Source of the DNA: Candidatus Kuenenia stuttgartensis
GTDB lineage: Bacteria; Planctomycetota; Brocadiia; Brocadiales; Brocadiaceae
Length of the DNA: 32,000 bases
Direction: 5' to 3'
NCBI RefSeq assembly: GCF_900232105.1
Contig: NZ_LT934425.1
Coordinates: forward strand, 3,810,001 to 3,842,000
Part shown: piece by piece, positions 1-32,000 of the stretch
How the letters are laid out: each line of letters opens with the position of its first letter
Position numbering within the stretch: the stretch's first letter is position 1
Position numbers and translations under genes: made by a program
The notes under the pieces: model-generated
Told to the model about the DNA's origin: nothing
Databases searched by the model: none
What the model saw: only the letters and a program-made list of their open reading frames with translations

Positions 1-3000
1 GTTTTTACAGTATCAGCAATTCTTTTTCTGATAGTATTTTCCATCCCATCGTTGATAGCAAGCCATGAAAACTCAAATAAACAATCATTCAAAAGCTCAA
101 TTCCGCAATCTACAATCCAAAACTTGTCCTCGACTTCGACCGGGGATCCGAAATTAGACTCGGCGGCATTTGCCCAGAAAACAAAGAAACTTCAAATACC
201 CTTCTTAGCCAATAACGGCCAGGTAGATGAACAGGTGAAATTCTATGCCAATACTTTTGGCGGAACTGTGTTCGTAACGAAGGACGGTGAGATTGTGTAT
301 TCCTTGCCGAATAATAGTTCAGATGTAGAGACGCAATGCCTTGCGTCTTCAATGCGTTCGCCCAATGGGATACACAATGCAAAATGCAAAATACAAAATA
401 CACGAAACATGTCAAATACCACAAATCGTTTATCGTGCATCTTGCATCATGAATCAAACATCCCATATTGCACCAATTGTCTTTTAGCATGCCTTGCTAA
501 ACATACCGGACGAGACACCCAGGGAGTTGCCATTAAAGAGACGCTTGTAGGCGGCAGAGTTCAGGAGATAACTGGAAATGAAAAGGCTGTAACAAAGGTG
601 AGCTATTTTAAAGGAACCGACAAATCTCAATGGAAAACCAATATTTCAGCATATGATGTAGTATCGCTTGGAGAAGTCTACGACGGTATAGAACTCAAAT
701 TAAAGGCGTATGGAAATAATGTAGAGAAGCTTTTTTGTGTAAAACCAGACGCAAACCCCGAACAAATACAGGTAAAGCTCAGTGGTGTAATAGATTTGCG
801 GGTAAATAACGAAGGACAGCTTGTGGCAGAGACAAAGCTTGGGGCGGTAAAGTTTACAAAACCCGTGGCATATCAGGAAATAAACGGCAGACGAGTGGAC
901 GTGGAATGTAAATATACGATTGCGGATTGTGGAATGCAGAATGCGGAATGTAAAACAAATCTGAAATCCGAAACCCGAAACTTGTCCTCGACTGAGATCG
1001 GGGATCCGCAATTAGAATACGGCTTCACCGTAGCAAGCTACGACTGCACAAAAGACCTCATCATCGACCCCCTGCTGGCATCCACGTACGTGGGCGGGTC
1101 TAGTAGTGGTGATTTTGGTAATTCTCTCGCCCTCGACACAAGCGGGAACGTATATGTGACGGGGTGGACTTATTCATCAGACTTTCCGACGACGAGCGGG
1201 GCTTATGATACCTCTTTTAATGGTTATATGGATGTCTTTGTCTCGAAGCTGAATAGTGGATTAACTAGTTTGCTGGCATCCACGTATCTGGGAGGGTCTG
1301 GTGGTGAGTCGGGGTATTCTCTTACCCTCGACACAAGCGGGAACGTATATGTGATGGGGTATACTGGTTCAACAGACTTTCCGACCACGAGCGGTGCTTA
1401 TGATACCTCCTATAATGGTGGTAATTATTATGGTGATGTCTTTGTCTCGAAGCTGGACAGTGGATTAACGAGCCTGCTAGCATCCACGTACCTGGGCGGG
1501 TCTAATGATGATATTGGTAATTCTCTCGCCCTTGACACAAGCGGGAATGTATATGTGACAGGGAATACTTCTTCATCAGACTTTCCTACCACGAGCGGGG
1601 CACATGATACCTCTCTTAATGGTGGTTATTATGATGTCTTTGTCTCGAAGCTGGACGGTGGACTGACGAGACTGCTGGCATCCACGTACCTGGGCGGGTC
1701 TGCTGATGATTATGGTAAATCTCTTGCCCTCGACACAAGCGGGAACGTATATGTGACGGGGAATACTCCTTCAACAGACTTTCCGACTACGAACGGGGCA
1801 TACGATACCTCTTTTAATAGCGGCAGTGCCGTCTTTATCTCGAAGCTGGACGGTGGATTAACGAGCCTGCTGGCATCCACTTTCTTGGGCGGGTTTGGTG
1901 ATGATCGGGGTTATTCTCTCAGCCTCGACACAAGCGGGAACGTATATGTGACGGGGCTTGCTGGGCCAAACTTTCCGACCACGAGCGGGGCATATGATAC
2001 CACTTTTAATGGTGGTTATGCTGCCTTTGTTTCGAAGCTGGATGGTGGATTAACGAGCCTGCTTGCTTCCACGTTCCTGGGCGGATCTAGTGAGGCTTGG
2101 GGTTATTCTCTCTCCCTCGACACAAGCGGGCGTGTATATGTGACGGGGTTTACTACGTCAACAGACTTTCCGACCACGAGCGGGGCATATGATACATCCT
2201 TTAATGGTGGTTATGATGTCTTTGTCTCGAAGCTGAACAATGGATTAACGGGCCTGCTGGCATCCACGTACCTTGGTGGGTCTGATTATGATTTTGGTAA
2301 TTCTCTTATCCTCGACACAAGCGGGCATGTATATGTGACGGGGTCTACTGGATCAACAGGCTTTCCGACGACGAGTAGTGCATATGATACCTCTCATAAT
2401 GGTGGAAGTTATAATGTCTTTGTCTCGAAGCTGGACGGTAATCTTTCTGCCTCTGCTGCAACCACACCTACCCCTTCGCCCACGCCTTCACCTGCACCAA
2501 CACCGTCTCCAACAACAAGCCCAGAGGAAGAAAACCTCCTGGAAAAATACGCGCCGATTTTGTATATGCACTCTAAGGAGCGATTACATCCTACAAATGT
2601 TAAAGTAATGTTGGAAAATTCAGAACTATACGAAAAAATATGTAAAAAAGAAAAAAAAGATGGTACGTGTAAAAAATATAAAGGAGAACAAGTAGATACA
2701 AAAGATAAAAAACTTACTACAGATTTGTTAATGAATGATTACAATATGGATGATTACAATGATGATAACTATTATTATCTTCAGCTAAAAAAGAAGGCAG
2801 AGAAGAAGGCAAAAAAGGAGGAATGGAAAGAACGACAAACTGTTTATGGCCGTAAATTTATTAGCGAAGAGGATAAAACAAAAACAGTGCTTCAATATTG
2901 GTTTTTTTATGTTTACAATGATTGGAGCGGCTCTTATGAAGGCGGTAATAAGCACGAAGGGGACTGGGAAATGATCCAGATTATTTTAGACAGCAATAAG

Positions 3001-3888
3001 CAGCCATGGAAAATTACCTATTCTTTTCATCGTGGCGGGCAAACATTCTTATGGGATGACAAAGAGGTAAGCAAAAGCGATGATGGAAATCACCCTTTGG
3101 TATATATGACTTTGGGGGGGCACGGGTGTTGGAACAAACCTGGAAATCACAAGTGGTATCAAGAACCTGCAACGTGCATGGATTGTACTGATGAGACAGC
3201 TGATAATGGTGACGTATTACATCCGGATACTATGTCTAATGCTGAAATTGATGAAATAAAAACGAGTACAAAAAAATATGCTTATGTAATTGAAGACATG
3301 ACTGATTGGACAGAGGAAAATCAAGATTGGATATATTGGAAAGGGTACTGGGGAAAGCAGACTAAAAAGAAAATGAATAACAAAAGAGATTACGATATTA
3401 TATACGGGTATAATTCCGGTCCCTCAAGTCCGCCCTACATTGATTACATAGATGATGAAATAGGTGGTCGTTGGGAAAAACCAATATTGTGGGCAACAAG
3501 TCCTAAGCCATCAGATTATGAAATTTGTGCTTCTTCCAATATCAAAATTATTGCCCATGATATAGAGGGTAATGTTTCGAACCTTTTGGATAATTGTTCG
3601 TTTGATACTTCTTGTGGTGGATGCGCAACCATTAAAATATTGTATTCAGAAAAGGACCAGATATTTGAAGTCTATTCCCTCGACGGCGAAGAAGTAACCC
3701 TGAAAATCAGCAGATACAACAGGAATACAAAGGAAGTGTGCGAAGTGGAATTTGACTGGCTTGAAATTCCCAGGAACGGCAAGGCAACACTTAGATTTTC
3801 TCCAGATGAAAACCCAAATCTTGAAATGGAAATTGACCACGACCTTAATGGAATTTTTGATTATCGTGTATCGCCAAATTATGTATAG
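1..3888 (+). CDS. Secreted SBBP beta-propeller repeat protein, paralog 1 (5' end outside window) with Vps62/DUF946-like C-terminal module
   Basis: Frame 1 is open from nt 1. VFTVSAILFLIVFSIPSLIASHE is the signal-peptide core; nt 1-188 are identical to paralog 2 (5683-5870), whose ATG lies 21 nt (7 codons) upstream of the equivalent point. There are seven ~66-aa repeats LLASTYLGGS..D.G.SLALDTSGNVYVTG.T.S.DFPTTSGAYDTS...DVFVSKL (SBBP signature). A Pro/Thr linker spans ~2455-2525. The C-terminal KYAPILYMH...YWFFYVYN...HEGDWEMIQI...HPLVYMTLGGHG resembles the Vps62/DUF946 family; the domain call is from memory and no HMM was run. Confidence 0.85.
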   Translation, partial: VFTVSAILFLIVFSIPSLIASHENSNKQSFKSSIPQSTIQNLSSTSTGDPKLDSAAFAQKTKKLQIPFLANNGQVDEQVKFYANTFGGTVFVTKDGEIVYSLPNNSSDVETQCLASSMRSPNGIHNAKCKIQNTRNMSNTTNRLSCILHHESNIPYCTNCLLACLAKHTGRDTQGVAIKETLVGGRVQEITGNEKAVTKVSYFKGTDKSQWKTNISAYDVVSLGEVYDGIELKLKAYGNNVEKLFCVKPDANPEQIQVKLSGVIDLRVNNEGQLVAETKLGAVKFTKPVAYQEINGRRVDVECKYTIADCGMQNAECKTNLKSETRNLSSTEIGDPQLEYGFTVASYDCTKDLIIDPLLASTYVGGSSSGDFGNSLALDTSGNVYVTGWTYSSDFPTTSGAYDTSFNGYMDVFVSKLNSGLTSLLASTYLGGSGGESGYSLTLDTSGNVYVMGYTGSTDFPTTSGAYDTSYNGGNYYGDVFVSKLDSGLTSLLASTYLGGSNDDIGNSLALDTSGNVYVTGNTSSSDFPTTSGAHDTSLNGGYYDVFVSKLDGGLTRLLASTYLGGSADDYGKSLALDTSGNVYVTGNTPSTDFPTTNGAYDTSFNSGSAVFISKLDGGLTSLLASTFLGGFGDDRGYSLSLDTSGNVYVTGLAGPNFPTTSGAYDTTFNGGYAAFVSKLDGGLTSLLASTFLGGSSEAWGYSLSLDTSGRVYVTGFTTSTDFPTTSGAYDTSFNGGYDVFVSKLNNGLTGLLASTYLGGSDYDFGNSLILDTSGHVYVTGSTGSTGFPTTSSAYDTSHNGGSYNVFVSKLDGNLSASAATTPTPSPTPSPAPTPSPTTSPEEENLLEKYAPILYMHSKERLHPTNVKVMLENSELYEKICKKEKKDGTCKKYKGEQVDTKDKKLTTDLLMNDYNMDDYNDDNYYYLQLKKKAEKKAKKEEWKERQTVYGRKFISEEDKTKTVLQYWFFYVYNDWSGSYEGGNKHEGDWEMIQIILDSNKQPWKITYSFHRGGQTFLWDDKEVSKSDDGNHPLVYMTLGGHGCWNKPGNHKWYQEPATCMDCTDETADNGDVLHPDTMSNAEIDEIKTSTKKYAYVIEDMTDWTEENQDWIYWKGYWGKQTKKKMNNKRDYDIIYGYNSGPSSPPYIDYIDDEIGGRWEKPILWATSPKPSDYEICASSNIKIIAHDIEGNVSNLLDNCSFDTSCGGCATIKILYSEKDQIFEVYSLDGEEVTLKISRYNRNTKEVCEVEFDWLEIPRNGKATLRFSPDENPNLEMEIDHDLNGIFDYRVSPNYV
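1072..2450 (+). repeat. Seven tandem coding repeats (~198-204 bp) = SBBP blades of paralog 1
   Basis: The recurrent DNA block ctgctggcatccacgta...gacacaagcgggaacgtatatgtgacgggg...gtctttgtctcgaagctg occurs at 1072, 1270, 1474 and onward. Confidence 0.9.
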
Positions 3889-4031
3889 TTCAGATAAATA
3901 ATAACCAGAAATTTAAATTAACAGGTCTAATGCCTTTATTAACACGTGTTTTCCCTTTACAGTCAGGAAAAGGAAGATTGAAGGGTAAACGTTACGGCAT
4001 TGCTTTTTGTTTGTCATTTTTAATACTTATC

Positions 4032-4181
4032 GGGAGCATTCCCGATTTTTTGTAAAAATGTCATTAGCAGGGGGGAGGGGAAGAATAGTAACTCAAGCTT
4101 CCAGCTTGAGGGTAAAACACCACAAGCAGGATGCTTGTGGTACAATGTACAATTAGTTAACCAAAAATCGGGAATGCTCCT
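4032..4181. repeat. MITE-like element sharing only its ~20-bp termini with the 141-bp MITE at 17336-17476
   Basis: The left end is gggagcattcccgattttttgt (4032-4053). The right end is accaaaaatcgggaatgctcc (to ~4180), its imperfect reverse complement. The core holds two hairpins (ctcaagcttccagcttgag; ccacaagcaggatgcttgtgg). No clear TSD, so this is probably an older copy. Confidence 0.5.
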
Positions 4182-4219
4182 GTTCAAACCATGTCCCCCG
4201 CTGGCGGGGGTGCAGGGGG

Positions 4220-5603
4220 CATAAGCGCTAACTTGTTTTAGGTATGCTCGAAGTATTTTGATATCTGTGTTTTTCGGATTCTTGTATTTTCTGCTAAAGA
4301 ACAAGCAATGTCATTCCAGCACTTAAGAACTTCCTGTAATGATAACGCTGGTTCTATAGCCCGTTTTACTTGATTAAGCATAAAAGCAAATTCACGCCAT
4401 TTGCTTTTAGTCTTCTTGCTTGACAATGAAGTATCCCCAGGGGGAAAAAGACGTAGCAAAATCTATTAGTTTTTCTGTCAAAAGAGCAACGAATAGTTTG
4501 CCATAAAGCCAAGCTTTTGAGCTATCATCATCGTATTTAGGTAAGTGTCCAAATTGTGCTATTTGTTTAAATCTTTTAAAGACCAGTTCAATTTGCCATC
4601 GAACTCGATACCATTCTAAGATATCAAAAGCGGTAAATTGATTTTCAGGAAACGTTGTGAATACTATTACGTACTTGGCATAAATAAGGGTCTCCGGTTT
4701 TAGTTCAATGCCCTTTTTGCTTGCATGTCTTTTAAGTTTTTTATGAGCTATTTTAATGGCTTCTTCTGTTTTGTGTATTATACAAAGACGACCTTTGACA
4801 TATTCAGTATTATCAACGTTTGGAATAAAAACGTTCCATGATTTTATAGCAAGGGGTCTTTTTAAATATTGGATTTCTTTCAATAAAGGAAAGGGTTTCT
4901 TTTCTTCGCCGAATATCCGTAGAGATTGCGAATTAACTCTAACGCTAAGATAAGCGCCTTTCCTTGTTGCATGATGAATTCCTTGGCCAGTACAGTAACC
5001 TCTGTCAGCTATAATATAATCATCTTTTTTCATCGGAAACTGCCGAAAAGATTCTCCTGTGCCTTCTCCTTCAGTTCCCGTAAGTTTAAAGAAATCGCAA
5101 GATAATGAAGGAACCTCAATACTATAATGAATGCGCCAAAGACTTCCTGTTTTCCCAGGTTCCTTTACTGTTGTTGCATCAAATAAGCGAAGATGAAAAT
5201 TATTCCGTTTATTAATTTGGAGGCCACGCTCACGGAATAAAGATAAACATAATTTATATAGCCATTCTTTGCTCTTTTTTAATCGCTTTAATAAGGCAAC
5301 ATCGGATAAATCTGCTAAGTTAGCACGCTTGGCTAGAACTACTGTTTCACGCAATGAATAGCCACATCCTAAATGAATTAATAATGTTCGAAGAAGCTTT
5401 TCTTCAGATTTATCCTTGCGCAAGCCTTTTAAAGCATTTGTATCAACGGCTAAACTTTTCCAATCGTTTGGGAAGAAAGTTCTTAGAAGATCCCAATCTT
5501 CTCTCATCATGGCTTTATCCTCCTATAGAGTGATTAGCGGGATAATTAACATAAAAATACCATGATGAATAAAATTTGTCAATAAAACAAGTTAGCGCTT
5601 ATG
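4220..5603 (-). mobile_element. Intact IS4-family insertion sequence (1,384 bp)
   Basis: It has perfect 21-bp terminal inverted repeats: CATAAGCGCTAACTTGTTTTA at 4220-4240 and its reverse complement at 5583-5603. It is flanked by an 11-bp direct repeat GGTGCAGGGGG (4209-4219 and 5604-5614), read as the target-site duplication. It carries a single transposase ORF. Confidence 0.92.
4407..5510 (-). CDS. IS4-family DDE transposase
   Basis: 367 aa. It contains IADRGY and the C-terminal YRVRWQIELVFKRFK, which matches the Y-2-R-3-E-6-K signature of IS4-type transposases. Confidence 0.9.
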   Translation of the reverse strand: MMREDWDLLRTFFPNDWKSLAVDTNALKGLRKDKSEEKLLRTLLIHLGCGYSLRETVVLAKRANLADLSDVALLKRLKKSKEWLYKLCLSLFRERGLQINKRNNFHLRLFDATTVKEPGKTGSLWRIHYSIEVPSLSCDFFKLTGTEGEGTGESFRQFPMKKDDYIIADRGYCTGQGIHHATRKGAYLSVRVNSQSLRIFGEEKKPFPLLKEIQYLKRPLAIKSWNVFIPNVDNTEYVKGRLCIIHKTEEAIKIAHKKLKRHASKKGIELKPETLIYAKYVIVFTTFPENQFTAFDILEWYRVRWQIELVFKRFKQIAQFGHLPKYDDDSSKAWLYGKLFVALLTEKLIDFATSFSPWGYFIVKQED

Positions 5604-5661
5604 GGTGCAGGGGGTGGACTGGATTTCTCCATCGATACAACTACCAATTCCGGAGGCTGCC

Positions 5662-8600
5662 ATGATACAAAGAAATTGTGTTGTTTTTACAGTATCAGCA
5701 ATTCTTTTTCTGATAGTATTTTCCATCCCATCGTTGATAGCAAGCCATGAAAACTCAAATAAACAATCATTCAAAAGCTCAATTCCGCAATCTACAATCC
5801 AAAACTTGTCCTCGACTTCGACCGGGGATCCGAAATTAGACTCGGCGGCATTTGCCCAGAAAACAAAGAAGCTTCAAATACCCTTTATAGCCAACAACGG
5901 ACAGGTAGATGAACAGGTGAAATTCTATGCCAATACATTTGGCGGGACGGTGTTCGTGACAAAAGACGGCGAGATTGTGTATGCGTTGCCGAATAATAGT
6001 TCAGAGTCGGGAGTTCGATGTTCGAAGAATCAAGAGGCAAAATGCATGATTCAGGGTCCACGAAACATGTCAAATACCACAAATCGTTTATCGTGCATCT
6101 TGCATCATGAAGCAAACATCCCATATTGTACCAATTGTCTTTTAGCTGGCATTGCTAAGAATATCGGTCAAGACACCCAGGGAGTTGCCATTAAAGAGAC
6201 GCTTGTAGGTGGCAGAGTTCATGAGATAACTGGAAATGAAAAGGCTGTAACAAAGGTGAGCTATTTTAAGGGAAATGACACATCTCAATGGAAAACCAAT
6301 ATTTCAGCATATGATGTAGTATCGCTTGGTGAAGTCTACGACGGTATAGAACTCAAATTAAAGGCGTATGGAAATAATGTCGAGAAGCTTTTTTGTGTAA
6401 AACCAGATGCAAACCCCGATCAAATACAGGTAAAGCTCAGTGGTGCAAAAGATTTGCGTGTAAATGACGAAGGGCAGCTTGAAGCAGAAACGGAATTGGG
6501 GATGGTTAAGTTTACAAAACCCATAGCATATCAGGAAATCGATGGGAATCGGGTGGCGGTAGATGTTGAATACGACATTCAGAATCCAGAAGTCGGGAGA
6601 CGGAATCAAAAAATTCCAAATTGGAAATCAGCAAGCTACAATAAAACACGGACAAAAAAGTTTGTCCATTCCACCCATAAACACAATCCAAATTCTGAAA
6701 TCCAAAATCCAAAATTGGAGTACGGCTTCAAAGTCGCCTCTTACGACAAAACATATGAACTAATCATCGACCCCCTACTAGCCTCCACATACCTAGGCGG
6801 GTCTGATAATGATTATGTTTATTCCCTTGCCCTCGATACGAGCGGGAATGTATATGTGACGGGGTATACCAAGTCATCAAACTTTCCTACGACGAGCGGG
6901 GCATATGATACCTCTTTTACTGGTGGTAATTATCAGGAACATGTCTTTGTCTCGAAGCTGGACGGTGGATTAACGAGCCTGCTGGCATCCACGTTCCTGG
7001 GCGGGTCTGATTATAATTGTGGTTATTCTCTAGCCCTCGACACAAGCGGGAATGTATATGTGACGGGGAAGACCGGGTCATCAGACTTTCCTACGACGAG
7101 CGGGGCATATGATACCTCTTTTACTGGTGGTAATTATCAGGAACATGTCTTTGTCTCGAAGCTGGACGGTGGATTAACGAGCCTGCTGGCATCCACGTTC
7201 CTGGGAGGGTCTGGTCAGGATTATGGTTATTCCCTCGCCCTCGACACGAGCGGGAATGTATATGTGACGGGGTATACTATGTCATCAGACTTTCCGACGA
7301 CGAGTGGGGCATATGATACCTCTCAAACTGGTTCTTCTGATGTCTTTGTCTCGAAGCTGAACAGTGGATTAACGAGCCTGCTGGCATCCACGTACCTGGG
7401 CGGGTCTAGTGATGATTATGGTTATTCCCTCGCCCTCGATACGAGCGGGAATGTATATGTGACGGGGTATACTAAGTCATCAGACTTTCCGACGATGAGT
7501 GGGGCATATGATACATCTTTGAGTCAAACTGGTTCTCATGATGTCTTTGTCTCGAAGCTGAACAGTGGATTAACGAGCCTGCTGGCATCCACGTACCTGG
7601 GCGAGCCTGGTTATAATGAGGGTCGTTCTCTTGCCCTCGACACGAGCGGGAATGTATATGTGACGGGGTATACTATGTCACCACTCTTTCCGACTACGAG
7701 CGGGGCATATGACACCTCTTATAATTATGGTTATGATGTCTTTGTATCTAAGCTGGACGGTGGATTAACGAGCCTGCTGGCATCCACGTATCTGGGCGGG
7801 CTTAGTGATGATTATGGTTATTCCCTCGCCCTCGACACGAACGGGAATGTGTATGTGACGGGGCAAACTGAGTCATCACGCTTTCCGACTACGAGGGGTG
7901 CATATGATACTTCCGATAGTGATGATTCTGATGTCTTTGTCTCGAAGCTGAACAGTGGATTAACGAGCCTGCTGGCATCCACGTACCTGGGCGGGTCTAA
8001 TGATGATGAGGGTTATTCTCTCGTCCTAGACACAAGCGGGAATGTATATGTAACGGGTTGGACTAGCGGAGGAGGCTTTCCGACTACGAGTGGGGCATAT
8101 GATACCTCTTATTATTATGGTTATGATGTCTTTGTATCTAAGCTGGACGGCAATCTTTCTGCCACATCAGCAACACCAACACCAACACCAACACCAACAC
8201 CAACACCAACACCAACTCCAACTACGTGTACTGACAGCTACGAGCCTAACAACAGTACGTCTGAAGCTTACGGACCTTTGCGTTCTGGATCGAGTTACAG
8301 TGGCAAGATTTGCTCGGATAGTGACGTGGATTGGTTTAAGGTGAATATAACAATCGAAGGTACAATATCACTGTCCTTAACGGTTCCGTCTTCCAATGAT
8401 TATGAATTAGAGCTGTATGATGCTTCTTATGCGAAAATCGTCAGTTCTACTAATGGGAGTGGTGTGAGCGAGTCGATTGACTACGATGCCACTTCAACGG
8501 GAAATTACTATATCAAGATATACGGATTCAGTGGCTCATCGAATACTACAAATTCATATACACTCACCTATACGTATACGTCTAAGACAACACCAACCCC

Positions 8601-8910
8601 TACAACAACGCTTACTCCAGGTGGTCACACTGCTGCCTTATCTGTAAGTCCGTCAGAAGTATCTCTATATGATTCTGTTGTAGTAACAGTCGTGGATTGG
8701 GATTTAAATACAACCAGTAGCTATGCCGATACTGGAAATGTGAGAATTAAATCAAATTCAGATACAACAGGCTTCTATCTTGGGTTAATGGAAATGAATG
8801 TGAACTCTGGCAGTTTTAAGGGTACATTCGTGACGGGCGATACGACAGACTTGTCTGCATCTCCTCGAAAAATAGGTGTTGGAGTAAATGATACTATAAC
8901 TGTGTCTTAG
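5662..8910 (+). CDS. SBBP beta-propeller repeat protein, paralog 2, 5' portion (truncated by MITE-created stop); includes PPC (pre-peptidase C-terminal)-like domain
   Basis: ATG 5662 is preferred over the track start 5605: GGAGG lies at 5652-5656 and the product starts MIQRNCVVFTVSAILFLIVFSIPSLIA, a signal peptide. There are seven SBBP blades (6775-8160) and a (TP)n linker. CTDSYEPNNS...DVDWFKV...YYIKIYGFSG is PPC-like, followed by an Ig-like module. The stop TAG 8908-8910 is built from the target TA plus the first G of the inserted element. Confidence 0.85.
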   Translation: MIQRNCVVFTVSAILFLIVFSIPSLIASHENSNKQSFKSSIPQSTIQNLSSTSTGDPKLDSAAFAQKTKKLQIPFIANNGQVDEQVKFYANTFGGTVFVTKDGEIVYALPNNSSESGVRCSKNQEAKCMIQGPRNMSNTTNRLSCILHHEANIPYCTNCLLAGIAKNIGQDTQGVAIKETLVGGRVHEITGNEKAVTKVSYFKGNDTSQWKTNISAYDVVSLGEVYDGIELKLKAYGNNVEKLFCVKPDANPDQIQVKLSGAKDLRVNDEGQLEAETELGMVKFTKPIAYQEIDGNRVAVDVEYDIQNPEVGRRNQKIPNWKSASYNKTRTKKFVHSTHKHNPNSEIQNPKLEYGFKVASYDKTYELIIDPLLASTYLGGSDNDYVYSLALDTSGNVYVTGYTKSSNFPTTSGAYDTSFTGGNYQEHVFVSKLDGGLTSLLASTFLGGSDYNCGYSLALDTSGNVYVTGKTGSSDFPTTSGAYDTSFTGGNYQEHVFVSKLDGGLTSLLASTFLGGSGQDYGYSLALDTSGNVYVTGYTMSSDFPTTSGAYDTSQTGSSDVFVSKLNSGLTSLLASTYLGGSSDDYGYSLALDTSGNVYVTGYTKSSDFPTMSGAYDTSLSQTGSHDVFVSKLNSGLTSLLASTYLGEPGYNEGRSLALDTSGNVYVTGYTMSPLFPTTSGAYDTSYNYGYDVFVSKLDGGLTSLLASTYLGGLSDDYGYSLALDTNGNVYVTGQTESSRFPTTRGAYDTSDSDDSDVFVSKLNSGLTSLLASTYLGGSNDDEGYSLVLDTSGNVYVTGWTSGGGFPTTSGAYDTSYYYGYDVFVSKLDGNLSATSATPTPTPTPTPTPTPTPTTCTDSYEPNNSTSEAYGPLRSGSSYSGKICSDSDVDWFKVNITIEGTISLSLTVPSSNDYELELYDASYAKIVSSTNGSGVSESIDYDATSTGNYYIKIYGFSGSSNTTNSYTLTYTYTSKTTPTPTTTLTPGGHTAALSVSPSEVSLYDSVVVTVVDWDLNTTSSYADTGNVRIKSNSDTTGFYLGLMEMNVNSGSFKGTFVTGDTTDLSASPRKIGVGVNDTITVS
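6775..8160 (+). repeat. Seven tandem SBBP blade repeats of paralog 2
   Basis: Same ~198-bp coding unit as 1072-2450. Blocks 6905-7085 and 7085-7265 are nearly identical at the DNA level. Confidence 0.9.
8171..8212 (+). repeat. (CAACAC)7 hexanucleotide microsatellite encoding a (TP)n linker
   Basis: Seven perfect CAACAC units read directly. The unit length is a multiple of 3, so copy-number change keeps the frame. Confidence 0.9.
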
Positions 8911-9008
8911 GCACTGTAAATAAATAAAGGTATCAAGTAGATCAATTTCATGCTCTGGAAACATGCAATCAAGGCTTCAAAGTGAGACGTTAATTTATTT
9001 ACAGCGCC
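8910..9008 (+). mobile_element. 99-bp MITE, copy 1 (TIR GGCRCTGTAAATAAAT, TSD TTA)
   Basis: The termini GGCACTGTAAATAAAT...ATTTATTTACAGCGCC are inverted. TTA is duplicated at 8907-8909 and 9009-9011. The sequence is the exact reverse complement of 14170-14268 (99/99, checked base by base). Confidence 0.85.
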
Positions 9009-9387
9009 TTACTCAGATAATCTAGATGCTGATGGTAATAGCACAACAATAACAAATACGGTTTCAGTAACGGGTACAACTGGAACACCAACCCCTACAA
9101 CAACGACAGAACCAAAGGTTGCGGCAGGGGATTCACACACCCTTGCCCTAAAGTATGACGGCACAGTCTGGACATGGGGACATAATGGGGATGGGCAATT
9201 AGGGGATGGAACATTTACCAACAGGACTACTCCTGTTCAGGTAAACGACCTCAGTGACGTCATTGCCATTGATGGTGGACAGCATCATCACAGCCTTGCA
9301 GTAAAATCGGATGGTACCGTATGGGCGTGGGGGCATAATGATGATGGTCATCTGGGAGATAGAACGTACACAAACAGAAGTTCCCCC

Positions 9388-10521
9388 GTGAAGGTAACTG
9401 ATCTCAGTGGTGCTATCGCAGTTGCTGGTGGAGATTCACACAGTCTAGCCTTGAAATCAGATGGTACCGTATGGGCGTGGGGAGCGAACTGGTATGGACA
9501 ATTAGGAGATGGTACAACCGCAGACAGCACTACACCTGTTCAGGTAAGTAACCTCAGCGATGTTATTGCCATTGCTGGGGGTGATAATCACAGCCTTGCT
9601 TTAAAGTACGATGGTACTGTCTGGGCATGGGGTGAAAATGCTTATGGTAAATTGGGAGACGAGACAGAAACGAATAGAACTGCACCCGTGCAGGTAGGCA
9701 GCCTCAGCAATGTTAATGCCATAGCAGTTGGCGACCAGCACAGTCTGGCACTAAAATCAGACGGCACGGTCTGGGCATGGGGAAATAACGAAGGCGGTCA
9801 ATTGGGAGACGGAACAACTACAAATAGAAATACACCCATACAAGTGAATTTCTACGGCCAGTATATTACTACGATCGCGGCTGGATATAAGCATAACCTT
9901 GCTGTGGATTCAGAAGGTTATGCTTGGGCGTGGGGGTATGGTTGGGATGGTCAGTTGGGAGACGGGGCTAACGCAGATAGCTACATTCCTGTGCAAGTGA
10001 TAGGACTTCGCTTTGTTACGGCCATTGTAGCTGGCGATTGGCATAGCATTGCCGTGAAGTCAGACGGCACGGTCTGGGCATGGGGGTATAATGGGGATGG
10101 TGAACTGGGAGACGGTACAACCTCAAGCAGAAGCACCCCGGCTCAGGTTGATATTAATTTAGGTCAGGCATCAGATTGTGGCGAGACTAATATAATGAGC
10201 TGGTCTGCCGCCAAATTGAAAATTAAAAGAAAGAAAAGTAAAGATATAACCATAACAGCCGCTCAAGGTGATGTGATAGAAGATGATAATACCATTTTTA
10301 AATGTCCCGTTGAAGGCCTGACGGTTACTGCAGTTGTTGATAGTAAAACTGAAGGAAAGAAGCTCATATCGGTTTCACCAACAAGCGCTGTAACTGATGA
10401 AAACGGTGATGTGACGTTCACGATAAAAGCCAAGAATAAAAAGGGAAATGCAAAGGTCTATTTTTCAATAGAAGAATGGGGTGAGTGGGTAACTACGGAA
10501 TTATCAGTAAAGGTAAGGTAA
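9388..10521 (+). CDS. RCC1-repeat (7 blades) plus Ig-like domain; orphaned 3' portion of SBBP paralog 2
   Basis: The track ORF starts at GTG 9388, but the same frame is open and homologous from 9010 (YSDNLDADGNSTTITNTVSVTG..., with the first RCC1 blade at ~9118). There are seven repeats of G(D)xHSLALKSDGTVWAWGxNxxGQLGDG. This is the same frame (frame 1) as 5662-8910, and no plausible start/RBS exists near 9010. Confidence 0.8.
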   Translation: MKVTDLSGAIAVAGGDSHSLALKSDGTVWAWGANWYGQLGDGTTADSTTPVQVSNLSDVIAIAGGDNHSLALKYDGTVWAWGENAYGKLGDETETNRTAPVQVGSLSNVNAIAVGDQHSLALKSDGTVWAWGNNEGGQLGDGTTTNRNTPIQVNFYGQYITTIAAGYKHNLAVDSEGYAWAWGYGWDGQLGDGANADSYIPVQVIGLRFVTAIVAGDWHSIAVKSDGTVWAWGYNGDGELGDGTTSSRSTPAQVDINLGQASDCGETNIMSWSAAKLKIKRKKSKDITITAAQGDVIEDDNTIFKCPVEGLTVTAVVDSKTEGKKLISVSPTSAVTDENGDVTFTIKAKNKKGNAKVYFSIEEWGEWVTTELSVKVR

Positions 10522-10716
10522 CTAATCCATGATATTTGTAATACATATCGGATATAATTTTGACGTAGGAAAATTTTCTGCTATCGAGTGCAGTGAAATG
10601 AGGGAAGGATAAGGGAAATTTATTCGCACAGGTTTCATGGTATTTTTTAACTTGTCAATTCATCTTAAAAAAGAAGGGGAAAAAGCCATGAAAAGAATTG
10701 CTTATAAAATGGTGGG

Positions 10717-10788
10717 TGAATTAGGGGACACTTCCCATATTTCTTGATTGATCTGGTGGAATAATAAGGGAAGTGTCCCTATATTTCT
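10717..10788. repeat. Hairpin repeat unit 1 (GGGGACACTTCCC-N31-GGGAAGTGTCCC)
   Basis: The arms at 10723-10735 and 10767-10778 are reverse complements. The unit shares GAATTAGGG.ACAC...CCCATATTTCTT...TGGTGG..AATAAGGGA...CCTATATTTC with unit 3. Confidence 0.7.
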
Positions 10789-10975
10789 CGGAGAGGGCGA
10801 AATCTGTAATCGTATAAGTAGAAAGAGAAAAACGGTAGAACTATGCGGTGTCGTCGGAGTTAAGAGTGACGGTATGACTGTAAAAGGTATATAAATGAAC
10901 TTGGGATGTCTAATTATTCAGGTTGATGACCGTAACGCAACAAGGAATTGTTACGGCTAATAGGGATAACTTCAG

Positions 10976-11041
10976 TATTGAGACACTTCCCGTATTTCAG
11001 AAGTTAATCTGGGAAGTGTCCCTCTATTCCCCCTCTATTCC
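10976..11041. repeat. Hairpin repeat unit 2 (GAGACACTTCCC-N19-GGGAAGTGTCCC)
   Basis: The arms lie at 10980-10991 and 11011-11022. The tail CCCTCTATTC is duplicated in tandem (11021-11041). Confidence 0.65.
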
Positions 11042-11092
11042 CTATAGTTAAAGGGAATATTAAGTGAACTTCGGCGGGAATAAATTATTGGA

Positions 11093-11168
11093 GAATTAGG
11101 GACACAGCCCATATTTCTTACTTTATTTGGTGGGGAAATAAGGGATATTTCCTATATTTCTATATTTT
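11093..11168. repeat. Hairpin repeat unit 3 (degenerate copy)
   Basis: The sequence is GAATTAGGGACACAGCCCATATTTCTT...TTTGGTGGGGAAATAAGGGATATTTCCTATATTTC. The arms have diverged, so stem pairing is largely lost. Confidence 0.55.
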
Positions 11169-11243
11169 AGAATAAATGTTTAAGGCTGATCTGCAGCAAA
11201 CAAAGGGAAAATCCATAAACCACATACATAACAGGAGGCTATA

Positions 11244-14183
11244 ATGCTAATAAAACATCCTTTAAAGAAAAGGCTTATTAAATCTGTTTTGTTATTAATG
11301 GGACTGGTAATAGCGCTAACCCTTTACCCATTGACCAAAAACAACTCAAACCTTGCTAATGATCAGGATATAGTCAGCAATTCAAATATCCTATACCTCT
11401 CAACTATCAATCCTGGTAAGGATTGGCAGACTACCATAAGCATTACAAACTCAGAATGTAAATGCAAACAGAGAAGGGTTAACGCAACGCTTACCGCATA
11501 CGACAAAGATGGTTTATCCCTTGAGGTTATTAAAAACGTTATTAGGCTTAGAGCAAATAAAACAAAGACCTTTCATTCTCAAACATTACCCACCGATGCT
11601 GAATCCTTAAGGGTTGAGTCAAATGGCAGCATTATATGCAATGCAATTTTCAAAACACGTGATGGCACAAAATCAGAGGTAGTCCCTGCCATCAAAGAAT
11701 CATCCAGACAGCTCGATTTCCCGGCGCTGCTCAGTTACGATGACCTCTATATATACAAGACCATTACCCTTTTAAACCCAAACACAAACCCCGCAAGTAT
11801 TGATATTGTAGCCTTGGATAAGGACGGATATGAGATAGACCTTAATGATTTACCATCCCTTTCGTCAATGGAAAGCAAAACCTTCTCCCTCGTGGATATC
11901 TTTGACCCAAGAATATTAAAAGACCTGTCAACGGTGAGGGTCAATTCAGATAGTAATATTATTGGACTTCAGCTTGTGGACTATCCCGCGGTTGACCTTG
12001 TTGGGCTTCCGGCCCTGACCACCACCAGCAAGGGCTGGACGTTTCCAATAGCAACCAAAGGAGAAAACTTCGATTTGTGGACAAAAGTGGGTATTTTAAA
12101 TCCTTGTAATAACATAGCCAATGTTATCATTGAGGCATTTGATACCAGCAGTAACTCACTGGGGATTATCCATAGTCAAACCATTTTGCCGGGTGTAACC
12201 TATGTTATCAATACCGCTAATATTGATACTATCGAGGGAGATGCCATACCTTCAAATACCGCTATTCTCAAGATCACTTCTACCCAGTCTGTAATTGGGT
12301 ATGAAGTCATTGGTGTTCTAAATGGCAGCGGTCTTTCAGCAGTTATGGGGATTCCTGACGAAGACCAAACTTCGGTGGGATTTGAGCTAATCGGTTCAAT
12401 GGACGGAGAGGTGCTTAATACCTATTCAATGATGCGGATGGGCGATGGGAGCGTGAAGTCAACGGTTGGGAGTTTGGGGAGTGAAGAATGGAGAAAAAAT
12501 GTAAACATAATACCCGACACCTCAGAAATAATCTCTGCACCAACAGCAGTCAGTGAAATAAATGAAAATGAATGTGTTCCTCCAAAACAACTTAATTCAA
12601 AATACTGGCTGGGATTTCCACTTAAATACCCGCCTTCTAAAAACTGGACTCCATACACTGCCAATATAACCAGTGTTTTTGACCATGCTATGAAAACACT
12701 GGATGGAAAGAATCATGTGGTGGCATATACGGGGGAAGGAGGTTCTAAGAAAGCAGATGGTACATGTGATAAAAATGGTAATGGATGCGGTTATAAGAAA
12801 AGCGATGAAAGCCCATTTATTATAAACAATCATTATGTAGGCGTTAAATCGTCCGGCAGCGCAACGGTTTTACAGTACGATGATCATCGGGGATACGATT
12901 ACCCTGTTAGAGAAGAGCGTGTCTATGCTGCGGCTGATGGATGTGTTCATAAGGCACAATGGGATAAGGAAAATGGTGTGGAAAATGGTGGTGGTTATTA
13001 TATAAAGATAAAGCATAACACAAGCAATGGTGTCTACTATACTAGTTATCTCCATTTAAAAAAAGATTCTTTTCGGGTGGGTAAGGGTGACACTGTGACG
13101 GCAGGACAATGGATTGCCGTATCAGGTAATACAAGTACAAGTACAAGTGGCGAAACATTCCCCTATCACCTTCATTTCGAAGTGAGAAAAACTTATGATC
13201 TACAAGGGAATGTTGTTGACCCCTATGGCTGGCATCCATCGGTAAAAACTGATGATCCATACACAGGAAAAAAGAAAGAAACCCTTTGGGAGGCGGCAAC
13301 TGAACTTCCACAAATTACCTCAATAAGTCCTTCAAGTGAAGGTGCTGGCACTTCAGTAACGATAACGGGCAAGAGATTTGGTGCTGGAGCAGGTACGGTA
13401 AAATTTGGTACGGTAAAAGCCGAGGTCACTTCATGGGGTGATACTGAAATAGTTGCGACTGTGCCTGATGGTAATGGAGAAGTATATGTAAGGGTGACAA
13501 CTGCCGGAGAAGAAACAGCAGTAACAAGCACAGGAGATGATGATGAAGAGAAATATGTATTTACATACACATCATCACCAACTACTTGTATTGCGACAGT
13601 TTCTTCAGGTCAGTGGAAGGGAGAATACTACAACAACAAGGATTTAAGCGGCAGTCCAGTCATGACAAGGGACGATGGAAGCGGGAATCTCAATTTCGAC
13701 TGGGGTAGTGGTAGTCCAAATAGCTCTAGCCCTTGTGTCATAGGCACTGATGATTTTTCCGTTCGCTGGACGAGGACGGTTTCTTTCGATGCAAACACCT
13801 ATCGTTTCAAGGTAACGTGTGACGATGGTTTCAGACTTTACATAGATGGCATTTCGAAGCTTGAGAAATGGATCGATCAAGGCTCAACAGAGTACACGGT
13901 GGATGTATCACTTTCGTCAGGGAAACACACTATAAAACTGGAGTACTATGAGGCTGGCGGGGGCGCAGTTGCGAAACTATCATGGGAGGTGGCATCATCT
14001 ACAATTTCCGTTACTTCTTTTAAAATCAACAACGATGCATCCAGCACAACGAGTCGGACGGTAACGCTGAATAATATGGCAACGGGTAGTCCTACACAAT
14101 ATATGGCAAGTGAATCATCCAGTTTTAGCGACGCCAGTTGGCAGACGTACTCAGTGAGTCCAAGCTTTAGGCGCTGTAAATAA
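11244..14183 (+). CDS. Secreted multidomain M23 metallopeptidase / IPT-TIG / PA14 protein, 5' portion (truncated by MITE)
   Basis: AGGAGG lies 6 nt upstream of the ATG, and there is an N-terminal hydrophobic anchor. An approximately threefold ~110-aa N-terminal module is followed by M23 motifs HRGYD (HxxxD) and YHLHFE (HxH). The IPT/TIG-like segment is ITSISPSSEGAGTSVTITGKRFG. The first PA14 domain is QWKGEYYNN...DDFSVRWTRT...KLEYYEAGGGAVAKLSWE. The ORF ends 4 codons into the MITE (RRCK*). Confidence 0.85.
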   Translation: MLIKHPLKKRLIKSVLLLMGLVIALTLYPLTKNNSNLANDQDIVSNSNILYLSTINPGKDWQTTISITNSECKCKQRRVNATLTAYDKDGLSLEVIKNVIRLRANKTKTFHSQTLPTDAESLRVESNGSIICNAIFKTRDGTKSEVVPAIKESSRQLDFPALLSYDDLYIYKTITLLNPNTNPASIDIVALDKDGYEIDLNDLPSLSSMESKTFSLVDIFDPRILKDLSTVRVNSDSNIIGLQLVDYPAVDLVGLPALTTTSKGWTFPIATKGENFDLWTKVGILNPCNNIANVIIEAFDTSSNSLGIIHSQTILPGVTYVINTANIDTIEGDAIPSNTAILKITSTQSVIGYEVIGVLNGSGLSAVMGIPDEDQTSVGFELIGSMDGEVLNTYSMMRMGDGSVKSTVGSLGSEEWRKNVNIIPDTSEIISAPTAVSEINENECVPPKQLNSKYWLGFPLKYPPSKNWTPYTANITSVFDHAMKTLDGKNHVVAYTGEGGSKKADGTCDKNGNGCGYKKSDESPFIINNHYVGVKSSGSATVLQYDDHRGYDYPVREERVYAAADGCVHKAQWDKENGVENGGGYYIKIKHNTSNGVYYTSYLHLKKDSFRVGKGDTVTAGQWIAVSGNTSTSTSGETFPYHLHFEVRKTYDLQGNVVDPYGWHPSVKTDDPYTGKKKETLWEAATELPQITSISPSSEGAGTSVTITGKRFGAGAGTVKFGTVKAEVTSWGDTEIVATVPDGNGEVYVRVTTAGEETAVTSTGDDDEEKYVFTYTSSPTTCIATVSSGQWKGEYYNNKDLSGSPVMTRDDGSGNLNFDWGSGSPNSSSPCVIGTDDFSVRWTRTVSFDANTYRFKVTCDDGFRLYIDGISKLEKWIDQGSTEYTVDVSLSSGKHTIKLEYYEAGGGAVAKLSWEVASSTISVTSFKINNDASSTTSRTVTLNNMATGSPTQYMASESSSFSDASWQTYSVSPSFRRCK

Positions 14184-14268
14184 ATTAACGTCTCACTTTG
14201 AAGCCTTGATTGCATGTTTCCAGAGCATGAAATTGATCTACTTGATACCTTTATTTATTTACAGTGCC
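14170..14268 (-). mobile_element. 99-bp MITE, copy 2 (inverted relative to copy 1)
   Basis: It is the exact reverse complement of 8910-9008. TTA is duplicated at 14167-14169 and 14269-14271. Confidence 0.85.
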
Positions 14269-16529
14269 TTACCTTGAGTTCAGGTAATGGAAATAAGACC
14301 GTATACTTTAAGGTTAAAAACAGTGCTAATACTGAATCATCAGTGGTGAGTGACAGTATTACCCTGAGTGAGTCTACTTCCTGCACTGCGGCAGTTTCTT
14401 CAGGTCAGTGGAAGGGGGAATACTACAACAATAAGAATTTAAGCGGCAGTCCAGTCATGACAAGAGACGATGGAAGCAGGAATCTCAATTTCGATTGGGG
14501 CAGCGGAAGTCCAAGCAGTTCGTGTGGTATAAATAGTGACGATTTCTCAGTTCGCTGGACGAGGACGGTTTCTTTCGATGCCAACACCTATCGCTTCACG
14601 GTAACGTGTGATGATGGTTTCAGACTTTACATAGATGGCATTTCGAAGCTTGAGAAATGGATCGATCAAGGCTCAACAGAGTACACGGTGGATGTATCAC
14701 TTTCGTCAGGAGATCACACTATAAAACTGGAGTACTATGAGGCTGGCGGGGGCGCAGTTGCCAAACTATCCTGGGAGAAAGTATCCAGCAATTCCTGCAC
14801 AGCCACAGTCTCTTCAGACCGATGGAAGGGAGAATATTACAACAACAAGGATTTAAGCGGCAGTCCAGTCATGACAAGAGACGATGGAAGCGGGAATCTC
14901 AATTTCGACTGGGGTAGCGGAAGTCCAAGCAGTTCGTGTGGTATAAATAGTGACGATTTCTCAGTTCGCTGGACGAGGACGGTTTCTTTCGATGCCAACA
15001 CCTATCGCTTCACGGTAACGTGTGATGATGGTTTCAGACTTTACATAGATGGCATTTCGAAGCTTGAGAAATGGATCGATCAAGGCTCAACAGAGTACAC
15101 GGTGGATGTATCACTTTCGTCAGGGAATTACACCATAAAAATGGAGTACTATGAAGCTGATGGGGGCGCTGTCGCGAAACTATCATGGGAGGTGGCATCA
15201 TCTGGTAGTGTGCCTGGCAGCATTACCGACCTTACAGCAACGCCTGAGTGTGATGGCACTGCGTCTCAGGTACGGCTGAACTGGTCTGCGGCAAGTAACG
15301 CAACCTCGTATGACGTCTACCGCAACGGCAGTTTGTATTACAGTGGGGTATCAGGGACACAATTCATAAATAGTTCCAATATTACAACTGGAATGTCTTA
15401 TTCTTACTACGTTCAGGCCAAGAACTCTTATGGTTTTACTAACTCCAATACTGTTTCTGCAACGGCAATAACTTGTGTCAGCAATATGCCTGGCAGCATT
15501 ACTGACCTTACGGCCACAGCTGAGTGTGATGGTACAACTTCTCAGATACGGCTGAACTGGTCTGCGGCAAGTAACGCAACCTCGTATGATGTCTACCGCA
15601 ACGGCAGTTTGTATTACAGTGGGGTATCAGGGACACAATTCATAAATAGTTCCAATATTACAACTGGAATATCTTATTCTTACTACGTTCAGGCCAAGAA
15701 CTCTTATGGTTCTACCAACTCCAATACTGTTTCTGCAACGGCAATAACTTGTGTCAGCAATATGCCTGGCAGCATTACTGACCTTACGGCCACAGCTGAG
15801 TGTGATGGCACAACTTCTCAGATACGGCTGAATTGGTCTGCTGCAAGCAATGCAACCTCGTATGATGTCTACCGCAACGGCAGTTTGTATTACAGTGGGG
15901 TATCAGTGACACAGTTCATCAATAGTTCCAATATTACAACGGGAACGTCTTATTCTTACCATGTCCAGGCCAAGAACTCTTATGGTTCTACTAACTCCAA
16001 TACTGTTTCGGCAACGGCGAAAACTTGCGGCGGGTCTACCAGTCAATCAGAGCGCATTACTAACGGCAGCTTTTCTTCCGGTACAAGCGGATGGACGCTA
16101 TCGAGTGATTTTTGGGCAGGCACAAATCTTTCTAACTATCGCACCTCACCGGGCTATGCAGCGGGAGGCGTAGACAGTAGTGGAACGCCAAAAAACAATG
16201 CGTATGGTTCCATGTACCAAGCAGTAACTATCCCATCCAATGCAACTTCGGCCACTATCAGTTTTTGGTATAACATAACAACATCAAATGAATCAGGATA
16301 TGATGCGCTCTACACAGTTATCAAAAATTCTTCGGGGAGTCATTTAGCAACAGTTGCTACCTTCAGCAATGCCGATAAAGGAACATTAGGAAGTTACAGC
16401 AAAAAAAGCCTTGATGTAACCTCATACAAAGGGCAGACCGTCACAATATATTTTCTGGCAATGACTGATTCTGCTAATACTACGGTATTCAGAATTGACG
16501 ATGTCAGCCTTATGTCTGATGGAAATTAA
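14214..16529 (+). CDS. 3' portion of the M23/PA14 protein: 2x PA14, 3x FN3-like, C-terminal CBM/galactose-binding-like domain
   Basis: The track ATG 14214 lies inside the MITE and has no SD. Genuine coding sequence resumes at 14272 (TLSSGNGNKTVYFKVKN) in the same frame (frame 3) as 11244-14183. There are two PA14 copies, three 92-aa repeats PGSITDLTATAECDGT..IRLNWSAASNATSYDVYRNG, and a terminal NGSFSSGTSGW...VFRIDDVSL jelly-roll-like domain. Confidence 0.8.
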   Translation: MFPEHEIDLLDTFIYLQCLTLSSGNGNKTVYFKVKNSANTESSVVSDSITLSESTSCTAAVSSGQWKGEYYNNKNLSGSPVMTRDDGSRNLNFDWGSGSPSSSCGINSDDFSVRWTRTVSFDANTYRFTVTCDDGFRLYIDGISKLEKWIDQGSTEYTVDVSLSSGDHTIKLEYYEAGGGAVAKLSWEKVSSNSCTATVSSDRWKGEYYNNKDLSGSPVMTRDDGSGNLNFDWGSGSPSSSCGINSDDFSVRWTRTVSFDANTYRFTVTCDDGFRLYIDGISKLEKWIDQGSTEYTVDVSLSSGNYTIKMEYYEADGGAVAKLSWEVASSGSVPGSITDLTATPECDGTASQVRLNWSAASNATSYDVYRNGSLYYSGVSGTQFINSSNITTGMSYSYYVQAKNSYGFTNSNTVSATAITCVSNMPGSITDLTATAECDGTTSQIRLNWSAASNATSYDVYRNGSLYYSGVSGTQFINSSNITTGISYSYYVQAKNSYGSTNSNTVSATAITCVSNMPGSITDLTATAECDGTTSQIRLNWSAASNATSYDVYRNGSLYYSGVSVTQFINSSNITTGTSYSYHVQAKNSYGSTNSNTVSATAKTCGGSTSQSERITNGSFSSGTSGWTLSSDFWAGTNLSNYRTSPGYAAGGVDSSGTPKNNAYGSMYQAVTIPSNATSATISFWYNITTSNESGYDALYTVIKNSSGSHLATVATFSNADKGTLGSYSKKSLDVTSYKGQTVTIYFLAMTDSANTTVFRIDDVSLMSDGN
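14382..15209 (+). repeat. Two tandem 414-bp PA14-coding repeats (third, more distant copy at ~13587-14000)
   Basis: Copies start at tgcac... 14382 and 14796. Long stretches are identical, for example gatgatggtttcagactttacatagatggcatttcgaagcttgagaaatggatcgatcaaggctcaacagagtacacggtggatgtatcactttcgtcagg. Confidence 0.9.
15212..16039 (+). repeat. Three tandem 276-bp FN3-like coding repeats
   Basis: gcctggcagcattac starts at 15212, 15488 and 15764, giving a period of exactly 276 bp. Copies 2 and 3 are nearly identical. Confidence 0.9.
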
Positions 16530-16615
16530 GAAATTTTCCTTTTTTTAAGCTGAATACAATTTGTACGTTTTGTAAAAACGAAACATTTGTGAATGAACAA
16601 AAGGGGTCAAATGAA

Positions 16616-16917
16616 CAAAAGGGGTTACACCTTGATTAGTGATTTAATTTCTTCTAATCGTTTATTAATTTCATTTTCTTCAGATATCTTTGATTTCATA
16701 ATAGTTACTCGCCAACTTATGGAAGAATAACCAAGACCAAACAAATTCCCGATTTCCTGGTTATTAAAAATATTCCTTCGCTCATTTTCTCGTGATAAGA
16801 TGTGATAGTAAGCCACTTCAAATTCTATGCGCCATTGTCTTGTCATGTCAGACAAGATAGCAAAATTACCTTCTATTGCCAACAGCATAATCACTAATCA
16901 AGGTGTGACCCCTTTTG
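16616..16917. mobile_element. ~300-bp element bounded by 27-bp inverted repeats, enclosing a deleted RayT/IS200-like ORF
   Basis: The left arm CAAAAGGGGTTACACCTTGATTAGTGA (16616-16642) and right arm TCACTAATCAAGGTGTGACCCCTTTTG (16891-16917) pair at 26/27. A partial extra copy of the outer arm (AATGAACAAAAGGGGT) sits directly in tandem at 16592-16607. Confidence 0.6.
16625..16846 (-). pseudogene. Internally deleted Y1 (IS200-like / REP-associated, RayT-type) transposase remnant
   Basis: MTRQWRIEFEVAYYHILSRENERRNIF matches the conserved N-terminus of RayT-like proteins (xRxxRIExxGAxYHVxxRGNxRxxIF). It joins directly to a C-terminal HTH-like tail (EIGNLFGLGYSSISWRV). The catalytic HUH/Tyr core is absent. 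Family recognition is from memory only. Confidence 0.5.
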
Positions 16918-17186
16918 CGCCTCCCGAACAGTACGATTGGTATGCTCCTGGAGTTGGCTTCATCAGACAAATCATTAAAGAAACGCGAGAAATGATAATA
17001 AACAAGTCAGGGTATCTCCGTGGAGGCTCTGAAGAAATAACTGTGCAATTGGAATCATTCAAAAAATGATGCGAAGCCAAGAGACCGTCAGGATAGAGGA
17101 AGGAATTGGTATATTGGTTTTAATTTCTCAACCTTATATAAATTTTATCAAGGTAATTTTAGTATAAAGATATACAGGCGATCACC

Positions 17187-18007
17187 ATGATTACAAAACA
17201 AGACTATATTTTATATTTGTTGATCTTGCTTGTCCTTTTTGAAGGTTGTGCAAAAAGATATCCTCTTGGCACGAAAGAAGAACAATGGCAAGCCTTGAGC
17301 CCACAACAGCAGGCGGAACATACTACAAAGCAATAGGGTGCATTCCCGATTTTTTGTGACTTCCGCCATGTTTTAATAAAACGTACAGTAGTGTTAACCC
17401 TGACAGGGTTTCAAACCCTGTCAGGGTTGTTTTGCCCCGACTCCATGAACGCTTACAAAAAATCGGGAATGCTCCCAAGCAATATCAGATAGACGAAGAA
17501 AGAAGAAAAAGGCAGGAAGAATACCGGCAGCAAAAAGAAAGAGAAGATGCAGAGGCGATAAGATTAGAAAAGGAACGCATTTTACAGCTTTATAGGAATG
17601 CGCGTTACGGCGATATTATTCAGGTGAACATATCTGGAGGCAGCATTGCCTTTATCGGAGAAAGAAAAGGTTACGAACCTTTGTCCTTCGATCTGGTGAG
17701 AGGCGAGAGGAAAAGGATTCCATTCTATCACCACGATAAACAAATAACCTATCAAACAGACATCTGGGTAGCGTATGACAACAACGCCTTTTATTTTGAT
17801 GTTGGAGATGACCAGAAATATGAACAGAGTACAGATAAGATAGTTATTTTAGATAATGGACGCTGGGATGAAGGGAAGACATATCGCCCAAAAACACTCG
17901 ATAAGAGCACCTATAGTCAGGCGCATGGCATAAAGGTTTTTATACGGTATAAACTATTGCCCGGTATGCAACGAAAAGGGGCGTATCATTATTACCCGCC
18001 TCAATGA
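17187..18007 (+). pseudogene. Small lipoprotein/signal-anchored protein gene split by a 141-bp MITE
   Basis: The 5' ORF 17187-17336 encodes MITKQDYILYLLILLVLFEGCAKRY...AEHTTKQ*, with the TAG formed at the junction. The 3' ORF is the track 17432-18007. Removing the element plus one TSD copy (149 bp) restores the frame: ...TTKQ-YQIDEERRKRQEE... Confidence 0.7.
17336..17476. mobile_element. 141-bp MITE (22-bp TIR GGGWGCATTCCCGATTTTTTGT, 8-bp TSD AAGCAATA)
   Basis: TIRs lie at 17336-17357 and 17455-17476 (21/22 match). AAGCAATA is duplicated at 17328-17335 and 17477-17484. The core has a perfect hairpin, aaccctgacagggtttcaaaccctgtcagggtt. Confidence 0.8.
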
Positions 18008-18234
18008 AGTGAGTTAATTTCTAAATTATCTTATAACTGTTGTACGGTATTTGTGCTAAATTTGCGCTAAAATCAATCCAAAAGGATAGAATTAATTGAA
18101 ATGAATAGAATTGATATAACTCCAACAATCCCTGAATTTTCAAGGTAAAACAGGAAACCAGCCCAATATCAAGGACTTAAGAATTTTCAATATTTCACAT
18201 TTGTAACCTGAACCCATGAGTTTATACGGATAAT

Positions 18235-18282
18235 GAGTCCATGTACTGCTGTTAAATTCCAATGCCCAAATCACAAAATCCC
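18235..18282 (+). repeat. ~47-nt intergenic motif, copy A (core AAATTCCAATGCCCAAATYACAAAATCC)
   Basis: It matches the reverse complement of 21493-21539. The core matches at 27 of 28 positions and the 5' extension is about 70% identical. Confidence 0.6.
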
Positions 18283-18430
18283 TGCTCGGAATTTATTTGT
18301 CATTTGTTCTGCCAATAGAAGGCTGGATTAAAAGTATGAAACGTTTGGTTCAGGGTTATGATAGTAAGGAAAAACAGCAATACTTCTATTGGTTGATAGA
18401 AAAGGGAATCATTGTTTCCTTAACAAGCGA

Positions 18431-19525
18431 TTATTTCTTCATGTGTTTTTTCAATTCGTTTACGTATTGCGGCAACTGTCTGTACAAATGCTTTTTCTTG
18501 CGTGCTTTTGCCTTTGATAATGCATAAGAGGCAAGTATTGGCGTTGCAATTGTTGCGTCACAATAGACAACTACGTGGTTCTTTATCTCTTCTATCCGCA
18601 TTTTGCCCCACGAAATAGCTTCACTAGGCGTTGCCCCGGAAAGCCCTCCCCATTGAGGCGCATCGGTGGTAATCTGAATAAAGTAGTCGTGCCCCCCCTT
18701 ATTTATATCGAGTATTTGAGCAAGGGTCGGCTGGGTTTGCATATAGAAGTTTTTTGGCGAGCCGCCTCCAATGCTTACTACACCATTTAATGTGCTGTTA
18801 AATACTATAGCAGTGGATTGAATAACATCAATATCGGTATCGATTACAAGGTTGTTTCCTTGTAATTTCAGATACGACAAATTCATGCCGATGGATGAAT
18901 CTCCGGGCGATGAAACGAAGACAGGTACATTATACTTTGCTGCCTGCGCGACAAAACTCAATTGCGGTGACGACGTTTCGGAGAGAACCGCCTTCCCTAG
19001 CAGATAATGAAAATCAGCAGTAGAAATAGGTTCAGTATTTGAAATCCCCTTTGTTACGTCCTGGATAAATTTGTCGGTCTTCAGGAGCAGTTCATCGGTG
19101 ATAAAAATATCATAAATTCGTTCAATACCAGCATGATATAATTCGGTATCATCCACCCGGAAATCTCCCTGATGAATGGGCAAGTTTAAGGCAAAGTGGA
19201 GATCGTGGTAGAGATTGGCGCCGGTAGAGATAATAAAATCAACAAATCCTTTTTCCATAAGGCTTATGAGAGTTCCGCCCATGCCAGTGGGGGTCATTGC
19301 GCCGGAGAGCGTTACGCCGACGGTAACATCTTTGCTAAGCATATGGCAGTAAAGCTTGCAGGCCTCTGCGAGTCTTCCTCCATTAAATGCCCCCGAATGG
19401 CTAAATACGTCAACGAGATCACTAACGCTCATCCCCTTCTTCAAAAATTGCGGAAGTATTTGCGGTTTGCATAAATATTTTCTTTGTAATTGACACTGGT
19501 TCGTTCGTTTTGTTTTATCAGGCAT
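18431..19525 (-). CDS. Deoxyhypusine synthase family protein (DHS-like / homospermidine-synthase-like)
   Basis: 364 aa. Family motifs recalled: FNGGRLAEA, ISTGANLYHD, GGGSPKNF, TTDAPQWGGLSGATPSEAISWGK. Confidence 0.8.
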   Translation of the reverse strand: MPDKTKRTNQCQLQRKYLCKPQILPQFLKKGMSVSDLVDVFSHSGAFNGGRLAEACKLYCHMLSKDVTVGVTLSGAMTPTGMGGTLISLMEKGFVDFIISTGANLYHDLHFALNLPIHQGDFRVDDTELYHAGIERIYDIFITDELLLKTDKFIQDVTKGISNTEPISTADFHYLLGKAVLSETSSPQLSFVAQAAKYNVPVFVSSPGDSSIGMNLSYLKLQGNNLVIDTDIDVIQSTAIVFNSTLNGVVSIGGGSPKNFYMQTQPTLAQILDINKGGHDYFIQITTDAPQWGGLSGATPSEAISWGKMRIEEIKNHVVVYCDATIATPILASYALSKAKARKKKHLYRQLPQYVNELKKHMKK

Positions 19526-19730
19526 CGTTGAAGACTCTTTATTTTTGTTAAGGTTTCTTATGAAAAATATTTACAATAAACTATCGTACCTAATCCGTAA
19601 CAATATAGTTTTTTGAAAAAGTAGGGGCGTAAGCGCGATAAAATATATATCACAGTGCCAGTTGAGTCAATTGAATAATAAAAAATGTGGTAACTCTTTG
19701 GTTTTTTGAAAAAGGCTTCATCTTTTATGA

Positions 19731-20786
19731 TTACAACAACGGGAGAGAGCACAGGATTTCTTTTTGTATATTTTCGGTAGTAATAGATTCCAGACAGATT
19801 TTCGGAAAACAGGTTTTTCTTACTTCATCAGAACAAGGGCTGCATGATGTTGGGCGGTAACATATGTTAACTGATTTTCCGCGAGGACCCCATACGGCAG
19901 GATCGGTAGGGCCAAATATTGACAGCGTAGAAATTCCCATTGCTGCGGCCAGGTGGGTAATGCCGGAATCATTGCCAATAAAGAGGTCGCACTGTTGTAA
20001 TATTGCGGCGAGTTTTGGCAGTGGTTGATTATCGATTACGCAGATATTTTTTTTGGGTAAATTACCGGCATTTTTGGTGACCACGGTATCTGCCGGCCCC
20101 TTTATAATAAAAATTTGTGCGTTAAGACGCTCTATTAACCAATGAATTATTGAAGAGTAGTTTATGAAGGGCCATGATTTATGGATACTGCCGCTTCCGG
20201 GATGGATTGCTATTGTTTTTTGTCCGGCATTGGGGGCGTTATCTCGAAAAAAATCCTTTCCGGCTTTCAGGTCTTCCTCATTCAGGTAGATAATTGGCGA
20301 AGTGTTTGAATATGGTATTTCCAGTAATTTCAGGAAATTCAGAAAATGATTACTGATATGAACTGGTTCTGAATTATTGGGGAAAGGATTATAGCAAAGA
20401 ACCTTTCGTGCCCCGGATTTTTTAAGATTTTCGGAGAAAATGGTATCCTTGTCAGAAACAAACGCAATGATTAAATCAAATTTAGAAAATCTTTTTGTTA
20501 ACGTATCAGGGAGTAACGCGTTTTTTCTGAATAATGATGAAACATCTGACTGATCAAATCTGCTCAAGGCATTGGCATAGAAACGGCCATGAACGATTTC
20601 CAGATATGAGGGATAGCCCATAATTTCAATGTATGCGTTTGGAAAGTATTCTCGCAAAGCATGCAGGGCGGGTAAGGTAATAATAAGATCGCCGATAGCG
20701 CAAGGGCGTAGGATGAGTATGTGTTTTTCTGGCGGCAATTTCTTTGCAATTTTTGACAAAATATTAAACGATGAAATACGAAACAC
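19731..20786 (-). CDS. Glycosyltransferase family 9 (heptosyltransferase-like)
   Basis: ILILRPCAIGDLIITLPALHALRE and GNDSGITHLAAAMGISTLSIFGPTDPAVWGP are typical GT9 motifs. The start is uncertain: GTG 20786 lies inside a palindromic repeat, and TTG 20738 (MPPEKHILILRP...) fits family N-termini better. Confidence 0.8.
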   Translation of the reverse strand: MFRISSFNILSKIAKKLPPEKHILILRPCAIGDLIITLPALHALREYFPNAYIEIMGYPSYLEIVHGRFYANALSRFDQSDVSSLFRKNALLPDTLTKRFSKFDLIIAFVSDKDTIFSENLKKSGARKVLCYNPFPNNSEPVHISNHFLNFLKLLEIPYSNTSPIIYLNEEDLKAGKDFFRDNAPNAGQKTIAIHPGSGSIHKSWPFINYSSIIHWLIERLNAQIFIIKGPADTVVTKNAGNLPKKNICVIDNQPLPKLAAILQQCDLFIGNDSGITHLAAAMGISTLSIFGPTDPAVWGPRGKSVNICYRPTSCSPCSDEVRKTCFPKICLESITTENIQKEILCSLPLL

Positions 20787-20851
20787 TCAATTTAATCCTC
20801 CCCCTTTTGGGGGTAAGGGGGAGGATTTTTGGGGTTTGTTTCGTGTTTCGT
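20778..20851. repeat. Nested palindromic element
   Basis: The outer arms are ACGAAACAC (20778-20786) and GTGTTTCGT (20843-20851). The inner arms are AATCCTCCCCC (20794-20804) and GGGGGAGGATT (20817-20827), with the CCCCCTTTTGGGGG mini-hairpin between the inner arms. Confidence 0.65.
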
Positions 20852-20937
20852 TCGTACTTCGAATTTCGTTTTTTTTATTTCGTGCTTGTTTGGTTCTGGC
20901 TATGCCAGCTTAAGAAACAAAGTGAAACAATTTTAAT

Positions 20938-21273
20938 TTATTCAGAGTCACATCCCTTCTCTTCCCTCTTCTTCTTTATCATTTCAGAAACCTTTTCTAC
21001 AAACTTGGGGTCTCCATCTTTTTCTGCTCGTTTTCTGGCTTCTTCTTTGATTTTTTTCACATCGAGGATGTCACCCATGCACTCTTCGGCAGAACTGCAC
21101 CACTCAACACAGGTGGGCACCTTGTCTTTAAATATGGTAGTTCCGCATTTCGGGCAATCTGCCTTTTCCTCGTCACTCCACATTTCAACATCACAGCCGC
21201 AATTATCACATTTCCGGTCGATTGGTGTAGGGGTAGCGTTTCTTATACTACCGGGGCATTTAACTTTAGCCAT
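20938..21273 (-). CDS. Cys-rich zinc-ribbon protein of unknown function with Lys/Glu-rich tail
   Basis: The start is moved to ATG 21273 (MAKVKCPGS...) because AAGGAG lies 7 nt upstream. The track start 21327 has no RBS. Cys pattern: CPG...CDNCGC...CPKCG...CVEWCSSAEEC. Confidence 0.7.
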   Translation of the reverse strand: MAKVKCPGSIRNATPTPIDRKCDNCGCDVEMWSDEEKADCPKCGTTIFKDKVPTCVEWCSSAEECMGDILDVKKIKEEARKRAEKDGDPKFVEKVSEMIKKKREEKGCDSE

Positions 21274-21492
21274 TCCGTTTCTCCTTATATTAAGGGGTAA
21301 TGCTTTTTCTTTATTAAGCACCTTCATTATGTATCTTTATCTAAAATAAAATCCTATGTGAATTTGCTTCGCAGGTCAAGAATTTTCTCAATCGCAAGCC
21401 GATAAAGATCAGAGATGAGGTGCATTCCCATATTCTAACAAAAGAATAACAGAAAATTTCATAGAGCGGTAAAGCCGCAATCAAAATGTTAC

Positions 21493-21539
21493 GGATTTTG
21501 TAATTTGGGCATTGGAATTTTACCGCATTACTTGACCTC
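21493..21539 (-). repeat. ~47-nt intergenic motif, copy B
   Basis: The reverse complement reads gaggtcaagtaatgcggtaaaattccaatgcccaaattacaaaatcc, to be compared with 18235-18282. Confidence 0.6.
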
Positions 21540-21610
21540 AAAATAATCTTGACATTAAATATATCAATATGTTAGCTTTTTGTGGTTCATAAACATAGGT
21601 GGGGAGAAAT

Positions 21611-21643
21611 ATGTATTTTTACTATAACATAAGGTGCTCTTAG
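21611..21643 (+). promoter_or_regulatory. Candidate leader peptide ORF MYFYYNIRCS (4 of the first 5 codons are Tyr/Phe after Met)
   Basis: The ORF is ATG 21611 tat ttt tac tat aac ata agg tgc tct TAG (stop at 21641-21643). GGGGAG lies 5 nt upstream. It sits 33 nt upstream of a perfect terminator and 100 nt upstream of the DAHP synthase start. Confidence 0.5.
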
Positions 21644-21675
21644 GGTTTAGTATTGTATAAAAAGATTAATTTGTT

Positions 21676-21709
21676 ACCCTAAAACTAACGGTTTTAGGGT
21701 TTTTTTTTT
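21676..21709 (+). terminator. Intrinsic terminator in the DAHP synthase leader
   Basis: ACCCTAAAAC (21676-21685), a loop TAACG, and GTTTTAGGGT (21691-21700) form a perfect 10-bp stem, followed by nine more T (21701-21709). No + strand gene lies upstream that it could terminate. The A-rich side on the minus strand is not followed by a U-tract. Confidence 0.75.
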
Positions 21710-21742
21710 GCCTATAGAATTATATGGTTGGGGGTATAGCCA

Positions 21743-22759
21743 ATGATTATTGTGATGAAGGCTGAGTCGACAAAAGAAGATGTTGCTCATGTCCTTAAAG
21801 AAATTGAGAAGACCGGCTTAAAAGGCGTTCTTTTGCAGGGAACAAACAGGAATGTGATTGCGGTAATTGGTGATGAACGCATTTTGCCGCAGGATTTTTG
21901 GGATGTATTGCCAGGGGTGGAAAAGAGCGTTCCTATATTAGCGCCTTATAAGCTGGCAAGCAGGGAAGGGAAGGATTTTAATACGATAATACATCTGCCA
22001 AATGGCAAAACTATCGGGGGGGAAAAGATTGCGGTAATAGCAGGTCCGTGTGCGATAGAGAGCAAGGAGCAGATCGTTGAGATTGCAAAGAGAGTGAAAG
22101 ATGCAGGCGCTACCGCAATACGGGGAGGTGCTTTTAAACCCAGAAGCAATCCGTACACGTTCCAGGGCCTTATGGAGGAGGGCTTGATACACATGGCCCA
22201 TGCCCGTGATGTTACGGGGTTGCCAATAGTTACAGAAATTCTGACCCCTGAGCATGTTAAATTAGTGAGCAAATATAGTGACATATTGCAAGTCGGAACC
22301 CGCAATATGCAAAATTTCCTGCTTTTGCGGGCAGTAGGTGAGTCCGGAAAGCCGGTAATCTTAAAACGAGGTATGTCGGCGACTCATGATGAATTTCTGC
22401 TTGCAGCGGAATATATATTATCACAAAATAATCCTAACGTGATTTTGTGTGAAAGGGGGATTAGAACATTTGAGACGTTTACGCGCTTCACCTTGTCGTT
22501 GAGCATTGTGCCGGTACTGAAAGAAATGACACATTTACCTGTTATTGTTGATCCCAGCCATGGTACTGGAAAACGCTCTCTTGTGAACCCCATGTCGAAG
22601 GGGGCCATTGCGGTTGGCGCAGATGGTTTAATTATAGAAACACACCCGGACCCTGAAAAATCGTTTGTGGACGGACCTCAAACAATTGATCTTGATGCTT
22701 TTGCGCAACTGATGGAGGAATTGAAACCTGTTGCCAGGGCAGTAGGAAGAGAGATATAA
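21743..22759 (+). CDS. aroF: 3-deoxy-7-phosphoheptulonate (DAHP) synthase, type I-beta with N-terminal ferredoxin-like regulatory domain
   Basis: 338 aa. MIIVMKAESTKEDVAHVLKEIE..., IAGPCAIES, IRGGAFKPRSNPYTFQGL, LKRG and VDPSHGTGKR align along the full length with the recalled Thermotoga-type DAHPS. Confidence 0.9.
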   Translation: MIIVMKAESTKEDVAHVLKEIEKTGLKGVLLQGTNRNVIAVIGDERILPQDFWDVLPGVEKSVPILAPYKLASREGKDFNTIIHLPNGKTIGGEKIAVIAGPCAIESKEQIVEIAKRVKDAGATAIRGGAFKPRSNPYTFQGLMEEGLIHMAHARDVTGLPIVTEILTPEHVKLVSKYSDILQVGTRNMQNFLLLRAVGESGKPVILKRGMSATHDEFLLAAEYILSQNNPNVILCERGIRTFETFTRFTLSLSIVPVLKEMTHLPVIVDPSHGTGKRSLVNPMSKGAIAVGADGLIIETHPDPEKSFVDGPQTIDLDAFAQLMEELKPVARAVGREI

Positions 22760-22817
22760 AGTAATAGTCAGACCTTGTTGTTATTTATTATCCATTTTTT
22801 TTAAAAGGAACCTTAGT

Positions 22818-23072
22818 ATGGAATATATTGAAAAAGTAATAGAACAACTCTCAAATGAAACATTGCACAGTTTGAAAGAAATGCACAAAGTGAAAGATAG
22901 CAATGAACGAAAAACTCAAGCCGAGATAGTTCATCTGCTCTGCCAATCGATGAGTTCGCTCATATCCAGCACGGCATCAATGATGTCCGAAGTTCATGAT
23001 TTCAATGATGAAGACGAAGATTTTGAGGATGAAGATGAAGATTTTGAAGATGAGGATGAAGATAAGTTTTAA
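22818..23072 (+). CDS. Small hypothetical protein with extremely acidic repeat tail (DEDEDFEDEDEDFEDEDEDKF)
   Basis: AAGGAA RBS and an 84-aa ORF. There is no recognisable family. The tail is encoded by tandem gaagatgaagattttga units. Confidence 0.5.
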   Translation: MEYIEKVIEQLSNETLHSLKEMHKVKDSNERKTQAEIVHLLCQSMSSLISSTASMMSEVHDFNDEDEDFEDEDEDFEDEDEDKF

Positions 23073-23169
23073 TCGTACTACGTATGCAAATGCAGTGTAA
23101 GAGATTAAAGACATCATAATCACAGTAAGTCTGTGATATTTTACATGGCGGGGGATTACCAGATTTCTT

Positions 23170-23670
23170 ATGCGCAGACGAGATAAAGAGATTACGGATC
23201 GAAAAGAAATTGATGAAATATTGACAAAGGTAAAAACAGGCAGACTAGGTACATGTTGCCGGGAAATCCCTTATATCACACCGATGAATTTTACTTATGA
23301 CAGTGAAGCGCTGAAAATATTTCTTCACTGTGCAAACGAAGGGAAAAAACTGGAGAATATCCGTATTAACCGGAATGTTTGCTTTGAAGTTGATGATGTA
23401 GCAGAGATCATTGTGAAACAACCAACGTGTGCTTCTTCTGTTGCGTATCGCTCAGTAGTTTTATTTGGCACAATAAAGGAAGTAACTGACCATGAAGAAA
23501 AGAATTATGCCTTACAGAAACTTGCTGAAAAATACGCCCCACAGAATCCTAAAACCCCATTCACTGACGCAGCGCTGAGCAGGACCAATGTACTCGAAAT
23601 ACAGATCAATGAAATGACTGCGAAGAGAAGTCCTGCCAGACCCGCGCATGCCGATCCTGCAAAAAAGTAA
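23170..23670 (+). CDS. Pyridoxamine 5'-phosphate oxidase family (PNPOx-like, Pyridox_ox_2-type) flavoprotein
   Basis: MRRRDKEITDRKEIDEIL....GRLG... is the N-terminus typical of this family. The size (166 aa) fits. Confidence 0.7.
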   Translation: MRRRDKEITDRKEIDEILTKVKTGRLGTCCREIPYITPMNFTYDSEALKIFLHCANEGKKLENIRINRNVCFEVDDVAEIIVKQPTCASSVAYRSVVLFGTIKEVTDHEEKNYALQKLAEKYAPQNPKTPFTDAALSRTNVLEIQINEMTAKRSPARPAHADPAKK

Positions 23671-23697
23671 ATAATTTAATATTGAGGAAAGATTATT

Positions 23698-24885
23698 ATG
23701 GAGATTATTGTTTCAAAAAGATTACAGTCTATTGGCGCTTATGCGTTTGCAGAGGTAGATAAGGAAGTTGAAAAGTTGAGAGCAATGGGAGTTACCCCGA
23801 TTGATTTTGGAGTAGGAGACCCGACCGTTCCCACTCCTGAGATCATTCGCAAGGCGACGCAGGAGGGGATCACGAAGCGTAAGTCGTCAGGATACCCAAG
23901 CTATATTGGTACCGCCGAGTTTAGGCAAACAATCGCACAATGGACAAAGAAAAGATTCGGAGTCACGTTAGACCCTTCCACAGAGATTTCTTCCACAATT
24001 GGATCAAAAGAGGGGATTTTTAACTTTCATGAAGGGTTCATTGATCCCGGCGACTATGTAATAATTCCTACTCCCGGATATCCCCCATACACACGAGGAA
24101 CATTGTTTGCCGAGGGTACGCCCTATTATGTGCCGCTTCTGAAAGAAAATAATTTTCTTATGGACTTGAAATCGATCCCGGAAGAGGTATGCAAAAGGGC
24201 GAAGATTTTATGGCTTAATTACCCGAACAGCCCGACAGGGGCCGTTGCGCCGTTGTCTTATTTAAAAGAAGCAGTGGAATTTGGCAAAAGGCATAACATT
24301 ATTGTTGCATCGGATGAGGCATACAGTGAGATATATTTTAATGAACCGCCGCACAGTATTCTTGAAGTGGCAAAAGAGGGGGTCATTGTTTTTAATTCGT
24401 TGTCTAAGAGAAGCGCAATGACGTGTTACCGCATCGGCTGGGTTGCAGGAGACAAAAAGATTGTTGATGTTTTTAAAAAGGTGAAAACGAATATTGATTC
24501 AGGGACGCCCACCTTTATACAGGATGGCGCAATCGCTGCATTGAGTGACGAAACACACGTCGGGGAAATGCGGGCTGATTATAAACTGAAGAGAGACCTG
24601 CTCGTTACCGCATTCAAAAAAATCAATCTTCCCGATTGCACCCCTGAGGCTACCATCTATTTATGGCAGAAAGTGCCTCAGGGAATGAGTTCGGTGGAAT
24701 TTGCTAAAAAGCTTCTTTCTCCAGACATCGCCATAGTAACTACGCCGGGAGGATGGATCAGTGATAAAACAGAAAGCGGTATAAATCCAGGTGAGGGATA
24801 TGTCCGATTCGCGTTGGTTCCCGGTATCGAAGATACAAAAAAGGCTGCAAAGCGGATAGAGGAACAACTATCAAAAATTATATGA
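23698..24885 (+). CDS. dapL: Class I aminotransferase, LL-diaminopimelate aminotransferase (DapL)-like
   Basis: AYAFAEVDK...IDFGVGDPTVPTP, IGSKEGI, LNYPNSPTGA, DEAYSEIYF and SLSKRSAMTCYRIGW (PLP-Lys) match the recalled DapL pattern. Substrate specificity is inferred. Confidence 0.7.
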   Translation: MEIIVSKRLQSIGAYAFAEVDKEVEKLRAMGVTPIDFGVGDPTVPTPEIIRKATQEGITKRKSSGYPSYIGTAEFRQTIAQWTKKRFGVTLDPSTEISSTIGSKEGIFNFHEGFIDPGDYVIIPTPGYPPYTRGTLFAEGTPYYVPLLKENNFLMDLKSIPEEVCKRAKILWLNYPNSPTGAVAPLSYLKEAVEFGKRHNIIVASDEAYSEIYFNEPPHSILEVAKEGVIVFNSLSKRSAMTCYRIGWVAGDKKIVDVFKKVKTNIDSGTPTFIQDGAIAALSDETHVGEMRADYKLKRDLLVTAFKKINLPDCTPEATIYLWQKVPQGMSSVEFAKKLLSPDIAIVTTPGGWISDKTESGINPGEGYVRFALVPGIEDTKKAAKRIEEQLSKII

Positions 24886-24977
24886 TGATAGGGAAATTAG
24901 TGACACAATGCCTGGCGGGTTCAGGTTTGCAATCTGAATACATAGTTTAATGTTGTTTGAGATATATCCGGAAAATT

Positions 24978-25955
24978 ATGAAAAAACGATTATTTAGCGG
25001 AATCCAGCCGAGCGGGGAAGTTCATATAGGAAACTATCTGGGTGCAATAAAGAATTGGGTAGGGATGATTGATCGATACGATTGTATTTTCTGTATTGTC
25101 GATTACCATGCGATAACGGTCGAATACGACCCTAAAGAAATGCAAAACCGAATTATTAACGCTGCGGCAGTTAATATTGCAGCCGGACTTGACCCAAATA
25201 AATGCATCCTCTTTGTGCAATCTCATGTACCGGAACACACGGAACTTGCCTGGATACTGAATACTGTGACGCCTATGGGTCACCTGGAAAGAATGACTCA
25301 GTTCAAAGATAAGGCAAAGCAGCACAGGGATAATATTAATGCTGGTTTATTTACCTACCCCGTCTTGCAGGCGGCAGATATATTGGTTTATAAGGCGGAA
25401 GCGGTGCCTATTGGTGAAGACCAGGTACAGCATATAGAATTGGCAAGAGAGATTGCCCGAAAGTTTAATTCGCGGTACGGAGAAATATTTCCTGACCCGA
25501 AAGAAATACTTTCAGATGCCCCAAGGATTATGGGCATTGATGGGAAGACAAAGATGAGCAAAAGTAGGGATAATTATATCTCGTTGGTAGAATCTTCTGA
25601 GTCTATATGGAAAAAATTGTCTACAGCGGTAACGGATGAGAATCGGAAGAGACGGACAGACCCGGGGAATCCTGAAATATGCAACCTTTTTACTTTACAT
25701 AAGCATTATTCTTCCATTGAACAAATAGAACGAATCAACAGGGAATGCCGTACTGCGGAGATAGGTTGTGTTGAATGCAAAAAAATATTGTATGAAAATA
25801 TCATAAAAGCATTATCTCCCATACGGGAAAAATATGAAGAGTTAATAAAAGATAAGCATTCTATAATTGATATATTGCACGAAGGTGCAAAAAAGTGTAA
25901 GAACATGGCGGAGATTACCATGGCAGAAGTACGAAGACAAATGGGACTGACTTAG
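24978..25955 (+). CDS. trpS: Tryptophan--tRNA ligase
   Basis: FSGIQPSGEVHIGNYLGA (HIGH) and KMSKS are present. ATG 24978 (MKKRLFSGIQPSG) is preferred over the track TTG 24957. Confidence 0.9.
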   Translation: MKKRLFSGIQPSGEVHIGNYLGAIKNWVGMIDRYDCIFCIVDYHAITVEYDPKEMQNRIINAAAVNIAAGLDPNKCILFVQSHVPEHTELAWILNTVTPMGHLERMTQFKDKAKQHRDNINAGLFTYPVLQAADILVYKAEAVPIGEDQVQHIELAREIARKFNSRYGEIFPDPKEILSDAPRIMGIDGKTKMSKSRDNYISLVESSESIWKKLSTAVTDENRKRRTDPGNPEICNLFTLHKHYSSIEQIERINRECRTAEIGCVECKKILYENIIKALSPIREKYEELIKDKHSIIDILHEGAKKCKNMAEITMAEVRRQMGLT

Positions 25956-26189
25956 ATAATGAGCAACTAAAAGCAATCGGCAGTCCACAGTCTGCAATTT
26001 GCCGACCGCCGACTGTATATTGAAGACTGTAGAAGAGACCAGTAAATATTTTGCCAATAAATGCAAAGAAATTACTGATAAGGTACTAAGAAGCGAAACA
26101 TATTTACCGCCTTGTGGCACACCTCAGACTCCATTCCCACTTATTTTAGCGAACATAAGCGTTTTTCCAGAATTATAGAAAAAGAAAAG

Positions 26190-27887
26190 ATGTCAGACCA
26201 ATTCAAGAAAACAATAGTTTCTTTATTAGCAGCAAAAACAAATCTTTCCGAAGACGAAATAGATAAATACATTGAAATACCTCCTGACCCAAAGATGGGG
26301 GATTATGCATTTCCCTGCTTCAGTCTTTCAAAAATGCTGAAAAAACCTCCCGCGAAGATTGCTTCAGAATTAGCCGACCTCCTGCATCCTGTTAGCCCGA
26401 TAAATAAGATAGAAGCAACAGGCCCCTATCTGAATTTGTTTTTAGACAAGGCAATATTCTCTGCGGTTGTTTTAAAGAAAATTGTGAATGAAGGTGACAC
26501 ATATGGCTGCGATACCATTGGCAAGGGGAAAACCGTTGTTATTGATTACTCCTCCCCAAACATCGCAAAACACCTTGCCGTCCATCATCTTCGCTCGGCA
26601 TTAATTGGAAATGCACTGTATAATATTTACGGGAATTTAGGGTACAAATGCATAGGGATCAACCATCTTGGTGATTGGGGGACGCAGTTTGGTCAATTGA
26701 TTGTTGCATATAGAAAATGGGGAGAAAAGGATCTCGAACAACATACCATTACCGACTTAAACAAACTCTACGTTACCTTTCATCGTGAAGCGGAAAAGGA
26801 TAATCATCTGGAGGACGAAGCGAGGGAATGGTTTAAAAAACTGGAGGCAGGAGACGCAGAGGCGATGGAGTTATGGGAACGTTTCAAGGATATCAGCCTT
26901 AAAGAGTTTCAAAGGATATATAAGATGCTAGGGATTCATTTTGACGCCTTTGTTGGCGAGAGTTTTTACAATACAATGGTTGAGGATACAGTATCGGGGA
27001 TTAAGAAGAAAGGGTTAGCCTGTATCAGCGAGCAGGCATTAATCGTAAATCTCGAGGCGTATAATATGCCGCCATGTTTGCTTAGAAAAAAGGACGGTAC
27101 AACACTTTATGCAACACGCGACATTGCAGCGGCAGAGTACCGGAAATCTGTATATGATTTTGAAAAAATGATTTATGTAGTTGGTTCTGAACAAAAACTT
27201 CACTTTTGTCAGATATTTAAGGTTTTGGAGTTAATGGGATATGACTGGGCAAGCCAGTGTGTCCATGTGGATTTCGGCCTTATGAAATTTAAAGAGGGCA
27301 AGATGTCCACCCGCAAGGGGCGGGTCATATTGTTGGAAGACTTATTAATTGAGGCAGTAGACCGTATCAAAAGGATTATTGAAGAAAAGAATCCTTTGCT
27401 AAAGGACAAGGAAATGGTTGCAAGGGATGTGGGTATTGGGGCGGTTATATTTGCTGATTTAAGCACAAAACGAAACAAGGATGTAATATTTGATTGGGAT
27501 ACCGTATTAAATTTTGAAGGAGAGACGGGACCTTATGTGCAGTATACTCACGCCCGTCTTTGCAGCATTTTGAGGAAATATGGAAAAGATGTAACTACGG
27601 ACATTGATTATCCATTATTAAATGAAGATGATGCCATTCATCTTATAAAGAATCTATGGCAATATCCCTTTGTAGTACTAAAAGCGGCACAGTTTTATGA
27701 GCCGTCATTAGTGAGTAATTATCTTATTGATATTTGTGCCGGTGTAAATAAGTTCTATAATGCTCACAGGGTATTATCCGAAGATGAAGGGCTTACAAAA
27801 GCAAGAATACTTCTGGTAGATGCCGCCAGGCAAATCATAAAAAATGGTTTAAAAATCCTTGGCATGCAGGCGCCTGTGGAAATGTAA
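26190..27887 (+). CDS. argS: Arginine--tRNA ligase
   Basis: SSPNIAKHLAVHHLRSALIGNAL (HIGH-type), the family length, and a C-terminal DALR-like anticodon-binding region support the call. ATG 26190 (MSDQFKK...) is preferred over the track start 26112. Confidence 0.9.
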   Translation: MSDQFKKTIVSLLAAKTNLSEDEIDKYIEIPPDPKMGDYAFPCFSLSKMLKKPPAKIASELADLLHPVSPINKIEATGPYLNLFLDKAIFSAVVLKKIVNEGDTYGCDTIGKGKTVVIDYSSPNIAKHLAVHHLRSALIGNALYNIYGNLGYKCIGINHLGDWGTQFGQLIVAYRKWGEKDLEQHTITDLNKLYVTFHREAEKDNHLEDEAREWFKKLEAGDAEAMELWERFKDISLKEFQRIYKMLGIHFDAFVGESFYNTMVEDTVSGIKKKGLACISEQALIVNLEAYNMPPCLLRKKDGTTLYATRDIAAAEYRKSVYDFEKMIYVVGSEQKLHFCQIFKVLELMGYDWASQCVHVDFGLMKFKEGKMSTRKGRVILLEDLLIEAVDRIKRIIEEKNPLLKDKEMVARDVGIGAVIFADLSTKRNKDVIFDWDTVLNFEGETGPYVQYTHARLCSILRKYGKDVTTDIDYPLLNEDDAIHLIKNLWQYPFVVLKAAQFYEPSLVSNYLIDICAGVNKFYNAHRVLSEDEGLTKARILLVDAARQIIKNGLKILGMQAPVEM

Positions 27888-27929
27888 ACAAGGGGAGCAT
27901 TCACAAATATTTGTAGATTCCTCATTCTT

Positions 27930-27953
27930 GTTCCCAAGCGCCGGCTTGGGAAC
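27930..27953. repeat. REP-like hairpin GTTCCCAAGC-gccg-GCTTGGGAAC just after argS
   Basis: It has a perfect 10-bp stem. The T-run starts ~20 nt downstream, so it is not a canonical terminator. The GTTCCC/GGGAAC motif recurs inside the next element (28020-28071). Confidence 0.6.
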
Positions 27954-27991
27954 ACAATTGTAGTAATATTTTAGTTTTTTGAAGAAAAATC

Positions 27992-28118
27992 GTAACTATT
28001 CAGCGTAAACGATACACGGCTCGTTCCCGAACAGATACTTCACTATGTTCAGTACAAGGTTTGGGAACGAGTTGCGCTCTGATCTCCGGTAGTTTAATAA
28101 ATTACGCTGAATAGTTAC
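27992..28118. repeat. 127-bp MITE-like element (17-bp perfect TIR GTAACTATTCAGCGTAA)
   Basis: TIRs lie at 27992-28008 and 28102-28118. Inner arms are CTCGTTCCCGAAC and GTTTGGGAACGAG. AAAAATC is present on both flanks (27985-27991 and 28120-28126, the latter offset by 1 nt), a possible TSD. Confidence 0.55.
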
Positions 28119-28163
28119 TAAAAATCTGCCTAAATTTAATATTTTTAGTTAACCAATGAACAA

Positions 28164-28232
28164 ACCCACCCCTGCCTCTCCCAAGAGGGGAATTTGATAA
28201 GTCCCCTCTTGGGAGGGGATTGAGGGGTGGGT
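28164..28232. repeat. 69-nt long palindrome upstream of nth
   Basis: ACCCACCCCT (28164-28173) pairs with AGGGGTGGGT (28223-28232). The inner arms TCTCCCAAGAGGGG and CCCCTCTTGGGAG(G) also pair. Confidence 0.65.
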
Positions 28233-28288
28233 AAAAATGAATGTCGTTGGGTTTTTGTTGTCTTTTAAAATCCAACCTAATTAATCTT

Positions 28289-28921
28289 ATGACCGAAGAA
28301 CGAACAAGAAAAATCTTATCACTCCTTGAAAAGGCGTACCCGGACCCCAAACTCATTCTTCGATATAAAAATCCCCTGGAATTGCTGATAGCGACGATAT
28401 TGGCAGCTCAATGTACAGATGAACGGGTAAACAAGGTGACGGAAATTTTGTTCACAAAATACAAATCGGCGAAAGAATATGCTTTTGCACAGCAGGATGT
28501 TTTTGAACAGGAAATACGGCCGACCGGTTTTTACAGGAACAAGGCGAAAAACATTATTGCGTGCGCGAAGGCATTAGAGGAAAGGTTTCATGGCAAGGTG
28601 CCGGAAACTATGGAAGAACTTTTGACGCTTCCTGGGGTAGGAAGAAAGACGGCAAGTGTGCTGCTTGGTAACGTCTTTGGCAAGCAGGCGATAGCGGTGG
28701 ATACGCATGTATTCCGTGTTTCGCACCGGTTAGATTTTGCCAAATTCAATAATCCAGATAAGGTGGAAATCGAATTGTGCAGGATTATCCCGCAAAAGAA
28801 ATGGACACAGTCCTGCCTTGTCATGGGGACACATGGTAGGCTAACCTGTATTGCCAGAAAACCGTTGTGCAAAGAGTGCGTCGTAGAGAAATTATGCAAT
28901 TCAAAAGATAAAATAGTATAG
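28289..28921 (+). CDS. nth: Endonuclease III (DNA-(apurinic or apyrimidinic site) lyase)
   Basis: It has the HhH-GPD motif LPGVGRKTASVLL and the 4Fe-4S cluster loop CIARKPLCKECVVEKLC. ATG 28289 (MTEERTRKILSLLEKAYPDP) is preferred, because the track start 28241 sits just downstream of the 28164-28232 palindrome, in repeat-associated sequence. Confidence 0.9.
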   Translation: MTEERTRKILSLLEKAYPDPKLILRYKNPLELLIATILAAQCTDERVNKVTEILFTKYKSAKEYAFAQQDVFEQEIRPTGFYRNKAKNIIACAKALEERFHGKVPETMEELLTLPGVGRKTASVLLGNVFGKQAIAVDTHVFRVSHRLDFAKFNNPDKVEIELCRIIPQKKWTQSCLVMGTHGRLTCIARKPLCKECVVEKLCNSKDKIV

Positions 28922-28931
28922 GCTTTAGTTT

Positions 28932-29025
28932 TTAAAGGGATTCCATGGCGGGAAGTTCGATGATAAAAGTAGTGCCCTTTCCCACCTCACTTTGTACGTA
29001 TATTTTACCGTTATGCGGTTTAATA
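28932..29025 (-). pseudogene. C-terminal remnant of a histidine kinase (HATPase_c end), cut by IS630-family insertion
   Basis: The minus-strand translation is ...YIKPHNGKIYVQSEVGKGTTFIIELPAMESL*. The frame continues across the IS (30709-~30757: ...GFNSVPNSQSHQGLPFV-Y) for only ~17 more codons before a stop, so most of the gene is gone. Confidence 0.6.
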
Positions 29026-29101
29026 TAGTCAAAAGCATTTATTTTTATAAAAACCTGTTTTTTTCTTGCATTTGAAGTGTTTCTGGAGTATTAAATTCTG
29101 C

Positions 29102-29305
29102 ATGAATCCATTTCTCAGTGAAAAAACCCGAATAGAACTTAAAAAAGTACATAAGAAAGAGCCTCATAGACATCATGCCGACCGAATCAAAGCGATACTT
29201 CTTCTTGATTCAGGATGGAGTTATGAAGAAGTAGCAGAAGCGCTCTTGTTAGACGATCAAACAATCAGGAATTACGAAAAACTATACAAAGATAAAGGTT
29301 TTTGA
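29102..29305 (+). pseudogene. IS630-family transposase fragment 1 (N-terminal HTH)
   Basis: MNPFLSEKTRIELKKVHKKEPHRHHADRIKAILLLDSGWSYEEVAEALLLDDQTIRNYEKLYKDKG is the typical IS630 N-terminus. It is followed by stops and frame changes at 29306-29481. Confidence 0.75.
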
Positions 29306-29481
29306 CGGGATTTTATCTGACAATTATATTGGCTGTATGCCAAAACCCACCTGCGAACAAGAAGAACAATTAAAAGATCATATCAGGAAAAAACAACTAT
29401 AGCGTGGCAAAATAAATTGTTGAATATGTAAAACAAACATTCAATAAAATCTATACACCCGAAGGAGATAAGATACTTTTT

Positions 29482-29781
29482 ATGGATGGAGTGCATCCAC
29501 AGCACAATTCTACGTCTGCATATTGCTGGATAGAGAAAGGCAAAAAGAAGGAAATACCCTCTAATACCGGCAGGAAAAGAATAAATTTAAACGGTGCTAT
29601 TGACATAGAAACCTTTGAAGTAACAATCCGGGAAGATGAAAGCATCAATGCTCAATCAACAATAAAGCTTTTCCATGAAATAGAGTCAAGGTATGCTCAA
29701 GCCGGTACTATTTACATAATCTCTGATAATGCTAAATATTACAGGTCTAAGTTGGTCAAAGAATACCTTGCAAATTCGAGA
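29482..29781 (+). pseudogene. IS630-family transposase fragment 2 (DDE_3 core)
   Basis: The fragment reads FMDGVHPQHN...RINLNGAIDIET...IYIISDNAKYYRSKLVKEYLANSR. The authentic sequence stops at ~29781, where the IS200/IS605 element begins. Confidence 0.75.
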
Positions 29782-30434
29782 GTAAAGAATCCACCCGCGG
29801 AGCAGGTGGCTTTGGGATAACCCCTATAAGGGGATGAAAATGCCTTCCTTCCAAAGGAAGCAAGGTTGAGTTGTCCCCATTTTAAATTTACCGTTGTGAC
29901 TCTTCTTGGCGCTCTTTCTGCTCTTGATATTTCACATATTTACGTATCTTTTCCGTATCCAAACCAACGGTATCGACACAGTAACCTCTCGACCAGAAAT
30001 GATTACCCCAATAAGGTTTTTGCTTCAAATGTCGAAACTTATTGAAAACTCGAATAGCTGTTCTGCCTTTGATTATACCTACAAAATCGGATATCGATAT
30101 CTTGGGTACTACCATGACAAGCAGATGAACATGGTCAATTTGTACATTTAACTCAACAACTTCACAGCCTTTTTGTTCAGAAAATGCTCTGATACACTTA
30201 CCTACTTCTTCTGCTACTTGACCAGTAAGTATTCTTAGACGATATTTTGGTGTCCAAAGAATATGATATTGACAATGCCATATCGTATGCGATAATTTGC
30301 GAAATCGACTCATTTGTTACTCCTTTGTTGATGTTGTGGGGACAACTCAACTTAGATTGTAACAATGAGTCGTTTTACTGGCAAAGCCTTTAAACTCTGA
30401 CCACGCCCACAGGGCGTGGTTTTCCACATTATTA
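29782..30434 (-). mobile_element. IS200/IS605-family element inserted into the IS630 transposase gene (boundaries +/- ~10 bp)
   Basis: The interrupted frame resumes at ~30435 (IKIKFLPSYSPNLNLIERLW). Subterminal hairpins are present on both sides (ACCACGCCC-aca-GGGCGTGGT at 30401-30421; cccctataagggg and cttccttccaaaggaag at 29821-29860). The inverted 15-mers TGGGGACAACTCAAC lie at 29866-29880 and 30338-30352. Confidence 0.75.
29888..30313 (-). CDS. tnpA: IS200/IS605-family Y1 (HUH) transposase TnpA
   Basis: 141 aa. WHCQYHILWTPKYR, the HUH motif (DHVHLLV) and GYCVDTVG with the catalytic Tyr region are present. It appears intact. Confidence 0.9.
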   Translation of the reverse strand: MSRFRKLSHTIWHCQYHILWTPKYRLRILTGQVAEEVGKCIRAFSEQKGCEVVELNVQIDHVHLLVMVVPKISISDFVGIIKGRTAIRVFNKFRHLKQKPYWGNHFWSRGYCVDTVGLDTEKIRKYVKYQEQKERQEESQR

Positions 30435-30437
30435 ATA

Positions 30438-30605
30438 AAGATCAAATTTCTCCCTTCCTATTCACCTAATCTAAACCTCATTGAAAGATTATGGAAATTC
30501 TTTTGCAAAAAAATATTGTATAATAAGTATTATGATACTTATGGGAAGTTTAAAAACAAATGTTTAAGTTTTTTCAAAAATATTAACGAGTATATGTTTT
30601 GCTGA
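30438..30605 (+). pseudogene. IS630-family transposase fragment 3 (C-terminal, third acidic residue region)
   Basis: KIKFLPSYSPNLNLIERLWKFFCKKILYNKYYDTYGKFKNKCLSFFKNINEYMFC* carries the YSPxLNxIExxW motif. Confidence 0.75.
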
Positions 30606-30814
30606 GCTTGTCGAAGCAGATGAATTGCTTACTCTTTTAACTTAAAATTTTCGAATTATTGGCGAGCAAATTTTAAAAAACTAAAGTGTTACGATTTGTT
30701 TGACTATACACGAATGGAAGGCCTTGATGTGATTGAGAATTGGGGACAGAATTAAAGCCCCAATGTTAGTTCCAAGATGGTGGGATAAGGGTGTGAGCAG
30801 TACCCTATATTTTT

Positions 30815-30844
30815 GTTGACATGGAGGACAGAATAGTGGTATCT
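30815..30844 (+). promoter_or_regulatory. Possible sigma70-type promoter giving a near-leaderless transcript for the CBS gene
   Basis: TTGACA (30815-30820) is followed by 18 nt and then TGgTAATCT (extended -10-like, 30836-30844). The ATG is at 30852, only 8 nt after the -10, and no SD is present. Confidence 0.3.
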
Positions 30845-30851
30845 TGTGCCT

Positions 30852-32000
30852 ATGACTAATACACAACCGCCCACTATTAAAAAGTATGTTTCTTCGTTAG
30901 CATCAATTGTTCGAAGTAGGGCACAAAATTCGCTTGGTAGCGTCTTATCTCGTGTCCGTTCAAGCCATGAGGCAGTCTTTATCTTTGATAATAATGATGA
31001 ATTTCTCGGACTGATATCTCCTTTCAAGACACTTTATTCCAGCAATTTTCCTTATACCACAAAAGTATCATCTATAGTTTTTAAACCACCTGCCATTACA
31101 GAAGAAACGCCAGTCTATCAAGTTGCAGAATATATGCTATCTACAAAGATATATATATTGCCGGTACTTAGTAAAGATGGAGACTTACAGAGTGTGATTT
31201 ATGGAAAAGATATATTGCAGGGAATTATTAAAGATCCTGGCTTGTTAGTGTTTGTAAGTGGCAAAGTAAAACCGCATATCCCAATAACAGCCCCGATTAC
31301 TGCCTCGGTGAAAGATGTATTCTATGACCTTAAAGAAAAAGGTGTTTCAAGAATGGTGATAGTTAATGCTGAAGGATCCCTTGCAGGAATCGTCACCAGA
31401 AGCGATCTCATGCAGGCACTTATCAAGCCTACAGCAAAGATGAGATTTCCTAAGGAAGGAACGCATGTTGGCTTTTATTCATTGGCAGGAGAAAAGAAAT
31501 TCAGAAAGAGCGACCCTATCCGTAAGTACTATACGGTACTGGTTGACTCTTTGCCCGACGATACATCAAGAACAGAAATTGTTTCGCATCTTATCACCTC
31601 TCCACATGATAGTATTATTCTGGTAGATAAGCATAATAAACCTACTGGTTTTCTCTCGACACGCGACATCCTGCGAGCAGTTGTGCTTTTGCGTCCAGAA
31701 GAAGATATTCCGCTTATTATTATCAAGAAACCAGGCGATTCTGTAAGTAATAAAGAGTTAGAACAAGCGACAAGACATTTGGAGTTATTTGGCAGGAAGT
31801 TAAAAAAACGGATGAAAATTAAAAAAATCGAAGTCACCTCCGAAGAGCCTAAAAACCCAAAAGGTCATACGATGATGTTTAATATCACCGTTATCGTTAC
31901 TCCTATTGCTGGAAAAGCAATTGTTGCCGCTACCAAACAGAGAAGGTTTATCGATGGAATACAAGAGGCTACAACATTAATTGAGAAACAACGCAGGCGA
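30852..32000 (+). CDS. 4xCBS (two Bateman modules) protein with HPF/RaiA (S30AE)-like C-terminal domain; 3' end outside window
   Basis: This ORF is not in the supplied track because it has no stop in the window. Hand translation of frame 3 from ATG 30852 stays open to nt 32000. There are four CBS-like segments (e.g. VSRMVIVNAEGSLAGIVTRSDLMQAL; HDSIILVDKHNKPTGFLSTRDILRAV). The tail ELEQATRHLELFGRKLKKRMKIKKIEVTSEEPKNPKGHTMMFNITVIVTPIAGKAIVAATKQRRFIDGIQEATTLIEKQ fits the HPF alpha/beta pattern. Confidence 0.7.
   Translation, partial: MTNTQPPTIKKYVSSLASIVRSRAQNSLGSVLSRVRSSHEAVFIFDNNDEFLGLISPFKTLYSSNFPYTTKVSSIVFKPPAITEETPVYQVAEYMLSTKIYILPVLSKDGDLQSVIYGKDILQGIIKDPGLLVFVSGKVKPHIPITAPITASVKDVFYDLKEKGVSRMVIVNAEGSLAGIVTRSDLMQALIKPTAKMRFPKEGTHVGFYSLAGEKKFRKSDPIRKYYTVLVDSLPDDTSRTEIVSHLITSPHDSIILVDKHNKPTGFLSTRDILRAVVLLRPEEDIPLIIIKKPGDSVSNKELEQATRHLELFGRKLKKRMKIKKIEVTSEEPKNPKGHTMMFNITVIVTPIAGKAIVAATKQRRFIDGIQEATTLIEKQRRR

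Follow-up and report, generated by a model that had tools for sequence, protein, structure and literature searches.

Two adjacent surface-protein genes are split by copies of one short element

The 32,000-nt stretch of Kuenenia stuttgartiensis contig NZ_LT934425.1 analyzed here (hereafter the window) carries two adjacent giant surface-protein genes, designated A and B, each of which is read as two same-frame fragments on the plus strand separated by a copy of the same 99-bp sequence. The 5′ fragment of gene A (5662–8910) codes for 1082 aa from an ATG at 5662 and comprises a signal-like N-terminus, a DUF7948 domain, seven SBBP repeats and most of one Ig-like domain. The 3′ fragment (9012–10521) resumes with the last 1.5 Ig-like strands, followed by a Thr/Pro linker, seven RCC1 repeats and a C-terminal region. 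Pfam matches at E ≤ 0.001 recovered the seven SBBP and seven RCC1 stretches that an earlier note on this DNA had recognized, and did not confirm its "PPC" and "C-terminal Ig domain" labels. As that note had proposed, positions 5662 and 9010 share a reading frame, which becomes continuous once 102 bp are taken out: excision joins 5605/5662–8909 to 9012–10521 in a single open frame of 1604 codons from a GTG at 5605, or 1585 aa from the ATG at 5662, reading GVNDTITVS/YSDNLDADGNS across the junction (slash).

Between the two fragments lies the first copy of the element, copy A (8910–9008, plus strand), flanked by TTA on the left (8907–8909) and on the right (9009–9011). Its left terminal inverted repeat spans 8910–8935 on the plus strand, the first 27 nt of the element being GGCACTGTAAATAAATAAAGGTATCAA, and its right terminal inverted repeat (8983–9008, minus strand) reads GGCGCTGTAAATAAATTAACGTCTCA on the minus strand. 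The extreme ends, GGCACTGTAAATAAAT and the reverse complement of GGCGCTGTAAATAAAT, match at 15 of 16 positions. From the end sequence GGCRCTGTAAATAAAT the inverted repeat reaches 26 nt within the element, or forms 27-nt arms that are 85% complementary when the flanking A/T is counted. Over its first 16 nt the right repeat mirrors the left one (15/16); its subterminal part is specific to the short element. The earlier note had described a 99-bp element at 8910–9008 with 16-bp imperfect terminal inverted repeats and a TTA duplication, all of which proved correct. The terminal 16-mer has four exact matches in the window, and a search allowing up to three mismatches found five where 0.65 were expected, a number reached in none of 100 shuffles. 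The 99-mer has no coding capacity and contributes stops in all six frames when read in its coding context. The premature stop of gene A is the TAG at 8908–8910 on the plus strand, composed, as previously read from the sequence, of the target TA and the first base (G) of the element.

A second copy, overlooked in the earlier note, which gave one copy for the window, lies 5.2 kb away in gene B. Copy B (14170–14268, minus strand) runs in the opposite direction to copy A, with 100% identity, and is likewise bordered by TTA at 14167–14169 and 14269–14271. The 5′ fragment of gene B (11244–14183, plus strand) encodes a 979-aa product with peptidase M23, TIG and PA14 domains that ends in SPSF-RRCK, and the 3′ fragment (14272–16529, plus strand) continues in the same frame with two PA14 domains, three fn3-like repeats and a C-terminal domain. 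Here the stop is a TAA (14181–14183) located four codons into copy B, so that the earlier claim that the insertion junction itself makes the stop codon stands for copy A, and for one further copy described below, but not for copy B; whether the junction creates a stop depends on the phase and orientation of the insertion. Gene callers start the downstream product of gene B at an ATG inside the element (14214), which yields 771 aa. Without the 102 bp, gene B is one 1727-aa open reading frame with an M23/TIG/PA14/fn3 architecture.

Strains with filled and empty insertion sites

Additional assemblies of the locus were found through a neighboring deoxyhypusine-synthase-like protein (18434–19525, minus strand), whose gene appears in the literature under the tags KsCSTR_24080, kuste3921 and KSMBR1_3542, by which the locus is assigned to K. 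stuttgartiensis; 83 blocks in all are indexed for this single-copy neighbor. A 631-kb Kuenenia contig of assembly GCA_048500235.1 (L056) matches the window at 99.93% identity along 15.3 kb; for the 5.2 kb between both elements the figure is 99.96%. Exactly 102 bp are missing from it at site A and at site B, where a single TTA is left in each case (…ACTGTGTCTTACTCAGATAATC… and …CCAAGCTTTACCTTGAGTTC…, respectively). The difference between filled and empty sites thus equals the 99 bp of the element plus a 3-bp duplication, with TTA on both flanks. L056 carries a single uninterrupted gene of 1514 aa across site A, and its gene at site B is called as one protein of 1727 aa, the very length of our reconstruction. 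Site B is also empty in GCA_046052845.1 (L062). In GCA_027493735.1 (L057) and GCA_900232175.1 (L058), on the other hand, both insertions occupy the same positions as in the window and the 1082-aa product of gene A is called as well, and the 771-aa product whose start depends on copy B is found on three contigs, one of which exceeds 1 Mb.

The occurrence of empty sites in L056 next to filled sites in other assemblies indicates that the insertions are real, recent and polymorphic between strains. Their presence in three independent assemblies disposes of the assembly artefact that the earlier note had envisaged, and empty sites are what that note had suggested looking for. One could argue instead that each pair of open reading frames represents naturally separate genes and that the 99-mer is an intergenic REP/BIME-like palindrome or a terminator hairpin. 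The element does form a strong hairpin when folded as RNA (−27.8 kcal/mol, z = −3.9), and L057 and L058 are annotated with four separate genes. Nonetheless, this explanation is refuted by a 99.9%-identical strain that has uninterrupted genes and one TTA per site, and it also runs against the finding that conserved domains are cut mid-strand (see below) and that no terminator-like site was found, so that we give it practically no credence. Around copies A and B, scans for promoters and terminators returned nothing above chance, and for this reason we do not assign the element a role in driving or terminating transcription.

Homologous domains read through both junctions

The rejoined module of ~120 aa at junction A matched 225 representative proteins, some of which contain more than 30 tandem copies. 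The junction (between residues 100 and 101 of the module) was spanned, from position 92 to position 108, by 417 of 493 domain matches and in 145 of 150 representative homologues, in which the motif GDTiTVsY/xDxxDaxG is contiguous over the position of the insertion (in gene A, the slash of the junction sequence given above). Homologues therefore do not end naturally at the point of insertion, an outcome that the earlier note had listed as a reason to abandon its interpretation. An AlphaFold model built on the alignment of homologues (pLDDT 91.7, pTM 0.85) predicts an eight-strand β-sandwich in which residues 100/101 fall within a strand formed by residues 96–103, the last strand being encoded downstream of the element. 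The best match among solved structures is 8c8k_A, an Ig-like domain from the S-layer protein of Nitrosopumilus maritimus (TM 0.81, rmsd 2.1 Å, E = 1e-8). Based on this model, the break would fall inside a β-strand of an Ig-like domain of the S-layer type, and the insertion is predicted to cut the protein of gene A within that strand, after residue 1082. The continuous Ig-like module that the earlier note expected upon deletion of the 102 bp is thus recovered both in the homologues and in the model.

At junction B, seven of eight homologues (≤80% identity) read through the junction as WQTYSxxPSF/TLSSGNGxKTVYFKVK, and the remaining one (P0123) diverges upstream of it. The protein of gene B is cut after residue 975, to which RRCK is added, within a conserved domain. 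Pfam holds no model for the domain at either junction. A sequence search of the PDB with junction B returned only nanobody matches at chance level and was set aside. Searching with the whole rejoined gene A gave no full-length orthologue, the matches covering only the half that contains DUF7948 and SBBP; SBBP and RCC1 are nevertheless found together in one protein in two cases (P0017 and P0031).

The left end of the element is that of ISAzo13-family insertion sequences

A search for GGCRCTGTAAATAAATWAA across 185,579 species genomes returned 53 loci, none of them on a Kuenenia contig. Many of these end matches are situated ~80–140 nt from contig ends, as expected of a repeated insertion sequence. 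Several loci (L003, L045, L053 and L006) contain elements of ~1293–1297 bp with this end on one side and its inverse on the other, and each encodes a 403-aa transposase of the ISAzo13 family. The ~1293-bp elements of L003 and L045 begin with the same 27 nt as the left end of the 99-mer, and those of L053 and L006 share its terminal 16–19 nt. The L003 transposase scores 585 bits against NF033519 (cut-off 200), PF07592 matches the L003 and L045 proteins with E = 1.3e-137 and 1.5e-136, respectively, and the L053 transposase is 87% identical to that of L003 (tblastn). The right subterminal region of the 99-mer (TTAACGTCTCA) differs from what the full-length elements found have at their right ends. 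Two further loci (L051 and L002) contain internally deleted ISAzo13 derivatives, which may represent intermediates.

All 32 of the family ends examined abut TTA (16) or TAA (16), and ISAzo13 elements are reported to generate 3-bp duplications (PMC10045372). In 3 of 11 complete family elements in other genomes, TTA on one side faces TAA on the other. Such unequal flanks are not predicted by a simple duplication model and could result from recombination between copies or from carry-over of a donor base.

Three-bp duplications of TTA or TAA are typical of PIF/Harbinger and some IS5 subgroups. The 99-mer could accordingly be assigned to another superfamily with a TWA or TA target, either IS5/PIF-Harbinger ("Tourist"-like) or IS630/Tc1-mariner ("Stowaway"-like). 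The transposase profile of ISAzo13 is weakly similar to IS630, and the window contains IS630-type fragments at 29.1–29.8 kb. We consider this assignment very unlikely given that all full-length elements found with these ends (L003, L045, L053 and L006) encode ISAzo13 transposases and not IS5/PIF ones of the DDE_Tnp_1/4 type, and that the empty sites reveal a duplication of 3 bp rather than the 2-bp TA of IS630/Tc1-mariner.

No parent is present in the window itself, as had been noted before: a tblastn search of it found no encoded ISAzo13-type transposase. What the earlier note left without a name can nevertheless be identified as the ISAzo13 family from the full-length elements found elsewhere. 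The only intact insertion sequence of the window, an IS4-family element at 4220–5603, was considered as a parent and rejected because its ends are unrelated. The ISAzo13 clade is abundant, with at least 8000 proteins at E ≤ 1e-30; the best 120 matches of the profile search come from metagenome contigs and are all at least 86% identical, and none of these 120 is labelled Kuenenia. Each of the three Kuenenia strains covered by Table S8 of Ding & Adrian (PMC7709395) is listed there with ISAzo13-family transposases, including four to five full copies per strain of group 9 and one full copy, in MBR1 only, of group 32. Compared with the clade that has the ends of the 99-mer, the Kuenenia group 9 transposase (KsCSTR_25380 group) reaches only 45% identity. 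These annotated Kuenenia transposases are possible helpers.

Other copies and relatives of the 99-mer

A metagenome scan with the specific right end of the element detected two loci, both in metagenome assembly JAANMU01, with copies 99–100% identical to those of the window. The first (L054) lies at the 3′ end of recG, where a TAG stop is again composed of the target TA and the G of the element; the second (L055) lies toward the 3′ end of an open reading frame of 628 aa, has TAA on both flanks and differs by one mismatch. The 3-bp duplications, TTA or TAA, are thus a property of the other copies of the 99-mer as well, and the insertion interpretation of the earlier note is supported on each of the points on which that note had exposed it to refutation. 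More distant relatives of 99 bp, which align without gaps at 80–89% identity, their internal part included, occur in metagenome-assembled genomes labelled Brocadiaceae (L028), Sulfuricella (L036) and Gammaproteobacteria (L012), on contigs of 44–61% GC compared with 36% for the element. All four aligned members, the window copy included, are exactly 99 bp long. A 494-bp derivative is found in a Gallionella genome of the same kind.

The four young copies are all inside open reading frames, which is unsurprising given a coding density of ~81% (PMC5854607). This bears on the idea that the interruptions are functional, either as a reversible ON/OFF switch operated by precise excision or through read-through or ribosomal bypass leading to a full-length protein. 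Several observations agree with this idea: the element and its duplication amount to 102 bp, a multiple of three that keeps the frame in both genes; the length of exactly 99 bp is common to the members from the window, L012, L028 and L036; both insertions are in variable surface-protein genes; and L056 could in principle be a revertant produced by precise excision. Yet each insertion adds more than one in-frame stop to its gene, and with such stops a preserved frame is of no consequence. No recoding signal was found for the element, and Rfam detected nothing in the window at its gathering score, the element itself giving only sub-threshold chance matches. Insertions into genes are moreover expected by chance at the coding density mentioned above. 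A functional role of this type consequently seems highly improbable.

Proposed origin of the split genes

Taken together, our results favor, with a probability that we put at roughly 0.9, the interpretation that the 99-mer is a MITE derived from an ISAzo13-family insertion sequence, that it moves in trans and that it recently inserted twice, thereby splitting both surface-protein genes. Such a non-autonomous element would consist of ~45 bp of filler between the ends that the transposase recognizes. The DDE transposase mobilizing the MITE through these common ends would be of the ISAzo13 type and would be encoded elsewhere, possibly by a gene resident in Kuenenia. As judged from the flanks, integration would take place at T-W-A through a 3-nt staggered cut, repair of which would leave the 3-bp duplication, TTA in the present case. 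Two sequence-identical copies would have landed 5.2 kb apart and in opposite orientations, one in each of the adjacent giant genes. Although the 102 bp added would keep the halves of each gene in frame, the MITE would import stops, and each gene would be reduced to an N-terminal fragment that bears an export signal and ends in a broken β-sandwich domain. The 3′ remnants are probably not made or not exported and, on sequence grounds, the 3′ parts of genes A and B are likely non-functional, since they lack a signal peptide and the scans gave them no promoter-like site that rose above chance.

A broader scenario appears unlikely to us, namely that a size-constrained 99-bp MITE is spreading horizontally together with the abundant ISAzo13 clade, and that its activity in Kuenenia was a selected or local hop that knocked out both adhesin-like proteins in some bioreactor lineages. 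Under that scenario, the identical inverted copies would bracket 5.2 kb of DNA able to invert or to move as a composite.

Relation to known elements and implications

IS-derived MITEs of bacteria include the Correia elements of Neisseria, the RUP elements of Streptococcus pneumoniae and Nezha in cyanobacteria. Like these, the 99-mer is short and non-coding, has terminal inverted repeats and a target duplication, exists in several near-identical copies, shares its ends with an autonomous insertion sequence, splits genes and varies between strains. It differs from them in that its parent family is ISAzo13 and in that its copies reside inside genes or at their 3′ ends and not in intergenic DNA. 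With the ISAzo13 insertion sequences (PF07592, "Rhodopirellula transposase DDE domain"; NF033519) it has in common the left 27 nt, the 3-bp duplication and a GG start, but it lacks a transposase gene, measures 99 bp instead of ~1293 bp and has a different right subterminal sequence. MITEs of the Tourist type, which belong to PIF/Harbinger, are also small and produce a 3-bp TWA (TTA/TAA) duplication; unlike them, the 99-mer has ends linked to ISAzo13 and not to IS5/PIF. Zator elements, which are reported to be eukaryotic relatives of ISAzo13 and likewise to generate 3-bp duplications (PMC5718144, PMC10045372), are autonomous in addition to being eukaryotic. We found neither ISAzo13-derived MITEs nor Kuenenia MITEs of any kind described previously in the searchable literature. 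In its size, terminal repeats, target duplication, multiple copies and shared end the 99-mer is a textbook MITE, and its insertion is an ordinary event that does not call for a new type of system.

These findings explain, at base-pair resolution, why the annotation of this locus varies between K. stuttgartiensis assemblies, some of which show four genes where others show two very large surface-protein genes, and they supply a concrete mechanism for the plasticity of surface proteins to which PMC7709395 refers in this species. The pair of filled and empty sites fixes the 3-bp TWA target of ISAzo13, a poorly studied family and the prokaryotic relative of Zator, for which a non-autonomous partner of only 99 bp would be well suited to transposition assays.

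Ends and flanks of the MITE family

The 99-bp MITE subtype that splits both surface-protein genes of the window recurs in L054, a locus of metagenome assembly JAANMU01, where a further copy (6827-6925) occupies the very 3′ terminus of a gene resembling recG and, as in the copy that splits gene A (the DUF7948+SBBP/RCC1 gene), the TAG stop codon consists of the target TA and the G of the element. In a Gallionella MAG (L017, 3271-3764), we observed a 494-bp derivative with the same two ends as the MITE and a GC-rich palindromic interior unrelated to it. The derivative shows that passenger DNA can be carried between MITE ends. The ISAzo13-family elements L003 (142-1434), L053 and L050 (367-466) have unequal flanks, one being TTA and the other TAA. 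T-W-A adjoins all 32 ISAzo13-family ends examined, which indicates that the middle base of the "duplication" is perhaps not a copy of the target base in every case.

Other mobile elements, candidate elements and repeats

A complete IS4-family element (4220-5603) has perfect 21-bp TIRs (CATAAGCGCTAACTTGTTTTA) and an 11-bp duplication (GGTGCAGGGGG), and it encodes a transposase of 367 aa on the minus strand. Its size and name are those of the "IS4-like ISCku3" mentioned in PMC7709395. Because this element ends only ~58 bp before the ATG of gene A (5662), it may also have separated the gene from its promoter.

A further family of MITE-like elements, ~145 bp long, is represented in intergenic DNA by two copies (4033-4180 and 17336-17476) with inverted arms (GGAGCATTCCCGATTTTTTGT; 92-95% complementarity), and partial likeness to it was found at 27893-27926. 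The nearly identical strain L056 also carries these copies, given that its alignment with the window is gap-free there. Directly downstream of gene B (the M23/TIG/PA14/fn3 gene), a ~300-bp element (16616-16917), whose two ends are inverted repeats of 29 nt (CAAAAGGGGTTACACCTTGATTAGTGATT) with 97% complementarity, may be a further non-autonomous element. Within the 720 bp that separate genes A and B, a palindromic repeat (GGGACACTTCCC...GGGAAGTGTCC) occurs several times (10708-11152), including as a direct pair (10725-10778 and 11099-11152) and an inverted pair (10708-10741 and 11006-11039). IS630-type remnants lie at ~29100-29820; their L056 counterpart comprises an annotated 112-aa DDE_3 (PF13358) fragment and a 67-aa HTH_23/HTH_29 ORF.

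Repeats and paralogy in the surface-protein genes

Gene B includes three tandem fn3-like repeats of 276 bp each (15211-16038, 88-95% identity) and PA14 modules of up to 95% identity (13589-15091). Its counterparts differ in length (1445 aa in L062, >1619 aa in L061); by this measure, repeat number is variable among strains.

Gene A, through its region 5662-8200, forms a tandem pair with a DUF7948+SBBP paralogue (1-3888) that is missing the RCC1 part. The two genes share 92-96% DNA identity in their 5′ parts (1-300 with 5683-5982; 379-678 with 6037-6336) and their C-terminal halves are unrelated to each other, which suggests a recent duplication or gene conversion. Such an event would fit the theme of "hybrid surface protein genes" raised in PMC7709395.

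Follow-up and report, generated by a model that had tools for sequence, protein, structure and literature searches.

A recently inserted 99-bp element, very probably an ISAzo13-derived MITE, splits the gene of a 1,727-aa surface protein in Kuenenia

The element at positions 14170-14268 of the window, the whole 32,000-nt stretch of DNA that was analysed, is very probably a 99-bp MITE that derives from the ISAzo13 family, would be moved by a transposase in trans and was recently inserted into a gene of 1,727 aa, with an annotated 771-aa 'gene' downstream that is an artefact. The intact gene encodes a secreted multidomain protein with an M23 peptidase domain, a TIG domain, three PA14 domains and three FN3 domains. 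The features are listed in Table 1.

Table 1. Positions in the window of the two MITE copies, the split gene and a neighbouring insertion sequence
Feature	Position	Strand	Remark
ISCku3 (IS4 family), unrelated third insertion within the same 10 kb	4220..5603	-	21-nt perfect inverted repeats
Copy 1 target duplication, TTA on the + strand (TAA in element orientation)	8907..8909	.	
MITE copy 1, 99 nt, opposite orientation	8910..9008	-	empty site ...GTGTCTTA/CTCAGAT... in L057 and L060
Copy 1 target duplication, second TTA	9009..9011	.	
5' fragment, 979 aa	11244..14183	+	signal/anchor, N-terminal region of unknown type, peptidase M23, IPT/TIG, first PA14
Copy 2 target duplication, left, TTA	14167..14169	.	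single TTA in empty alleles
MITE copy 2, 99 nt	14170..14268	+	IS left end first; very probably ISAzo13-derived, non-autonomous
Left terminal inverted repeat GGCGCTGTAAATAAATTAACGTCTCA	14170..14195	+	outer 16-19 nt common to full-length ISAzo13 elements of many phyla
Premature TAA of upstream fragment	14181..14183	+	five codons into the element; protein end ...SPSF-RRCK, stop
ATG used by annotations as start of the 771-aa 'gene'	14214..14216	+	within 5' arm of IS-inherited leader hairpin
Relic of parental transposase start codon	14227..14229	+	out of frame with host gene; 16-aa peptide MKLIYLIPLFIYSALP
Right terminal inverted repeat (reverse complement GGCACTGTAAATAAATAAAGGTATCA)	14243..14268	+	about 29/30 match to right ends of L003, L045 and L053
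Copy 2 target duplication, right, TTA	14269..14271	.	single TTA in empty alleles
3' fragment	14272..16529	+	two PA14, three FN3-like repeats, C-terminal MAM-like region

Copy 2 is the exact reverse complement of copy 1 (99/99 positions in the 32-kb window), with TTA at all four flanks, as an earlier sequence-only reading had stated. A repeat finder reports a match of 101 nt between the copies due to the flanking A/T. Since a perfect 99-nt match is impossible by chance in 32 kb and the terminal motif occurs more often than expected, a chance origin of the copies is excluded; the 16-nt motif has four matches with 0 mismatches and one unrelated match with 3 mismatches, against 0.65 expected at up to 3 mismatches. 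The terminal inverted repeats are imperfect (22/26 complementary). Translation of all six frames gives a longest stop-free run of 35 codons and no transposase. Together with its duplication the element measures 102 nt, a multiple of 3, and one frame out of the six has no stop. As regards selection for a translatable frame, not all variants of the family keep this one. The transcribed element folds into a long hairpin (-32.6 kcal/mol, z -6.6), with one compensatory pair among its variants, which number only five and are too few to inform on covariation. Neither copy has an Rfam match at E <= 1. A length under about 300 bp, no transposase, inverted repeats, a verified target duplication, multiple near-identical copies and ends homologous to those of an IS place the element among the MITEs.

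Filled and empty alleles occur at both sites among the Kuenenia assemblies, the comparison of strains that the sequence-only reading had proposed. In L057 (GCA_022180985.1) and L060 (GCA_048500235.1) both MITE positions are precisely empty and have one TTA each (...AGCTTTA/CCTTGAG... at copy 2), which confirms that the insertion duplicated the 3-bp TTA. The filled alleles are longer than the empty ones by exactly 102 nt (99 + 3), at the window sites and at a further site in recG. Both insertions are found in identical form in three further assemblies besides the closed PacBio genome (4,406,153 bp), so an assembly error is ruled out. The filled haplotypes around the insertions are 100% identical to the window, and the empty haplotypes have only 1-2 substitutions across the 5,155 bp between the copies and 1-9 per flanking segment, in agreement with the recent insertion that had been claimed. 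At the third site, the stop codon of recG, L058 and six other Kuenenia contigs, including CSTR1 (CP049055.1), have the element and four lack it; where complete, this copy is identical to the MITE. The fourth (L059) is a single filled copy with one mismatch on a metagenome contig. The tally is two copies in the window and four known sites across Kuenenia assemblies, and the two sites outside the window indicate that the element was recently active.

The ORFs 11244-14183 and 14214-16529 share one reading frame. Removal in silico of 14170-14271, the element and one TTA, gives a single ORF of 1,727 aa with the junction ...YSVSPSF-TLSSGNGNK..., where about 1,728 aa had been predicted. This product is identical over its full length (100% identity, 100% length) to GJQ47880.1 (P0001) from another Candidatus Kuenenia stuttgartiensis assembly, and the junction is also read straight through in P0152 and in the partial proteins P0154 and P0155. 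The product of the 5' fragment is identical to SOH06010.1/WP_099326530.1. The split module, taken as Ig-like in the sequence-only reading, has no Pfam match, and its single-sequence AF2 model gives an all-beta pattern only, at a low pLDDT of 47.7. As to the fates of the two fragments, we infer that the insertion in MBR1-type strains would truncate the protein after residue 974, followed by five element-encoded residues and a stop, and that any 771-aa product would have no signal peptide and would begin inside the broken domain.

The downstream 771-aa 'gene' is an annotation artefact that starts at an ATG from the IS leader. Public records annotate the protein SOH06011.1/WP_099326531.1 (P0156) with the start MFPEHEIDLLDTFIYLQCL (MFPEHEIDLL...), of which the 19 N-terminal residues are encoded by the element. 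The spurious N-terminus that the sequence-only reading had foreseen is thus indeed in the databases. No Shine-Dalgarno motif is present upstream of ATG 14214. The codon at 14227 corresponds in the alignment to the ATG/GTG at which the 403-aa transposase ORFs of L003, L045, L053 and L006 begin.

The parentage of the element is indicated by its ends. A search with the 19-nt terminal motif returned about 30 element ends from many phyla, including four complete elements of 1,293-1,297 bp (L003, L045, L053 and L006) that encode a 403-aa transposase, frameshifted in L006. The L003 and L045 transposases match Pfam PF07592 ('Rhodopirellula transposase DDE domain') with E values of 1e-137 and 1.5e-136, and the L003 transposase matches NCBIfam NF033519 (ISAzo13) with an E value of 8e-176 and 585 bits against a cut-off of 200. 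Nucleotides 1-62 of the MITE are collinear with the left end of the 1,293-bp elements, from the inverted repeat over the leader hairpin to the start codon of the transposase; the final ~30 nt (nt ~70-99) align with the right end. At both terminal repeats the outer 16-19 nt of the MITE are identical to those of the full-length elements. The MITE and the full-length elements also have the TTA/TAA target in common, and 38 of 42 element ends lie next to TTA or TAA; however, the MITE lacks the whole transposase gene, with ~1,190 bp deleted. Deletion derivatives of intermediate size (153-494 bp) exist as well. The ISAzo13 family has been reported to make 3-bp target duplications (PMC10045372). A PF07592/NF033519 transposase thus lies between the same ends in the relatives, though not in the MITE itself, and the duplication is of 3 bp.

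The MITE and its full-length relatives differ in the left inner repeat. Sampled full-length elements have AAAGGTATCA at both ends, whereas the inner left repeat of the MITE is TTAACGTCTCA, and no full-length IS with this MITE-specific repeat was found in any collection searched. The genome-collection scan with the terminal motif returned no Kuenenia locus, the window's own copies included, and is uninformative on Kuenenia. A tblastn search with the 403-aa transposase found no ISAzo13 transposase or full-length element in ~430 kb of partly overlapping Kuenenia DNA. In the protein search with the same transposase, the best 120 of at least 8,000 matches are all at least 87% identical and environmental, and none is named Kuenenia. 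Kuenenia genomes have been reported to have ISAzo13-family transposase genes in 4-5 full copies (PMC7709395, Table S8). Viral contigs gave no match to the terminal motif, and plasmids gave none to the MITE, only distant (~65%) ISAzo13 relatives being present there. No paper linking a MITE to the ISAzo13 family was found in the literature searched.

The MITE very probably originated when an insertion sequence of the ISAzo13 family lost its interior. The parts retained are those that a transposase needs for recognition, namely the two ~26-nt repeats, ~35 nt of the IS leader, which include a small hairpin and the start codon of the transposase, and the last bases before the right repeat. An ISAzo13-type DDE transposase, the putative mobilising enzyme in Kuenenia, would act in trans and bind the GGCRCTGTAAATAAAT ends. 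A 3-bp staggered cut at TTA would then lead to insertion of the element and duplication of the TTA.

Other origins and roles are less in keeping with these data. The duplicated triplet has TA at its core, and the 403-aa transposase has a weak secondary match to NCBIfam IS630 (E 8e-12, below the model cut-off), as might be expected of an IS630/Tc1-mariner-type MITE that duplicates TA. However, a TA model requires an extra base at the right end of copy 2 and at the left end of copy 1, while the elements are identical. Both copies, like the filled-minus-empty length of 99 + 3, can be accounted for by a 3-bp TWA duplication alone, and the transposases with these ends exceed the ISAzo13 cut-offs by a wide margin. 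The TA duplication of that family is not found here, and such an origin is extremely unlikely. An assembly or scaffolding artefact, or a true boundary of two genes with a conserved palindrome (REP- or terminator-like), has next to no probability, as the existence of filled and empty alleles refutes it. In its favour, the window does have short palindromic repeats at the ends of genes, but the identical insertion in the closed genome and three other assemblies speaks against an artefact. A genuine gene boundary at this point, which would have undone the sequence-only reading, is not seen; homologous strains have one uninterrupted gene, and the element has transposon ends, a target duplication and homology to IS ends.

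It is also very unlikely that the element was co-opted, either to give a promoter and/or start codon to a separate functional 3' protein or to switch the gene reversibly on and off through precise excision. The MITE keeps the IS leader, where the promoter of the parental transposase must lie, and ATG 14214 shares its frame with the downstream ORF; however, this ATG has no Shine-Dalgarno motif and is not the parental start codon (14227, out of frame), no sigma-70-like promoter or terminator consensus is present in or adjoining the element, and the 771-aa product would start inside the split domain with no signal peptide. The empty alleles are as exact as precise excision would also yield, but the empty haplotypes have substitutions of their own and are therefore sister lineages, not revertants. 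A recent insertion of an ISAzo13-derived MITE is the reading retained here.

Classical bacterial MITEs, such as RUP of Streptococcus pneumoniae (from IS630-Spn1) and the Correia elements of Neisseria, arose by internal deletion of an IS. The Kuenenia MITE resembles them in its length of ~100 bp, inverted repeats, short A/T-rich duplication and long hairpin, as well as in its near-identical copies, presence or absence among strains, gene splitting and misled annotation. It differs in its ISAzo13 parent and 3-bp TWA duplication rather than TA, in an apparently low copy number (two in the window and four sites) versus tens to hundreds for RUP and Correia, and in that the consensus scan indicates no promoter or terminator activity. 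Rickettsia palindromic elements (RPE) insert in frame into protein genes. Since the Kuenenia element adds 102 nt with one stop-free frame, some insertions could likewise be tolerated as 34-aa additions; however, the host frame here runs into a stop five codons into the element, not every member keeps the stop-free frame, and no protein with element-encoded peptides (in-frame 'exonised' copies) was found among the cluster representatives searched. The eukaryotic Zator transposons are reported relatives of ISAzo13 with a related DDE transposase lineage and 3-bp duplications (PMC10045372, PMC5718144); unlike the MITE they are eukaryotic and autonomous, and the likeness is drawn from the literature. 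The event is thus well understood in kind and unusually cleanly documented, and the ISAzo13-derived MITE is an addition to a known class.

Copy 1 splits the adjoining DUF7948/SBBP/RCC1 gene, which when restored would encode 1,604 aa from a GTG at 5605. Just upstream of this gene, ISCku3 is flanked by an 11-bp target duplication, GGTGCAGGGGG, at 4209-4219 and 5604-5614; the insertion is missing in L057, where the 11-mer is single. The second identical copy of the MITE, the adjacent ISCku3 and the further polymorphic copies show that transposition was recent. That the two inverted copies bound a composite transposon was considered and rejected, since the strains with empty sites keep collinearity over the intervening 5.2 kb and lack each copy on its own.

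The target preference for surface-protein genes that the sequence-only reading had suggested is not supported, as the element simply inserts at TWA, with a preference for C/G at position -4, and another copy lies at the recG stop codon. A broader combined interpretation is unlikely. It supposes a single MITE lineage that crossed between phyla and is now in Brocadiaceae, in Sulfuricella and in two MAGs of Gammaproteobacteria; its members would have a constant layout of 99-100 nt and a distinctive inner repeat on the left, and would be 80-90% identical to one another. In Kuenenia, with no cognate full-length IS, the MITE would be cross-mobilised by a divergent resident ISAzo13, and its recent burst, alongside that of ISCku3, would in bioreactor lineages preferentially inactivate giant surface proteins that the cells can do without. 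The culture of the empty-site strain HKUEN01 is likewise planktonic and in a membrane bioreactor. Planktonic growth in a strain with the empty site argues against the simplest adaptive story of selected loss, and there is no simple correlation.

In public Kuenenia records, including RefSeq WP_ entries, the 979-aa and 771-aa proteins are the halves of one 1,727-aa surface protein. The adjoining SBBP/RCC1 gene is likewise split, and comparative, proteomic and structural work should treat both genes as disrupted in MBR1-type strains. Kuenenia genomes are known to be rich in transposases, and the filled and empty alleles provide a clean case of an active MITE in an anammox bacterium, tied to a family, ISAzo13, that has been little studied. 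Kuenenia populations in reactors can be followed with the four polymorphic sites as ready strain markers.

The window has two copies of a 99-nt MITE. As the sequence-only reading had claimed, copy 2 is the exact reverse complement of copy 1 (99/99); the repeat finder gives 101 nt for this match because the flanking A/T match too. The ends of both copies are 26-nt inverted repeats (GGCGCTGTAAATAAATTAACGTCTCA vs GGCACTGTAAATAAATAAAGGTATCA, 22/26), and the claimed duplication, TTA on the plus strand, is present on both sides of each copy. In element orientation the duplicated triplet is TTA for copy 2 and TAA for copy 1. A 2-bp TA duplication cannot fit two identical elements; a 3-bp TWA duplication alone does. 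The element RNA is predicted to form a long hairpin (-32.6 kcal/mol, z -6.6), and no Rfam family matched the element.

Features of the window and related elements in other loci (window coordinates unless a locus is named)
Feature	Position	Description
First ORF	52-3888	Vps62-like C-terminal domain
Terminator-like palindrome ATCGGGAGCATTCCCGATTTTTTGT	4029-4053, 4157-4180, 17333-17357, 17453-17508	behind several genes, both orientations
ISCku3 (IS4 family)	4209-5614	21-nt perfect inverted repeats, 11-bp duplication GGTGCAGGGGG
SBBP/RCC1 gene	5605-8910	RCC1 C-terminal domain
MITE copy 1	8910-9008 (-)	splits DUF7948/SBBP/RCC1 gene
54-nt hairpin repeat (GGGACACTTCCC...GGGAAGTGTCC)	10725-10778, 11099-11152	twice in spacer of the two split genes
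Upstream ORF	11244-14183	5' fragment, M23/PA14/FN3 gene
MITE copy 2	14170-14268 (+)	splits M23/PA14/FN3 gene
Downstream ORF	14214-16529	3' fragment, M23/PA14/FN3 gene
Inverted-repeat unit	16616-16917	29-nt inverted repeats (97%) around 87-89-aa minus-strand ORF
99-100 nt elements	L028; L036; L012, L050	Brocadiaceae MAG; Sulfuricella MAG; Gammaproteobacteria MAGs

The ORFs on either side of copy 2 share one frame, as predicted. The upstream ORF is terminated by a TAA five codons inside the element, which truncates the protein past residue 974 and appends RRCK and a stop. Deleting 14170-14271 gives a single ORF of 1,727 aa (~1,728 aa had been claimed) with M23 peptidase, IPT/TIG, three PA14 and three FN3-like domains. 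The 5' fragment retains the signal/anchor, M23, TIG and first PA14 domain, and the 3' fragment lacks a signal peptide. The split module, which the sequence-only reading took to be Ig-like, has no Pfam match, and its AF2 model (pLDDT 47.7) gives an all-beta pattern only. In the same way, a DUF7948/SBBP/RCC1 ORF of 1,604 aa, counted from GTG 5605, is recovered when copy 1 is deleted.

Two Kuenenia stuttgartiensis records, SOH06010.1/WP_099326530.1 and SOH06011.1/WP_099326531.1, are identical to the products of 979 aa and 771 aa, respectively. The 771-aa record starts with MFPEHEIDLLDTFIYLQCL, which is encoded by the element; therefore, the predicted spurious N-terminus is literally true in public databases. 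The annotated start, ATG 14214, is the 5' arm of a leader hairpin, and the parental start codon is elsewhere (14227). No Shine-Dalgarno motif was found upstream of ATG 14214, in agreement with the earlier claim, and neither a promoter nor a terminator consensus was seen in or beside copy 2.

Both copies occur at the same positions in three further assemblies (GCA_027493735.1, GCA_900232175.1 and GCA_020063645.1). A protein search with the in-silico excised product found GJQ47880.1 of the MAG HKUEN01 (1,727 aa, 100% identity, 100% coverage). This protein is uninterrupted across the junction, which argues against a real gene boundary there, and in two partial proteins from other contigs the sequence likewise continues across it. 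In the strain comparison that had been proposed, exact empty sites with only one TTA each are present in the GJQ47880.1 contig (L057, GCA_022180985.1) and in L060 (GCA_048500235.1), reading ...AGCTTTA/CCTTGAG... at the copy 2 position and ...GTGTCTTA/CTCAGAT... at the copy 1 position. In the segments 5662-8906, 9012-14166 and 14272-16529, filled haplotypes match the window at 100% identity, and empty haplotypes have 6-9, 1-2 and 4 substitutions, respectively. The insertions therefore took place on a single, very young haplotype, and the empty alleles belong to sister lineages; they are not revertants produced by excision.

Two additional copies, in L058 and L059, came from a scan of metagenomes. 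L058 encodes proteins identical to those of Kuenenia and is therefore a Kuenenia contig. Its copy (6830; about 6390 in L061-L070) coincides exactly with the stop codon of recG, whose TAG is re-formed by the first G of the element. Across ten Kuenenia contigs (L061-L070), this site is filled with a 99/99 match to the window element in L061 (CSTR1, CP049055.1), L064, L065, L066 and L067, and empty in L062, L068, L069 and L070; filled and empty alleles differ by exactly 102 nt. L065 belongs to GCA_048500235.1, the assembly whose window sites are empty. L063 (GCA_014584675.1) has an end-deleted copy (6390-6490) otherwise equal to the window element; the last 2-3 nt and ~200 bp of adjacent DNA are missing, which looks like a deletion beginning at the element's end. 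3' of recG (about 6500-6650 in L061-L070), the number of repeats in the heptamer tandem arrays (GAGGACT)n and (CTGACCT)n also differs from one Kuenenia assembly to another. The L059 copy has one mismatch and truncates a 614-aa signal-peptide ORF.

Four Kuenenia sites are thus known. Comparison alleles exist for three of them, the two in the window and the one at recG, and all three are polymorphic among genomes >99% identical; the copies have 0-1 differences. These comparisons bear out the claim of recent transposition in Kuenenia. The MITE insertion is solidly established and is useful for annotation and strain tracking. Gene-splitting MITEs are already well known; a literature search found no paper tying MITEs to ISAzo13 or reporting them in Kuenenia.

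The element also has relatives outside Kuenenia. Four other MAGs carry elements of 99-100 nt that share the MITE architecture and its distinctive left inner repeat. These elements show 80-90% identity among themselves and to the Kuenenia copy, and they look intergenic. A scan for the 19-nt terminal motif, with one genome per species, gave 53 loci. About 30 of these combine the extended repeat (...AAAGGTATCA) with a TTA/TAA flank, and many are at contig ends, as usual for repeats; they are from Proteobacteria, Nitrospirota, Acidobacteriota, Verrucomicrobiota, Zixibacteria and Planctomycetota. Four are complete ISAzo13 elements of 1,293-1,297 bp (L003, L045, L053 and L006) encoding a 403-aa transposase, frameshifted in L006. 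The transposase matches Pfam PF07592 (L003, E 1e-137; L045, E 1.5e-136) and NCBIfam ISAzo13 (L003, E 8e-176).

The MITE is collinear with these complete elements. Its first ~62 nt match the IS left end, from the repeat through a leader that contains a small ATGYT...AGCAT hairpin to the transposase start codon (window 14227), and its last ~30 nt match the right end. TTA or TAA precedes 38 of 42 distinct element ends (19 each), with C/G preferred at position -4. In agreement with these flanks, both ISAzo13 and its eukaryotic relative Zator are reported to make duplications of 3 bp (PMC10045372). An ISAzo13 DDE transposase would mobilise the MITE in trans. Kuenenia strains reportedly have ISAzo13 transposase genes of groups 9 (4-5 full copies) and 26 (PMC7709395 Table S8); ~430 kb of partly overlapping Kuenenia DNA contained neither a transposase nor an additional MITE copy. 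The same subfamily has deletion derivatives of 448, 494, 160 and 153 bp (L051 4730-5176, L017, L023 and L002, respectively); the 448-bp one has a fused 127-aa ORF of N-terminal and C-terminal parts, and the 494-bp one combines MITE ends with unrelated cargo. In metagenomes the 403-aa transposase subfamily is extremely abundant, with little divergence: it has at least 8,000 matches, most on ~1.3 kb contigs, and the best 120 are environmental sequences, all ≥87% identical, which suggests a recent wide horizontal spread.

The insertion into two neighbouring genes had been taken to suggest either a target preference or selection for loss of the proteins. TWA sites are everywhere; therefore, target specificity does not explain the clustering. 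ISCku3 is inserted directly upstream of the SBBP/RCC1 gene, in the same 10 kb as the MITE copies; L057 lacks it. In L060, a different ISCku3-like insert with many indels lies 23 bp downstream of this point (between window 5637 and 5638), so this spot was hit twice independently. The one available comparison does not support an adaptive loss tied to planktonic growth: HKUEN01, whose genes are intact, was likewise grown planktonically in a membrane bioreactor (PMC9530715). Plausible explanations are local hopping or a relaxed constraint on variable surface proteins; such variability has been noted for Kuenenia (PMC7709395).

The first ORF is a paralogue of the SBBP/RCC1 gene: their 5' parts are 92-96% identical and their C-terminal domains differ, consistent with the shuffling reported for surface-protein genes of Kuenenia. 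The inverted-repeat unit just 3' of the split M23 gene is also found in the empty-site strains; it may be a further small unit, either mobile or palindromic. Partial ISCku3 family transposase records labelled Escherichia coli (MQS82308.1 and MQS95743.1) are on contigs <1 kb and probably reflect contamination or mislabelling.

Follow-up and report, generated by a model that had tools for sequence, protein, structure and literature searches.

A small element with ISKra4-type ends, very probably a MITE, splits a 223-codon gene of Candidatus Kuenenia stuttgartiensis

In a 32,000-nt stretch of the Candidatus Kuenenia stuttgartiensis genome (the window, to which all coordinates refer), a short reading frame starting at ATG 17187 in frame 3 is followed by a second one, 17432-18007, in frame 2, which raises the question of whether these are two genes or one gene with an insert and, if the latter, what moved the insert. 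Our analysis indicated that 17336-17476 is very probably a non-autonomous transposable element (MITE) with ISKra4-type ends, inserted by cut-and-paste or copy-and-paste DDE transposition. The MITE had already been proposed in an earlier note on this DNA, and the proposal is now supported by the TIRs, TSD statistics, an empty site, continuous homologues, and an IS with the same ends.

The element and the gene around it

The features of the locus, with the element named according to our preferred reading, are as follows.

17187-17335, plus strand: 5' gene fragment, codons 1-49 plus 2 nt, as aligned to intact homologues
17328-17335, no strand: left TSD copy, AAGCAATA, read directly and recomputed
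17336-17476, no strand: very probable MITE, 141 bp, with no ORF of its own, folding as a long hairpin
17336-17357, plus strand: left TIR, GGGTGCATTCCCGATTTTTTGT, read directly and recomputed
17396-17428, no strand: internal perfect palindrome, AACCCTGACAGGGTTTCAAACCCTGTCAGGGTT (33 nt), followed by GTTTTG
17455-17476, minus strand: right TIR, ACAAAAAATCGGGAATGCTCCC, whose reverse complement GGGAGCATTCCCGATTTTTTGT is the family consensus
17477-17484, no strand: right TSD copy, AAGCAATA, read directly and recomputed
17477-18007, plus strand: 3' gene fragment, codons 48-223 of the intact protein, lacking a start and signal peptide

Direct reading and recomputation bore out the anatomy first described for this copy, namely 141 bp bounded by 22-bp TIRs that are complementary at 21/22 positions, with a TSD of 8 bp; the AAGCAATA direct repeat is exactly 8 bp long, and the flanking 9-mers differ. 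With three mismatches allowed, the window holds four copies of the terminus, where 100 shuffles gave an expectation of 0.00; the only ORFs crossing the element were chance ones no longer than 51 aa. Folding of the element as RNA gave a long hairpin (-65.7 kcal/mol; z = -10). Viewed from outside, either end consists of a small hairpin and a T-run, formed on the right by the TIR together with 17477-17478. The palindrome at 17396-17428 with its GTTTTG appears terminator-like on the plus strand. No promoter-like site was found within the element, and Rfam 15 covariance models gave no match with E ≤ 1 across 3900-18200.

The change from frame 3 to frame 2 arises because the element and one TSD together measure 149 bp, which is 2 mod 3. 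Joining 17187-17335 to 17485-18007 yielded a 672-nt ORF of 223 aa reading ...AEHTTKQYQIDEERRKRQ..., so the earlier claim that 149 bp accounts for the frame change, and that excision restores the ORF, withstood recomputation. The insertion point lies at codon 49/50 of this gene. The downstream ORF (17432-18007) takes its TTG and 15 codons (17432-17476, MPRLHERLQKIGNAP) from the element; the earlier note was right about their origin but had counted 14. It had also credited the insertion with generating a TAG at the junction. The TAG is present, because a target with TA at its end meets an element whose first base is G, but it is a coincidence and no property of the family, as TA precedes the terminus in 8/209 cases (3.8%) against a background of 6.5%.

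The reconstructed protein had 32 homologues, more than 20 of them uninterrupted at about 223 aa, and the best, such as that of Ca. Brocadia pituitae, reached 89% identity at 100% coverage. These homologues run straight over the junction (...TTKQYQIDEERRKR; AEYTTKQYQIDEERRKR in the alignment), where Q49 never varies and Y50 varies little or not at all, according to the sample. All aligned homologues are single 223-aa proteins with an N-terminal hydrophobic segment and Cys21, and none among the homologues found starts independently where the downstream ORF does, so the continuity of the gene expected from the reconstruction is borne out. The orthologous site in B. pituitae (L119) is empty and holds a single AAGCAATA (...CACAAAGCAATATCAGATAG...).

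The 5' fragment encodes a signal-peptide-like N-terminus with the conserved Cys21, and the interrupted 223-aa protein is probably exported. The description "lipoprotein-like" is plausible and draws only on a conserved ...FEGC motif after the hydrophobic segment and on a predicted N-terminal helix. In an AlphaFold model built with 19 homologues (pLDDT 80), the reconstructed protein consists of this N-terminal hydrophobic helix, a long helix, and a beta domain; a PDB fold search with the model gave no match better than E 0.1, and a Pfam search with the reconstructed protein gave sub-threshold matches only.

Seven K. stuttgartiensis assemblies extend to this site, and all seven carry the same insertion; six span it, and the contig of the remaining one ends inside the element. 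The locus is 100% identical over 1 kb in the six and over the covered 696 bp in the seventh. A K. stuttgartiensis protein deposited as "partial" has its start, ...LPRLHERLQKIGNAPKQYQ, inside the element, and a set of 5.8 billion clustered proteins contained no intact version closer than 89% identity. In the population sampled, which is nearly clonal, the insertion thus seems to be fixed. The nearby deoxyhypusine-synthase-like gene (18431-19525) encodes an identical protein in several K. stuttgartiensis assemblies.

Comparison of the split gene with its B. pituitae counterpart gave a dN/dS of 0.12 at a dS of 0.42, and neither fragment has accumulated secondary stops or frameshifts. Judged from these sequence comparisons, the low dN/dS and lack of decay would fit a recent insertion and would also be compatible with a 3' part that is still in use. 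We read the gene as a pseudogene, because the remaining 174 codons have neither a start nor a signal peptide. It is very improbable that the two ORFs are instead separate functional genes, or that a co-opted element expresses a 191-aa product from TTG 17432. The undecayed fragments, the low dN/dS, the fixation across all sampled assemblies, and an AGGG five bases upstream of the TTG, within the element, speak for such a function; against it, every homologue is a single 223-aa protein with the hydrophobic segment and Cys21 that the 191-aa product lacks, and the element has no recognizable promoter. Moreover, fixation is little informative because the sampled assemblies are nearly clonal, and a low dN/dS is expected because the insertion would be recent relative to a dS of 0.42.

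A family defined by its ends in anammox genomes

A scan with an exact match to GGNGCATTCCCGATTTTTNGT, taking one genome per species, returned at least 118 stretches. Among the matches listed, almost all were from anammox bacteria, with carriers including Kuenenia hertensis, Kuenenia sp. Bin_40, several Brocadia genomes, Scalindua, and one Planctomycetota MAG, which shares a 1.1-kb deoxyhypusine-synthase-like region with the window at 83% identity; no K. stuttgartiensis locus was among them. The elements are abundant in Kuenenia, Brocadia, and this MAG. Long matches between these loci (at least 118) were considered as shared IS copies and rejected, as they are orthologous regions. The 227 termini in the matches listed (at most 4 substitutions) formed 78 paired elements of 98-589 bp. 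Perfect TSDs flanked 32 of the 78 (17 of 8 bp and 15 of 9 bp), and 44/78 had TSDs with at most one mismatch, against about 0 perfect and 0.12 near-perfect TSDs per 78 pairs when left flanks were paired with wrong right flanks. Searching by the terminus thus recovered a large anammox family with TSDs far in excess of the expected ~0. The TSDs differ from copy to copy, and lengths of 8 and 9 bp coexist within single genomes, so the TSD length of 8 bp given earlier holds for the window copy but not for the family, in which it is 8 or 9 bp. Among the same pairs, 34/78 had no recognizable TSD, including a second copy in the window. Besides the element at 17336-17476, the window contains two family features.

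4032-4181, no strand: second family member, 150 bp, with TIRs matching the consensus at 22/22 (left) and 20/22 (right) positions
27893-27914, plus strand: solo variant terminus, GGGAGCATTCACAAATATTTGT, without a partner

The family is defined only by its ~24-bp ends (GGGAGCATTCCCGATTTTTTGTAA), which begin GGGAGCATTCCC. Single-linkage clustering separated the interiors into at least 18 unrelated classes, and the two paired elements of the window have only their ends in common; the interior class of 4032-4181 has at least 14 members, several with 9-bp TSDs. The element at 17336-17476 has a 141-bp twin, 97% identical, at another locus in Kuenenia sp. Bin_40 (L020), flanked by the TSD CTTCGTGA, and further members of its interior class were found in Brocadia.

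About a third of the termini (71/227 among the matches listed) are partnerless. They head conserved 110-390-bp units whose opposite end is another palindromic module, such as GTAGGGTGG...CCACCCTAC, GGGTTCAGGTTTGTAACCTGAACC, or TTCGACTCCGCTCAGCATGAC... (e.g., L051, L077, L090, L094, L096; L025, L084, L101). Within 3 kb of solo termini, only a few weak candidates for diverged partner termini were detected, and no transposase lies beside them, the neighbors being two-component regulators, dehydrogenases, and other housekeeping genes. Longer members (300-589 bp) were considered as deletion derivatives and rejected, being mosaics of palindromic modules without a transposase remnant. Small palindromic repeats, nested in or fused with one another, thus seem to form a mosaic in anammox genomes.

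Such a mosaic invites comparison with REP/REPIN repeats, which are likewise short, abundant, palindromic, and combined with other palindromic units. To our knowledge, REPINs and IS200/IS605 elements generate no target duplication. A REP/REPIN repeat spread by a RAYT (Y1, IS200/IS605-like), or a structural intergenic palindrome, in place of a DDE-type MITE would agree with the small hairpin at each terminus, the perfect 33-nt palindrome of the interior, the many single termini adjoining other palindromic modules, and the IS200/IS605 transposases of K. stuttgartiensis. This reading is scarcely credible in view of the perfect 8/9-bp TSDs of 32/78 elements, all of which differ and form no part of the repeat unit, the precise empty site in B. 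pituitae, and the position of the element within a coding sequence; nor was a RAYT-like gene present beside the termini examined. The anammox family has TSDs and DDE-type TIRs, and REPINs have neither.

The Correia elements of Neisseria and the pneumococcal RUP duplicate TA and are related to other IS families. Like the family described here, these and other classical MITEs derived from IS ends are about 100-150 bp long, have TIRs and a TSD, occur in many copies in or near genes, form a long RNA hairpin, and depend on a transposase acting in trans; the anammox family differs from them in duplicating 8-9 bp, in its relation to ISKra4, and in bearing at least 18 unrelated interiors on the same ends.

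Two further observations concern targets and hosts. A occupies the second position outside the terminus in 104/209 cases (AC 44, AG 29; listed loci plus window), and 9-bp TSDs lean toward GTTnnnAAC, a pattern which suggests that the target preference may be weakly palindromic. Family termini, some with TSDs, were also present on contigs binned as Omnitrophota, Chloroflexota, Gammaproteobacteria, Maribellus, and Bacteroidales (L028, L070, L080, L086/L117, L087, L100); the most likely explanation is that anammox contigs were mis-binned, not that the family has spread outside the group.

The window contains other repeats. A near-palindromic element of ~101-105 bp (GGCACTGTAAATAAAT...ATTTATTTACAGCGCC) occurs in two copies, 8905-9013 and 14165-14273, which are 100% identical as reverse complements and are each flanked by TTA. 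At the first copy, TTA plus GG supplies the TAG that ends ORF 5605-8910, and the second copy reaches from the last part of ORF 11244-14183 into the first part of ORF 14214-16529. It looks like a second MITE family that splits large, repeat-rich, surface-protein-like genes, and the earlier statement that the junction at 17336 "again" generates TAG probably alludes to it. An IS of 1384 bp (4220-5603), bounded by perfect inverted repeats of 21 bp (CATAAGCGCTAACTTGTTTTA), encodes a DDE_Tnp_1 transposase of 367 aa on the minus strand (4407-5510). Its size agrees with that of a group listed for K. stuttgartiensis, "IS4-like ISCku3"; it lies 39 bp from the copy at 4032-4181 and between two large paralogues, 1-3888 and 5605-8910. 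Immediately upstream of the split gene, a 302-bp unit (16616-16917) with 29-nt inverted repeats (97% complementary) carries the motif ATGAACAAAAGGGGT twice at its left edge and is possibly another non-autonomous element. Intergenic hairpin units (GGGACACTTCCC...GGGAAGTGTCCC) are repeated at 10725-10778, 10984-11024, and 11099-11152, and a similar sequence lies near a family terminus in L091.

An ISKra4-family IS with matching ends

A metagenome scan for the terminus returned 61 stretches. In one of them (L188), two termini stand 2209 bp apart and enclose two genes, a 472-aa ORF that matches the NCBIfam model NF033572 "ISKra4 family transposase" (242.8 bits, cut-off 205, E 7e-72) and a 221-aa D12/Dam-like methyltransferase. 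Its close transposase homologues, at 86-92% identity, are attributed by name to Ca. Scalindua and called ISKra4 family transposase in their sources. A closed Scalindua sp. genome contains six copies of this IS (2208-2210 bp) and S. japonica one (2205 bp), all with perfect TSDs (9, 8, 8, 8, 9, and 8 bp in Scalindua sp.; 9 bp in S. japonica). The earlier note had suggested looking for an autonomous IS with the same ends; one exists as a 2.2-kb ISKra4-family element with 8/9-bp TSDs in Scalindua, and none was found in Kuenenia among the matches listed.

The left end of the Scalindua IS is GGGAGCATTCCCGATTTTTTGTAAAA, and its ends have the form GGG...CCC. MITE ends are identical to this left end over 24-26 nt (24/24, 26/26); of the TIRs of the window element, the left one matches it at 21/22 positions and the right one at 24/24. 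Similarity is confined to these 24-26-bp ends, the interiors being unrelated; the MITE is thus no simple deletion derivative of the IS seen. Relative to the Scalindua IS (L190-L196, L188), it lacks both the transposase and the passenger methyltransferase, and measures 141 bp against 2.2 kb. A 63%-related ISKra4-family element without the passenger gene (L198) ends in GGGAGCATACCCAAATTGTTGC, close to the variant terminus GGGAGCATTCCCAAATTTTTGC of several loci and to the solo terminus at 27893-27914, which resembles its TIR.

The passenger methyltransferase gene lies upstream of the transposase gene. It is intact in 5/6 copies of the closed genome and, in the comparison of L190-L197 and L188, frameshifted or truncated in L195 and L196. 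The IS copy of L188 sits inside another transposase gene (IS4/IS1380-like, DDE_Tnp_1; L188 2395-3351) and has no TSD.

Eukaryotic MULE-derived MITEs are non-autonomous derivatives of the Mutator superfamily that resemble their autonomous element in the TIRs only. The anammox family shares with them a Mutator-superfamily origin and this TIR-only similarity, and it differs in its bacterial host and much shorter TIRs, with common descent evidenced only at the level of the transposase superfamily. MULEs, like the prokaryotic elements, give 8-9-bp duplications (PMC3942029). For the Mutator-like elements of prokaryotes, ISKra4 among them, the published IR length is 18-39 bp, with C as the terminal base; their DRs measure 8 or 9 bp, and Planctomycetes are among their hosts (PMC3942029). 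The TSDs of 8 or 9 bp and the IR length of both the IS and the MITEs fit these published ISKra4 features; the MITE thus resembles ISKra4-family IS (p-MULT 4, Guerillot et al. 2014, PMC3942029) in its ends (24-26 nt), terminal G...C, IR length, and 8/9-bp TSDs. The searchable literature held no description of ISKra4 in anammox bacteria.

Among the matches listed, the autonomous IS was seen only in Scalindua and on unbinned metagenome contigs, never in Kuenenia or Brocadia, and the MITE family therefore occupies genera in which the Scalindua-type ISKra4 IS was not found. The 1.4 Mb of loci examined contained no homologue of the transposase, and the best 120 matches of the transposase protein searches included no Kuenenia or Brocadia name; the transposase cluster has one partial 258-aa member labeled only "Candidatus Brocadiaceae bacterium". 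ISKra4 is absent from the 38 transposase groups of three K. stuttgartiensis genomes, a few of which are unclassified "transposase" groups, and the species carries ISL3, IS66-like (ISCku5/7), ISAs1, and IS200/IS605 transposases (PMC7709395 Table S8). The failure to find a transposase of this kind for K. stuttgartiensis makes the element a probable orphan in that species.

This raises the alternative that the MITE was moved by another 8-bp-duplicating family of the host (ISL3, IS66-like ISCku5/7, or ISAs1), its match to ISKra4 ends reflecting shared ancestry or coincidence. ISL3 and IS66 typically duplicate 8 bp. The presence of these transposases in a host without an annotated ISKra4, and the limitation of the common sequence between the MITE and the Scalindua IS to the ends, agree with such a mover. 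We nevertheless consider it distinctly unlikely, since identity over 24-26 consecutive terminal bases greatly exceeds what chance would give, the IS and the MITEs show the same mix of 8- and 9-bp TSDs, and the 63%-related ISKra4 element (L198) carries a variant TIR also found among the MITEs. In addition, the only readable ISL3 end (B. pituitae, L120, ~13900) is GGGGTCATCGTGGAAAC, which is unrelated to the family ends. ISL3 as a partner, a candidate suggested by PMC7814187, was rejected on inspection of the remnant beside the B. pituitae orthologue, which has unrelated ends at a locus without a family terminus.

Proposed mechanism and meaning

Our preferred reading, a MITE with ISKra4-type ends, implies the following course of events. 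A transposase cut AAGCAATA with a stagger of 8 bp, and AAGCAATA was duplicated on repair; the insertion ends the N-terminal 49 codons at the fortuitous TAG and shifts the frame. An ISKra4-type transposase may have moved the MITE in trans by binding the common 24-bp ends, a proposal based on sequence comparison. K. stuttgartiensis would since have been without such a transposase, and the copy would now be immobile because the host no longer carries one. The hairpins and T-runs of the MITE may also terminate transcription from the gene's own promoter, with a polar effect.

A broader scenario would have one ISKra4-type end pair repeatedly capturing unrelated palindromic modules (at least 18 interiors and many one-ended units) and spreading in Kuenenia, Brocadia, and relatives without a transposase, the elements being kept as portable bidirectional terminators or insulators and the past mover being a transposase transiently transferred from Scalindua-like donors. 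As a whole, we regard this scenario as rather unlikely.

For annotation, the 49-aa and 191-aa calls made in every K. stuttgartiensis assembly represent two halves of one inactivated gene, and the N-terminus of the deposited 191-aa protein is element sequence. MITE copies, inside which several contigs terminate, also help explain contig breaks in MAGs. MITEs in general, and how they relate to IS ends, are already well understood, and the finding opens no long-standing question. It ties the MITEs of these bacteria to a Mutator-like (ISKra4) transposase. The searchable literature contained no relevant description of MITEs in anammox bacteria, and the family adds a previously undescribed, large layer of small non-autonomous elements to anammox genomes already known as transposase-rich.

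Follow-up and report, generated by a model that had tools for sequence, protein, structure and literature searches.

Anammox bacteria grow slowly as autotrophs and matter both industrially and biogeochemically. They lack genetic tools, and to our knowledge little of their gene regulation has been worked out. In the window analyzed here, a 32-kb stretch of Candidatus Kuenenia stuttgartensis DNA, the DAHP synthase gene aroF follows a leader that contains a ten-codon ORF, MYFYYNIRCS, and a hairpin ending in a T-tract. Does this leader control aroF and, if so, what does it sense? We consider it likely, at a probability of roughly 80%, that the element is a ribosome-mediated leader-peptide transcription attenuator for aroF, sensing charged tRNA-Tyr and, secondarily, charged tRNA-Phe. 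The evidence consists of the sequence elements, their conservation and position, covariation in the terminator, and folding with a masked ribosome footprint; from these we infer where transcription starts, that the ORF is translated, that ribosomes stall on it and how this affects aroF.

The aroF product carries the DAHPS ferredoxin-like domain PF18152 (residues 1-66) and PF00793 (residues 88-328), scores 469 bits against NF006421, and aligns along its entire length with the Thermotoga maritima DAHPS (1RZM/3PG9), as expected from the Thermotoga-type enzyme named in the initial annotation. With an FL/ACT-like domain fused to a DAHPS barrel, it classifies by sequence as a type I-beta DAHPS. The T. 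maritima enzyme is allosterically inhibited by Tyr and Phe, and by analogy the Kuenenia enzyme is predicted to be inhibited likewise. The three genes listed last in Table 1 probably share the aroF operon. A terminator scan found no strong + strand terminator between aroF and argS, and most Brocadiales loci compared keep the aroF, PNPOx and aminotransferase genes in this order. Upstream lie two overlapping ORFs (20771-21349 on the + strand and 20938-21327 on the - strand), neither with a Pfam or NCBIfam match; the choice between them is immaterial because a conserved promoter intervenes and the upstream genes of relatives differ.

Table 1. Features of the aroF leader and the genes that follow it, in positions of the 32-kb window.
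Feature	Position	Strand	Basis or remark
Candidate -35 hexamer TTGACA of the putative leader promoter	21549-21554	+	Within conserved block CTTGACATTAAATATATCAATATGTTAGCTTTT
Candidate extended -10 (TG-T-TAGCTT), 18-nt spacer	21570-21578	+	Conserved in the Kuenenia clade
Leader Shine-Dalgarno GGGGAG, 4-nt spacer (AAAT)	21601-21606	+	Read from sequence
Leader ORF MYFYYNIRCS*, ATG 21611-21613, stop TAG 21641-21643	21611-21643	+	Sequence; homologous ORFs in relatives
Candidate regulatory codons Tyr-Phe-Tyr-Tyr (TAT TTT TAC TAT)	21614-21625	+	Synonymous or Y-F changes in relatives
Segment 2, TTAGGGT, antiterminator 5' strand, overlaps leader stop codon	21640-21646	+	7-bp duplex with 21676-21682
Segment 3, 5' arm of the terminator, ACCCTAAAAC(T); segment 2 would pair with its first 7 nt	21676-21686	+	Terminator scan, folding, covariation
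Segment 4, terminator 3' arm (G)GTTTTAGGGT and T-tract to 21709	21690-21709	+	Terminator scan, covariation
aroF Shine-Dalgarno GGGGG, 8-nt spacer	21730-21734	+	Read from sequence; GGAGG/GGGGG conserved in relatives
aroF, type I-beta DAHP synthase with N-terminal ferredoxin-like regulatory domain	21743-22759	+	PF18152 and PF00793; putative regulated gene
PNPOx-like flavoprotein	23170-23670	+	Probably co-transcribed with aroF
Class I aminotransferase	23698-24885	+	Probably co-transcribed with aroF
trpS	24957-25955	+	Probably co-transcribed with aroF

The block around the -35 hexamer is kept in three Kuenenia-clade loci, with diverging sequence on its flanks in the alignment, and the -10 region reads TGTTAGCTT or TGTTAATTT across the window and loci L161 and L162. 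Transcription is predicted to start at about 21585 (21583-21587); the conserved TTGACA-N18-TAGCTT promoter 5' of the leader argues against a start downstream of the ORF. The Shine-Dalgarno sequence of the initial annotation is present, but its spacer is 4 nt, not 5, a shortness that counts against the attenuator; in L161 and L162, GGGAG is located 6-7 nt 5' of the ATG. The proposed ten-codon ORF itself (ATG TAT TTT TAC TAT AAC ATA AGG TGC TCT TAG) is present as described, a short, putatively translated frame in the 5' leader and 3' of the promoter. Runs of four consecutive aromatic codons occur just 16 times in the window over all six frames, and, for this ORF alone, four of the nine residues after Met are aromatic against a background of 9.7% (binomial P = 0.0075).

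We compared the leader with those of related aroF genes. At 14 other distinct Brocadiales or Planctomycetota aroF loci, a Tyr/Phe-rich mini-ORF stands ahead of the same terminator, so that the comparative check suggested at the outset, retention in relatives of an aromatic-rich ORF together with the hairpin, came out in favor of the attenuator reading. Ten other Kuenenia- or Brocadia-like loci have in-frame ORFs of 10-19 codons, and four more distant loci have longer ones. Two Kuenenia-clade loci encode MYFKYFSIQIRCS and MYFKYCYYQIRRS; Brocadia-like leaders include MKHYAVFYYFKYYRGGS, MKYYTIFYYFRYYKRGWS, MKWFSVFCYFSYYYKRGWL and MKFYFFKYYKRGWS, and those of more distant Planctomycetota contain ..SYYYPFNYFPGGGRS and ..WYFGFYYFTFHGKGSQGA. 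The 11 best-defined leaders of the Kuenenia- and Brocadia-like clades, the window included, together have 159 residues, of which 45 are Tyr, 22 Phe and 6 Trp; F/Y/W make up 46%, compared to 9.7% in the proteins of the window. ORF length varies (10, 13, 14, 17, 18 or 19 codons, with a 9-nt indel inside the Kuenenia clade), yet frame, aromatic run and stop position are all retained, and substitutions in the aromatic codons are synonymous (TAT/TAC, TTT/TTC) or interchange Y and F. Peptide sequence is not conserved either; what persists is the richness in aromatic residues, along with the C-terminal codons involved in the pairing described below. Upstream neighbors vary, frequently lying on the other strand, and the leader always accompanies aroF. 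A covariance model, R1, built from Brocadiales and Planctomycetota leader loci, found one match per locus, always directly before aroF, including one in the window and those at L083 and L165, which were outside the training set. More broadly, aromatic mini-ORFs precede genes of this DAHPS class at 23 of 150 loci; the same count on the reverse strand is 2, and shuffles yield 1.65. The codon enrichment typical of leader-peptide attenuators is thus seen in the YFYY run, in the pooled relatives and in this excess.

Several observations in the same comparison count against the attenuator. Of the whole family, the window has the shortest leader and the one poorest in aromatic codons (four), and several Brocadia-like loci have no obvious Shine-Dalgarno sequence. 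In a 72%-identity clade, some leaders lack a nearby canonical start or are ambiguous in frame (L169). The leader is degenerate or absent in Loosdrechtia (L165), where the terminator is kept and an in-frame stop interrupts the ORF; in Scalindua (L166), which keeps the terminator and ATAGGG with no aromatic ORF; in Anammoxibacter (L174), where no terminator was found; and at one 66%-identity Planctomycetota locus.

The hairpin has the features of an intrinsic terminator placed between the leader ORF and the structural gene. Both inspection and an independent terminator scan recovered the perfect 10-bp stem, 5-nt loop and U10 tract (21676-21709) that had been proposed. The hairpin (21676-21700) can also be drawn with 11 bp and a 3-nt loop if T21686 and G21690 pair; the T10 run occupies 21700-21709, and the folding energy is -12.8 kcal/mol. 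No other + strand hairpin in the window combines a stem of ≥9 bp with ≥7 T among the next 10 nt. The distances first assigned to it were each one nucleotide too long: it begins 32 nt, not 33, after the leader stop, and 33 nt, not 34, separate its T-tract from the aroF ATG. Across relatives the stem shows compensatory changes at six pairs, a result that none of 500 shuffles equaled, and RNAalifold predicts the same helix from the alignment. The distal stem covaries freely, whereas the CCCT core common to segments 2 and 3 is almost invariant, and this core is precisely the part that the antiterminator would also use. A bidirectional terminator was considered and rejected, as on the reverse strand the hairpin is followed by AACAAATT, with no T-tract.

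The antiterminator proposed in the initial annotation, TTAGGGT at the leader stop codon pairing with ACCCTAA at the start of the terminator, is exactly complementary in the sequence, forming a 7-bp duplex of -8.3 to -9.5 kcal/mol across a 29-nt loop. In the upstream region scanned, segment 2 pairs better with the terminator arm than any other stretch, none of the 169 other intervals equaling it. Across the 13 loci tested, the stop-codon region is the top complement of the 5' arm anywhere upstream in 12 (0 of ~175 other intervals match); the stop-to-arm distance ranges over 27-37 nt, and segments 2 and 3 are paired in 93% of cells across 16 sequences. The mini-ORF ends at or beside a (T/C)AGGG that pairs with the terminator 5' arm, the stop codon falling within or next to this segment at each example locus. 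At L005, segment 2 (CTCAGGG), segment 3 (CCCTGAG) and segment 4 (CTTCAGGG) show a three-way compensatory change, and the stop codon, shifted in this locus, is still adjacent to the pairing segment. In the 72%-identity clade, an altered stem, CCCTATCCGCC, is matched by an extra GGCGG upstream of TTAGGG. Antiterminator covariation was not significant in two alignments (in one of them, a single compensatory pair, with 291 of 500 shuffles as good) because the core is nearly invariant, and we therefore relied on the positional rank test. Thus, it is conservation and position, and not significant covariation, that argue for the antiterminator.

In folding with a ribosome footprint masked on YFYY, the nascent RNA forms the antiterminator; with the footprint masked on the stop codon, the antiterminator cannot form. 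These folds behave as had been predicted for a ribosome that masks the antiterminator at the stop and frees it at YFYY, and, together with the complementarity, they suggest mutually exclusive helices between which ribosome position decides. On the opposing side, the short antiterminator is weaker than the -12.8 kcal/mol terminator, which could displace it by branch migration. A 1:2 hairpin in the window is weak (-7.3 kcal/mol) and pairs the Tyr codons with segment 2; no conserved 1:2 hairpin was found among 15 loci, whose equivalent folds differ. Given the lack of a conserved 1:2 (anti-antiterminator) hairpin, the device seems to have two helices, with termination requiring a ribosome on the stop codon.

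We propose the following sequence of events. Transcription from the conserved promoter would begin at ~21585, and a ribosome would bind the Shine-Dalgarno sequence and translate MYFYYNIRCS. With Tyr and Phe abundant, the ribosome would reach the TAG and its footprint would hide TTAGGGT, leaving the terminator 5' arm free to pair with the 3' arm, so that RNA polymerase would terminate in the T-tract at ~21709 and release a transcript of ~125 nt. With charged tRNA-Tyr or tRNA-Phe scarce, the ribosome would stall at codons 2-5. Because the footprint of the stalled ribosome would stop short of 21640, TTAGGGT could pair with ACCCTAA once the latter is made; the terminator would then be unable to nucleate, and polymerase would continue into aroF and probably the downstream genes. 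We know of no study of transcription-translation coupling in Planctomycetes, which counts against the attenuator.

The same leader could be explained without a stalling ribosome. A terminator regulated by a trans-acting sensor (a TRAP- or PyrR-type protein, a small RNA or an uncharged tRNA), the mini-ORF being incidental, is unlikely, if the least so of the alternatives. An antiterminator core that is invariant and without covariation support would suit such a sensor, as would the hairpins of Loosdrechtia and Scalindua without a clear aromatic ORF and the loci lacking a Shine-Dalgarno sequence, but aromatic runs, frame and stop position survive indels and synonymous changes at 14 other loci, and nothing resembling a repeated protein-binding motif, (G/U)AG repeats for example, stands out. 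We rejected a T-box or other riboswitch: the leader RNA, at ~125 nt, is too short for a T-box, and the T-box family (RF00230) has no Rfam match in the region even at E up to 10. No Rfam family reached its gathering threshold anywhere in the window, and over 21300-21800, at E up to 10, no amino-acid leader family (Phe_leader, Trp_leader, His_leader or others) was found. Sub-threshold matches to NsiR1 (19.8 bits), L10_leader, rimP and others all fall on the terminator and were rejected as chance. Less probable again is an unregulated, partly leaky terminator that insulates aroF from upstream transcription or sets a low basal level. The strength of the hairpin and T10 tract and the thermodynamic preference for terminator over antiterminator would fit it, but a conserved promoter sits between the upstream gene and the leader; since upstream genes differ, often lying on the other strand, there is nothing constant to insulate against, and such a terminator would not account for a Tyr/Phe ORF that is conserved and keeps a constant position relative to the terminator arm.

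The ORF could instead be a separate gene, complete with terminator, that encodes an aromatic micropeptide, or the short transcript could act as an sRNA, either way unrelated to aroF control; we rate this option slightly below the leaky terminator. Its start codon, Shine-Dalgarno sequence and terminator would all serve such a gene, and there is the weak likeness to NsiR1 (E = 0.17, below the gathering score). However, this match is far under threshold and restricted to the terminator, the element is always directly 5' of aroF, and peptide sequence and length vary while aromatic content and pairing codons stay. Least probable of all is translational control, in which leader translation or structure governs access to the aroF ribosome-binding site: the full-leader fold does place a small hairpin beside the aroF Shine-Dalgarno sequence, but that hairpin is weak, the Shine-Dalgarno sequence itself is not sequestered, and the conserved structure is a canonical intrinsic terminator whose T9-10 tract lies ~30 nt before it. 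A ribosome-mediated attenuator thus remains our preferred reading.

Such an attenuator would have counterparts elsewhere. The aroR-aroF leader of Corynebacterium glutamicum is reportedly a leader-peptide attenuator, by the account of Neshat et al. in 2014. The AroF protein of that species belongs to a different DAHPS class that lacks the ferredoxin-like N-domain. Compared by description, both leaders encode a short peptide with aromatic codons upstream of a DAHP synthase; the C. glutamicum system is actinobacterial and has a Phe-Tyr-Phe triplet, whereas Tyr dominates here (45 Tyr versus 22 Phe). As summarized in PMC11802643, stalling at the Phe-Tyr-Phe codons increases read-through into the DAHPS operon. 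In that system, only Phe limitation is reported to be effective. The predicted Acholeplasma element uORFC-13-1 combines promoter, RBS and a uORF with Phe codons, has an intrinsic terminator directly behind the uORF, and occurs upstream of aroF and nowhere else (PMC8632094). It shares this arrangement and target with the Kuenenia leader, but this Breaker laboratory element comes from Mollicutes, has a U-run uORF that encodes Phe and is not Tyr-rich, and is a prediction only; since the window has no Rfam match, the two show no sequence relationship that can be detected. The E. coli pheA (pheL) and trp (trpL) attenuators likewise have a run of end-product codons, exclusive antiterminator and terminator helices chosen by ribosome position, and a terminator more stable than the antiterminator. 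They differ in having four segments including a 1:2 hairpin, whereas here no 1:2 hairpin is conserved, the stop codon lies inside the antiterminator strand, and the target is the common-pathway DAHPS and not a terminal-branch gene. Firmicutes T-boxes likewise respond to whether tRNA-Tyr, -Phe or -Trp is aminoacylated, choosing between terminator and antiterminator in aro 5' leaders, but they work without translation, and their conserved structure of ~200-300 nt contains a specifier loop and T-box sequence.

The initial annotation had seen no precedent for this DAHPS class or lineage. For the lineage this stands, as a literature search found no report of leader-peptide attenuation in anammox bacteria or Planctomycetes; for DAHPS genes we narrow the claim, because attenuation is known in C. 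glutamicum (PMC11802643) and predicted in Acholeplasma (PMC8632094). The comparison defines a Brocadiales-wide sequence family of the leader element. We suggest, tentatively and at somewhat less than even odds, that the element in the window is one of a broad, uncatalogued class of Tyr-dominated leader-peptide attenuators of ferredoxin-like-domain DAHPS genes in several phyla. Analogous devices appear, by sequence, in Syntrophobacterales, other deltaproteobacterial MAGs, Anaerolineales and elsewhere; because R1 matches outside Planctomycetota are only borderline (L105, E = 0.029; L114, E = 0.059), we treat these as analogous and not as shown homologs. Judging from the cross-phylum excess of aromatic mini-ORFs ahead of DAHPS genes of this class, one or several Rfam-style families appear still to be missing. 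In this class the Brocadiales form would be a minimal two-helix design with the stop codon embedded in the antiterminator, in which termination would need a ribosome parked on the stop and read-through would be the default without translation; the leader peptide of some members may be translated from leaderless mRNA.

The attenuator supplies a concrete, conserved and sequence-defined candidate regulatory element for anammox bacteria and predicts a terminated transcript of ~125 nt detectable by RNA-seq. If the broader class is real, these organisms would gain their first defined cis-regulatory RNA mechanism. If the attenuator operates as proposed, transcription and translation in Planctomycetes would be coupled tightly enough for ribosome-mediated attenuation, and the same end products would control the aromatic entry step twice, through the allosteric ferredoxin-like domain and through a leader that senses charged tRNA.

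An ORF for the leader peptide MYFYYNIRCS with its SD, followed by a terminator, had been proposed in the initial annotation as a Tyr/Phe-sensing attenuator, and all of these elements are present in the sequence around the aroF start (21200-22000). The proposed pairing of TTAGGGT (segment 2) with ACCCTAA in the terminator 5' arm (segment 3) is exact in its complementarity. The quoted distances were each off by one: SD and ATG are 4 nt apart rather than 5, stop codon and hairpin 32 nt rather than 33, and T-tract and aroF ATG 33 nt rather than 34. An independent terminator scan of the window listed the same terminator. No other + strand hairpin in the 32 kb combines a stem of at least 9 bp with 7 or more T among the following 10 nt; runs of four aromatic codons in a row number just 16 across all six frames. 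The downstream enzyme is, as had been suggested, a Thermotoga-type DAHPS, judging by its two domains and its full-length alignment to the Thermotoga maritima enzyme (1RZM/3PG9).

Features of the aroF locus and its 5' region, in window coordinates
Feature	Position	Strand	Basis or remark
Candidate -35, TTGACA	21549-21554	+	shared block, three Kuenenia-clade loci
Candidate extended -10, TG-T-TAGCTT	21570-21578	+	18-nt spacer from -35
Leader SD, GGGGAG	21601-21606	+	read from sequence; 4-nt spacer to ATG
Leader ORF MYFYYNIRCS (ATG TAT TTT TAC TAT AAC ATA AGG TGC TCT TAG)	start 21611, stop 21641-21643	+	sequence
Segment 2, TTAGGGT	21640-21646	+	exact complement of ACCCTAA at 21676-21682
Terminator hairpin	21676-21700	+	10 bp/5-nt loop, or 11 bp/3-nt loop
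T10 tract	21700-21709	+
aroF	21743-22759, ATG at 21743	+	PF18152 (DAHPS ferredoxin-like domain) and PF00793; NF006421 match

An alignment of three Kuenenia-clade loci revealed a common block, CTTGACATTAAATATATCAATATGTTAGCTTTT, whose flanks have diverged. From the position of this candidate promoter block, we infer a transcription start near 21585, 5' of the leader SD. Other relatives carry good candidate promoters (TTGACA-N16/17-TAAAAT or TAAACT). At the aroF locus of Ca. Wujingus (L168:1340-1370), only 6 nt separate the -10 of a near-consensus promoter, TTGACA-N17-TAAACT, from the leader ATG, so the mRNA translated into this leader peptide may be leaderless. The leaders of loci L001, L081 and L082 likewise lack an SD.

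Aligning the aroF upstream regions of relatives, as had been proposed, uncovered a Tyr/Phe-rich mini-ORF at the equivalent place in every close relative. The loci were fetched from genome and metagenome collections, together with contigs encoding ten chosen homologues. In the Kuenenia clade, MYFYYNIRCS is matched by MYFKYFSIQIRCS (L161) and MYFKYCYYQIRRS (L162). Brocadia-like leaders are MKHYAVFYYFKYYRGGS, MKYYAVFYYFRYYRGGS, MKYYTIFYYFRYYKRGWS, YSVFYYFRYYSKEEGC (TTG start), MKWFSVFCYFSYYYKRGWL, MKWFSVFCYFSYYYKRGRL, YYFRYDRPQWGS (TTG start) and MKFYFFKYYKRGWS; a clade at 72% aroF identity has ..SYYYPFNYFPGGGRS and ..SSYYPFNYFPGGGNS, and L005, from a Planctomycetota MAG at 61% identity, has ..WRWYFGFYYFTFHGKGSQGA. 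The 11 best-defined leaders together contain 45 Tyr, 22 Phe and 6 Trp in 159 residues, an aromatic share of 46% against 9.7% in the window proteins (28% against 4.8% for Tyr). Leaders are 10, 13, 14, 17, 18 or 19 codons long, with a 9-nt indel separating the window leader from its two closest relatives, and the frame is always kept; aromatic codons change synonymously (TAT/TAC, TTT/TTC) or exchange Tyr for Phe. This pattern bears the signature of selection acting on the translated leader codons and not on the RNA sequence alone.

The compensatory stem changes that had been suggested as a check were also found. In a 16-sequence alignment, 6 of the 11 terminator pairs show such changes, a level of covariation reached by none of 500 shuffles, and RNAalifold independently predicted the helix. 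For the antiterminator, formed by (T/C)AGGG(T/C) and the first bases of the 5' arm, 93% of cells in the alignment are paired; its covariation is not significant because the core is almost invariant. Support for this pairing comes instead from its position, its near-invariant core and its behaviour where the arm changes. In 12 of 13 distinct loci, a scan of the upstream region ranked the 20 nt surrounding the leader stop first for complementarity to the terminator 5' arm, and none of ~175 other upstream windows equalled it. The stop lies 27-37 nt from the arm across loci. Within the terminator, the nearly invariant bases, CCCT/AGGG, are precisely those that also serve in the antiterminator, and the distal stem covaries freely, which fits a three-way constraint. 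L005 has undergone a three-way compensatory change, with CTCAGGG in segment 2, CCCTGAG in segment 3 and CTTCAGGG in segment 4 (the terminator 3' arm and T-tract); segment 2 no longer supplies the TAG, and the stop of the ORF comes 6 nt later. In the 72%-identity clade, the terminator stem is CCCTATCCGCC, and the codons before TTAGGG supply a GGCGG that lengthens the duplex, giving energies between -15 and -20 kcal/mol. The sequence logic of the proposed attenuator and its conservation are directly visible across these loci.

For the window, the folding energies are -12.8 kcal/mol for the terminator, -8.3 kcal/mol for the antiterminator and -7.3 kcal/mol for a weak hairpin between the Tyr codons and segment 2. 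With a ribosome footprint masking codons 2-5, nascent RNA up to 21689 is predicted to form the antiterminator; centring the mask on the stop codon blocks this helix, and the terminator forms. These masked folds agree with the earlier proposal that a ribosome at the stop would hide segment 2 and one at YFYY would leave it free.

The feature is genuine, and its best-supported reading, well backed by comparison among relatives, is classical ribosome-mediated attenuation. If charged tRNA-Tyr and tRNA-Phe are plentiful, the ribosome would reach the TAG inside segment 2 and mask it; the terminator would then form and end transcription at ~21709. Under scarcity, it would stall on YFYY with its footprint ending about 3-5 nt short of 21640, leaving segment 2 to pair with the emerging ACCCTAA while polymerase continues into aroF. 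Leader translation, stalling and the regulatory output, like the transcription start, are what we infer from this arrangement. The conserved in-frame aromatic codons, with a stop that tracks the antiterminator, would be left unexplained by a trans-acting sensor, by a leaky terminator free of regulation, by a separate micropeptide or sRNA gene and by translational control alike. Because the weak 1:2 hairpin of the window (the pause helix of classical attenuators) is not conserved among the relatives compared, the Brocadiales device appears to consist of two helices. In that case, read-through would be the default for untranslated RNA, in contrast to the E. coli trp leader, which terminates when untranslated.

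The aroF product shares 94% identity with its homologue in a Candidatus Kuenenia sp. MAG, 84-88% with those of other Brocadiaceae and ~70% with those of Scalindua, which places the window in a Kuenenia-like anammox planctomycete; the genes around aroF agree with such a source. On the opposite strand 5' of the leader lie a deoxyhypusine-synthase homologue and a heptosyltransferase; 3' of aroF, on the same strand, are genes for a PNPOx-like protein and a class I aminotransferase, then trpS and argS. Transcription probably reads through from aroF into these genes, since the first strong terminator comes only after argS. We compared gene order in the window (21743-27887) and in L161, L162, L165, L166 and L168-L174. 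Upstream neighbours vary (flagellar genes, TPR protein, glutamate synthase, rpmH and others, often on the opposite strand), and the order aroF, PNPOx-like flavoprotein, aminotransferase is kept in most Brocadiales loci fetched, so elements in the 5' region belong to aroF. In the Kuenenia clade, trpS and argS follow. The aminotransferase falls short of the cutoffs for LL-DAP aminotransferase; linkage to aroF hints at a possible role in Tyr/Phe synthesis, such as that of a prephenate or aromatic aminotransferase.

An 84-codon ORF (22818-23072) that separates aroF from the PNPOx-like gene has a very acidic C-terminus (..DEDEDFEDEDEDKF) and no match in Pfam or NCBIfam; a 73-residue gene is called at the same position in L162-L164, and L161 has no room for one. 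Directly 5' of the leader region are overlapping opposite-strand ORFs, 20771-21349 (+) and 20938-21327 (-), neither with a Pfam or NCBIfam match; a promoter-like - strand site (21379-21351) favours the latter, which would then be divergent from aroF. Elsewhere, a 1101-codon ORF (5605-8910) contains four tandem copies of a 204-nt unit of 68 codons (6774-7580; 68-91% identity to the first copy), and G+C climbs to ~0.50 at 7001-8000 and likewise at 1001-2000, inside a 1278-codon ORF (52-3888).

A covariance model built from the region between segment 2 and the T-tract gave one match in the window (77 bits) and nothing else significant. Across 176 loci it matched once per Brocadiales-type locus, always just 5' of aroF, including L083 and L165, both outside the model-building set; two deltaproteobacterial-type loci had borderline matches at the same position (E = 0.03-0.06). 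In Loosdrechtia (L165:1380-1475) the terminator is intact and the leader, ..FCYIPFR*YYKQG*, has an in-frame TAG; TTAGGG has become AAGGGTAA, and AGGGTA is still the best complement of the arm. The leader is a recognisable remnant, and the attenuator looks to be decaying or remodelled. Scalindua (L166) keeps a related terminator and ATAGGG without a convincing aromatic ORF, Anammoxibacter (L174) lacks the terminator, and L175 (Planctomycetota, 66% identity) has the hairpin and no aromatic ORF. Overall, the device occurs widely in Brocadiales; these exceptions show that not every lineage has it, and in some it may be undergoing decay.

Leader-peptide attenuation as such is well known from textbooks (trp, pheA, pheST). 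In Corynebacterium glutamicum, the aroR leader (Phe-Tyr-Phe) controls the aroF operon, according to the summary of Neshat et al. 2014 in PMC11802643, and the Breaker laboratory predicted a Phe-coding uORF with a terminator at Acholeplasma aroF, the uORFC-13-1 motif (PMC8632094). For Phe and Tyr genes, a comparative survey of Actinobacteria from 2005 turned up no element of this sort (PMC1262725). Our literature search returned no report linking anammox bacteria or Planctomycetes to leader-peptide attenuation, and no Rfam family matches the leader region. The novelty claimed initially stands for this lineage and for the ferredoxin-like-domain DAHPS class; it does not extend to DAHPS genes generally, given aroR and uORFC-13-1.

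Among 150 aroF loci of the same DAHPS class, each with at least 250 nt upstream, 23 have a forward-strand ORF that has a start codon and contains 5 or more aromatics among 7 residues, compared with 2 on the reverse strand and a mean of 1.65 in dinucleotide shuffles. Such loci include L019, L037, L039, L105, L114, L020, L043, L153, L113, L126 and L106, among others. The leaders MLSRFYYYAYLYPGEGNASGMLGY and MHTVRYYYYYYFCPSHGNASGMRRL come from Syntrophobacterales and other deltaproteobacterial MAGs and ..KKYFFYYYFWWEE.. from Anaerolineales; MFYYYYTKSRCERWLR and MKINSTFNRSLNFYFYFYFYFNSYF are further examples from other phyla. One group of these leaders shares a conserved tail, ..YP.EG.A.GM... Because aromatic mini-ORFs recur in other phyla, several of them followed by a terminator 40-55 nt 5' of aroF, Tyr-rich leader peptides appear to be a recurrent, largely uncatalogued control of the ferredoxin-like-domain DAHPS class.
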